DNA from: Nemertoderma westbladi
Lineage: Eukaryota; Animalia; Xenacoelomorpha
Direction of reading: 5' to 3'
DNA length: 57,027 nucleotides
Assembly (NCBI GenBank): GCA_032718475.1
Contig: JAUCBJ010008351.1
Coordinates: 1-57,027, forward strand
Positions 1 to 57,027 of this stretch are shown one piece after another. Each line of letters starts with the position of its first letter. Positions within the stretch are counted from its first letter, which is position 1. The notes under the pieces were generated by a model. That model made no database searches, was not told the DNA's origin, and saw nothing but the letters and a program-made list of their open reading frames with translations. Made by a program: the position numbers and the translations under genes.

Positions 1-1953
1 CTTGCCACTATGATTATCACAAGCGACTACCTCATGTCTACGATGAATTGAATTGTAATTATGAATTTAACTCCATACAAAAAGTTAAATATGCAATTTA
101 ATATGCATTATTTACTATAGATGTAAAATACGGACCCACCAAATGCCAATCTACGCCTCAATCCGGACTTAACAGAAGTTAACAAAAAATTATGGCAACT
201 TCTTATTTAATTAGTTGTAAATATTAAGTTCATTAAAATTCCATTCGAATCCTGCAACATTATATTACTCTTATTATTTCAACCAAACAAGTTAACTGTT
301 TTAGTTAGAACATTGCTGCATCATCTGGCCGATACTATTAGGGGCTGCATGTGCTGCATGTTATTCTGTCTTTATGGCAGGCAACATGATACTCCCAAAC
401 TACCGTTGTATCTCCAATGTTACCCACTATAATCCCAATCGTAATAGTACCTAATAAGTTATCCGCATGAACCACAGCAGGGAACTTGTACTACCACCTA
501 CCTCGGCTCTGGCAGTTTCTATTAAATATGAGATAGATACGATGTGACTGCTTCTAATATAGTTACAATCAGCGTTTTTCCTTGAAACACAAAATAATAA
601 TTTTGTGTTTTATCTTGTGTATTATTAACTGTATAATTAAAATAATATGGAGTTTTTTATAATTTCAGTGTTTTCATGTTCCACTCGTTTTATCAGGTGC
701 TATAGCTCCATATCTTGTTCCGCCATACTTAAATTTCATATCTACATCTCATTTTTCCAATGATGTAGATGGGTAGATTTGGTGTATTACAGTATAATTC
801 GGTATTTATCTATGAGTAACGACATTATATATTACCGGCTAAACGCTGCTTAATTTATTAATTAGTCGATCAAGATCTTCTGAATTACTCCATAATGTAT
901 TTAATACATGTATACCTAATATATTCACTTCTTAAACAATCAATATTTTTGTGCTAAATATTTTATTACTTACAACTAACTGTGAATCCTCTATGATGGA
1001 TGCAGACCCTCTAATGTTAATGATCTGTTCATCCAATTTGTTAATATTACTCAAAATATATTCTAATTATTCGAATCATTAGTTTATTAACAAAAAACGT
1101 GCATTAACAACAATATTGACGACAACTTAAAGAGGAAAACCCAAGATAGTATAATATTGCGATCGTTTTATTGTTATTTTCATTTCAACGACGGTTTTTA
1201 ACCTTTATAATATAATATCATATTCTTCTTCATAAAGTGTCAAAAAACTCATTTATTTTTACCATTACATTACAGGATAATAATATACTGCAAAGAAGTA
1301 GTGTCAATGGTGCTGAAACACATGTGGCTTGTTGTTTAGACTAGCTTAGCTACCCCCCATAAATATTTAGTTATAATAAATTAATTACCATTTTCATGTT
1401 TACGCATATATTTCAGTTTTTCTTGTCAGTAACGCTCTGAAAGTTAAGACTGAAAAATAATGTGAAAATTCTAGGTGTTCAATTTCTTTTTTTGGTATGC
1501 AAATATATTTGCTATCAAAATTATCGATAACTTATCATTTTTAAATGTGAAAAATGAATTTTATAATTAACTACTGTTAGTATTTGTTTAATAGTTCATT
1601 GTTTAAAAATAATATAATATTATATTCAACGGCACATTTTTTTATTATAATCCCCGTGCGTATATTTATCGTAAATTTATTTGAATTGTTTTTTTTTCAT
1701 GTCATCATTAATAAATAAATTTGTATTCAAATTCATGATCTCTTTATAATATCTAATCTGCCGCAGTCAATGGTGCAAAGCCGGAAAACAGAGCCGCCGC
1801 AAACCGCTAGCTCATGCTATATCCGTATGTCCGGTCCGATCAGAGAAGTAAAGTAATTGTTTTCCCACCAGGAGGTTTCTATATTCCAATGTCGTGATCG
1901 TGAACAGTCTGATCCTCCCTGCAATAGCGGTGGCTGGCTAGCTTTAAGTGGAG

Positions 1954-2455
1954 TGTGGGGCGAACCACGAAGGTAGCAGAGCCTTAGCCTAACTGGCACT
2001 GTTAGGGGGTGGGTTAATTTTAACAAATAGTTGTTGTCGTGCGATTGTGACATACTAATAACTTTGTCGCATTTAGAGCTGTCGTGTTGACAATTTTTAG
2101 GTCTCAATAGGGAGATTTATGAGAGACTTTCAGACGTGATCAGTTCAGTTTCAGTATTTACCTGGCTGCTAGAGGGCTACATGTCTAAACATTAAATGTC
2201 CTCCCACTTCCTTGCGTTTAATCCCTTCAACCTAAAATTTGTGAGATATTTACTAGACTATATTAGCTGTGTCTTTCCATTCTATTTCTTCTACATCACA
2301 TTTTTCTGCGGTCTTAAATCGTCTACAGGTACCCAGTCTGCCGCTAGGGGGTAAACGTTGTTAGGGGACATATGCTTATATTATGGTGGTAATTCTTTCG
2401 AGTTGACACTTAACATACATTTATAAAATGTGCTGCGCGAAGGCCCCACTTTGTG
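1954..2455 (+). mobile_element. Short non-autonomous rolling-circle-like (Helitron/Helentron-type) element, same family as 3321-8016
   Basis: Begins TGTGGGGCGAACCACGAAG and ends GTGCTGCGCGAAGGCCCCACTTTGTG, matching the termini of 3321-8016. The internal sequence aligns with that copy. No TSD seen. The superfamily call is inferred from architecture. Confidence 0.5.
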
Positions 2456-3569
2456 TATAGCATATACAACATAGAAGAATGTGAATTGATACTGTATCAA
2501 CAAACACCGTATTGATTGTATTGGTTCGGATTCGGACCACAGTATCGTGGCTGCATGCATTTTGATGCTTGTTGATAGCGAATCAACTATGTATGACAGC
2601 TGAGAAACTTAGAAATGATATTGCAGTAATGGATGTTTTGATGTTTACTACTACTACTATTAATGGATGAAGAAGACTGGTCCGCCGATTCTATCTACCA
2701 GAATATAATAATAGCCACAACAAAAGAACCAGCTAGAAGCGTATTCCCCAGAAACCGAAATGAAAACAGTACTGTATGTACGAAAACAAGACGATATGAC
2801 AAGATATTATTATGACTGAGCAAAATCGATAATAATCAACTAAAAAACCCAAAAAGTAAAGATATTGATAAATTTATTTTCACACAGATTAGCAAAAATA
2901 TAGTAATCTGCTGGTACTTTGTGTTCTCCTCCACTATAGCAAAGCTACTTCAGCTTTGGACCGCCCACACGATCAGAGGAAGAAGTCAAGAGAGTTAGAT
3001 ATTATAGGCATGCATATAATGGCTGCATGTTGCCATGGTAATCAGAAAACTTGAGAGTGAAAATCGAAAAGCAAAATTCCTAGGTGTGATTTTGAGTTGA
3101 TGGCATTCTTCTTGTTAAATCTGTTTTAAGATGTGAATTCTTAGTTTTTGCATTGCTATGAAACGCTTACTGTAATAGTTTATAGATTTTGGTACCAAAA
3201 TTTGTGCTCTGGCTGCACTCAAGCTCCCTGTTATTTGCGGGTTTGGGGCCTTGTGGCTACCACAAAGCCAACCCTCCTACCCACAGCAGTGTTGTACCAA
3301 TATTGAATCATTGATCTTCTTGTGGGGCGAACCACGAAGTTGGCGGAGCCTTAACGAATTGACACTGTTAGGGGGTGGGTCAATTTATGCAAATAGTTGT
3401 CGTCGTCGTCGTTGTCGTCGTCGTCGTTGTCGTCGTCGTCGTTACGATTTTGACATGCTAATAACTTTGTCGGATTTAAAGCTGCCAAGTTGAAAATTTG
3501 TAGATATCAATATGAGCAAAAGTTGAGATTTTTGAGAGACTTTCAGACACCATCAGTGCAATGGTCTCC

Positions 3570-5012
3570 CGCTAGAGGGCCACATGTCTAAACATTAAAT
3601 GGCCACCCATTTCTTTGCTTTTAATCCGTTTAAGCTGAAACTTGGGAAGTATGTACTAGACCATTAGCTGTAAATTTCAAAGGAGGCTAATCTGTCTGCA
3701 GTTCTCTAGTCTGCCGCTAGAGGGCGAAATGTCCCGAATGTGAAATTATTCTTCCATTTAGTTGTTTATGATCTGATTACGCTGAAACTTGTCATATATG
3801 TACTAGATGACATCCTGAGTCTTTGTGTGGATTGTAATCGGTCCGAAGTTTTCCAGTCTGCCGGTAGAGGGCCACATGTCTAAACATTAAATGGCCACCC
3901 ATTTCTTTGCTTTTAATCCGTTTAAGCTGAAACTTGGGAAGTATGTACTAGACCATTAGCTGTAAATTTCAAAGGAGGCTAATCTTTCTGCAGTTCTCCA
4001 GTCTGCCGCTAGAGGGCGAAATGTCCCGAATGTGAAATTATTCTTCCATTTAGTTGTTTATGATCTGATTACGCTGAAACTTGTCATATATGTACTAGAT
4101 GACATCCTGAGTCTTTGTGTGGATTGTAATCGGTCCGAAGTTTTCCAGTCTGCCGGTAGAGGGCCACATGTCTAAACATTAAATGCCCTCCCATTTCTTT
4201 GCTTTTAATCCGTTTAAGCTGAAACTTGGCAGATATGTATTAGACCATTAGCTGTGACTTTCAAAGGAGGCGAATCCATCTGCAGTTCTCCAGTCTGCCG
4301 CTAGAGGGCCAAATGTCTGAAAGTGAAATCGTTGTCGTCGTTACGATTTTGACATGCTAATAACTTTGTCGGATTTAAAGCTGCCAAGTTGAAAATTTCT
4401 AGGTATCAATATGAGCTAAAGTTGAGATTTTTGAGAGACTTTCAGACACCATCAGTGCAATGGTCTCCCGCTAGAGGGCCACATGTCTAAACATTAAATG
4501 CCCTCCCATTTCTTTGCTTTTAATCCGTTTAAGCTGAAACTTGGCAGATATGTATTAGACCATTAGCTGTGACTTTCAAAGGAGGCGAATCCATCTGCAG
4601 TTCTCCAGTCTGCCGCTAGAGGGCCAAAGGTCTGAAAGTGAAATCGTTGTCGTCGTTACGATTTTGACATGCTAATAACTTTGTCGGATTTAAAGCTGCC
4701 AAGTTGAAAATTTGTAGGTATCAATATGAGCAAAAGTTGAGATTTTTGAGAGACTTTCAGACACCATCAGTGCAATGGTCTCCCGCTAGAGGGCCACATG
4801 TCTAAACATTAAATGGCCACCCATTTCTTTGCTTTTAATCCGTTTAAGCTGAAACTTGGGAAGTATGTACTAGACCATTAGCTGTAAATTTCAAAGGAGG
4901 CTAATCTTTCTGCAGTTCTCCAGTCTGCCGCTAGAGGGCGAAATGTCCCGAATGTGAAATTATTCTTCCATTTAGTTGTTTATGATCTGATTACGCTGAA
5001 ACTTGTCATATA
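3570..5012. repeat. Higher-order tandem repeat (~145-165 bp monomers in ~300 bp dimers), continuing degenerately at 7241-7920
   Basis: Recurrent CCGCTAGAGGGC...GCTGAAACTTG...ATGTACTAGA units; 3570-3860 repeats at 3863-4160 and again from ~4785. Confidence 0.9.
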
Positions 5013-7240
5013 CAGTCCCTATCTCATTCTGAATATTATTTCTCAAACTGGGTATCATTTCTCAAACCTTTTACTAATGATAGTCAACGGAGAATTTCAG
5101 TAGGTAAGACTGGGGTAAGAGTTGAGAAATCAGAAAGATGCAGCCAGCTCAATCTAACTCAAACTGGAGTCTGGCGCCATGGTTTGAGTTAGGTTGACTT
5201 CCAACTGTGCCATACTCAGCATTACTCTTCCGTACGGGATGGATAATTACTCTGGTTGAGTGAGGCACCACATGGGGAAGGGGCCTCTGTCTGTTGCTTG
5301 GGCTCTTGAGTTAATGGGTTGAATTACATAAGCTGGGCAGGCCGGCTTGCGTGTGTCTCATAAAAGACATGTCAATCACGCAGTTCCTTTGTGGGCTCTA
5401 CTAAATGTATGTTGTTAACTAAACCACACTGGCTCGGTCTGTTTGTAGAGTAATTCTGGGAATATTGTTGTGGGAAATTGGTGCTCTGTTGTCTGTCTGT
5501 TTGATGTCAATTGGTGCCTTACAAGACATATCAGTTTAAAAATCTAATGGTTAAATAAGAATTATTAGTGCATATGGGACCTCGGATTCCCCGTACTTAG
5601 TTCCAATTTAAGCCTCATGCGAATTTAGTTCCAATGGAAACGAATTTAGTTCCAATTTAGGCGAACTTAGTTCCAATAACTGTAGAAAAACGAAAACGAA
5701 TTTAGTTCCAATGGATGCGAATTTAGTTCCAATGGATGCGAATTTAACTCCAATGGATGCGAACTTAGTTCCAATGCATGCGAATTTAGTTCCAATGGAT
5801 GCGAATTTAGTCCCAATGGAAGCGAATTTAGTTCCAAAGGGGCGAGCCACGTAGTTGGCGAAGAATCTGTTTAATGACACTATTAAGAGGCTGGTTAAAC
5901 AATAATTGTAAATAACTAACCCATAACGCCCAACCTCCTAACCAAAACAATCTTATCCCAAACAACGCCCAAGCTCATAACCCAAACTACGCCCAACCTC
6001 CTAACCCAAACAACGCCCATCCACCTAAACCGAAACAACTAGTAAATATTGTATTTGGTGTGATAAATGGCACAATGTGCATGACTTGAGTATATAATAC
6101 TACAGACTCAGTCAGTCAGTATCAGTACACTCGTCATTAATATATAATTCAAAATGTGTAATTATACATTTAATAATAATTCGTTTTTTAAAAATGACGG
6201 AATGGTTTTACAATTATTTACAATTATTGTTGACCCTGACCCACCCCAATATTGACAATACGCAATCGGCTTCGCCTACTACGTGGCTATCCCCACGATT
6301 AAAACTTTGAAACTAAGTTCGTACCCATTGGAACTAAATTCGCTTCCATTGGAACTAATTTCGCTTCCATTGGAACTAAATTCGTTTTTATATTCTGGGA
6401 TTGAAACTAAGTTCGCCTCGATTGGAACTAAGTTCGCCTCGATTGGAACTAAGTTCGCTTTGTAAAATTTATTTTGGAACTAAATTCGTTTCAATTGGAA
6501 TTAAGTTTGTCTTTGAAAATGTGCGATTGGAACTAAGTTTGTGCTACCGGGACCTCGCAACACCCACACCCCCCCCCCCCCCCCCCCCCCTCCCATAAAT
6601 ATGGCCCTGTCTATAATTACAGAGGTTTCCTCAGGCCCCTTTGCCCGGTATACCCACCCCACACCCGGATGTATTGCGAATAATTGTGTTGACGATGTAA
6701 TAGAGAATTAAACATTAGTAAACCATTAAAGTTAAACATTAGAAACATTAGCGAAATATACGCGACATTAAATTAAATTTATAAAATTGGTTGGTTATAT
6801 TATATGGTTATATTTTAATTTAAAATAACGTTAATATGTTATGAGTCATACATACTTAATAAATGTAATAAAAAATTAATAAATCTTCAGTTTAATAATT
6901 TAGCATATAATTTTTTTATTCTGAAATTTAAAAATAAATTGAGTCACTGAGTCTGCAACTTAATTCTCACTATCTACTGGAGTTAATTACACACAAACAA
7001 ATCAAGTTTAGGGAATGTTATAACAGCAGGAGACCATCAAACCCGTATGCAGAGTTAACAGAAGCGAGTGGGCCATTAAACACAGACAGCTTGTTGTATG
7101 AATGCTACACAGTGCACAATGGGGGGTTATGCGAGTTTGAGTTGGGTTTGAGTAAATCAGACAGGTTTGAGTTAGTAAGAGTGAGGTAAGAGAAAAGGTA
7201 CCCAGTTTGAGAAACGGTATCTAGAATGAGATAAGGACTG
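5013..7240. mobile_element. Non-autonomous Tc1/mariner-superfamily DNA transposon
   Basis: TIRs CAGTCCCTATCTCATTCT / AGAATGAGATAAGGACTG. TA duplication at 5011-5012 and 7241-7242. Removing the element restores the host repeat GTCATATATGTACTAG. Subterminal TTCTCAAACTGGGTA / TACCCAGTTTGAGAA. Confidence 0.85.
5585..6548. mobile_element. Foldback/MULE-like non-autonomous element with modular 21-bp repeat arms
   Basis: Perfect 9-bp TSD GGGACCTCG (5576-5584 and 6549-6557). The left arm is an array of GCGAATTTAGTTCCAATGGAT and the right arm is its reverse complement. Central ~21-bp AACCCAAACAACGCCC repeats. Confidence 0.85.
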
Positions 7241-9129
7241 TATGTACTAGATGACATCCTGAGTCTTTGTGTGGATTGTAATCGGTCCGAAGTTTTCCAG
7301 TCTGCCGGTAGAGGGCCACATGTCTAAACATTAAATGTCCTTCCCATTTTTTGCTTTTAATCCGTTTAAGATGAAACGTGGCAGATATGTACTAAACCAT
7401 TAGCTATGACTTTCAAATGAGGCGAATCCGTTTACAGTTCTCCAGTCTGCCGTTAGAAGGCAAAAATGTCCCGAAAGTGAAATTAATCTCCCATTTAGTT
7501 ATTTATGATGTGATCAAGCTGAAACTTGTCATATATGTACTAGAAGACATCCTAAGTCTTTGTGTGGACAGTAATCGGTCCGGAGTTTTCGAGTCTGCCG
7601 CTAGAGGGCGAAATGTAGGAAAGTGATAACCTTCGCGAATTCCTTGATCTTAATCTATTTAAGCTGAATTTTGGAATATACAGTACCGGTATGTACTAGA
7701 CCACATGCCTCGTCTTTGTGAGGAAGGTGATCGATCCGTAGTTCTTTAATATGCCGCTAGAGGGCTAAATGTATGAAAGTGAAAACCTTCCAACGTTTCG
7801 TTATTTATGATCCGTCAATCGGAAACTTGGTAGATATGTAATAGACCATAGGCTGTGGCTTTGTAGGGAAACTAATCCTCCCTTCTTCAGTTACCCAGTC
7901 TCCCGCTAGAGGGTTAACGTTTTCCGGGAAAATCTTCTCCTATGTTTTTATAATCCTTTCGAGTTGATACTTAGCATTAACTCATTTCACGTGCTGCGCG
8001 AAGGCCCCACTTCGTGTTAGTTAGTTGTTGGCTGGTTGTTCTTGCTTTCTGGACAATGTGCTGTGCAATGGCTATCCGGTTAGAGAAATAGAGATTACTC
8101 AAATAATGATCCACAAGTCGATTGTTTTCTAAGTCATTGATTAATTTGCAGCGTTTCCAGCCATTCCTCAGATATGGACACGGGCCGGGCTTGGGCCGCA
8201 ATTCTAAATATTGGACAGCCCGCTATTGTTGAATAATTATATGATCCATTTAACAAAACTCAAAAATATGTCAATTTTTGTTACACATTTTTTTTTCACA
8301 AAATTAAATTAAATATCTATATGTAATTTTCCTGTAACTAGGGCTGCTTCATGATTTATTTGTGTCTTTGTTTAACTTTGTGGGGCGAGACACGTATGGC
8401 GAGCCATCAGCGAACTGATATAATTATACTATGGCCGTTTTTCAAAAGTCTGTGTGTGTGTGTGTGTCGGAAGCCATAAATGTCGGAAGCCATAATCGAA
8501 GTTAATATCTTCAGCTAAATTGTATGGTTGAGTCATTTTGAACGGTCTCTCCATGGAAATTAATTGTTTAGCACCATACGATTAAAGTTATTTTGCACAG
8601 AAATTAGATATCTGGAATCCATGTACCCCATCCCATTATAGTTTTTTATTTTTTCAAGTGATTTGCGTTAATAAATGTATTTTTAATTGATTTAAACATA
8701 ATTAACATTGTAAATTCATACGCTGATTCCATTCTCCCCCATAGAGCCTAAGGCATGGCAAGGGCAGCCGTGCCCAATAATATTTCTTGAAGTTTTACAT
8801 TACTGCAAGCTAAAGTCTTTGACCAAGCCAGTGCCTAGGCTAGTACACAAGGACATAGTACAGTAGTCCAGTATAAGGAATAGTGCTCCTTCAATACATC
8901 TCAACAGACATCAATAATTCATTTGCCTGTGCCTACCAACGCATGCTCCATAACATAACATATATTCTTGATTTCCATCACCTCTCACCACAATTATTAT
9001 TATTAGTAATTAAAAGTTTCAATTCGGTTTGTCTTTCCGTTATCTGGTTATTCAGTTATTGCATTATTAATAAATAAATGTTTTAAAATATATCTTACGA
9101 AATATGGTTAATAATTAAAACTTGTCGCT

Positions 9130-9665
9130 AACATTCTCGCTATGGGGGTTTTAAGGAGTGCTGATTACATTTCTGATGTCAGTTTTCACGTTTACATAAA
9201 TCTAGTCTGTCTGTCTGTCGGTCATTCTGTCAGTCAGTCTGTCAAAACTTAAAAGATAATTCAAATTAACTAACATCCTCGTTATGGGGGTTTTAAGCGG
9301 TGCTGATTTCATTTCTGATGTCAGTTTTCAGGTTTACATAAATCTAGTCTGTCTGTTTGTCGGTCTTTCTGTCAGTCAGTCAGTCTGTCAAAACTTAAAA
9401 AAGAATACAAACTAACTAACATTCTCGTTATGGGGTTTTAATGGGTGCTGATTTTATTTTAGATGTCAGTTTTCACGTTTAAAAAAATCTAGTCTGTCTG
9501 GCTGTCGGTCTTTCTGTCAGTCAGTCTGTGAATACTTAAGAAAGTATACTAACTAACCATCATTCTCGCTATGGGGGTTTTAAGGGTTGCTGATTTCATT
9601 TCTGATGTCAGTTTACACGTTTACATAAATCTAGTCTGTCTGTCTGTCGGTCTCTCTGTCAGTCT
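9130..9665. repeat. Tandem repeat, ~145 bp x ~4
   Basis: ATTCTCGYTATGGGGGTTTTAAG..GTGCTGATTTCATTTCTGATGTCAGTTTTCACGTTTACATAAATCTAGTCTGTCTG recurs at ~9130, 9272, 9418 and 9561. Confidence 0.9.
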
Positions 9666-9842
9666 GAACTACTGTACTGTGGTTGGCATTACGCCATATA
9701 CCTAACACTAATAATACAGTCTACAATACAGCCTATCTACAGTACAGAATCGATTGTTTGCCATGAAGAGCAATAAATGTCATTAATACTATCCACCAGT
9801 ATACCTACTCCAAGAGCCTTCCAATAAAACATGTATTCCAGC

Positions 9843-9915
9843 ATGACGTCCACTGCACGTCTTCGTGCTGTCCATGGTGACGTGCAGTGGACGTCATTAG
9901 GCTCTAAGGGGTTAA
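9843..9915. mobile_element. piggyBac-like element terminus with 19-bp perfect inverted repeat
   Basis: ATGACGTCCACTGCACGTC (9843-9861) / GACGTGCAGTGGACGTCAT (9879-9897), followed by AAGGGGTTAA. The partner end was not located. Confidence 0.4.
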
Positions 9916-9972
9916 GCAACACGGTCCCTACTTCGCCCTGTCGACACCCCAGCCATTTTTCACCAATCCTTT

Positions 9973-11230
9973 TGTACGCGCTTTTGGAAGACCTTTAGCA
10001 GTTTAACCTGCCAAAATTTATATGTCTTTTGGTTTATAAATATACTTTAGAAGATGACAAATATTTAATACCAATAAACACAACATTAGCAGAAGCCAGC
10101 CTAGTGCGCGTCCATTCACCCGCTGGATATTCCCGGGAGACTGGATTCTGAGGGCTTAGATTATTATTGCAGTGAAACCTACTGTATTATTCGATTGATC
10201 GTTAATAAATAATTTCTGACTAATATTATTCACTTTCGGGAAATATTAACAGTTCCTTTAGGACGTGGCGCTCTATCTAAGTAAACAGAGATATGACTTA
10301 CACTAATCACAACGGTAAGTCGGTAAGGCTTATGATTCACGTATGAGGCGCATTCTTTAGGAAATGCTTAGTTATCAGTCACAATCATGCACACTACCGG
10401 TAACACACAATACTGCTCACTAATTTGCCGACCGTCAATGAATTTTATCATATATAGAGAGAACAGCAACGGACCAATGTAGTGCTTATCAAATAGCATT
10501 AAATTCACTACAAACCACAATAATATAAGTCGCAATCGCTATATATAACCCGTCTCTCTAACCTGTAGTGTATCAAGAAAATTGGGAAATTTGGGTTCTT
10601 TATAGATGTTCTCCAAATAATATTCAACCAAAACACAACAGTAAACAGCATTAAGACAGTAGGTTAAGATATGATATGACAACAACACAAGTAATGATAT
10701 GTGATATATGACATAGACTGGACTGATAACAGTTATACGCTCTATAATCTTGAGCCTACTAATGTTTCTTCTAAAGTATGAAAACGAGTTGACTCTAGAG
10801 CCGGTGTTCCTGGCCTAGATAGCAACAACACAACAGTATCACAAAAAACAGTAAGACTGAACGCTCTAGCATGATCTGCCCAAAAGCTCCACATCTACAG
10901 AAAAAATCGCCCTGATTGGTCAACCGAACCACGAGAGAACAAAGAAACAAAGAAATGTCGACGTGGCAATATCAGCTGTTAGCCGTCATCATGGTAGCGA
11001 CACTGTTTTCAAGAGTATCTAGCTTATCACGTCACGAGATTGCGGATTATGTCCTCTAAAGTACAAATCTAGAAGAATGACTTTTATGTCCGTTAAAACA
11101 CCTATAATGGTACCTTGCGGGCGAGGGGAATATATATATAGTTAGAGAGCCTTTTAGAGTATTCCAGCGCCTGGGGGGAAACTGGATTGCAAAGCAAAGG
11201 GGCCAGTTATATCCCACAGAAGCTTTTACA
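9973..11230 (-). repeat. E1 3' LTR
   Basis: TGTACGCG...CTTTTACA, a direct repeat of 22819-24075 with about five substitutions and one 1-bp indel by eye. Preceded on the minus strand by the purine tract GGGAGCGG (11231-11238). Confidence 0.95.
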
Positions 11231-11308
11231 CCGCTCCCAGAAAATGGGATTTGAGTCTATAAATATACAAAAATCACAGTTTCTAATATACGTAAATACT
11301 CTAAACAG

Positions 11309-13084
11309 TTAGTCTTTCTTGCGCGGACGGCGTTTACGCAGTTTCTTAAAGCTAGCCAGAGTCCTTTTCTCTTTGGGGCGAGCCACTTTACAAGGAGGGC
11401 TATAGCTCCTGGGTGAAGGGTGCAATATGATTGCATCAGAGGGTGTAGGATTATGGTCGGTGTATCCGCCAGTCGAAGTACCGGGTTGATTGACATCAAC
11501 GTCCGGGGAGAGGGGTCTAACGGCTTTGAGAGCGCGTTTTAAGACAGCCGCTCTTACGGGTCCTTTACGAGTAGTCTGAACGAGAGCCATAGGTGGACCA
11601 AAGGCAGTTAGAAACTTCCTGGGTTTAATGGTTCTTTCCAACTCGCGTTCGCGGGCTCGGTATTCATAAGGCCGTCGATATACCTCCTGTAACTCAGGGT
11701 GTGAGTTAACAAATAAGTCTCCATAGTCTGGATCTTGACGGATATAATTGATTAAGTTATAGGAGTGAATGTCGCTAGGATTAATACTCCGGAGAAATTT
11801 GCGCACAAACTTGGTTGAAATACATTCTCCGACACGCTTCAGTAGCTCGTAACTCGATATGCGTGATTTCTGTTCAACAGAAGCGAATAGATAAGGATGG
11901 AACGCATAAACTCCTTCGTAAGCGCGTCCGGGATAATAGCGATGGCGCGAATCACAATGTAAATCAGCGTTCGCTTCCCAAGCTCGGATGTAACGTAGTG
12001 TGATCATTTCATCTACGCTTTCCAAATCGCGATTAAAAGGGCAATCGAAACTGGCGTGTCCCTTTAGTTGACAATGGTGACATTGAGTCATAAATTGAGG
12101 GCAAACCGCAAAGATATGCAAGTTATTGAGTCTGCAATATGCGCAATAAATTTCCATAGTCGGTTGTTCTTGGAAATAGGAACAGCGGACGTTGGTGTCC
12201 ATGGGCGTATCGTGGTCTCTCGATGCACATAACCGACAACGTTGCCTAGAAACATAGTTGGCATGTCGATAATCGTACGCAGTGAGACACTGTGGACCTT
12301 GATACCATTCTATGATGTAATCGTTGTCGCTGTTCCGGGGCGCGATAGGCTGAATCTCCTCAGATTCTAAACATATTGGTTCGTCTTCCAAGTGCATAGC
12401 TGAGGTGGGCGTGTCTGTCTCTTCAGGTGGACCTATTGTCTGAATTTCCACGACAGAATAACCTGTGGGGATTCGAGGTCTTTGTATAACAGAGGAGTGC
12501 AAGTTCGATATACAAATCTCTTTGAAAATGGCGAATCCAGCACTATCCAACTTCTCTGCAGCTGAGATTCTTAGGCTGAGCTTGGTCAAAGCGCGGTCTT
12601 TAAATTGGCTATCCACGTTGCGGAACGGGTTTAAAAATCGCCGGAAACATTCGAAACGGATGAATTTATTATGTTCATCTAGCTTGGCGAGTTTGGTCCC
12701 AAGTATTAATGGATGGGCGCGTATAGTACGACTGCACACATCGGCTAGCCAACCGGCAAGTGCGGTGTTTTCAAAGATCGTGTAGATAGCTAAGGAGGGA
12801 CGGAGTGGAACACTCATGAAGCTATACACGGCGCCAGGTGCGGTCAATGGTCCATCAAAGTATAATCGAGAATAATGGTCTCCGTATACTTGTTGATAGT
12901 TAATGGGATTTCCGACTTTGAAATTCCATCCGTATTCCTGAAAGGCAAGATGTCCGATGGAAGTTCGTTGCACCTTTGTAATGTTGCTAGACGTATTAGC
13001 ATACATGGTGCGGAAGAAACCTCGACCTTCTGCCCAGGGAGCAATCAGCTGCGTATCAACGAAAGGGTATGGAATGTTCTCCAT
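11309..13084 (-). CDS. E1 accessory ORF: N-terminally truncated copy of the exonuclease-like/triple CCHC protein (591 aa)
   Basis: Differs at 11 of 591 aa from residues 423-1013 of ORF 35141-38182. Retains VDTQLIA, three CCHC knuckles and the basic tail KKLRKRRPRKK. Lacks the ExoI and ExoII motifs. Confidence 0.8.
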   Translation of the reverse strand: MENIPYPFVDTQLIAPWAEGRGFFRTMYANTSSNITKVQRTSIGHLAFQEYGWNFKVGNPINYQQVYGDHYSRLYFDGPLTAPGAVYSFMSVPLRPSLAIYTIFENTALAGWLADVCSRTIRAHPLILGTKLAKLDEHNKFIRFECFRRFLNPFRNVDSQFKDRALTKLSLRISAAEKLDSAGFAIFKEICISNLHSSVIQRPRIPTGYSVVEIQTIGPPEETDTPTSAMHLEDEPICLESEEIQPIAPRNSDNDYIIEWYQGPQCLTAYDYRHANYVSRQRCRLCASRDHDTPMDTNVRCSYFQEQPTMEIYCAYCRLNNLHIFAVCPQFMTQCHHCQLKGHASFDCPFNRDLESVDEMITLRYIRAWEANADLHCDSRHRYYPGRAYEGVYAFHPYLFASVEQKSRISSYELLKRVGECISTKFVRKFLRSINPSDIHSYNLINYIRQDPDYGDLFVNSHPELQEVYRRPYEYRARERELERTIKPRKFLTAFGPPMALVQTTRKGPVRAAVLKRALKAVRPLSPDVDVNQPGTSTGGYTDHNPTPSDAIILHPSPRSYSPPCKVARPKEKRTLASFKKLRKRRPRKKD

Positions 13085-13929
13085 ATTCCAGTCGTATGCC
13101 TAATATGTCTTCCATTGATGGTAGTGGTAGAGAGCAGGGGAAGACCTATGTCGTATTCAGGAATATTCAGAAATACGATCTCAGTTCTCAGTTGGAGGCT
13201 TCAAACGTTCGAAGACTATCTCCAAATGAATTTATCCCTAGTGTGAGGGAGGTGAACAACCAGATTTATGACACATAATGGTACCAGTTGTTCATAGACT
13301 GTCTACGTATCCTTTCAGTCCTTGAATCACGGTCGTGGACTTGAGGAAATTAGGAAGTAGTTGATTTTCTAATCAAATCAACAACAATGGTGGAAGTTGA
13401 TATCATAAATATCAACAGAATGGTACATGGATAGGAGGTGCGGACACCAATATTAGCATACAAATAAACAGTAAAGGGTGGAGGTTGATATTATACATAT
13501 CAACAGAATATGACACGGGCAAGAGGTGCGGACACCAATATGAGCATCCAGATTAACAGTAAAGTGTGGGAGGTTTAGTAAGAGGAGGTATGATCGATAC
13601 CACAATACCAGTATGATTGGTCGATCGTTTCCCAAAGATCCGAGAGCGTTGGGAAGAGGAGGTGTGACAAAGTGTTATATTTTCAACAGCGATGTATAGA
13701 GGGATAAAGGGAGTAAAGAGGAGGGAGGATATATGGGAGTACCATCAGATACCACAATGGACATGTTTCCGTCACATCATCATTCATTCTTGCCCTTTAA
13801 TTGTGACACTGATCACAATAATTACAGGAAAACGATGAAGGAAGAGAAAATTACAGCCTCCCGAAGGAGACCGCCCGCGAGCACCCGTGCCCCGGGGAAA
13901 ACTATTCACATCATGGACCCTGGACATTA

Positions 13930-14366
13930 ACCCATGTCTCTTCTCCAGTGTTTTCCTCTATTTGTCTTTACAAGCTTTCTTCCACGTTCTATCTTTCGAG
14001 TTGTTTTCGAATAGAATTCTCGTGTTCCATTCTCGGTTCATCATGCCGACTCCGCTGGGTATGATATTTAAATAGAACCATTTCCCTCTCTGTATCCACA
14101 TCGTCCGTGTCATGTAAATCGATAGGATGGCCGGTAGTTAAGAAGTCCATATACGTACCATTACGATGCGTATAGCGAGCGGTTAATTTTCGATAGTCCA
14201 ATTCACGCGTAAGTTGCTCTTGGGACATCGGTGGTTCGATATAACGACCATCGTCCTCCGTAATGGTTGGATCGGCTTCACCGCGTATCAAGCTATCCAC
14301 AAATGCTTGTAAAGGTAGAGTATATCGCTCCCTGATACCAAGATCATCTTCTATCAACTCCGTCAT
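13930..14366 (-). pseudogene. Decayed ORF of unknown function inside E1 (125-aa open part at 13989-14366)
   Basis: ATG-initiated ORF with protein-like composition. In-frame read-through of the stop gives NVEESL*RQIEENTGEE, weakly like LDERLQRQAEENLIEE in the E2 accessory ORF. Confidence 0.4.
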
Positions 14367-15198
14367 ATCTGCTATCTGAGTTTATTAAGATTATAATGAG
14401 TTTATGTTTAGGCGAGCGGGCGTCGCTGCCTACTTTTCTTTGCCCCCGGACAGTGGGATTCTCAGCGCCGATGTACCGTCGTCGCGGTGTTTACGCCAAC
14501 ATGTAGCAACAGCACGACAACGATAACCAGCACAAGTCACTCCACTGTCCGTCCCAAAGGCTTGGATCCACTTAGGTTCTTTCTATAGGAGAGTTGGGCT
14601 ACTTTCACAATTGCGACTAGCTACTGTAAACACACTTTAGCAGTAACATTCACCTATAAACGCACAAATTCCACACAACTGCCACCAATTGTACACATAC
14701 AGGCCATTTGTCCGTTAGTCAGTGCCTTCCAGAATGTCACGTTATTACTGTGTATCCTTGGATACTAGCAGTGTGCTATATTCTCTATGCCATGCAATGG
14801 GACAAGCTTTCTATTGTTCTTTTAACTTGCTTCTAATTCTAGCGTGGGTGTTGCTATGGTGACATTATGGAATGCTAGCGGTAGAATTAGGGTAATTCTC
14901 ATGCATACAGATCTGGGATGCTATTTAATAATAATTCTTTAATTGTCAATATTCTCTTTATGCATGATTTTATTATTTTTATCGGCTATTGACTATATGT
15001 TGGAGATTCTCGCACTCTAATACACTCAATAGGATGAATCTCCGCTCCCATGATCTATTAATTAATGGAATTTTGGGAATATTATAAATTGTACAAAATG
15101 ACAATTTATGAAATTCATTTTAAAATATGAATTTAAATTTATTCCCGTGAATTTTATTATTATTGACACATTATTATGTTAAAATTGACACAATTTGA

Positions 15199-15480
15199 TT
15201 CCAGAGCAGGTCTGGGGACATAGGATCCTTAATTCTATGAAAATTGTCTTTTAAGAGTATCGGTAAGTGCTGCGATATCTTAATTGACTAGAAATTTTAA
15301 AGGATCTGAATTTTACAGATTTTAATAAATATTAAATTAATATTTAAGATGGGCACCGATTTATTCCAGAACTTGTCTGGGGACGTTAACCTCTGATTCT
15401 AGAATTTGTCTTTCAAGTATATCGGTGGGTGCCGCGATATCTTAATCGACTAGAATTACAGATGGTCAAAAGGTTTAACA
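15199..15480. repeat. Imperfect direct duplication (~165 bp period) in the E1 non-coding region
   Basis: TTCCAGA..GTCTGGGGAC...TATCGGT..GTGC.GCGATATCTTAAT.GACTAGAA occurs twice. Confidence 0.7.
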
Positions 15481-16006
15481 GATTTATTTGCATTTTACGC
15501 TACTGTTAGAGGGACATCACGCTACTATATGTATTATTTAATATAAGGTAGAAGAGCAATATCGCACGAAGCAATGTCAGTGTGAAGAGGCAAGTCGTTT
15601 CCAAGGTCTACCCAGAGCTTGGTTTAGCCGAGACACGAGGATCTGAACTTTGCATTCCTAATACTCTGCCTACCAATAATACTTGAATATAGTAGTGGCT
15701 TTATTGTACTTTAATAAGTACGGACATTTCATCTTACTGTAGTCACGTATTTATAATATGATACGGACAGTAAGGAAAGAAAAAAATAATTATTTCTCGC
15801 CGTCGCACTAAATATATATTATAAGTAATTACGTACGTAATAAACACTAATATATTGCACTAATCTACTAAATAATCACTAAAATAACATTCTACTAAAT
15901 AAAATTAAAGAAAACGATTATAATAAAATTACATAATAATACATACATAAATATAAAATAAAAACAAATATAAAATGATATAGTCACACGCCCACTCCAT
16001 ATGTTA

Positions 16007-18250
16007 TTACGTTATGGAGTCCCTAGATATTTGTCGGATTAGGGAAGTGGTCGTAGGAAGAGTATCTTGCCTTCCATAGTTTCCGGACAGTTTTCGGTCT
16101 CTTTCCAGTAAACATAAACGACTAGCTGGGCGATTGAGTTGTTGTGTTACTTTCTCCGCTCCCTTGGCCTGTCTAATTTCTGCCGTGGTAAGATGAGGAG
16201 GCCATTCTTCTTCTTCTTTACTTAAGGAGTCGGATCCACCTAACCAGCCTGGAGTATCTATCAGTTCTTGAGGAGTTGCTCCTCTGGAAGCGATGTCGGC
16301 TGGATTAATCGTCCCAAGGCAATGTCTCCATTGATCTACATTGGAGTTAATATCGTCATTATCTGAGGAGTATGGTGTTCCCTCAGTTGGATCGTCCACA
16401 TCACTGCTCTCCACTTCCCATTCCTTTACTTGGTATACCTGTTGTTGAGGTAATCTCTCTTTGAGAGTTCTACGGGAAGGGCCAGTGAAGTACCAACCTA
16501 CTCTAGTTCTTACCGCATAGGTTTGTAGTGGCTGCGGTTGAGCAGGCCGTTTCTCCAATGTCTCGAGCGCCTCATGCGCGTTTTGGCCGATGAGTATTTG
16601 CACTCCAGGATAATCTGTCTGGAATCGAGGTATCTTAAGATGTTGGATGCTCTCATCCTCGTCCCAATTATAAAGGTCTGCTTGGGTAGTAGCGAAGTTC
16701 TTTATAGCCACCATTTTTACCGACCTTATACCTTGTGCTCCTAATTTATCCTGGGGGGTGGACAACACACCTACATAGTAGTCTGCCGTTAGGGTAGATT
16801 TCCAAACCTGCATAATTCCTGACATATTCAATTTAGTCCGGAACTTGGGTTGTCCAGCAAAGATATCTTCGGCTAGTTCTTGATCGATGAATGTTCCTGT
16901 GCTGCCGGAGTCAAGGAGGGTGTTCACTATGTAACTTTTGTTAAGACCGTGAACTCTTACCTGCACTACAGGAAATTCTCTGATTCCTACGTTGGAAGTT
17001 GGAGCTTTCCAAGATGGTTGTTTGGCAAAAGTAGTTGGGGGAAACTCATTGTTGGTGTCCTTTTCATAAGTAAGTGCTCGATACACTGCGGTATTGATTA
17101 GATAACAGGATTCGTTGGCGTCGGAGAATTCGTCAGTATAGAATCCTTCCATCTCAGATTCTTGATCAGTGTCGTTTACATCACTGAATTGGACATGTAG
17201 TTCGGGCTCACTTACCTGACTCAGTTTGTCTCGTTCGAACTCACTGTGTAACAAGATGTGATGTTTCGCGCCACACTTTGCACACTTTATGTCGGAGTAA
17301 CAGGTTCGCCATTGGTGTCCTGATCTGAGGCAATTATAGCATAACCGCTTATTCCACAGGACTGTACGTCTGTCTACAAGGGATTTCTTTAGAAATTCAG
17401 CACACGCACTCAAACGGTGGGGCCCGTCGCACAGCGCACATTTTGGTTTGATGTCACTCACTTTACCTTGGGTAACGTTATGCACTCTCGTTCTTTCTTC
17501 GGGCTTTCTTCCGTGAATTCTCTTAGGAGACGTAGGAGGAGTTGTTGTTACCTGTTCTCTCCTATCGTTGGTTCGAGACTTATATTTACTTACGTCTTTA
17601 TAGGTCTTGTTGTCATAGTAAGATTTTGCTGTGTCTTTCCCGCTGTCCTCTTCTTGAGAAGCTTGGCTTTCGCCGTCGTCAGTATAACACACTGGTATTA
17701 TCCTTCTCCTAGAAACGGGTTTCTCACTTACCTTATTTTCCGATGTTTTCTCTCTGGACTGCTTTATGAGTTGTAATTTTACTTCACTATCTAAGAAGGA
17801 CATGAGATCAGCCATGGTAGGACTTCGTCGTTGTTGTTCATTCATGTACAACACTTTCTTGTCCCAGCGTGTACATACTCCACCCTTTGGTAAAGTAGAG
17901 ACTACGGCTCCAATAACCATGGAACTCTGATATTCATGAGACTTACCTAACCAGTCCAATTGTCTACAGATCTCTTGAATTTCATCGGAAAACTCTATAA
18001 TCCCGCTACTAAGGAAGTGTCGGGGGGCTACTAATTTTGCATACAAATACTTAGCTATGTTATCCTTGTTACCATACCTGATGTTTAATGTATCCCAAAC
18101 TTGTCTTAATCCTTCTGGATGTCCAATAAACTTTAACGCCATTAACTTGGGAGGTCCTTCCAAGCACTTGATGAGGAACCTAAGTTTCTCTCCGTTAGAT
18201 AGTACAGAGTTTTGTATGCTATCTTTGTAATATTCGTTGAAAGAAATAGA
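16007..18250 (-). CDS. gag-pro: E1 Gag C-terminal half + aspartic protease + in-frame remnants of RNase H and the integrase tail
   Basis: DUF1759-like LSNGEKLRFLIKCLEG. Knuckles CALCDGPHRLSAC, CYNCLRSGHQWRTC and CAKCGAKHHILLH. Protease LLDSGS. Then WRHCLGTINPADIASRG and RPASRLCLLE, with no YVDD or DDE region between. Confidence 0.9.
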   Translation of the reverse strand, partial: SISFNEYYKDSIQNSVLSNGEKLRFLIKCLEGPPKLMALKFIGHPEGLRQVWDTLNIRYGNKDNIAKYLYAKLVAPRHFLSSGIIEFSDEIQEICRQLDWLGKSHEYQSSMVIGAVVSTLPKGGVCTRWDKKVLYMNEQQRRSPTMADLMSFLDSEVKLQLIKQSREKTSENKVSEKPVSRRRIIPVCYTDDGESQASQEEDSGKDTAKSYYDNKTYKDVSKYKSRTNDRREQVTTTPPTSPKRIHGRKPEERTRVHNVTQGKVSDIKPKCALCDGPHRLSACAEFLKKSLVDRRTVLWNKRLCYNCLRSGHQWRTCYSDIKCAKCGAKHHILLHSEFERDKLSQVSEPELHVQFSDVNDTDQESEMEGFYTDEFSDANESCYLINTAVYRALTYEKDTNNEFPPTTFAKQPSWKAPTSNVGIREFPVVQVRVHGLNKSYIVNTLLDSGSTGTFIDQELAEDIFAGQPKFRTKLNMSGIMQVWKSTLTADYYVGVLSTPQDKLGAQGIRSVKMVAIKNFATTQADLYNWDEDESIQHLKIPRFQTDYPGVQILIGQNAHEALETLEKRPAQPQPLQTYAVRTRVGWYFTGPSRRTLKERLPQQQVYQVKEWEVESSDVDDPTEGTPYSSDNDDINSNVDQWRHCLGTINPADIASRGATPQELIDTPGWLGGSDSLSKEEEEWPPHLTTAEIRQAKGAEKVTQQLNRPASRLCLLERDRKLSGNYGRQDTLPTTTSLIRQISRDSIT

Positions 18251-20604
18251 CGTTGGAAGAAATAAACGTTGAATTTGACGATCTCTCCCACTTTGACCGC
18301 TTGGCGGGCTTCTGTTCTAGCCATCTGACGCGTAAAGCTTTCTTGGGCCATCGTGTTATTTAATATCGAATTATCGGTATATAAATTTCCTGGATTATTA
18401 GCAGGTCTATAGGGAATATCATTAACAACAGGTTTATAATCACCCTTAATAGGGTTTGCTATAGGAGTTTCTACTTCACTAGCAGTATAGATGCGTGTAG
18501 GCTCCACACCTTGCGCATGTAATACTTCAGACCTAACAGGTTGACACAATGTTACAGGGGGTATTGGTATGCCCTTTTGGATATTGACTAATTTGTCGCG
18601 TTCTAGGGCGATACTTTGCTGCACTTCTTGCAACTCTGCTATACCTTCCCTTACTGTTCCCTTAAGTTGGTGGACAGTCTCCTGCATCTGTCCGAGCAGG
18701 AGATTCATCCCCCGCCGTCCCTCCTCTACCCACTCGACCGCCGAAGCGGGAGTCGCCAACATTGTAGCGGGCCGACGCTGGACGACGGGAGACAAATCTT
18801 TGATTTCTCTCTCTGCTATCAGGACAGGGATATTCTCTTGGACTGTTCTACCGGGTACAGGCAGTGTAGTACTATGTAAAGGGAATTTAGAGTTAAGCTC
18901 TGTAAGTACAGGGGTCTCTAACACAGAAGTGACTTTGGGAACGACAGGCCTAATTATTTCAGGCTCATCAACTATTGTAGGGAGTCTTTTGACCTGAATA
19001 GTTTGGTATGCGGGTTCCATACTACCTAAGTCTGTGCTAGCTAACTGTCTTCTAACAGCTGGGGGCAAATCAGGCAATTTGTGACGGTGAGATATTTTTC
19101 TACGCCTGCTTAGACAAGATCTATTTCCTCCGCCTTCAGGATCGGTGGTTTCGCTTTCCTCCGATGATGTGTATCCCTGGCGTTTGGGAGTAGATCGTCT
19201 CATCATCTGCATTTGACTAGCAGTTAACTGTTTATTTATGTTATCTTGCGTCTCTTGCAGATTTTCCAACTCCAGTTGGGTAGTCTGCTCAGAGGCTCTC
19301 CGTTCTGCTTCTGCCACTGCCTTTGCTGCTTTTCTTTCTGCTTCTGCTTCTGCCGCCGCTGCCTTTCTTTCTGCTTCTGCTTCTGCCGCCGCTGCCTTTC
19401 TTTCTACTTCTGCTTCTGCCATAGCCGCCGCCCTTTGTTCCTCTATCCGTCTTTTCTTTACTCGTTCTTCTTGGACTCTAGCGAGGCGGAGTTTTTCATC
19501 AAATTCTGCTTGGTTAGCAGCTAACATTTCAGCATCGATTGAGTCTAACACACGTTGGGTTCCTTCACTATTAGGGGAAAGTCCAGACAGTCGTCTCCTC
19601 AACTCTTCGTCTCCTAGGAATCGCTGATAGTCGGACAGATAAATGTCTATGGCGTCTCTCGTTCGTGGTCTCTCGGCGGTCTCTTCGCCTTCCACTTGAG
19701 GAAGGATGGCATCGGTTGGTTCTTCATAGGTTAGTCTCTCAGACAGCTGGGATTTCCACTGGTCCGTTTCTTGTACTTTGAGACCTACCCGCTGGAACCA
19801 AGTTTTGACAGCAACCTGCAGCGACGTGTCCTGTCTTCTTTTGGAAGTTTCCTCAAAGGCTGATAGGATTAGTCGAATGCGTAGGGTTCTTTCGCGTACT
19901 TGGTATAGCAGTTCTTCTTGCTCTTGAGGTCCTTGGGGTTGTCGAAACAGTTGTTCTTCTAATCGCTCTAAGGAGCCGAAGAATCCCTGCACATATCCTG
20001 CTGCCGACCTCTTCCAAACAGCTGGATCCATCGTATCTTTAGCCACTCCCATCCTGTGTATATCTTCCCAAGTAGCCTCGGACAGATCTAACGGGAGTCC
20101 GGGTCCGGGAAAGTTCCATTGTGACTCGACAATAGACATCAATTCTTCCCTGGTGTATCCCGCATAATTATCTTGGGTCGCTCGCTTATTTCTCGCCCAG
20201 TCGGCTTGATGTTCCTCCACCGCAATGAATATAGTAGTTAGCACTGCGGCAGGAAGGGTGAGAAGGGGGTCCGAGTAGGCTGTAGCCACCATCTGCACTC
20301 CGCGTTCGGGGGTCAGCTCTACAGTATCCGAACTACTGGAGCTATCGGGTCGCTGGGAACTAGGTTCTTGACCAAGATGTTGCTGCGATAGGACAGCTGC
20401 CTCTTGGTTCCGTTTGACCTGGGCCCGAGTGCCTATGATGGACCTATGGTGGATTAGCCTAGGGTCTGATACTAGTGGAGGGATGACCTTTCTTGCAGTA
20501 GGAGGTAAACTGAACTCCTTTCTTAATCGCTCCACACTCCTATCTGTGTCACAGATGGTTGTATCGATTAGACTGTCTGACAGGTTTTGCTGAGTGTCAG
20601 ACAT
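18142..20604 (-). CDS. gag: E1 Gag N-terminal half with coiled-coil/Ala-Glu repeats; frameshifted at ~18235-18272
   Basis: 820-aa ORF after a 2.2 kb leader, with (AEAEAERKAAA)n repeats. It joins the next ORF across an imperfect 16-nt tandem duplication. Confidence 0.85.
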   Translation of the reverse strand: MSDTQQNLSDSLIDTTICDTDRSVERLRKEFSLPPTARKVIPPLVSDPRLIHHRSIIGTRAQVKRNQEAAVLSQQHLGQEPSSQRPDSSSSSDTVELTPERGVQMVATAYSDPLLTLPAAVLTTIFIAVEEHQADWARNKRATQDNYAGYTREELMSIVESQWNFPGPGLPLDLSEATWEDIHRMGVAKDTMDPAVWKRSAAGYVQGFFGSLERLEEQLFRQPQGPQEQEELLYQVRERTLRIRLILSAFEETSKRRQDTSLQVAVKTWFQRVGLKVQETDQWKSQLSERLTYEEPTDAILPQVEGEETAERPRTRDAIDIYLSDYQRFLGDEELRRRLSGLSPNSEGTQRVLDSIDAEMLAANQAEFDEKLRLARVQEERVKKRRIEEQRAAAMAEAEVERKAAAAEAEAERKAAAAEAEAERKAAKAVAEAERRASEQTTQLELENLQETQDNINKQLTASQMQMMRRSTPKRQGYTSSEESETTDPEGGGNRSCLSRRRKISHRHKLPDLPPAVRRQLASTDLGSMEPAYQTIQVKRLPTIVDEPEIIRPVVPKVTSVLETPVLTELNSKFPLHSTTLPVPGRTVQENIPVLIAEREIKDLSPVVQRRPATMLATPASAVEWVEEGRRGMNLLLGQMQETVHQLKGTVREGIAELQEVQQSIALERDKLVNIQKGIPIPPVTLCQPVRSEVLHAQGVEPTRIYTASEVETPIANPIKGDYKPVVNDIPYRPANNPGNLYTDNSILNNTMAQESFTRQMARTEARQAVKVGEIVKFNVYFFQRLFLSTNITKIAYKTLYYLTERNLGSSSSAWKDLPS

Positions 20605-21939
20605 GTTTAGCTATACAGTTGAATGTCTACTGCTATATTTTCAGTTAAAGCAAGTCTAGTAATTCAGTATAACCGTTCGCCTAGTACCGTTAATTTATTA
20701 CAGTATATTAGAATACCGGTATACACTTATAGTATATATAAGTATTGTAAACTAGGTTTGTCACAGGGTACCGGTATATAAATTTAGCACAAATATATAT
20801 AAATATATAATAGGCCTATCGTGAATACCGGTATACAGCTTGCACTTATAGTATATATAAGTATAATTATGAACTAGAATTAATCACAGAATACCGGTAT
20901 GATTTTAGCTCAAATTTATAGAAATAAATATAATAAGCCTATGGTAAATACCGGTATGTCAATTATTTTAAAATAATTGAATTTCTGAATATTTTAGGGT
21001 TACTTGGTTACTTTAACTTACTTTATTACCGTTATTTAAGCAGTAGTCCAACTGATATTGAGACCTAGTTGTTGTATGGCAGGCCTACTATTTATAAATC
21101 GTTTGAGTTGATTTATAATATTTATATACCCGTTTAAAAGGGGTTTTGTCAATATTTGAAATAAATGTTATTATTTCTGGGTTTCACTACACAGAAGCTG
21201 TACGCTCTCAGTGAAGTGCTATTTATTGGACACTAAAACAGATAATTCTAATTTACCTAAGTTACTTAATACTACAAATTACTTATGATATGGTGAGATT
21301 AATTCTCTACTTAAAACAACAAAAAATATTACGTACGAAATTTTTAGGGTAATTTTACAGGAAGTCTACAAACCAGCCTAACAAAGGGTTAGAATTCTGG
21401 TTATTACAACAGACAGGATACTACGGTATTTGAGAATAATAAGTAGTAGTAAATATATTGCACTGTCCAGATAGGAAAATACCACCGCCTGACGACCTAT
21501 AGCCGTATCGCTATAGGTACTACGTTATGTATCACGGAGTGTTCCTACCTAGAAGTTAATAGAGCTAACGAATGTGCCTATCAACCACTTTACAACACAA
21601 ATATACTGCCTACACACTAATTACTTTCGGAAAGCACTGTACACTAAACCCTAAATTAGGTACAAGTACTGGTACAACAAATAATCAGTAGTTAAATATA
21701 CTTTAACAGTTAAAAGAACCACGGCATCTGCTGGAGTGACCGGAGCACAAAGTCACCAGTCTTGTCCTACGCCAAGCAGCCCGTGTAGTACCGGGGTTAA
21801 TTTAACTATAACGGTATGTATAACAAGCACAATTACTGTAGGAATAAACTTGGGGACATGAATGTTGCGAATAATCGCATAAACTCTGAATAATAAATAT
21901 TACGCTACCCGTACAGAATACTCAAACAAATACAAACCA

Positions 21940-22465
21940 AAACGCTGGCAGACTACCACCAAGTCTAAATAAACTACCGTACGTGTAGATTCTGAAATGG
22001 TTAGTTAGTATGCGTTCTAACACGGTAGTACGACTTATTCTTTAAGAGGGGATTGACCTTACAGCTATGGCTGCCCCAACTTACTAACGGCACTTTATCA
22101 GACAAACTCTACACACGCAGCAATCTCTTCAGTACTAATAATAGCTAGACAACAATCCAGCCTACAAAATATCTGAGTAATAACTATTACGGTACCTGAA
22201 CAGATCACACAAACAAACACAGGCTAAAACGCTGACAGACTACGATCAAGCTTAAATAAACCACAGTATATGCAGATTCTGAAATGGTTAGTTAGTATGC
22301 GTTCTAACACGGTAGTACGACTTATTCTTTAAGAGGGGATTGACCTTACAGCTATGGCTTCCCCAACTTACTAACGGCACTTTATCAGACAAACTCTACA
22401 CACGCCGCAATCTCTCCAAACCCAACAACAGTCAGACAGCAGCTCAGCCTACAATTATCTGAACA
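21940..22465. repeat. ~287-bp direct duplication in the E1 5' leader (also present in E3 at ~54610-55130)
   Basis: AGATTCTGAAATGGTTAGTTAGTATGCGTTCTAACACGG...CAATCTCT occurs twice. Confidence 0.9.
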
Positions 22466-22818
22466 ATCTGAGCAGACTTACACGTCTTCAGCTCAATATT
22501 AACTTACTAGGAAATAAAACCGACAGAAATAGGTAAAATCTCAATAAAAAACCAGGGCTGCAGTCCCTGATTAAATACTAAGACCTACCGGTATACAATA
22601 ATCAAAATCGAATAATACTAATGTACTTATACTGGAAGTACCGGTTAGGACAGTTGGGCCTACAGAAGTACCGGTTCTGGCAGTTGGACCTACGGACCTA
22701 CAGCAGTACTGGTTCTGGCAGTTGGGCCTACTGACCTACAGAAGTACCGGTTCAGGTTTACCGGTCAGCCGGTACTTTCAACTTTATTGGTTACTGCAAT
22801 AAAGTCAATAACTGTTAT

Positions 22819-24075
22819 TGTACGCGCTTTTGGAAGACCTTTAGCAGTTTAACCTGCCAAAATTTATATGTCTTTTGGTTTATAAATATACTTTAGAAGA
22901 TGACAAATATTTAATACCAATAAACACAACATTAGCAGAAGCCAGCCTAGTGCGCGTCCATTCACCCGCTGGATATTCCCGGGAGACTGGATTCTGAGGG
23001 CTTAGATTATTATTGCAGTGAAACCTACTGTATTATTCGATTGATCGTTAATAAATAATTTCTGACTAATATTATTCACTTTCGGGAAATATTAACAGTT
23101 CCTTTAGGACGTGGCGCTCTATCTAAGTAAACAGAGATATGACTTACACTAATCACAACGGTAAGTCGGTAAGGCTTATGATTCACGTATGAGGCGCATT
23201 CTTTAGGAAATGCTTAGTTATCAGTCACAATCATGCACACTACCGGCAACACACAATACTGCTCACTAATTTGCCGACTGTCAATGAATTTTATCATATA
23301 TAGAGAGAACAGCAACGGACCAATGTAGTGCTTATCAAATAGCATTAAATTCACTACAAACCACAATAATATAAGTCGCAATCGCTATATATAACCCGTC
23401 TCTCTAACCTGTAGTGTATCAAGAAAATTGGGAAATTTGGGTTCTTTATAGATGTTCTCCAAATAATATTCAACCAAAACACAACAGTAAACAGCATTAA
23501 GACAGTAGGTTAAGATATGATATGACAACAACACAAGTAATGATATGTGATATATGACATAGACTGGACTGATAACAGTTATACGCTCTATAATCTTGAG
23601 CCTACTAATGTTTCTTCTAAAGTATGAAAACGAGTTGACTCTAGAGCCAGTGTTCCTGGCCTAGATAGCAACAACACAACAGTATCACAAAAAACAGTAA
23701 GACTGAACGCTCTAGCATGATCTGCCCAAAAGCTCCACATCTACAGAAAAAATCGCCCTGATTGGTCAACCGAACCATGAGAGAACAAAGAAACAAAGAA
23801 ATGTCGACGTGGCAATATCAGCTGTTAGCCGTCGTCATGGTAGCGACACTGTTTTCAAGAGTATCTAGCTTATCACTCACGAGATTGCGGATTATGTCCT
23901 CTAAAGTACAAATCTAGAAGAATGACTTTTATGTCCGTTAAAACACCTATAATGGTACCTTGCGGGCGAGGGGAATATATATATAGTTAGAGAGCCTTTT
24001 AGAGTATTCCAGCGCCTGGGGGGAAACTGGATTGCAAAGCAAAGGGGCCAGTTATATCCCACAGAAGCTTTTACA
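22819..24075 (-). repeat. E1 5' LTR
   Basis: Direct repeat of 9973-11230, followed by the TSD CCTTT. Confidence 0.95.
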
Positions 24076-24094
24076 CCTTTTTTAGAGTTTTTTA

Positions 24095-24345
24095 ATTTTT
24101 TTGGTATTGGTGAAAGTTCTACAACATTAGTAGATATGTTTTTTATGATAGCTAGTGTTTTTTTGCTAGCTAGTATTTTTTGAAATTATAAAAAATGTGA
24201 AAGTCCATGATATTTCAGGTTAAACTGTTGAAGAATATATTAATGACCAAAATAATTTCCAAAAATTACTAGCTAGTAAAAAATACTAGCTATATACCAT
24301 AAAAAATCTACTAAGGCTCTAGAACATTCACTAATATAAAAAAGC
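24095..24345. repeat. Imperfect palindrome (MITE-like remnant)
   Basis: TATTGGTGAAAGTTCTA..TTAGTAGAT pairs with ATCTACTAA..TAGAACATTCACTAATA; TAGCTAGTATTTTT pairs with AAAAATACTAGCTA. Confidence 0.55.
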
Positions 24346-25227
24346 ACTCAAAATCACAAAAAAATGAAGGTTAAAAAACTCATTCGGGACCCTTTTGCTT
24401 AAGGAGTCAAAATTGTAGAACAAATTCCCAAAGTTTGCGACGTTTGCGAAATTCGCGACGTCAGTTTCTGTGCCCTAATGGTTTCGTGACGAAACAATCA
24501 AATCTTACACACTTAACACACACGAACTAATTTAAACTGGGTATTAGTATGCCTGAATAATTAAATAGAAATTAAATTAATGAACGCTATTTCAACATGA
24601 AATCTACGGAATCAATACACAACACACGCACACTACTGAATTTAAAAATTTATATAGATTGCAACTTATATTTGGCTACCTTTTAATGGGTGACTAATTT
24701 AATTATTCAACCCTATATATTTGTAGCCTTTTTAATTTGTGCCTCTAATTGAATCAAACATTAAACTAAAATATATGTTACAATATTGGTCTGTCGGTAG
24801 CTGGTCAATGAATCTCTCATAAATTTGTTAATTAGTCGCTGTTCAGTTATTGAACATTTGAACACGTGCTGCTCGAAGACCCCACAACGTGTACCTTTGC
24901 TACATTCTCAGACTCACTACTTAAGTAGAGCCTAGAAAATTTTACTTTATGCTGGAATGTTTAGAAAATTTAAATTAACGGGCCGGGGCGGGCCGGGCCC
25001 GGGTCTTGTAAAACCGGCCCGTGTCCATCTCTGCCACCCCTGAAGTCCATACCAAGACCATAGACCACAGTCAAGACTCAAGACCATAAACTGTATATAC
25101 CGTATTTACTCGAATAATTCCTCGAATTAACGCCCCCCTTACCATAAAATTAGCAACTTAAACGCCTTCCCCGAATAGACGCCGGCGTTAAATAAAATTA
25201 CAATGTGGGGCGTCAACATTGTTGAGA

Positions 25228-25317
25228 ATTAACTGATTTGTTAAGACTCAAGTTAAATAAAATGTAGTTAGGATTAACTGATTTGTTAAGACTCAAGTTA
25301 AATAAAATGTAGTTAGG
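25228..25317. repeat. Perfect 45-bp tandem duplication
   Basis: ATTAACTGATTTGTTAAGACTCAAGTTAAATAAAATGTAGTTAGG x2. Confidence 0.9.
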
Positions 25318-25734
25318 GTGTTGTACCGCTGTAATAGGCTGCATTCTAATAAAGATAATCCTGGTTATATTTGAATTATTTCATTTGTTTAACTTGTTTT
25401 CTTGAATTTAACAACATTCTTTATTAGGGTATTTAGATTCAAAATGCTGAAAATCTAGAACATAAGCGCCCACACTCGAACCAGACAAGTAGGTAGGAAC
25501 CAGACAGGTAGGAGTCGGTCCCAGTTAACGCACTTACCATCAATTATGTTTAGCTATATTGCCATGGAAACTGATTTTTCTAATTAACATCACTGGAATC
25601 GGATCTTTTTTGTAGTAAATTGTTATATTGTGACACAGAAGATCAAGTACTCTCCCGGATGGTGAAACTGAGTTTTCGAATTTAGGACTGGTTGATGTAC
25701 TGTAAAGCGGCATTTTGGCTGCATTAATATTGAT

Positions 25735-26045
25735 TACCGTATTGGATTATGCAGTGGGGACATCCACAACTGGTGAAGTTCTTGGCTTCACACTACTCAA
25801 GAACGTAGAAGTAGCATATATCCATCCCATACATTCACACACACAGACTTTGCGGATGACATCGCCCTGCTCTCTAATACCCTAGCAGATGCACAGCTTC
25901 TACTGAATAAAGTGGAGAGGGCTGCTAAGGAGTTGGATTACATATAAATGTTACCAAAACCGAATTCATGACTTTTAATGTTAAGGAAACCTGACCAGGA
26001 CCACCATCATCAATAAGTTGACGACTTCCAGTACCTCAGATCATA
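25735..26045 (+). pseudogene. Decayed non-LTR (RTE-like) reverse transcriptase fragment
   Basis: Translates to TDFADDIALLSNTLADAQLLLNKVERAAKE / GLHINVTKTEFM / VDDFQYL with frameshifts. Confidence 0.75.
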
Positions 26046-26733
26046 GATAGATAGATATCAGCACATATAAGTAACTCTATCAAAAATGGATACCACCTGG
26101 ATGGATATCAGACCTCTCCAGACTCCCAAAGACCAAGTACTCTCGAGCCACGTGTAATTATATACGGGTGAGATCTGAGGATCACAAGGATCTCCCTTTT
26201 TGAATCAAAGTACAATTATTTGACTGATAGATGAAACTTCGTTTGAATATTTATGGTTAAACTTTAATTTTTTGCACGTAATGTCAAAATAAAAAAAATG
26301 ACAACGGTGTTGCCAAACTAAAAGTTATAAACATGACAACAATTAAAAGCTTAATAAAGTCGGCATTGACGTCCACCCCCAGGACGTGGGACCGAATGGT
26401 GACCTCTAGGTTGTAAATCGGTCACGTCAAATTTGATGTCACCAGTTTGACTACAATGCCGACTTTGGTAAGCTATTCCCAATGAAAATTATAACAATAT
26501 AGCGCTACACAGGACACCGTTAAGGCTAAGTTGTAGGATAAATAGCGGATGTAATTAATAGCCTCCTGTTTTCAAACAAATATTCTGAAAAATCCCGGGC
26601 CCCTCAATGTCTTGGTGCACACAGGTTTCAGACAACCTAGCGAAGCCATTAATCCGACAGTTTACCATTAGTAAAGAAAGGTTTCAAGAATGTATAATAA
26701 TAAAATAATATAATAATCAAAATCATTATTTAA

Positions 26734-28374
26734 TTATAATTGGTAAACATCAATAGATGCAGTTATTGCGTTGTATATGAGGGTGTTATTGAGTGGTACA
26801 AACTGATGGGTGACAATCTTAATGACCTCTTGGGCTGCCGTCCCGGCGATAAAAGAGGCAACCGAGTGTAGTTTACTGTTCCCATAACGACACCATTCGT
26901 GGATGTAGTCGTCCGGGAAACTGTTGGCCACGGTGGAGCATTGGAGCGCAGAGAGAACAGAACGAACTGCGGAACGGAGAGGTGAAACGTCAGATTCGTA
27001 GGAACCATTAGCGCAGTCCCCCGGGTAACGAGAATACTCAGCGTAGAATCGATTGGCCGCCAAGTAGATGATGTACCAGTTAATAGAGGAGTCGATAGAT
27101 TGGTTGAGTTCGTAGCGAATTAATTGACAGTTCGGGGAGTCGGTTTCCTCCTGGATGGAACGACATCGAACAACCCGGAGGAACGCTGCGTTCCTACAGA
27201 ACAACTGGAGCGAGGAAGATTGAGGCCCAGGGCGGCTGGATGGCAGGAGGTCCCCCACGGCACTGCCGATCTCGTTTATGTGTCTCCCGGCCTCCTTGCG
27301 GTACAACTGCTGCAGCTGGATGTAGCTGCGCGAGTCCGAGAACATATCTGGGAGCGAGCCACGCAGTGGGAGGCAGCCATGGCGACGTACGAACTGTCCC
27401 AGTCCGTAGACCATCAACCAGAAGTCGTCCACTTTGGCGTTGACGTCTAAGGGATTAACTTTATGGTCGTTGAGGATTTCCATAACCTCATTCGGGATCT
27501 TCGTAGGTACCAAAGCCGTATTAACAGCTTTAAGCGCTTCTTCGAAATTCTCTTTCTCAGGGGAATTCTCATTCCCGTTCAAAGTTGGTTTAATATTATC
27601 CATCATAAGTTTTATAATCGATTTAAATTGTTGTTTATCTTTCATTCTAGGGAAACTTTCCATTCCGTGGTTTTCTTTCCAAACAGAAACCGCTTTTAGT
27701 AGGATGACCAGGTAGGGAACGTGTCCCAATTCACTGGAACTCATTGCCCGAAGGTCGAGATTGTCCACATGCTCCTGTAACTCCGGGAAGGGGCTATCTA
27801 TTCGTAGATCATCAATCGCATTGTCGGGGTGCGATTCTATCACCGTGTGCTCTTCGGTTACCAATCGAATGTATCCGATAAACCCACAGCAATCCACCAC
27901 AAGGAGCGGAATATTATAACCCCAAAGGAGGGCGGACAACAACTGCAGTTCCCGGTCTGTAATCCCAGTAGCAACGACTATCTTAAACGTTCTAAAGAAC
28001 TTGGGTGTCTCTGCGATTAACGACTCTAAGGGCCCGGTCTCGCAACTTCCGGTAACTTCTTCATTCATTTCAAGAAGGTAACGCATCACGGATTTCCCGC
28101 GATTTAATTTTAAACTTTCTTTGTCCAAAAAGAAGTTACATCCCAAATCGTCGTCGGTCACCATGGAACTGTCTACGATGCAGAACGAACCGATACCGGG
28201 GAGTATCAGGTTCTTGAGGATTTCTGTTCCCACGGCTGTTGCGTTTATCAGACACACACTTGCACACTCCAACCGCATTTGGCCGTGGTCGCCCCACAAC
28301 CGAAGTTGTCGATCGTATTTGCGGTTCTTCTCAACACTCAATGGACTTGGACTGTTCTCTATTGAATCACTCAT
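26734..28374 (-). CDS. NAE1: NEDD8-activating enzyme E1 regulatory subunit (APPBP1/ULA1), single exon, 546 aa
   Basis: KYDRQLRLWGDHGQ, ATAVGTEILKNLILPGIGSF, EHTVIESHPDN, LPLRGSLPDM, RYGNSKLHSVASFIAG and QEVIKIVTHQFVP. The first ATG, with ACCATG context, is at 28374; the track's 28434 start is a non-ATG codon. Confidence 0.95.
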   Translation of the reverse strand: MSDSIENSPSPLSVEKNRKYDRQLRLWGDHGQMRLECASVCLINATAVGTEILKNLILPGIGSFCIVDSSMVTDDDLGCNFFLDKESLKLNRGKSVMRYLLEMNEEVTGSCETGPLESLIAETPKFFRTFKIVVATGITDRELQLLSALLWGYNIPLLVVDCCGFIGYIRLVTEEHTVIESHPDNAIDDLRIDSPFPELQEHVDNLDLRAMSSSELGHVPYLVILLKAVSVWKENHGMESFPRMKDKQQFKSIIKLMMDNIKPTLNGNENSPEKENFEEALKAVNTALVPTKIPNEVMEILNDHKVNPLDVNAKVDDFWLMVYGLGQFVRRHGCLPLRGSLPDMFSDSRSYIQLQQLYRKEAGRHINEIGSAVGDLLPSSRPGPQSSSLQLFCRNAAFLRVVRCRSIQEETDSPNCQLIRYELNQSIDSSINWYIIYLAANRFYAEYSRYPGDCANGSYESDVSPLRSAVRSVLSALQCSTVANSFPDDYIHEWCRYGNSKLHSVASFIAGTAAQEVIKIVTHQFVPLNNTLIYNAITASIDVYQL

Positions 28375-28823
28375 GGTCTGATGGTTTATTACTAGTCCAG
28401 TCTGCCAGTAGTCAGCAGGTAGTAGAACAATCAACAGATCGATGACTCACAAGAGTAGCGGTGTGATTTGGGTGTTTAGAGACGGACTGCTAATCAAAGT
28501 GCAGAAGTGGCAGTGCTAAGCATCTATTAATAACACTAATTTGTTTTCACCCTAAGGTGAAGGTAGGTAAATTTTGTAAATGCAATATGGTAAATTTACC
28601 CCCAGCCCTGGCAGCCTGGTAATTTACATCGTAAGTCTGTAAGTGACCGACCCCCCTCCCACCAGAAGCATATCGCTAGTGGCAGAAGAACCGACAGCGA
28701 AACTAAACCATTTCCACGCTGTCCAGTCCAGCCTGCCAGCACTGTTCTTTTTGCTACTCTCGTGTCGGGAATGCTACAGACAGACTTTGGACCAATTGAA
28801 TGGATAGGATGTAGCGTTTGCAT

Positions 28824-29060
28824 GGGTGTAAACACTATGCCGACAACCGGCAACCATTGCCGACAACAGCAAATATGAAAATGTAACCTGAGTTCGTAAC
28901 TCTCGTTTATTGTTTTGGTTATACTAACCTTCCACTGTTAGCTGTCAGGCTGTTCCTTTCCCTCAATTAATAAATAACATTAATTAGCATTAAATAACAT
29001 CATTTAATGATGGTTGTCAGCATTGGTTGTCGGCGTTACGGCGTAGCATTACATACACCC
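28824..29060. mobile_element. MULE-like MITE ~450 bp upstream of NAE1
   Basis: Ends GGGTGTA / TACACCC, internal inverted GCCGACAACC / GGTTGTCGGC, and a 9-bp flanking duplication CGTTTGCAT / CGTTTGCAC. Confidence 0.7.
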
Positions 29061-31762
29061 CGTTTGCACGAAGTGGTTGGTATCATAAAAGTAAAACTCA
29101 ACACGAGGTTCGGGGTGATGAACTGATATGTGAGAGAGTGAGACCTGCATTTTGCCCACATTGAATATTGCTACGTGGCAAGTGCTTCAATGAGTCATTG
29201 TATAAGTACAGTATGTTTATTACTAAACCAGACTTAACTACAAATATTTCATTTACAGTACATCATTGTAATTAAACTAATCCACTTATACTCCGGTATT
29301 TTTTATTTTTCTTGCATTTATTATGCCTGGTATTGTACTATATAATATGTGGCTAACTCAATTACTCGATTACTAACTGACTAAAACTAGCAGCTTAATT
29401 ACTGTAATATCTGATTACTTTGGAATAATGGTAACCTGAACTGTTTGAAGTTAGCAATATTCCATTCTCATTGACTCTGTGTTAAACAGGATTAACGTGA
29501 TTCTGTGATTGGTTGCTGCTTAGTAGCAGCCCCTAGCAGGTTTCTCCAACCCCATCCCTTGTGGGTATAACCTTTCGCCGTATTCGTATCCGTATCCGTA
29601 TGCATTTGCCGTATCCGTATGCACATACGCGTATGTGCGTATGTAATGGATTCCTATGGAGCGAATAATCCGTATGTGATTTTAGAGATTAGGCATTGCG
29701 GACCGGACCAGTAAGAAGTGAACAGCACGCGGTCCGACGAATCTGTACAAATAAGTACAAAAAAAATACAAAATAGTACAAAAGAGTACAATAAAGTGCA
29801 AAAATACTACAAAAGAGTGCAAAAATAGTACAAACGAGTGAGAAACGGTTGCAAAACTTGTATTCAAGTGTAGTTCAAATCGTGCAGAGGGTCGCACATG
29901 ATGTGCAAAATAAAACAAAGCATAGTGGGGCGAGCCACGCATTGAGTGGGGAGCTGATCTAGCAGTCAGAGAGCATGACAATACAATCTTATGAGTTTTC
30001 AATGCAGCTTTTTGTGTTCTAAAAACACAAAAATCGGTCCCAAGCCCGTAAAAATGCAGAGGGAGAACTCACGTTTCACACTTAAATAGCAATCAAGAAC
30101 ATCAAGTTGGACCTTCCCAGGTAGCAAATGCAGTTCAAACAAACGTTCCACAGAATAAATAAACGTTGAATTTTCGTTATATTTAGTGATTTGAATTGGC
30201 GTCCAAGTGGAAATGGAAATGGAGACTGAAGTTTGCCTTGAAAGACTTGAAGGTGAGAAATGTACTGTATGTTGATGTATATTATACTAACTGTAGACTG
30301 TACAGTGATAATGTAATACTTTACTTCATATCGTATAATAGGCATGGCATGGTACGCGCAACTACAGGGTGCCGAGAAGGGGGAGGGCAGGTGGCAGAAG
30401 GTACATTGGTAATTGTATCGCAGCAATATGAATATTTTATTATTGAAATATTGTTGTAATAAATTATTACACTGTACTAAGGCTTTTAACAAAAATAAAA
30501 TTAGACGCTATGCTCTGTTATTTCTAACTACTGGGTGATATGTGATTATAATTTATTCAAATTATATTTTTCAGATTTCTAAGACGATTATTCAAGCTGT
30601 GATGGGATCTCGTGTTATGGGGAGCAACTCCAAAGGAGACAATGAGAAAGTTAAGGTTTGAACGAAGCGCGGGCCAGTTCCATTAGCCGGTGGTGGGGGG
30701 AAAAACAAAAAGTTCACAGATGTCATGGTTATTCGTTACACCTCTTGGCGATGATAGCTCCTCCTCGTAGAGTGGAAAATAAACTCTGAAGTAAACTGAA
30801 GTAAACCGCTGAAGTTAATAAATGTAAACAACATACAGATGTCTGTTAATCAACTGTATAAATATAAATGTTATAAATCAAACTAAACTGTAGGTTAATA
30901 TGTTTTTTATACATAAATAATTACCTCAATTAATATGTTTATTCTATTCTAAATATTAATATTATATTGGAAGATGAAGCGGGAATGTGGAGCCAGGGAT
31001 ATTAACCCTAAGAAATATATATTTATTGCTGAATTATCAATTATGAAAAATTTTGTTTTTGTTATTTAGCATATTCTAATATAAATAAGGAAAGAGCACA
31101 CGCAATGAAGCCACTTATGAAAGATTTTGTGTTTCTTAAAATTTATAATTGCAGAATAATATAATGTATTTGGCTAAGATTAGTGCAGATCATGAATTTC
31201 ACGAATAAACGGACATAGGGGCTCATAAAAAAAACCTTCGCATAATATTTTTAATGTTTGGATATCATGCCTAACATCCTAAAGTATCTGGAATGGGAAA
31301 TTGGAAGCAAATTCCGTTATGTGTGGGCTCCTACTTGAAAGTTGAAATAGACTACATTTTTTAACATTTTCCAAAATCTCTGTGCGAATATTGCCTACAA
31401 TTAAAGTGAAAATACAGTCATTATTATAAATAACATTAATCCTAGTTTCCTATGTCCTAGTTTGCCTGTGTGAGTAATGGTTCAACCTCGGTTGTAGTTA
31501 AGAAATAATTTAATTTAATTCGCAGGTATCGTGAAACCAGTTATTGCATCCCCCGCACCACACACAGTCAATTATACAGGGTTTGTGACATATCCCGCAA
31601 GGATAATTATTTTGTAACTTCTTCTTAGAGAGCGGCATATCTATTGCTTGAATATTAAATTGTTTTAATCAAACAGAATGGCCTACTGCAGTACAGTACA
31701 TGTGTATACTACAGTGGGGTATCCAGGGGGCATTGGGCGCCGTTGCCGCTGCGTACAGGAAT

Positions 31763-31929
31763 ATTGATCCGTGAATAACCAATCAGTAACATGTGTTAAC
31801 TTTCGTTTATTGTTTTGGTTCCCTCAACACGCCTCTGTAACATGCTCCTTTACTAACCTGCTCCTTTAAATAGTAATATTAAGTGGGGGACAACTCATTC
31901 TGAATGGATCGGATCATTCACGGATCAAT
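31763..31929. mobile_element. Small MITE-like element
   Basis: 14-bp perfect inverted repeat ATTGATCCGTGAAT / ATTCACGGATCAAT. Shares the internal TCGTTTATTGTTTTGGTT with the 28824 MITE. Confidence 0.5.
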
Positions 31930-32794
31930 TAATACTTGAGGCAAAATTCCACATGCAACTACAGCAGAACTACAGTATAAGGATAATAAACATCACACAA
32001 ATACATCTTGCGAAATACTGTAGTTGCGATGTACTGTAGAGTCTCTGATACGGTTTGCAGAAACGGTTTATTAGAAATAGAAATTTATTAGAAAGATTCT
32101 GCAAATAACTAAATGACTAAAATACTGTACCTAAAACTGACACACGCAATGATTGGAGAAACGAAATGATAATAATAATAAGGTTTGTTAGAGGATCTGT
32201 TGCTGGTGATCAAAAAGGTAGAGTTGCCGATATTTCAACGAATGTATATAAAAATTAATTATAATATACTAACGGGCCTTCATCAGGGCAGACGGAATGC
32301 TGGCTACCTACTGGGAAACTAAACTACTACAAATAGCACCAAGGTGACCTGGGCACGCAACTTTCTTTATAAATAGAAACGAAATGGTATGCAGCTGATG
32401 CAACACTAGAGTAATTGTGGCAGTGAAAGCGAAAAGGTACCTTAAGGTGAAAATGAGGTTTTTGAGTTAGATATTGCATGTGATTGGCCAACATCTCAGC
32501 TCTCTAATGAGCTATAAATCATCCTGATTGGATGAGTACATCAAGAGTTATTAGAAATTAAGTATTGGCAAGACAACCAGATGGAAAATATACTATTATG
32601 AGTAAATCGCGTTTAAAATTTTTGTTGTATTTTAATAGTAGTAGGGATTACTTACAAAATATCTTGAAAGTGAGTTTGCTAAATCGGAGTGGGTCTGTTG
32701 TTGTGTTGTGATGTTGAGGCTATAGGGGCAAAATGTGTAATAGGAATGTACATTAGCAAACTAATGAACAACTATGCTGCCTTTTTTTTCTGGC

Positions 32795-33462
32795 CTGGGA
32801 CTTCGAGCAGCACGTGATCAACTAAGCTGGATGGTTATCTAAGGCAGGGACTTCGAGCAGCACGTGAACAACTATGCTGGGTTTTTATCTAGTCTGGGAC
32901 TCCGAGCAGCACATGAACAACTAGGGTAGCTAGTTATCTAGTTTGAGACTTCGAGCAGTATGTGAATAACTAAGGTAGCTAGTTATCTAGTATGGGACTT
33001 CGAGCAGCACGTGAACAACAAAGCTAGATAATTATTTAGTTTGAGACTTCGAGCAGCATGCGAACAACTAAGGTAGCTTAGTCTGGGACTTCAAGCAGCG
33101 CGGGAACAAGTAAGCTAACTATGATTATCTATTTTGGGACTTCGAGCAGCACGTGAACAACAAAGCTAGCTAGTTATCTAGTTTGAGACTTCGAGCAGCA
33201 CGTGAACAATAAAGGTAGCTAGTTATAGTAGACTAGTCTGGGACTTCGAGCAGCACGTGAACAACAAAGGTAGCTAGTTATCAAGTCTGGGACTTCGAGC
33301 AGGACGTGCACAAATATGCTACGTTTTTATCTAGTTTGGGACTTCGAGCAGCACGTAAACATCAAAGCTATCTAGTTATCTTGTTTGAGACTTCGAGCAG
33401 CACGTGAACAACTGAGGTAGCTAGTTATCTGGTCTGGGACTTCGAGCAGCACGTGAACAACA
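32795..33462. repeat. Minisatellite, ~49 bp x 14
   Basis: Core GGGACTTCGAGCAGCACGTGAACAA followed by related AGCTAGTTATCTAGT linkers. Confidence 0.92.
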
Positions 33463-33796
33463 AACCTCAAAAACCCGTATACGTTCAGAATTATCAATCC
33501 AAACACAACAATTTTTTATTTGACATTTTTTACTTGTACTTTTCGTCCTGGGGTCAAAAATAGCACCAAAAACGATGGTTGTATTGCCAAAAATATTTTT
33601 AACATTTTTTATCGTGATCAGCGACCTCAAAAACCGGCATACATTCAGAATTATCAATCGAAACACAACATTTTTTAATTTGACATTTTTTTACTTGTAC
33701 TTTTCGTCCTGTGGGTCCAAATAGCACCAAAAATGATGGTTGCATTACCAGAAAATATTTTTAAGATGTTTTATCGTGTTTAACGACCTCGAAAAC
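33463..33796. repeat. ~160-bp tandem repeat x2, truncated by the E2 LTR
   Basis: ACCTCAAAAACC..ATAC.TTCAGAATTATCAATC...GTACTTTTCGTCCTG occurs twice; a third unit is cut at 33796. Confidence 0.85.
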
Positions 33797-35062
33797 TGTA
33801 CGCGCTTTTGAAGACCTTTAGCAGTTTAACCTGCCAAAATTTATATGTCTTTTGGTTTATAAATATACTTTAGAAGAAGACAAATATTTAATACCAATAA
33901 ACACAACATTAGCAGAAGCCAGCCTAGTGCGCGTCCATTCACCCGCTGGATATTCCCGGGAGACTGGATTCTGAGGGCTTAGATTATTATTGCAGTGAAG
34001 CTTACTGTATTGTATTATTCGATTGATCGTTAATAATTAATTTCTGACTAATATTATTTACTTTCGGGAAATATTGACAGTTCCTTTAGGACGTGGCGCT
34101 CTATCTAAGTAAACAGAGATATGACTTATACTAATCACAACGGTAAGTCGGTAAGGCTTATGATTCACGTATGAGGCGCATTCTTTAGGAAATGCTTAGT
34201 TATCAATCACAATCATGCACACTACCGGTAACACAATACTGCCCACTAATTTGCCGACCGTCAATGATTTTTATCATATATAAAGAGAACAGCAACGGAC
34301 CAATGTAGTGCTTATCAAATAGCATTAAATTCACTACAAACCACAACAATATAAGTCGCAATCGTTATATATAACCCGCCTCTCTAACCTGTAGTGTATC
34401 AAGAAAATTGGGAAATTTGGGTTCTTTATATATGTTCTCCAAATAATATTCAACCAAAACACAACAGTAAACAGCAGTATAATAATGTATATTGAACCGA
34501 TAATGCAAAACTGAACGGAGTTGCACTGAATTGTTATGAATTGTGAATGGATAACAGTCATACGCTCTATAATTTAAGCCTACTAATGTTTCTTCTAAAA
34601 GTATGAAACGAATTAACTCAAGAGCCGTTGTTCCTGGCCTAGACAGCAATAACAACAAAGTATCAAGAAAAAACAGTAAGACTGAACACTCTCCTTATGA
34701 TCGACCGAAAAGCTACACGTCGACAGGAAAAATCGCTCTGATTGGCTCAAGCCAAACAAAGAACCATGCATCCAATGGCTGTTTCCATGTCAGCAACCAG
34801 CTGTTAGATGTCGTAATATGAATCATCACGGCTAAGCTATGAAAGGTATTTGTCGCATTGCAGGTTTTTTTGCCTTACCATGTCCGCTAAAACACGTATA
34901 TAGCAGAATGACTTTTATGTCCGTTAAAACACCTGCAAAGGTACCTTGCGGGCGAGGGGAACATATATACAGTTAGAGAACCTTTTTAGAGTATTCCAGC
35001 GCCTGGGGGGAAACTGGATTGCGAAGCAAAAGGGCCAGTTATATCCCACAGAAGCTTTTACA
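33797..35062 (-). repeat. E2 3' LTR
   Basis: Same termini as the E1 LTRs and highly similar at both ends, but diverged at ~34480-34900. The same PPT GGGAGCGG is adjacent. Confidence 0.92.
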
Positions 35063-35140
35063 CCGCTCCCAGAAAATGGGATTTGAGTCTATAAAATATA
35101 CAAAATCACAGTTTCTAATATACGTAAATACTCTAAACAG

Positions 35141-38100
35141 TTAGTCTTTCTTGCGCGGACGGCGTTTACGCAGTTTTTTAAAGCTAGCAAGAGTCCTTTT
35201 CTCTTTGGGGCGAGCCACTTTACAAGGAGGGCTATAACTCCTGGGTGAAGGGTGCAATATGATTGCATCAGAGGGTGTAGGATTATGGTCGGTGTATCCG
35301 CCAGTCGAAGTACCGGGTTGATTGACATCAACGTCAGGTGAGAGGGGTCTAACGGCTTTGAGAGCTCGTTTCAAGACAGCCGCTCTTACGGGTCCTTTAC
35401 GAGTGGTCTGAACGAGGGCCGTGGGTGGACCATAGGCAGTTAGAAACTTCCGGGGTTTAATGGTCCTTTCCAACTCGCGTTCGCGGGCTCGGTATTCGTA
35501 AGGCCTTCGATGTACTTCCTGCAACTCAGGGTGTGAGTTAACAAACAAGTCTCCATAGTCCGGATCCTGACGGATATAATTGATTAAGTTATAGGAATGA
35601 AGGTCGCTAGGATTAACACTCCTGAGAAATTTGCGTACGAATTTAGTTGAAATACATTCTCCGACGCGCTTCAGTAGCTCGTAACTTGATATGCGTGATT
35701 TCTGTTCACCAGAAGCGAATAGATAAGGATGGAACGCATAAACTCCTTCGTAAGCGCGTCCGGGATAATAGCGATGGCGTGAATCACAATGTAAATCAGC
35801 GTTCGCTTCCCAAGCTCTGATGTAACGCAGTGTGATCATTTCATCTACGCTTTCCAAATCGTGATTAAAAGGGCAGTCGAAACTAGCATGTCCCTTTAGT
35901 TGACAATGGTGACATTGAGTCATAAATTGAGGGCAAACCGCAAAGATATGCAGGTTATTGAGTCTGCAATATGCGCAATAAATTTCCATAGCCGGTTGTT
36001 CTTGGAAATAGGAACAGCGGACGTTGGTGTCCATGGGCGTATCGTGGTCTCTCGATGCGCATAACCGACAACGTTGCCTAGAAACATAGTTGGCATGTCG
36101 ATAATCGTACGCAGTGAGACACTGTGGACCTTGATACCATTCTATGATATAATCGTTATCGCTGTTCCGGGGCGCGATAGGCTGAATCTCTTCAGATTCT
36201 AGACATATTGGTTCGTCTTCCAAGTGCATAGCTGAAGTGGGTGTGTCTGTCTCTTCAGGTGGACCTATTGTCTGAATTTCTACGACAGAATAACCTGTGG
36301 GGATTCGAGGTCTTTGTATAACAGAGGAGTGCAAGTTCGATATACAAATCTCTTTGAAAATGGCGAATCCAGCGCTATCCAACTTCTCTGCAGCTGAGTT
36401 TCTTAGGCTGAGTTTGGTCAAAGCGCGGTCTTTAAATTGGCTATCCACGTTGCGAAACGGGGTTAAAAATCGCCGGAAACATTCGAAACGGATGAATTTA
36501 TTATGTTCATCTAGCTTAGCGAGTTTTGTCCCAAGTATTAATGGATGGGCGCGTATAGTACGACTGCACACATCGGCTAGCCAACCGGCAAGTGCGGTGT
36601 TTTCAAAGATCGTGTATATAGCTAAGGAGGGACGGAGTGGAACACTCATGAAGCTATACACGGCGCCAGGTGCGGTCAATGGTCCATCAAAGTATAATCG
36701 AGAATAATGGTCTCCGTATACCTGTTGATAGTTAATGGGATTTCCGACTTTGAAATTCCATCCGTATTCCTGAAAGGCAAGATGTCCGATGGAAGTTCGT
36801 TGCACCTTGGTAATGTTGCTAGACGTATTAGCATACATGGTGCGGAAGAAACCTCGACCTTCTGCCCAGGGAGCAATCAGCTGAGTATCAACGAAAGGGT
36901 ATGGAATGTCCTCCATATTCCGAAAGTCGTTTTGGAGATCTCCATAAACAGCTGAGCCGATTTTAAGGATTCTTTCGTTGAACAACATCTCGAGTACGGG
37001 CTGGGGTAATATCGATCCATCGATGCCCATGGCCGGTTTGCGTTCGGTGTCAATGACGTAACGCTGCGCGAGTTCGAATTGTCCATGTCGGAGATTCTTT
37101 TGTGTTTCGGTAAGAGTTTCAAAAGAATAATCAATCAAGTCGGAACACGCTCGAGTAAACACATGGGTAGAACCTAATCCGCGGATGTGTATCATGCGCG
37201 TAGTTCCTAGCTCTCCGACCGGAACGCTACCTTCATTATCGTAGGTGACAACTCCATACATCTCAATAACATTAAGAGTTTCATTCCACTCCTTGGTGGC
37301 GTTCTCTAGGGTCATCCCTACTGGATGCCACAAGGTGGCGCATTGGTTAGCGTCAGGGAGATCACTATACTTCATATGCCGAGTGGTATACGTCTCTACA
37401 TTTCCAAATCTTTGTATTTTCTCTTCTTCAAATAATACATCTAGATTCCAATGGACTAATCGAGTTTTAATAAATCCATCGAGGTTATAAGGAGGTTCTA
37501 TATCTTTCTCGATTCGAGAAATGTTATATGGTTTTCTAAATGAGTTTACCTTTACTAACTGATCCAGATGTTTCTGCAATTGTTCGAGTTCGACAATGTC
37601 TAGAGGATTTATTAGTGGTAGAAACTTTAAATCATGTGTCGGGTCTTCTGGTTTTACCATATAATATTGAGTCAGATTAACGTAATAAGGGTGGTCTTTA
37701 ATCCCGTAAAACGAGTTCTGTAAAGGTCTAGCGCGTATGTTGACATCGTGTACCATACGACGGACAAGATCCGCTCGATTGTCCGGAGGTTCAACGAGTA
37801 TACCGTCAACATGAGCGGCCTCGATCGGTGGACGCTGTAACATAGGGGCGTCAGCGATAAGGTTTTGCGATCCTGTACTGATATCAACCGGTTGAGGTTG
37901 TATCGTCGCGAAGAGCTTGTCTCCGAAATGTGGAATCATAGAGGGATGACGAACGGTTTTAGAGTAGAGGTCCGTCATGAGGATTTGAGCTTCAGGTTGG
38001 GCTAAAGCGGCTTCTTCTCTTTCTTCCAGTTTCGTGTGTTTCTCTTCGATTAGATTTTCTTCCGCTTGTCTCTGTAAGCGTTCATCTAAAAATTCTTGTA

Positions 38101-38245
38101 GAGAATACGTGCGTCCAAGCTCGATGTCTTCCTCGAGGTTTTGGATTTCTCTATCGAACTGTGGCAAGGCTAACTCCTTCACCGATTGGACTTGTTGTTG
38201 TAATTTACGTTTATTGGAAGAGACGGTAACAATACCTGCAATATC
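35141..38245 (-). CDS. E2 accessory gene A: coiled coil + DEDDy (WRN/EXD/Mut-7-like) 3'-5' exonuclease-like domain + 3 CCHC knuckles + unnamed domain + basic tail
   Basis: VVTYDNEG (ExoI-like), LPQPVLEMLFNERILKIGSAVYGD (ExoII-like), FVDTQLIA, SIGHLAFQEYG and PLTAPGAVYSFMS (degenerate ExoIII). The frame is open to 38245 with no ATG for ~90 codons. Confidence 0.75.
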   Translation of the reverse strand, partial: DIAGIVTVSSNKRKLQQQVQSVKELALPQFDREIQNLEEDIELGRTYSLQEFLDERLQRQAEENLIEEKHTKLEEREEAALAQPEAQILMTDLYSKTVRHPSMIPHFGDKLFATIQPQPVDISTGSQNLIADAPMLQRPPIEAAHVDGILVEPPDNRADLVRRMVHDVNIRARPLQNSFYGIKDHPYYVNLTQYYMVKPEDPTHDLKFLPLINPLDIVELEQLQKHLDQLVKVNSFRKPYNISRIEKDIEPPYNLDGFIKTRLVHWNLDVLFEEEKIQRFGNVETYTTRHMKYSDLPDANQCATLWHPVGMTLENATKEWNETLNVIEMYGVVTYDNEGSVPVGELGTTRMIHIRGLGSTHVFTRACSDLIDYSFETLTETQKNLRHGQFELAQRYVIDTERKPAMGIDGSILPQPVLEMLFNERILKIGSAVYGDLQNDFRNMEDIPYPFVDTQLIAPWAEGRGFFRTMYANTSSNITKVQRTSIGHLAFQEYGWNFKVGNPINYQQVYGDHYSRLYFDGPLTAPGAVYSFMSVPLRPSLAIYTIFENTALAGWLADVCSRTIRAHPLILGTKLAKLDEHNKFIRFECFRRFLTPFRNVDSQFKDRALTKLSLRNSAAEKLDSAGFAIFKEICISNLHSSVIQRPRIPTGYSVVEIQTIGPPEETDTPTSAMHLEDEPICLESEEIQPIAPRNSDNDYIIEWYQGPQCLTAYDYRHANYVSRQRCRLCASRDHDTPMDTNVRCSYFQEQPAMEIYCAYCRLNNLHIFAVCPQFMTQCHHCQLKGHASFDCPFNHDLESVDEMITLRYIRAWEANADLHCDSRHRYYPGRAYEGVYAFHPYLFASGEQKSRISSYELLKRVGECISTKFVRKFLRSVNPSDLHSYNLINYIRQDPDYGDLFVNSHPELQEVHRRPYEYRARERELERTIKPRKFLTAYGPPTALVQTTRKGPVRAAVLKRALKAVRPLSPDVDVNQPGTSTGGYTDHNPTPSDAIILHPSPRSYSPPCKVARPKEKRTLASFKKLRKRRPRKKD

Positions 38246-39654
38246 CTACTGTAAAGTTTGTGAATCAAATAATAAATCCGACCTTCTCACCAAAACAGTA
38301 AACTCTAAGTAAGCGAATATATTGCAGTATCGATCTCTTATAACCGTTGAGGCAGAAAACAGTCTACGAGCAGACAAACTTCGATAAAACAAAATCCCGC
38401 GCAGCGAATCCTAAAATCAGGCTGACTCACTGACGGACTAAGGGGCTCGTATACTTTGCCGCGGTGTGATTTATATGGTTGGGCGAAAGGGACGCTAGCT
38501 AGGTACAGAGGCAGAGATTTGGAGATGTCTAACTAGCGGGCAAAACACAGTAAGGACGAAAGTTAATTTTATATATTTTGAGGTGTAAATAATTTCTAAC
38601 GCGCGTGTGTTAATTCTGAACGGTCAAAGCAGTTTTGCTCCTTCACATATATAATTACTGGGTACGGTGTGCATTTTACGAATATTCTAATTTTGTAACT
38701 TGTAGGTCCAATACTTACGAATGATAAGGTTCCTTCCCCTCTTGCGTATTTCCAGGACTCAAATTCAGGCATAAGGTTAATGCTACGCCCAGAATTCGGC
38801 AATTTTAATTTACCAGGCCCCTAATACTAAGAAGAAATGTGTTAGTTTACTACAGTAGGCCTACAGTTACTAATAGCTATCCTGGCTCTTATCTAGAATT
38901 TTAGTCACCTAGGTAGGCTGGGTAACTTCCTATCAAGACGTTGGAGGGGACACGGTAGATGTTAGTATATCCCTAATAGCCTCAATTTATTTGCGCCTAG
39001 TTGTAAACTGCCCTACCGCATGAACGGTACAATCCCAATTCAGGTGAAACACAGCAACCCTCCTAGCCTACAAGTTCTAATGCAATGGACACCGTTGTAC
39101 TACAAATAGTCGCAAGCGCACCTGCACTTAGCAAGAGTTAGGCGTACAGTTTGCTGCACCCTACCAATGTGTATGCTTCGTACCGGTGTGCCTACGTCCT
39201 ATCTGCGTACTAATATCTCTGCCTGCGCTCTCCCCCCCGTAGGAATGTGAAGGTCTACTGTGGTTTTTTCCTGAATCAAGACAGTACAGTCCCTAAGATG
39301 TAATTTTAGGCTTACAGCGTGTCACTACTTCTACCTTTTGATCTTTGGTCTTACGCTTAGGTAGCAAGGCGTCGAACGCTGTCTAACCTTTCAGGCGATG
39401 GGCGAATAACTGAGATGATATTGCGGGTTGTCTCTTGTCTACATTCCCGTGATGTTTCCCGTTCATTGCTGCGGCCCGATCTCTAGCCGGCCATCCTGTT
39501 CCTAAAGGTGTTCACCGTAGTGAATCATGGTGAAAAGAAAAGCAGATAGCGGTATTTCTGAATTTATTGCAGATAATAATACAAAAATGTAATCTGAAAC
39601 TAATGACAGAATAAACAATATTGAATAATACAGAAGATTAGAATGAATAAAGAT

Positions 39655-39830
39655 AGATAACTAATGAACAAATCGCACCTTTATATAGCAAATTTGTGCT
39701 GCAATCAATCGAGAAAATTCTCGATTGTTCTATAGGTTCTAACAGGTTTTTTAAATATAGCTATTGGTCCAGCTAATATATAACTTGCACGACATTGGTT
39801 ACAATCTAATAACTGCAGTCTCATTGGTTA
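39655..39830 (-). promoter_or_regulatory. Putative internal Pol II promoter (3x CCAAT + TATA) for accessory gene A
   Basis: CCAAT on the minus strand at 39827-39823, 39798-39794 and 39767-39763 (~30-bp spacing). TATATAAA at 39687-39680, with an Inr-like TTAGTT ~25 nt downstream. Confidence 0.5.
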
Positions 39831-39907
39831 ATCTAGGTACAAACAAATGCAATTTAATTTGTAGCGGTCAATTTAAATGAGTTGAAATTCTGCACAAAAA
39901 ATAATTC

Positions 39908-39982
39908 GCACTTACTAGGATTCGAACTCAATACCTACTACACATATAATTTCCAACGATCTACCGACTGAGCTACTGAACC
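39908..39982 (-). other. tRNA-like sequence with Pol III A and B boxes (pseudo-tRNA or SINE head)
   Basis: GGTTCAG-TAGCTCAGTCGGTAGA...GAGTTCGAATCC. The acceptor and anticodon stems do not pair well. Confidence 0.55.
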
Positions 39983-40299
39983 ACTTGACTAAACGTCGTA
40001 CAATAGATATAATAAATACAAATGAGGACTCAAAGTAATCTTTTACAAAGTTAATTCGAATAAAATAAAATTTTGAAAATCCACGGCATTTAGGGAATAT
40101 AATTCTATACCGCTCCATGAAAACAGGATATTATCGTGCATAAAATATACGGTTTTCACCAATAATCAATCAAACTATAGAATACTTAGGGCGTACTTAC
40201 ATATTTACAAATTAAATTTCAAACAATACTTCCTTTCTACATAATGATTCGATACAAAATAATTACAAATTCAAACTTTACGTAGTTAAGGCTTTACTA

Positions 40300-40990
40300 A
40301 GTAAGTACAATACAAATCTAAATTAAATTCACCAATATAAATCTATTGCATCTCAATATTGCATAAATTCAAGTAATTACAAATACAAATAAATGAAATC
40401 ATAAGAAAGGCTCGCGAGTCTTCCATCTACTATTGCATCTCAAATATTGCATAAATTCAAATAATTACAAATACTTTCGTGCCTAAATGTAGATTGCATA
40501 AGTTCGGAATAATTACAAATATGAGTCTTTCTAAGCACAAAACTTTCTAACTATAAAACTTTCTAAATACAAAATATAACACTTTACAAATGAAACTATA
40601 AGAAAGGCCCACGAGTCTTCCATCTACTCTTACTTTCTATTTCACTGTAAATACAAATACTGCTTATTAGATATAAATTGCATAGTATTCAGAACAATAT
40701 AAATTGCATAAGTTCGGAATAATCACAAATATAAAATATAAATTCTTACTAAATATAAATCTTTACTAAATATAAATATAAACTGCATAAGTTTAGAATA
40801 ATATAAACTCCTTTGCATCTCAAATATGAAACATAAATCTTTCAAATATAAGTTCCTTCTAAATATAAACTTTCTAAATTTCATAAATTCGGAACAATAC
40901 AAATTGCTTAAGTTCGGAATAAACACAAATATAAGTATAAATTCAAATAAATCACAAAATCATAAGAAAGGCTCACGAGTCTTCCGTCCA
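40300..40990. repeat. Degenerate AT-rich repeat region downstream of accessory gene B
   Basis: Recurrent TTGCATAA(A/G)TTC(G/A)GAATAATTACAAAT units and three AGAAAGGCTC.CGAGTCTTCC-type motifs. Confidence 0.7.
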
Positions 40991-41003
40991 CCCTTGCCCT
41001 CCT

Positions 41004-42488
41004 TTATCGCTTAGTTGATCGAGCCCTGCCGCGTCCTCGAAAACTGCGCACAGGTGACTTTGCTCGCGATATGGGACTTGTGGGGCGAGTCACTGGTTTC
41101 GTTTGGACGTTGAGAGACGGTGCGACTATTTCCTCGCAAATTCGTCTATTTGGCATCCCAAAACCTCGACCGATTCCTCGTGACCGATCAGTTGTCACTA
41201 CAGTTGGTAGAACGTCTGGGAACGCGCGAGAAGCGGACGACGCAGACCCAAGAGCAGCTTGCGCCCCCTTTTGATCAGCTGGTGTATGTCCCGATCCTCC
41301 TGTTGGTTCTCTAGGAAGCGATACCGTATCCCGAGTAATTCGAATGGTCGGCTCGACTCCCTTGCATTCTTCTATATTAATAGACTTCTTTAACTGTTGG
41401 CCCACTTTCTGGACCTGTATGATCCTACCCTGTCCGTCCTCCCGAGGGTGACGTGCAGACGGCGCGACCGGAGTGGCTGGTATATTCGTCGCCTCTAGGA
41501 CCTCCTCTTCCTCGAATACGCTCGCTCGTATACGTTTATGGTAAAACGCGGCTCGGTACGCCCATGCGACGGTTAACCAAGCTCCTTTATTCCGCTTTTC
41601 AGTTCGGAAACGATCGAATTCACCATACGTGATGCGATTAACGACTTTCTGAAAATTCCACGTGTTTTTGTTATCCGGGTGAATCTGTAGTAGATACTCG
41701 CGCACTACTCGGAATCCGCTGTCGTGGGGCAAAATATCGACAACCTCGATAAGTTCGTCATATTGGGGCATAGCGGAGATGTATCCTTCCGACATCATCG
41801 TTTGGGGATTTACCGCCCAAAATCCAAGATGCGCTCTCATCGGAAACCGTCTTCTTTGTGCCGATACATGTTCGTCGGCTAAATCTTCCCACTCATCGAA
41901 TAATTTCCTCACGAGTTTTACAGATTCGTGTTCATAAGGTATGTCTCTTAGTTGGCATTCAGATGCTCGATGCCCTTTTATATTGCAATAAGTACATTGA
42001 GCCATAAATCTCCAGCAAGTATAAAAGGTATGAGACCCTTGATCTCCACACCATCCACAGATTAGCTGAGTCGTAGTAATGTGCTTTCCACTGCACTTTG
42101 TCATATGATGTCCAGCGACGCCACATTTACCACACATCGTATTGGCAGGGTACCACACTCGTTCGTATATAAGATCTCCAATCGGTCGAGCGCTTCCTCC
42201 CACACTATAATCGTAATCATCTGGATCTATGGGTTGGTAGGTTTCTGAAGGTTGTATACAAACTATAGCATCTGTTGCTTCAAGTTGTCGAATCTCCGTC
42301 TGAGATTTCTTCGGGAGGTTCCTTTCTATCTCAAGAAGTTCCTCTAAAGGATCGTCAGCGATCGTAGTAGTTACTTCGAAATCATCACCAAGGTGACCGA
42401 TAGGCGCGCGCGTCTGCCGTGATTCATCCGTAATCTCCACGATACGTTCTCCTTCATAGGGTAACATAGTTGTTGATGGTTCGAACAC
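41004..42488 (-). CDS. E2 accessory gene B, C-terminal part: 3 CCHC knuckles + unnamed domain paralogous to gene A, RG/RS-rich basic tail
   Basis: CGKCGVAGHHMTKC, CGWCGDQGSHTFYTC and CTYCNIKGHRASEC. WEDLADEHVSAQRRRFPMRAHLGFWAVNP aligns to WEANADLHCDSRHRYYPGRAYEGVYAFHP in gene A. Confidence 0.75.
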   Translation of the reverse strand: MFEPSTTMLPYEGERIVEITDESRQTRAPIGHLGDDFEVTTTIADDPLEELLEIERNLPKKSQTEIRQLEATDAIVCIQPSETYQPIDPDDYDYSVGGSARPIGDLIYERVWYPANTMCGKCGVAGHHMTKCSGKHITTTQLICGWCGDQGSHTFYTCWRFMAQCTYCNIKGHRASECQLRDIPYEHESVKLVRKLFDEWEDLADEHVSAQRRRFPMRAHLGFWAVNPQTMMSEGYISAMPQYDELIEVVDILPHDSGFRVVREYLLQIHPDNKNTWNFQKVVNRITYGEFDRFRTEKRNKGAWLTVAWAYRAAFYHKRIRASVFEEEEVLEATNIPATPVAPSARHPREDGQGRIIQVQKVGQQLKKSINIEECKGVEPTIRITRDTVSLPREPTGGSGHTPADQKGAQAALGSASSASRAFPDVLPTVVTTDRSRGIGRGFGMPNRRICEEIVAPSLNVQTKPVTRPTSPISRAKSPVRSFRGRGRARSTKR

Positions 42489-43012
42489 CTCGCCAATATC
42501 GGTTCGGGATTTTCCTTATTCAAACGCATCGGAATCGCATTTCGTTGTTCGCGCATACAAGAACCGCATTGATAATAAAGTTTATAAACTGAAAATGCTT
42601 CCTTGGTTTCTCTATCGTCCCCTCGAGTTCGTCTGTAAAGATGCATTCCATCAAATTCATCTCGTACCGCGGGCATAGGTTCGTGCGCCTTCAGGTATTG
42701 CATGGTATGATACAAACGACTAATTTCAGTATCGGGGTCTTCGCTAATGTCTCCCGTATCACACAAAGCGTCGTACGGGTAAAGTTCATTGAAGGTTTTG
42801 CGCAAACTTTCGATTCTTTCATTTAATGCGTTTTGTCTTCTCTTTAATACATTTGAGTCATATTTAGTTCTCGCGAGTTTCGCTGTACTTTCCGATAATT
42901 CCTTTATACCGAATATAGTGTAGTCCTTGGCTCCAAATCTTTCGAATGGCGCTGCTGCCTCCTCTTGGATATCATATCCCCATCTCGGCTCTCCTTGTAT
43001 CCCTTTCTCCAT
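42371..43012 (-). CDS. E2 accessory gene B, probable N-terminal part (overlaps the next ORF; frameshift near 42490-42520)
   Basis: ATG start, coiled-coil-like segment and a CxxC. The downstream ORF begins at GTG with its frame open only back to ~42515. Confidence 0.55.
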   Translation of the reverse strand: MEKGIQGEPRWGYDIQEEAAAPFERFGAKDYTIFGIKELSESTAKLARTKYDSNVLKRRQNALNERIESLRKTFNELYPYDALCDTGDISEDPDTEISRLYHTMQYLKAHEPMPAVRDEFDGMHLYRRTRGDDRETKEAFSVYKLYYQCGSCMREQRNAIPMRLNKENPEPILARCSNHQQLCYPMKENVSWRLRMNHGRRARLSVTLVMISK

Positions 43013-43675
43013 AATTAGGGGTGTAGTTACATAATCATTACTACTAGAGGGAATACAACAGAGTTTGTAGTTAGTTGTGAGGAGACGTGAGAGTTTCGTC
43101 TGCCCTTTGGGCTCGACAACGCTCTAACCTCCTACCCATAGCCTAAGATCTAGGGTTTCTTTAATGACACGCTGCTTCTTATCTAAAATTTTTTGCCGAA
43201 ATAAAAAACGAATTTGGGCTAAACTGGCTGTGAGTCTAAAATACTCACCTTTTGATCCCAAACTATTATCAGAAAATAAGCAGTCAAGAATTAGTAATAA
43301 ATATAGGGAAGTCTATTTATTTGACGTAACTTATTGAAACAAGACCGTGTAAAATTTAATTAAAATTTTAAGAAAGGCTCGCAAGTCTTCCTCTCTTGTT
43401 TCTCTAATTTTAAGTTCCACCCGACTGTACCCTGAAATCTATTCACTGGAGAAAATTTTAAAAAATTTTCAAATCCAAATGGATTGTCTAAAATTTCGAA
43501 AATGTCTCAATATTGTGAGTTCCAAGTAGAATTCCATTTCTTATACCTACAAATCCCGCTCCTATGTGACACATAAGGGTACTACCCTCAATGTTCACAT
43601 ATAAAGACAATGGAATTCTACCGCTGTCCTTACTACAGTGTACAGGTACGTGGAAATCTATTTGTAAACTCCTAA

Positions 43676-46600
43676 TTATTTACTAATATTAGGTGGAGAT
43701 TTGTAGTCTCCAGACTCGTTATGAGTCTCTTCAAGAAGTACGAGACGTTGAGTAGGTCTGTCAACTGTACGACCGTCAATTGTCCGTACCGTCACAGTTC
43801 TTGTCACTCCATCCATAGATGGATGTGTGGCTAAAATTACACCTGTTATCCAGAAGCGTCTTTTTAGATTCACTTCTGCTAACAGCACGTGATCTCCCGG
43901 CTTTAATACGCGGGTATTATTGTACCAAGTTGTTCTGGCAGAAATAGAGGGCAAATAATGGTTTTGCCATATTTCCCAGAATTTGTTAGCCAGTAGTTGC
44001 GTGATTTTCCACGCTTTTATACCGTAGCTATCGCTTTCCATTGGAATAGAAATAGGCGTCAATATGGTCGGTGCCTGCATTAGCAGGTGTGCCGGTGTCA
44101 AAGCAAACTGAGATTGTTTGTCATCGGGTACTAATACTATTGGTCTAGTATTTAGTATTGCCTCGATTTCAACAAACAGTGTTGTCAATTGGTCGTCTGT
44201 CAATATGTGGTTTACTGGAATGACCTTTGCCATTGCCGTTTTGATAGATCTAATCAATCTCTCCCAGACTCCGCCTCTCCATGGACTATCTGGAGGATTA
44301 AACTTCCAAACAATCTTGTGAGGTTGTAGTTCGTTCGAGATTTGATCATGATCTAATTTCTTAAAGGCTCTAGCAATCTCATTTCGAGCACCAACAAAGT
44401 TTGTCCCTTGGTCTGAGTACAAGCATTTTACTAGTCCGCGTCTGGCGATAAATCGCCGCAATGCTAGTATAAACGCGTTGGTGGAAAGATCCATCACACG
44501 TTCAATATGAACTGCCCTACTGGACATACATGTGAAAATCAGTCCCCAGCGTTTTACTAGTATACGTCCACGTTTCGTATGTATGGGACCAAAGCAATCA
44601 ATTCCAGTCTCTGTAAAAGGTGGTCTGAATGCTTGAAGTCGTGCTTGTGGAAGTTCACTCATTTCTTGGGTACCTATTCTAGAATGTACCTTTTTACAAA
44701 TAATACACGTACGTGTCACTGAACTTAACGCTTTACTGGGTCTAATTAATACAAATCTTGTACGTAAGTAAGAAAGACAGTGGTGTCTTCCAGCGTGTTT
44801 CAGATGTAAATGTGCGTCCAGTATCATTGCACGTTGTAGTTCGTGATGTTGCGGTATTATTATTGGGTATCTAAAGTTTGTGTTAAAGTCAATGTTTTGA
44901 AGCCGAGATTTATGACAAATTAAGCCATTATAAATTATCGGACTCCAACTCAATATTGGTGACGACTTTATTGGTTGACCTTGATTTATAGATGTGAATT
45001 CGCGCGCGAAATATCGCAGTTGGTAATGGCGAATTAATTTAATCTCACACCTGTCAATCTCAGTCAATGTAAGCCGACGTGTGAAGTCTCGTTTGCCTTT
45101 AACGTATTGTACAAAACGTACAATCCACGCTAATTTTCGGCAAGCGTTTGTCCAAGAATCTGTTAGGTTTACAATACGGTCGACGTAAGTATTTGTGACG
45201 TCATCAGGTAAGTCAATGGAGAATTTGGAAGGTTTTGATTTACTAGAAGGGCCCACGGGTCCGCCGGTAAGTATTCCCTTGTTGACTGTTGATCCGTCTG
45301 GGTCTACAAGTAATTTGTCCTTCTTCGTCTTCTTACCTTGATTGTCACTACTTTGTAAGTCGATCGTTAATGGTGGTTTGAACTCTATGGGGTCAGTGGG
45401 TTTCGGTAAACTTATTTTTCTGCCGACATTAATCCCAGGTCTCACCATAGGTTGCAAGTTCGGTATGTCTCTTGAGCGCAAAGTAACACCTGTATTTACA
45501 TTAGCGTAGGTACTACCCACATCTGTAATACATGAGGTTTCACCGTGCTTATGGTTACTCAAGTGTGTCAAAATTGGTAGTTTGTCAATACAAGGCCGCT
45601 CCAATAGAGAAACTGCGGCTTTACTGTTTGTCAATATGTTACTAGTGTCTAGTAGAACATTTTGTGACATGTCTGGTAAAATGTTTCGCGGAACATCCGG
45701 CGAAATATCTAGTGACGTGTCTGGCAAAACGTCTGGTTGACCGTCTAGTAACGTGTCTGGCGATACGTCTGGTAACGTATCTGGTTGTTTGTCAATAGAA
45801 GGCCGCTCCAACAGAGAAACTGCGGCTTTACTGTTTGTCAGTATGTTACTAGTGTCTGGTAGAACATTTTGTGATATGTCTGGCAAAACGTCTGGTTGAC
45901 CGTCTGGTAACGTGTCTGGTTGACCGTCTGGCGATATGTCTGGTGTAGAAAGGCTCGCAAGTCTTCCTCTCTTGACCTTTGAAGTTATATCCTTCCATTT
46001 CGCCTTCGGTTTCTTCTTAAGTTTGGCCGCCGTTGTCCTTTTCTTTGCCTTCCCCTTTTTTGGTTTCTTGATTTCGGCGTCCTTAGGGATAGTGTTAGAC
46101 TTGTTGTCATATAGTGGTGGCCAATTTAGTGTTGATCTTTGTAAGAATTGAGGTCCGTGTTGCCAAAATTCTTTGTTCTCCGGTTTACAGAATTCCTCAG
46201 GCATCATTCCTCGCGACGCAATATCGGCTGGGTTTTGTGGTCCGGGACAATGTCGCCAATCTTCTTTTATTGAACGGTCTAGAATTTCTGCGCGACGGTT
46301 AGCTACGAATGTCTTGAATTCAAGTGTGTCGTTATTTATGTAAAATAAAACCAACGTCGCGTCAGTCCAATAAAATATCTGTAAACTTGACTGTAGTTCT
46401 GTCTGTATGAGGTTCACGATGGTGGTTGACAGGGTTGCGGCTTGTAGCTCAGCTCGTGGTGTCGTCATATACTTAGTAGGCATTGTTTTCGCCTTAGAAG
46501 TAATGAGCGAAACATCGAATTCTTCTGAGTCTACTTGTCTGCGCAAGTACGCTGCCACACCAAAACCGTTGTCACTAGCGTCGGAAAAACAGTGTAATTC

Positions 46601-47672
46601 CAAGTTGTCAGGAAATGTTGTTTGTAATGGAAAGTAGACTCTGGGTATGGAATAATCCTCTAGCGAAGATAATTCTGCCTCCCAGGTCTTCCATAAGTCC
46701 ACTTGGTCTGATAAGATCGGCTCGTCCCATGTCAGTCCATCCTTCCAAATACTGCGCATATAAATGCGGGCTTGCAGTATTATTGGACTGATGAATCCTA
46801 ATGGATCAAACAATCGGCTCAATTTTGACAAGCATGATCTCTTTGTCAGTGTGTTTTCTTGACTGTCCAGTCTCACCTTCACTCGAAAGTTGTCTGTGTT
46901 TGGGTCCCAAAAGAGCCCCAACACCTTGGTCGTCAGTAGTGGTTCGAACTCTAGGTCTATGTCACCACCTCCACGCTCAGTCGTTCCGAATGAGTCTACT
47001 AATTCGGCACTGTTTGAGGCGAATTTGGTGAGGTTAAAACCTCCGCCCGCTAAGCAGTCCCATAATTGATGTGCTACTGTTGTAGCACGTTCTACTGTGT
47101 CGCAACTCTGTAATCCGTCGTCGACGTAAAAGTCACGTTCCACAATCCTAATTATCTCTGGGTCATACAGGTGTTTCTGATCCCTAGCGGCTTGTTTTAG
47201 GGCATACATGGTACAGTTTGGGCTGTCCCTGGCACCGAAAACGCGAACTTGCATTTGGTAAGTCGCTGGTGGTAGACTTAAGTCTCCTTCCGGATACCAG
47301 AGGAACCTCAAACTGTCTTTGTCTTGCTCTAACGCTCTCACTTGGTGAAACATAGCTTCAAAGTCACAAGTAAAAGCTACTTGACGCTGACGGAAGCGCA
47401 TAATCACCCCCATAAGATAATTATTCATGTTTGGTCCATCCATCAACTCGCTATTGAGGGACATTCCCTCAAACAGAGCCGCACAGTCATTGACTACGCG
47501 TACTTTATCTGGTTTGTCGGGGTGTCTCACATAGTGATGTGGCAGGTAGTATGTCTGGTTAGTCACTATCTCTGGGTTAGTCATTCGGATAGCGTATCCC
47601 TTAGTCAAATACGTCTCCATCTGAGTGTTGTACTGCAGATGGGCTTTCTCGTCCTTTAATAGACGTAAACGT
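43676..47672 (-). CDS. pol: E2 Pol: reverse transcriptase, RNase H, long low-complexity insert, integrase
   Basis: YLPHHYV, DFEAMFHQV, FGARDSP, FYVDD, FDPLGF, LHCFSDAS, PRAELQAA, WTDAT, NPADIASRG, HHCC zinc finger, GIDCFGP, SDQGTNF, GGVWERLI and RPTQRLVLLE. Confidence 0.97.
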
Positions 47673-50215
47673 CACACACGCTCTAATGCATCACCACGCG
47701 GGTCTGACCTCAACACATTCCTATTGGGAAACAACCTCGCTGCCATTGACACGTTTCAGGAGTTCAGTGGCCCATGTTATACCTTCTTCCGCAATGGGGA
47801 TGGGATATCCTACATTGACCACATCATCTGCAACACTACAACTACCAATCTGATTTCAGGCATCGTACACGACCCCCGTCCTGCAGACAACACGTCTGAC
47901 CACGTTCCCATCATTGCTCAAATCGACTTTCATTTGCCGTTTGCGACTAATACCGTCCCCTCCAAACGCTGCCTCCCAACTGCAAAGGGCACTCCCTACA
48001 TTAGACTTAATTGGAAGAAGGTAACACCAGACCACCTACAAAAATACAACACAGAGGTCAAATCAAAACTGGCGAAAATCGTCTCCAAAATAGAGAACGT
48101 GACTAATTGGGATCAGGATACTTTAGATTTCATGGCCGTAAACATACAGGACATCATACGCTCTGCCGCCATGGCCCATATCCCAATTTGTAAGCCACAC
48201 CATAAATCGAAAAATCACAGGATTAGATCGCAGAAACTAGTGGATCGGGTGAAGATAACCAGGCGACTCTACAATGGGTGGCACCAACGTGGAAAGGGGG
48301 ATGACGACCCAATTGGAGCCGCATTCAAGGAATCAAAACGTATGACACGAAGGCTGCGCAACTTCCTGAACAAACAGTTTGTAAACTCAAACCTGGCCAA
48401 TAAGGCCACACTCCACCAACGCAACCCAAGCAAATTCTGGAATTATTTCAACAAAAATAAGTCGCCAGTTAAGGTACCAGAGGAAGTCCAATGCACGATA
48501 TTCAATAATTTACTTGAAGGCTCCCGGCGGAACAACTCTTCTTTTGACGATATTAACGCCAGGCTAGATCACTCCTGCCGCAACTCAACATGTCCTTCTG
48601 TTTCCCCCAGCACTGTCCAGAGAGCAGTTTCGCAACTGTCACTGGGTAAGTCACCCGATAGTAATTCTCTCGTTGTAGAACATATTTTACACTTAGATCC
48701 CGACAATAACCCAATCTGCAGTATCATTGCTAAACTACTAAACGAATCGATCCGCCTCGGACAGGCCCCTACTTAATTTGGTAGCACTGTAGTCAACTAC
48801 ATATACAAGGGTAAGAAGAAGAATACGTTGAATCCAAAGTCCTATCGACCAATCTCGATTGTAAATGTATTTGCTAAGATCATGGAAGCAGTAATACTAC
48901 AATATCTATGGAACTCTGATACATTCAGTAACCAAAATCAATTCGCGTATAAGAAAAAGTATGGTGCAGATATTATAATCTCCTTGGTGTTAGAGAACCT
49001 CGAGTACTATCGGCAACAAGGATCTCCAGTCTACCTCTGCCAACTAGACATCTCATCGGCGTTCGACAGTGTCGACTACAAGATCCTTCTTAATAAATTA
49101 CTTGATCATAATATTCTTAACCCATATTTGTGTCGTATCCTGATGAGTTATTATACCATCACCCAGCTCTACTTGAAATTCAACAACACCATACTATCCA
49201 CTCCAATCCCAGTCACTCACGGCCTAAAACAAGGGTCGCTACTCTCTCCGACCTTATTTAATATTTACGTGGCCGACATATTTAACATCCTTGAGAAGAA
49301 TGGCGCCGGATGTAGGGTCAGGGATATATGGATCGGCTGCCTTGGATATGCCGATGACTTACTACTCATGGCTTCCTCCCCAAAAGATATTGAATCAATG
49401 GTAAGGGTTGTCAACGAAGGAGCACACAACTTGCGATTAGAGATTGAGGCCACTAAGACCAGATGGATATACAGCGGTAGCCCTGCACATATTCCAACAT
49501 TCATGGACATCGGCGGGTCCTTGCTAGAACCTTCCAGTCACATAAATTTTCTGGGTTTTAAGATACCATGTAGCAAAGCTGATCCCCTTAAAGCAGCTAT
49601 GCATATCTAGCAGCGTACAGCGAGAGATTCCAGAGACAAGGATGGACTACCAGACATTTAACCTGCTCCACCATCGCCACTCTATGGAATAAAGTAGCGA
49701 TTCCGTCCGCATTGTACAATATCCAGTTCTTGGTCGGTGCTATGAAGTCCACCCAGTTAGAACAACTAGATGCCTACCATCGTAAGATCATGCGAGGACT
49801 GCTCTGCCTTGGTTCTTACACCTCAAATACTATAATCTACAATCTCATGGACTGCCCACCAATATCGGTTTCGGCTTTTCGCCTCTGTATAGGGACGCTA
49901 ATAAGACTGACGAAGTGCCCAAATCATCCACTACAAACTTCTCTGCGCCACTTACTAGACCTCAATACAAAGGGGAAATACCAAGGCCTCGGCAGCACCT
50001 ACAAGATGGCCCAGACCCACTTCCTCCTACCTCGGCTCGCGTCGATCCTTCTGTATGAATACTCCTTAAAGAGTCTGCAATCTCGTTTGTCAATTTCTAA
50101 TCCCCCACCATATGACCTTGTCAGCTCCAATTTCATAAGAAACTGCTACAGCCTTAGCACGATCACATTCGAAACCAAGCATAAAATGATACTAGACTAT
50201 TTCAACATTATATAG
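47673..50215 (+). pseudogene. LINE ORF2 (EN-RT) with stops at 48774-48776 and 49608-49610 and a frameshift before 49712
   Basis: ORFs 47625-48776 and 48828-49610 share a frame; 49712-50215 is in a different frame. Confidence 0.85.
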
Positions 50216-50821
50216 CACTCTCAGCATTGCCGCGAATAGGGGTTCATAATATGTGGCTGCATCCTCACCTGCACCTAGCTTGTCAAATTCTAATCCCTGA
50301 CAATACGACCTCGTTATTTGACGTTTTAACTACAAATTTTAAAAAGTGTCAAGCTTGAATCTGTTCATTTTATCTGATACTTACTGTTTATTTAATATTT
50401 TATCGAGTTTGTTAAGACCACCTTAAATGGATCACCTGGGACATGGCGCGTCCTTCACTTGTAGTTTGTCGCCATTATTGCTACGTGAATAATATAATTA
50501 CAAACTTATATGAGTGGCTTAGATAATTGCCCTTATATTTTACTATAAACAGAACCCACTACTAACTATTGGTGAAAATGTTTCTTGGTTCGACCATTTT
50601 AATATGAAAAAGCCTATGTATGTATATATAGTTTAACTGTGTCGTATTAGAACCTACTAATAATTATTGGTGAAATCGATCCTGTATATATATACTCTTC
50701 GTGTCACCATGTTGTTCAGTTTTTATTTGTGCCATAACTGTGAATATGGGTTTTACATAATTCAAATAATTATGATTAAAAGTGCCAGCCTGCCTGGTTT
50801 CTATGTTGAAATGAATGAATG
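47673..50821 (+). mobile_element. 5'-truncated L2/CR1-group LINE with (AATG)n tail inserted antisense into E2 gag-pol
   Basis: Endonuclease C-terminal motifs SYIDHI and SDHVPI. RT motifs YRPISI, LDISSAFDSV, QGSLLSP and YADD. Tail (AATG)5 at 50810-50829. Excision restores the E2 frame RRLHSLRLRLLKD. Confidence 0.9.
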
Positions 50822-52593
50822 AATGAATGTAGACGTCTTAAAGCTAGTGGGTAGTTATTTATAAGTTTAGGACTTTGGCTACGCCATAACATCCCCACCT
50901 CATAATGTCCGTCTTTCGTCTGGCGGATAGTATCTTCCATGATCCTCAAAGATTGTTTCTCTTGTTCCGACATACATGGTTCGTAGCTACCAGGTTCAGC
51001 TGTATCTTGTTCTAACCACCTGATAGTCTTCTCCGTTAATTCTTTGTCCAGTGCAGCTTGTTCCACTTGATGGTTTCTTAACGCGTCATCATCGATATCG
51101 ACGGGTATTGTTGAGGTTATTGGGGTAGGTAGACTCGCAAGCCTTCCGGCGTTATCATCTGTCATCGATGGAATCTCTAGCTGACTCGTCTTCTCCCCAA
51201 GTTCTGAACTCACCTGGTGAATTAGCTGCTCCTTGTGACTTATCATACTAGTTACACGTCTGTCATGTCTTGTATGTAAGGTAGTATGGTCCACGTCGTG
51301 TGAAAAGGAATGAATTGAATTTGTAGTTAATAAACTACATGTACTTTGTACATCGTCTTCCTCGTCACTTATGTCTAGTGTGCGCACAGGCGCTCGAGTA
51401 TACCACCCTATCGGCGTTCTACAGGCGTATGCGTTTCCCGCTACGACTGCCGATGGTCTGGTTTCCCACACTTGATGTAGGTTGAATTGGTCCGTCCCGA
51501 TCAGCATGGCTACCGATCTATAATTGACAGGACATTCAGGTACACCAAGGTGTCTGAAATACTTACGGTCCTCCAAGGATTGTTCTGGGACAGGACCTAG
51601 TAGGTTACTAAAGTCTTTTGTGGCCGCAAAAGTCAAATCCTTGAAGGGTAACAAAGACCTCTCCTTTTCGCTGTGTTGCGATTTTGGAAGAAGAGTGTCT
51701 AAGTTTAACTTAACTCGTGTCACTGGTATTGCACGTTGTCCGTGCATACTACTCACGGTATAGCTGACGCGCTTACCTTGTTTGAGATCCGTCACTACAT
51801 CAGCTATCTGCTCATCCACGTAGCTGTGAGATGAGGCTGAATCCAGGATAGCGTAGATTCTCTTGCTCCCTTTCGTGCCAGTAATCTTAATCGGAATTAC
51901 ACTGAATCCCTTTAGTTGGTCAGTCGTCAGAAGCACGATCGATGGTTGTTCGTCTCCATCAGAATATACGTCGTCGTCTTCTGACTCTTCGTCCGACGAT
52001 CCGGATTGTTCTGAGAAGCAATCCTTTATATGTGTCACAAAGGTTGGAGTCGTTTTCGATTCTCGATTTTTGTAGGCCACGTTACATCTCGCTGCTGCTT
52101 CCGGGTGTTCCCTGGTGAAGCGTTTTGTCGGCGTGTGGCTGTCTGTGTGGAGCAGACCGTCGTGGTTGCGTCCACAGGATGGACAAGTGTCGGTATTTGG
52201 GCAATCCTTGCGAACGTGTCCGTGTCGCGTACACCGCCAACAAGAGTCCAATGGCCGTATCTGCAGCCATCGTTCTTCCGAGTTTAACTCGCGAAACTGT
52301 CGACAACCTCTCAACTTGTGACCGATATACCGCTTGCCCAAATGCTCGCAGTATTGGCAGCCACTGAAGTCGGTACTGAGTTGCTGTCTAGTCTGCTTTG
52401 TCCCAATGGGCGCAGATACCCTACTACCGTCCGAGAATTGTCGGGTTTCCGTCGGTGTGGCGTAAGTGGCCGTCTTGGTGGATGTTGTCTGGGGTTTTTG
52501 TCGGTTTGAGGATGGCAAGGTGATTCCTTCTGCCACGATGTGCTGGTCAGTGTAGTTGGATCGAGTTTCTACCACTGCCTCCCTGGATATCAA
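50822..52593 (-). CDS. gag-pro: E2 Gag zinc knuckles + aspartic protease + start of the RT region (5'-truncated)
   Basis: CQYCEHLGKRYIGHKLRGC, CWRCTRHGHVRKDC, CPSCGRNHDGLLH, AILDSASSHSYV, LIGTD, TPIGW, DGHYEVGMLWR and NNYPLALRRL. Confidence 0.92.
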
Positions 52594-52629
52594 AAGGTAT
52601 ACATCCTCCAGTTTTAAGAATCCACCCCG

Positions 52630-53165
52630 TTATCCCCGTTATTCATATTCATTTACTATGTTTACATCATTTCCGTCATAGGTGAATTTATCCATCATTG
52701 CAAGTCTACCTCCATTTCTAAATTTGATTATTTTTGTTTTCTTCAAGTTTACTTCCATGTTGTTGGCTTTACACCAATTATGTAATGCATCTAGGGCATG
52801 TTGGATATCCAGTGGGTTTTTCGAATATATGGCAAGGTCGTCAGCGAGGAATAAGAATTTGAGAGAGGAGGCTATTTATCGGAGAACAGTGGCTAGGTCG
52901 GTCGATGATGAAAATTAAGAAGCAGGTTGGGCTGAAACAATCTCCTTGAAGGACTCCACGAAGCTGTTGTATAGCATTGGATAGTTGTAGGCCGTCATAT
53001 ATTTGGATGCTGTTTTCTAGAATGTTGTAAAAGCCTTTGCTGAATTGCCCCGTTATTTTTATTATCTTTTACATTAAAATACTCTGTAGTTGATTTAATA
53101 AGTGTAAGAGACCGTATTATTGCTGTATCGGTGTTTTTAGAGGATCTAAGACCTATTTCCTCCGT
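52630..53165 (-). pseudogene. Decayed non-LTR reverse transcriptase fragment between E2 and E3
   Basis: The minus strand reads GVLQGDCFSPTCFLIFI ... FLADDLAIYSKNPLDIQHALDALHNWCKANNMEVNLKKTKIIKF. Confidence 0.8.
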
Positions 53166-53173
53166 ATGTGTAC

Positions 53174-54284
53174 TGTGAAAGGCATATTTTATGATTCTAT
53201 GGCAATTCGTGACGCAAAGGGGTGATAGCTACTCTTGAACAGTAGTTACTATGACTACGGTTAACAGCTGACATTCATACGTGTTGATTTCCTTTGTTCT
53301 ACGGCGTCTCTCAGTTCAGTCAGCCAATGAGAGCGTTTTTGTGGCTCCTTGTACAGAAAATTTCCGAGAAATGACGCAATGCCTATGTGCAGTGTTTACA
53401 TTCAGTCCTGAGCCTAAGAAAGAACGGCTTGGAAGTATTTTGTGCTTTACTGTTTTTTAGTCGTACACTAGTAGGTTTAATTATAAAGGGCATATATCCT
53501 TTAACTGCGACTACATACCTAACGACTACCTGACTCATGGAATCACTGCTAACTGATCATACATCCTGACTGCTGAAACATTGCAAACTCATAACAATCA
53601 GTGTTCAGTTGTTGTGTTATACTGCTATTTACTGTCATTTCTTCATAATATGGTTGATGAATTATTATATTTGGAATAACGATAAATCACCCCGAAACCC
53701 AATATTCTTGATATACCGAAGGTAAGAGAGAAAGGTTACCAGATAACGATTGTGACTTATGTTAAAGTGGTTTGAAGTGAATCCAATGTTATTTGATAGA
53801 CCCTACATGAGTCAGCCTGTGTTCCTTTTATATGTGACTAAAATCAGTGAAGATTGGCAGATTAGTGTGCAGTATTGTGCAGCATTGTGTATGAGTGAGT
53901 CTGTTAAAGAAGCATTCCTAAAGAATGCGCCATATATGTGAATTATAATTAAGCCATATCGTTGTGAGTAGTTTAAGTCATAACTCTGTTTATATAGATA
54001 AAGCGCCACGTCCTAAAGGAACTGTTAATATTCCCGAAGGTAAATAATATTGTCAGAGATTATATAATACTGTCAGTCGAATAATACATTAGGCTTACAT
54101 AGCAACAAAATTAAACCGTCGAACCCAATCTCCCGGGAATCTCCAGCGGGTGAATGGTCGCGCACGGATTGGTTTCGACTAGTGTAGTGAATCAAATACT
54201 TGTCATAGACTAAAAACAGATTTAATATCTAGAAGACATCTTAATTTGGTGGGTTAAACTGCCAAAGGTCTGAAAGCGCGAACA
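53174..54284 (+). repeat. E3 5' LTR (diverged relative of the E1/E2 LTRs; left boundary approximate)
   Basis: Ends AAAGCGCGAACA, against AAAAGCGCGTACA in E1 sense. Shared blocks include GCGCCACGTCCTAAAGGAACTGTTAATA and TCTCCCGGGAAT.TCCAGCGGGTGAATGG. Confidence 0.8.
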
Positions 54285-56494
54285 TTAAAGGATATAGCTT
54301 CTTTGTTGCAGTAAGCAATAAAGTTGAAAGTACCGGTCAACCGGTACATCTGTAGGTCAGTAGGCCCAACTGCCAGAACCGGTACCAGTAGGCCTGACTA
54401 CCTAACCACCCGGACCGGTACCTACAGCAGTACAGGTACAGCAGTATTATTCGATTTTGATAATTATATACCGGTAGGTCTTAGTACTTAATCAGGGAAC
54501 GGCCGCCCTGATTTTTTATTGGGATTTTACTTATTTCTGTCAAGTTTTATTTGTTTGTAGGCCAGTATTGAACAGAAGGCGTGTAAACCTGATCAGATTG
54601 TGCAGACGATTTGTAGGCTGAGCTGTTGTCTGATTGCTGTTAAGTCCGAACGAATTGCAGTGTGTGTAGAGCACCTGTCCGATTAAGTACGATTAGGAAG
54701 TAGGGGCAGCAACGCTGTAAGGTAAACCCCCAACTAAAGAATAAGTCGCACTACTGGGTTAGAGCGCATACTCCCTAATCATTTCGGAGTCTGCATGTCC
54801 TGTATTTTATTTAGGCTTGAGAGTAGTCTGCCATCGTTTAGTCTGTACTTTGTTTGTGTAAGTCTGTACGGGTAGCGTATAATTTTACTTAGATAATTTG
54901 TAGGCTGGATAGTTGTCTGGCTGTTATTAGGTCTGAACGGATTGCCGCGTGTGTAGATCATCTGTCCGATTAAGTACGATTAGGCAGTAGGGGCAGCGAA
55001 GCTGTAAGGTAAACCCCCGACTAAAGAATAAGTCGCACTACTGGGTTAGAGCGCATACTCCCTAATCATTTCGGAGTCTGCATATACCGTAGTTTGTTTA
55101 GGCTTGATAGTAGTCTGTCAGTGTTCGGTCTGTATTTTGTTTGAGTAGTTTGTACGCGTAGCGTAATATTTATTATTCAGAGTTTATGCGATTATTCGCA
55201 ACATTCAAGTCCCTAAGTTTGTTCCTACAGTAATTGTGTTTGTTATACATACCGCTATAGTTAAATTAACCCCGGTACTACACGGGCTGCTCGGCGTAGG
55301 TAAAGACTGGTGATTTTGTGCATCGGTCACTCCAGCAGATGCCGTGGTTCTTTTAGCTGTTCAAGTATATTTAACTACTGATTATTTGTTATACAAGTAC
55401 TCGTACCTAATTTAGGGTTTAGTGTACAGTACTTTCCGAAGTAATTATTGTAGACATTATATTTGTGTTGTAAAGTGGTTGATAGGCACATTCGATTAGC
55501 TCTATTAACTTCTAGGTAGGAACACTCCGTGATACATAACGTAGAACCTATAGCGATACGGCTATAGGTCGTCAGGCGGTGGTATTTTCCTATCTAGACA
55601 ACGCAGTGTATTTACTACTACTTATTATTTCAAATACCGTAGTACTCTGTCCGCTGTAATAACCAGATTTCTAACCCTTTGTTAGGCTGGTTTGTAGACT
55701 TCTTGTAAAATTACCCTAAAAATTCGTATTTTGTGTTTTTGTAAATTTTTGCATTTATTTAGAGATTGTAATCTCACCCGAATTGTACGTAATTTGTAGT
55801 ATTAAGTAACTTAGGTAAATTAGTATTATTTGTTTTAGTGTCTCATAAGTAACACTTCATTGAAAGCGCACCGCTTTGTGTAGTGATTACTCCCCAGAAA
55901 TAATAACATTTATTTCAAACATAGACAAAACCCATTAAAACGGGTATATATATATTATAAATCAAATCTAACGATTTATAAATAGTAGGCCTACCATACA
56001 ACCATTAGGTCTCAATATCAGTTGGATTACTGCTCAAATAACGGTAGTAAAGTAAGTAAAGTAACCAAGTAACCCTAAAATACAGAAATTCAATTATTTA
56101 AAATAATTGATATACCGGTATTTACGATAGGCCTATTATCTTTATTTCTATAAATTTAGGCTGAAATTATACCGGTACTTATAATTAATTCTAGTCCAGA
56201 ATTATATATACTACAAACTGTAAACTGTATACCGGTATTCCCGATAGGCCTATTATATATTTATATATATTTGTGCTAAAATTATACCGGTATTCTGTGA
56301 TGAACCTAGTCTGTAATAATACTTATATAGTTATATATACCATAAGCATACCGGTGTTCTAATATATTATATATATATCCTACTACACTGAGTAGCAGTA
56401 TCGGTAATTAATTACTAGGCTAGCAGTTAATACTGAATTACTAGACTTGCTTAGACTGTAATATAGCAGTAGGCATTCAACTGTACACATAAGC

Positions 56495-57027
56495 ATGTCT
56501 GACGCAAAGCAGAACCTGTCAGACAGTCTACTAGATACAACCGAGAGTGAAGTGACAGCAGAGAAACCGCATAAGAGGGATGCCATTGACATCTATCTGT
56601 CAGACTATCAGCGTTTTTGGGAGATGAAGAGTTGAGGAGAAGGCTAGAGGGACTTAGCCCTAATAGCGAAGGAACCAAGCTTGTGTTGGATGCCATCGAT
56701 GTGGAAATGAGGGCTGCGAATCAGGCTAAATTTGATGAACAACTCCGCCTGACACGAGTCCAAGAAGAACAAGTAAAGAAAAAACGTATAGAAGACAGAA
56801 AGAAAGCAGCAGTGGTAGCTGCAGAAGCAGAAAGAAAAGTGGCAGCGGCAGAGGCAGCAGCAGGGGCAAAAGCGGCAGCGGCAGAGGCAAAGGCGGCAGA
56901 GGCAGCGGCAGAGGCAAGGGCGGCAGAGGCAGCGGCAGAGGCAAGGGCGGCAGAGGCAGCGGCAGAAGCAAAGGCGACCTTGGCAGAAGCAGCAGCTGAA
57001 AGAAAGGCGGCAGAGGCAGTGGCAGAA
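56495..57027 (+). pseudogene. gag: E3 gag 5' end with an internal deletion, a frameshift and expanded Ala-rich repeats
   Basis: MSDAKQNLSDSLLDTT jumps to ..RDAIDIYLSDYQRF, with ~290 aa of E1 Gag absent. A 1-nt loss at ~56617 precedes GDEELRRRLEGLSPNSEG and (AAEAAAEAR/K)n. Confidence 0.85.

Follow-up and report, generated by a model that had tools for sequence, protein, structure and literature searches.

In env-carrying members of the BEL/Pao group, such as roo, Cer7/13 and Tas, an additional ORF follows pol ahead of the 3' LTR. Among LTR retrotransposons, enzymatic third ORFs are known from bdelloid rotifers, where Juno and Vesta, together with Athena/Terminon, carry a DEDDy ORF3 for which an auxiliary role in RNA 3'-end processing was proposed (PMC5408684), a precedent that an earlier note on the present DNA had invoked. 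The joining of an exonuclease to CCHC fingers has been called very unusual in the account of trypanosome RNase D, TbRND (PDB 7C42/7C45), whose fingers bind RNA and raise cleavage (PMC7797062), and the active-site residues of EXD2 are given as D108, E110, D171, Y242 and D246 (PMC6648332). Self-priming of the Tf1/Tj1 kind is reported in chromoviruses of the Ty3/gypsy group, and some plant copia elements are proposed to use it too (PMC4600332, PMC6317226). A search mainly of the open literature found neither a BEL/Pao element with an exonuclease ORF nor self-priming by BEL/Pao elements. Here we describe a BEL/Pao case of a predicted enzymatic accessory ORF, present in two distant families.

The window, that is, the whole stretch of 57,027 nucleotides analysed (Nemertoderma westbladi, contig JAUCBJ010008351.1), contains an accessory frame, ORF4, next to a 3' LTR of a BEL family termed family A. 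Residues are counted from 38245, in the stop-to-stop frame.

35141-38245, minus strand: ORF4, accessory ORF of element 2 in BEL family A, 1034 aa stop to stop, 945 aa from the first ATG
36551-37273, minus strand: DEDDy-like 3'-5' exonuclease domain (putative), about aa 325-565, boundaries set by alignment with the homolog P0001
37232-37240, minus strand: predicted ExoI, D336-x-E338, best ungapped block against the homolog's DxE
36938-36940, minus strand: ExoII, D436, aligned to the RNase D ExoII Asp and to homolog D130
36602-36616, minus strand: ExoIII as revised, Y544-x3-E548, Glu replacing the DEDDy Asp, in the homolog-based register
36644-36658, minus strand: YSFMS (Y530-x3-S534), the disfavoured register, 14 aa upstream, taken as ExoIII in the earlier note
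35873-36070, minus strand: three CCHC zinc knuckles (CX2CX4HX9C, CX2CX5HX4C, CX2CX4HX4C), from sequence and profile
35531-35848, minus strand: C-terminal domain, conserved but without a known family, about aa 800-905, common to the family-B paralog and P0001
33797-35062, minus strand: family-A 3' LTR of element 2, with PPT-like GGAGCGG ahead of it

ORF4 is a single frame, and because its first ATG lies at 37978 the length of more than 1000 aa claimed earlier holds stop to stop only. All the motifs quoted in the earlier note are found in ORF4, and its acidic residues D315, E317 and D415 are the right ones under other numbers, since it counted from a GTG at 38182; stop to stop they are D336, E338 and D436. 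Its placing of the frame just upstream of a polypurine tract and 3' LTR is borne out by the 79 bp that separate the end of ORF4 from the LTR, the PPT-like motif being followed by TGT at 35062. The membrane anchor expected of env is absent, as had been claimed, with a maximal 19-residue hydropathy of 1.10; this and the enzyme-like and knuckle domains agree with the non-env character proposed for the frame. We infer that ORF4 is expressed from a spliced message. Purifying selection on ORF4 is strong: in the 592 codons compared between its two copies there are 51 synonymous and 11 non-synonymous differences (dN/dS 0.057), distributed across all five sub-regions, and among the read variants listed (40 of 1150 places) 11 of the 15 within ORF4 are synonymous.

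The second copy of ORF4 lies in a bounded element.

9973-24075, minus strand: element 1 of family A, with LTRs, target-site duplication (TSD), BEL gag and part of ORF4

Its TG...CA LTRs (24075-22819 and 11230-9973) are 99.5% identical and are flanked by a 5-bp TSD, AAAGG. Between them lie BEL gag/protease at 20610-16007, with PF03564 (DUF1759) matched at 16010-18316 (E 9.3e-9), and the 3' part of ORF4 at 13087-11309, at 98% amino acid identity, so that the BEL/Pao context asserted earlier is seen directly around this copy. The pol of element 1 is almost wholly deleted, leaving a 50-aa family-A remnant 44% identical to the BEL pol of the neighbouring family B. A small ORF at 14345-13990 that by eye resembled the ORF4 N-terminus was rejected, as 78 of 500 shuffles matched equally well. 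Copies in the host are many and varied, with 37,948 contigs of run X1 placed on 15 kb; copies beyond the window are visible only as short contigs.

The gag and pol genes adjacent to ORF4 likely have another owner.

39509-40109, minus strand: 601-bp LTR of family B, following a PPT-like GGAGCGG, containing TATA and AATAAA, ending ACA
41004-43123, minus strand: ORF3, family-B accessory gene and ORF4 paralog, 26% identity over knuckles and C-terminal domain
43676-47671, minus strand: BEL pol of family B (Peptidase_A17, integrase, DUF5641; PF05380 and PF18701)

The family-B LTR stands between pol/ORF3 and ORF4, and a contig joint from 40110 to 39508 marks both its ends. Because this separate LTR (40109-39509) intervenes, the adjacent gag and pol are likely not ORF4's own. 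The upstream pol probably comes from another BEL family nested here, one that has an LTR of its own and a knuckle gene paralogous to ORF4; the BEL assignment of the earlier note stands. As the pol of ORF4, the gene at 43676-47671 was rejected. Family-B gag-protease lies at 50776-52629, with a LINE between it and pol, and the Gag proteins of the two families are just 21% identical. ORF3 is interrupted near 42460, where 1.39 kb or more has been deleted. A contig joint at 39503-39659 (29 letters on its short side) hints that more than one copy has the family-B LTR joined to the sequence that follows; such linkage would fit a composite element, a hint too weak to decide the matter. Read depth differs between ORF4 and pol and dips at 39534-39650, neither being counted as evidence.

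Judged from its sequence, the domain at about aa 325-565 of ORF4 very probably adopts a DEDDy-type fold, a view supported by several weak, concordant profile signals. Among 18,950 NCBIfam models RNase D was the top match for ORF4 (E 0.0045), at 16.3 bits against a cut-off of 299 for this whole-protein model; with an RNase D profile the real domain outscored 1000 of 1000 shuffles and ranked above the other 536 of the 537 frames of the window. Atlas feature matches named PF01612 in 24 of 30 cases at a score of 0.92, the match sharing 163 features, fewer than the 170 that genuine members of a family typically share; shuffles reached 0.9 in 4-10% of cases. Hhalign gave 75% (E 2.5e-5). These profile matches are confined to the ExoII region (aa 415-461) and are mutually non-independent. 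A Pfam search, which the earlier note had proposed as a check, returned no match on ORF4; no nuclease was among the solved structures matched by the domain or by a profile of its two sequences; and the domain falls below every curated family cut-off. AlphaFold reached a pLDDT of 30.8 for aa 216-648 as a single sequence and 29.4 for P0001 with a 4-row alignment. Having no Asp at ExoIII, ORF4 is filed as DEDDy-like, not as a canonical DEDDy member. Of the earlier assignment to the WRN-exo/EXD1/EXD2/Mut-7(Nibbler)/Egalitarian group the DEDDy likeness stands; the best profiles, RNase D and PF01612, do not single out that group.

The one remote homolog, P0001, was the only match among 1.84 billion proteins (E 2e-6), and shares with ORF4 the layout of exonuclease, triple knuckle and C-terminal domain. 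At about 29% identity it keeps D-x-E, D, Y-x3-E-N-T and the knuckle array, with the three motifs in order and at canonical spacing, including W-x-x-P-L-x6-Y-x3-E; against PF01612 it scores weakly (E 0.2, 11.9 bits, cut-off 23.6). Relative to P0001 the ORF4 domain carries an insertion of about 35 aa, seen as some 35 extra residues after ExoI. Word-index protein searches, restricted to 'near' lengths and so leaving room for fused or split forms, found no new relative of ORF4 aa 270-900 in 2737 candidates or of its exonuclease region in 951, and with P0001 aa 25-270 recovered only P0001 itself among 1553; the bdelloid DEDDy ORF3s were recovered by none of the searches. Locus scans of metagenome contigs, viral contigs, prokaryote genomes and plasmids found no relative, and PHROGs no meaningful match.

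How firmly the predicted catalytic residues can be placed differs from motif to motif. At ExoII, D436 pairs with homolog D130 at a posterior of 0.99. ExoI reads D336-N-E338 and has an ungapped block score of 14 versus 5 against the homolog's DxE, whereas its pairing with P0001 in a gapped pair model has a posterior of only about 0.09 and MAFFT leaves it unaligned. The earlier note had read YSFMS as ExoIII and concluded that the fourth acidic residue was lost. This is disfavoured: against the homolog the YTIFE register scores 25 and the YSFMS register -1, for which YSFMS was rejected, E548 falls opposite the ExoIII Glu of the homolog with a posterior of 0.89, and, in the sequence, a proline-free helix after PL exists only in the Y544/E548 register. 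With RNase D alone as reference the YSFMS and YTIFE registers tie (4 versus 3), and one MAFFT mode prefers YSFMS. Because the homolog shifts ExoIII from YSFMS to Y544-TIF-E548, the fourth acid is likely a Glu and not lost, a reassignment that depends on that one homolog; in neither register is there an Asp, the residue being Glu (E548) or Ser (S534). All four acidic positions are thus likely occupied, and D336, E338, D436 and E548, with Y544, would make up the predicted active site. With the four predicted acids kept, a working enzyme is likelier than a dead one, and the proposed pseudo-nuclease rests on what was probably a misplaced register. Glu in place of Asp may nevertheless lower or abolish activity. 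In the mainly open literature covered, no DEDDy protein with Glu in ExoIII was described, and a natural Glu at the last DEDD position, kept in a remote homolog, is relevant to nuclease enzymologists.

The triple zinc knuckle noted earlier was located precisely, at aa 726-744, 757-771 and 778-791. Searched against solved structures, its profile matched retroviral nucleocapsid (E 0.004) and, weakly, TbRND structure 7C45 (E 0.011); since the knuckles alone were matched, the common layout of TbRND and ORF4 is likely convergent. A basic tail follows the C-terminal domain, and Atlas matches of the knuckle/C-terminal region all scored below 0.9.

Our preferred reading, held tentatively and by analogy with trypanosome RNase D, is that the ORF4 product is an element-encoded, knuckle-guided trimmer of RNA 3' ends. 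It would likely be a 3'-5' exoribonuclease that requires metal and is of DEDDy/RNase D type, the three nucleocapsid-like knuckles holding single-stranded RNA; that RNA is its substrate we infer from the trypanosome enzyme. Given the fold, catalytic activity is probable, and, given activity, the element's own RNA within its ribonucleoprotein particle would, to a similar degree, probably be the main substrate. Possible tasks in cis would include removal of unpaired or non-templated 3' tails and the finishing of a self-made primer. The biochemical logic of exonuclease plus CCHC array is known from trypanosome RNase D, which makes ORF4 a concrete, expressible protein with sharp predictions, and it bears on why retroelements carry 3'-5' exonucleases, whether for processing their own RNA, for a tRNA-free primer or against small-RNA silencing.

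The last of these, which the earlier note had put forward as a candidate role beside RNA localisation and fidelity, is a possible but unlikely alternative, in which the nuclease degrades or mis-trims host piRNA/siRNA or their precursors and so shields the family from silencing. Mature piRNAs carry a 2'-O-methyl group at the 3' end and withstand many exonucleases, which counts against it, as does the preference of the profiles for RNase D/PF01612 generally and not MUT-7/Nibbler; moreover, nucleocapsid-like knuckles suit particle RNA at least equally well. The fold evidence and intact predicted acids serve it as they serve RNA trimming, the family is abundant and diverse in its host, the cellular DEDDy proteins MUT-7 and Nibbler work in small-RNA pathways, and a silencing-related role has been raised for bdelloid DEDDy ORF3s (PMC5408684).

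Somewhat less probable is a fold without catalysis that, in the manner of EXD1, Maelstrom or Egalitarian, serves as a scaffold for RNA-end binding or transport. In a nuclease that has died several acids are usually gone, and D-x-E, D and Y-x3-E are common to ORF4 and a homolog at 29% identity. The lack of Asp at the fourth position, the tied ExoIII registers against RNase D and the extra residues after ExoI favour a scaffold, and inactive DEDD derivatives that retain RNA binding are known (PMC5408684).

ORF4's family lacks a tRNA-type primer site.

22808-22818, minus strand: element 1, primer-site position without TGG, its 11 nt being the exact complement of LTR 494-504 (23582-23572)
53026-54296, plus strand: subfamily A2, 5' LTR (53026-54284) followed by a primer-site position (54285-54296) whose 12 nt are the exact complement of 53493-53504

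The subfamily A2 pairing falls at the homologous place in the LTR with letters that differ from those of element 1, and cross-pairing between the subfamilies reaches 5-6 nt only. The element-1 position is nearly palindromic, and a free-energy control failed, 88 of 150 and 16 of 150 random 24-mers being equally stable, so that self-pairing is supported by the exact-length and position test alone. That these BEL/Pao elements have given up the tRNA primer and self-prime on their own RNA, with the accessory exonuclease as primer-maker, is doubtful. The knuckles would then grip the RNA while the nuclease shortened its unpaired 3' end as far as the LTR/primer-site duplex, so that reverse transcriptase had a 3'-OH to extend; if true, reverse transcription would here begin in a new manner, by means of a captured enzyme dedicated to the task and handed down in more than one BEL family.

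It is quite improbable that the exonuclease likeness is due to chance, ORF4 being a conserved knuckle protein whose N-terminal domain is unrelated to these nucleases: the short, weak profile matches, the empty Pfam and solved-structure searches and the low pLDDT values would fit, but four methods agree on one clan, the shuffle control was passed and P0001 has its three motifs in order at canonical spacing. Slightly more improbable still is a 3'-5' exonuclease that proofreads or end-trims cDNA during reverse transcription or before integration, for although PF01612 covers polymerase proofreading domains and WRN, and EXD2 cleaves DNA in vitro (PMC6648332), RNase D is the best of the named models, such CCHC arrays bind mainly single-stranded RNA, and the element copies are diverse.

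As a candidate RNA 3'-end trimmer, ORF4 can be set beside the known systems. From the env genes of roo, Cer7/13 and Tas it differs in having no membrane anchor and, in place of a fusogen, enzyme-like and RNA-binding domains. With the WRN-exo/EXD2/MUT-7/Nibbler/RNase D proteins of the PF01612 clan it shares the order ExoI D-x-E, ExoII D, ExoIII Y-x3-acid, but with Glu last and with longer spans (ExoI-ExoII 98 versus 61 aa, ExoII-ExoIII 112 versus 75 aa). The Tf1/Tj1 elements likewise pair the primer-site position with their own LTR and not with a tRNA (PMC4600332, PMC6317226), but there the element's RT/RNase H makes the cut and, as these sources describe it, no accessory exonuclease takes part. 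TbRND also places a tandem CCHC array after a 3'-5' exonuclease domain, but is a host mitochondrial enzyme with 4 fingers and a 28-aa linker (PMC7797062), whereas ORF4 lies in a mobile element, has 3 knuckles about 160 aa from the exonuclease domain and adds a C-terminal domain. The bdelloid ORF3 is likewise a non-env third ORF after pol with an RNase D-like DEDDy domain and, as described, no TM or coiled-coil envelope features (PMC5408684). Compared by description, its motif is DEED against D-E-D-E(y) in ORF4 (PMC5408684), and selection on ORF4 is strong, while the near-neutral variation reported in bdelloids was measured only for env- and GDSL-type ORF3s (PMC5408684). ORF4 is set apart from the bdelloid ORF3 by its BEL/Pao host, its 945 or more residues, its three CCHC knuckles and its further conserved domain.

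ORF4, the accessory gene of the BEL/Pao element under study, is a single frame of 1034 codons (35141-38245, minus strand), or 945 aa from its first ATG (37978). The 89 codons ahead of that ATG look coding (helical, charged), and two AG splice-acceptor-like sites lie at the start of the frame (38234-38251, minus strand). The motifs quoted in an earlier note, made by a model from the sequence alone, are all present in frame, and its acidic residues stand with a shifted numbering (D336, E338 and D436 counted from 38245, 21 higher than in the note, whose count starts at a GTG). Three CCHC knuckles occupy aa 726-791. Nowhere is the protein hydrophobic enough to be anchored in a membrane, in agreement with the claim that it lacks a TM segment. 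The gene does lie just upstream of an LTR, with 79 bp from stop codon to LTR that include the purine-rich GGAGCGG, then TGT at 35062.

The strongest support for a putative DEDDy domain in ORF4 is P0001, a remote homolog of 648 aa encoded on a 9.4-kb contig and the sole match among 1.84 billion representatives (E 2e-6). Its motifs run D-x-E, a block matching ExoII, and W-x-x-P-L-x6-Y-x3-E, after which come three knuckles and the C-terminal domain that ORF4 also has; it matches PF01612 weakly (E 0.2). The Pfam check proposed in the earlier note gave no match on ORF4, and solved-structure searches with the domain found no nuclease. Among 18,950 NCBIfam models RNase D ranks first (E 0.0045, aa 415-460), hhalign gives 75% against E. 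coli RNase D, and Atlas feature matches include PF01612 in 24/30, at a score of 0.92 that lies below an unnamed cluster at 0.94 and has a chance rate of 4-10%. Scored with a profile built from 79 RNase D domains (of 80 loci, one was omitted for its different offset), the real domain reaches 11.5 bits, whereas the best of 1000 shuffles reaches 8.6; the same profile ranks ORF4 first among 537 window frames. Every one of these RNase D and PF01612 profile signals stems from the ExoII region, and none can be counted as independent of the others. A DEDDy-type fold is nevertheless very probable from sequence comparison, and chance likeness, very improbable, is placed among the last of the readings.

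The earlier note took YSFMS for ExoIII, an assignment that is probably out of register. The P-L-x6-Y motif occurs twice in ORF4, at a spacing of 14 residues; the first, YSFMS, scores -1 against P0001, whereas the second motif, Y544-T-I-F-E548-N-T, scores 25, and E548, N549 and T550 pair with the E-N-T of P0001 at posteriors of 0.89-0.93. A proline-free, helix-like run follows the Y544/E548 register, and the YSFMS register has Pro-Gly ahead of its Tyr and two prolines soon after. With RNase D alone the two registers tie (4 vs 3), one MAFFT mode favours YSFMS, and ExoI is a best ungapped block only, with a posterior of about 0.09 in the pair model. Canonical DEDDy enzymes have Y-x3-D, as in the EXD2 residues D108, E110, D171, Y242 and D246 (excerpt of PMC6648332). 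Because ORF4 probably has Y-x3-E, with Glu (E548) replacing that last Asp, and because the ExoIII and ExoI evidence is mixed, we file it as DEDDy-like rather than canonical, with a likely D-E-D-E quartet and a nuclease that is likely, but not surely, active. A literature search for Glu-type ExoIII variants found no DEDDy example.

When the window was compared with itself, the last 592 codons of ORF4 turned up in another copy at 13087-11309 (98% protein identity), within element 1, where a BEL-type gag (PF03564, E 9.3e-9) is accompanied by a pol remnant of 50 aa.

Features of the carrier elements
24075-22819 and 11230-9973, minus strand: LTRs of element 1, 99.5% identical, with an AAAGG duplication at the flanks
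43676-47671, minus strand: complete family-B pol upstream of ORF4 (Peptidase_A17 E 7e-42, DUF5641 E 4e-20)
43123-41004, minus strand: family-B accessory gene, downstream of family-B pol
40109-39509, minus strand: family-B LTR, 601 bp, with its own GGAGCGG before it

Because this copy sits inside an element bounded by LTRs and AAAGG, with a BEL-type gag, the ORF4 gene is carried inside a BEL/Pao family, which we name A. The BEL context noticed earlier thus stands through family A, but the adjoining complete pol is likely that of a second family, B, whose own LTR lies between. Identity to the element 1 remnants is only 44% for family-B pol and 21% for family-B gag, and both ends of the family-B LTR are joined in one contig of sequencing run X1. 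Family B nested upstream of ORF4 is the simplest reading; the arrangement may instead be a composite element, in favour of which there is one weak contig joint. Within the window, family A has no complete pol of its own and family B no 5' LTR.

Element 1 also holds an unassigned 2.9 kb (13100-16007, minus strand), with a 126-aa acidic ORF near 14370-13990, that does not match what lies upstream of ORF4 in its carrier, element 2, and element 1 may be a recombinant. A LINE (~47660-50830, plus strand; endonuclease and RT, stops present) with a (GAAT)n tail and a 7-bp duplication visible by eye lies between family-B protease and RT, and a long in-frame low-complexity insertion of 12-bp-unit repeats (45575-45944; PDxxPD) separates RNase H from integrase in the same pol. 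A short LINE RT fragment (52630-53025, minus strand) bridges the truncated family-B gag and the opposite-strand element of A2, a subfamily of A. Amid the repeats is an intact, intronless gene for the NEDD8-activating enzyme regulatory subunit (NAE1/APP-BP1; 26734-28446, minus strand; E 6e-140 versus the human protein).

The two ORF4 copies differ by 51 synonymous versus 11 non-synonymous changes (dN/dS 0.057, Fisher p 2e-24), and synonymous changes predominate in each of the five sub-regions tested (4/1, 12/2, 5/2, 18/4, 12/2). Among the 40 read-variant places listed of 1150, 15 lie inside ORF4, 11 of them synonymous. The family is abundant and diverse, since contigs from 4/4 runs span all 30 bins and the short variant contigs of run X1 number in the tens of thousands. 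The family-B accessory gene shares with ORF4 the knuckles and the following ~100-aa domain (26% identity, E 3e-20). It is broken by a deletion at ~42460 (42459-42466): contigs on either side stop there with loose ends, and one 1887-nt contig continues past the break for 1393 unlike bases. The part lost corresponds in position to the ORF4 exonuclease region, and may once have held such a domain.

The ORF4 knuckles match retroviral nucleocapsid (E 0.004), Air2 and, weakly, PDB 7C45 (E 0.011), a trypanosome RNase D in which the exonuclease is followed by CCHC fingers that bind RNA and boost cleavage (excerpt of PMC7797062). ORF4 has the same predicted order, although only the knuckles matched. 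By this analogy, the knuckles would grip single-stranded RNA while the exonuclease would trim it from the 3' end, and action on the element's own RNA ranks first, as a tentative proposal. Counter-defence against small RNAs comes second and is rather doubtful; a dead adaptor, third, is unlikely, and a DNA role for the nuclease, among the last, is very improbable.

Neither element 1 nor A2 has TGG after its 5' LTR; the first bases of each leader are instead complementary to the element's own LTR.

Primer-site positions and LTR partners
22808-22818 with 23572-23582, minus strand: element 1, 11 nt exact complement
54285-54296 with 53493-53504, plus strand: A2, 12 nt exact complement

The pairing would use the same LTR place with different letters, and cross-pairing reaches only 5-6 nt. 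Control positions matched as long in 57/102,106 (element 1) and 17/102,106 (A2) cases, and, with wobble pairs included, the duplex is predicted to reach about 20 bp; the free-energy control was not passed (88/150 and 16/150, respectively). The LTR partner may be U3 rather than the transcript 5' end, because it sits just after a TATA-like word. A second, alternative pairing would join leader bases 13-36 (22783-22806 in element 1; A2 likewise) with the U5 side, about LTR position 1051-1070 (-16.6 and -17.9 kcal/mol predicted in the two subfamilies). The LTR-complementary leader is a candidate for self-priming, in a pattern that resembles Tf1/Tj1 (excerpts of PMC4600332 and PMC6317226). Completing such a primer would be a natural task for a 3'-5' nuclease that halts at a duplex, but one that ORF4 is unlikely to perform.

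No exonuclease ORF in BEL/Pao was found in the literature searched. DEDDy third ORFs occur in the bdelloid Juno, Vesta and Terminon elements, their activity being untested according to excerpts of PMC5408684 and PMC6431247, and carry a DEED motif, unlike the likely D-E-D-E of ORF4. What is new is the BEL/Pao carrier and the fusion of an exonuclease-like domain to a knuckle array and a C-terminal domain of no known family. Also new are the measured constraint, a paralog in a distant family, the probable Glu variant, and an exonuclease-like gene alongside a self-complementary primer site.
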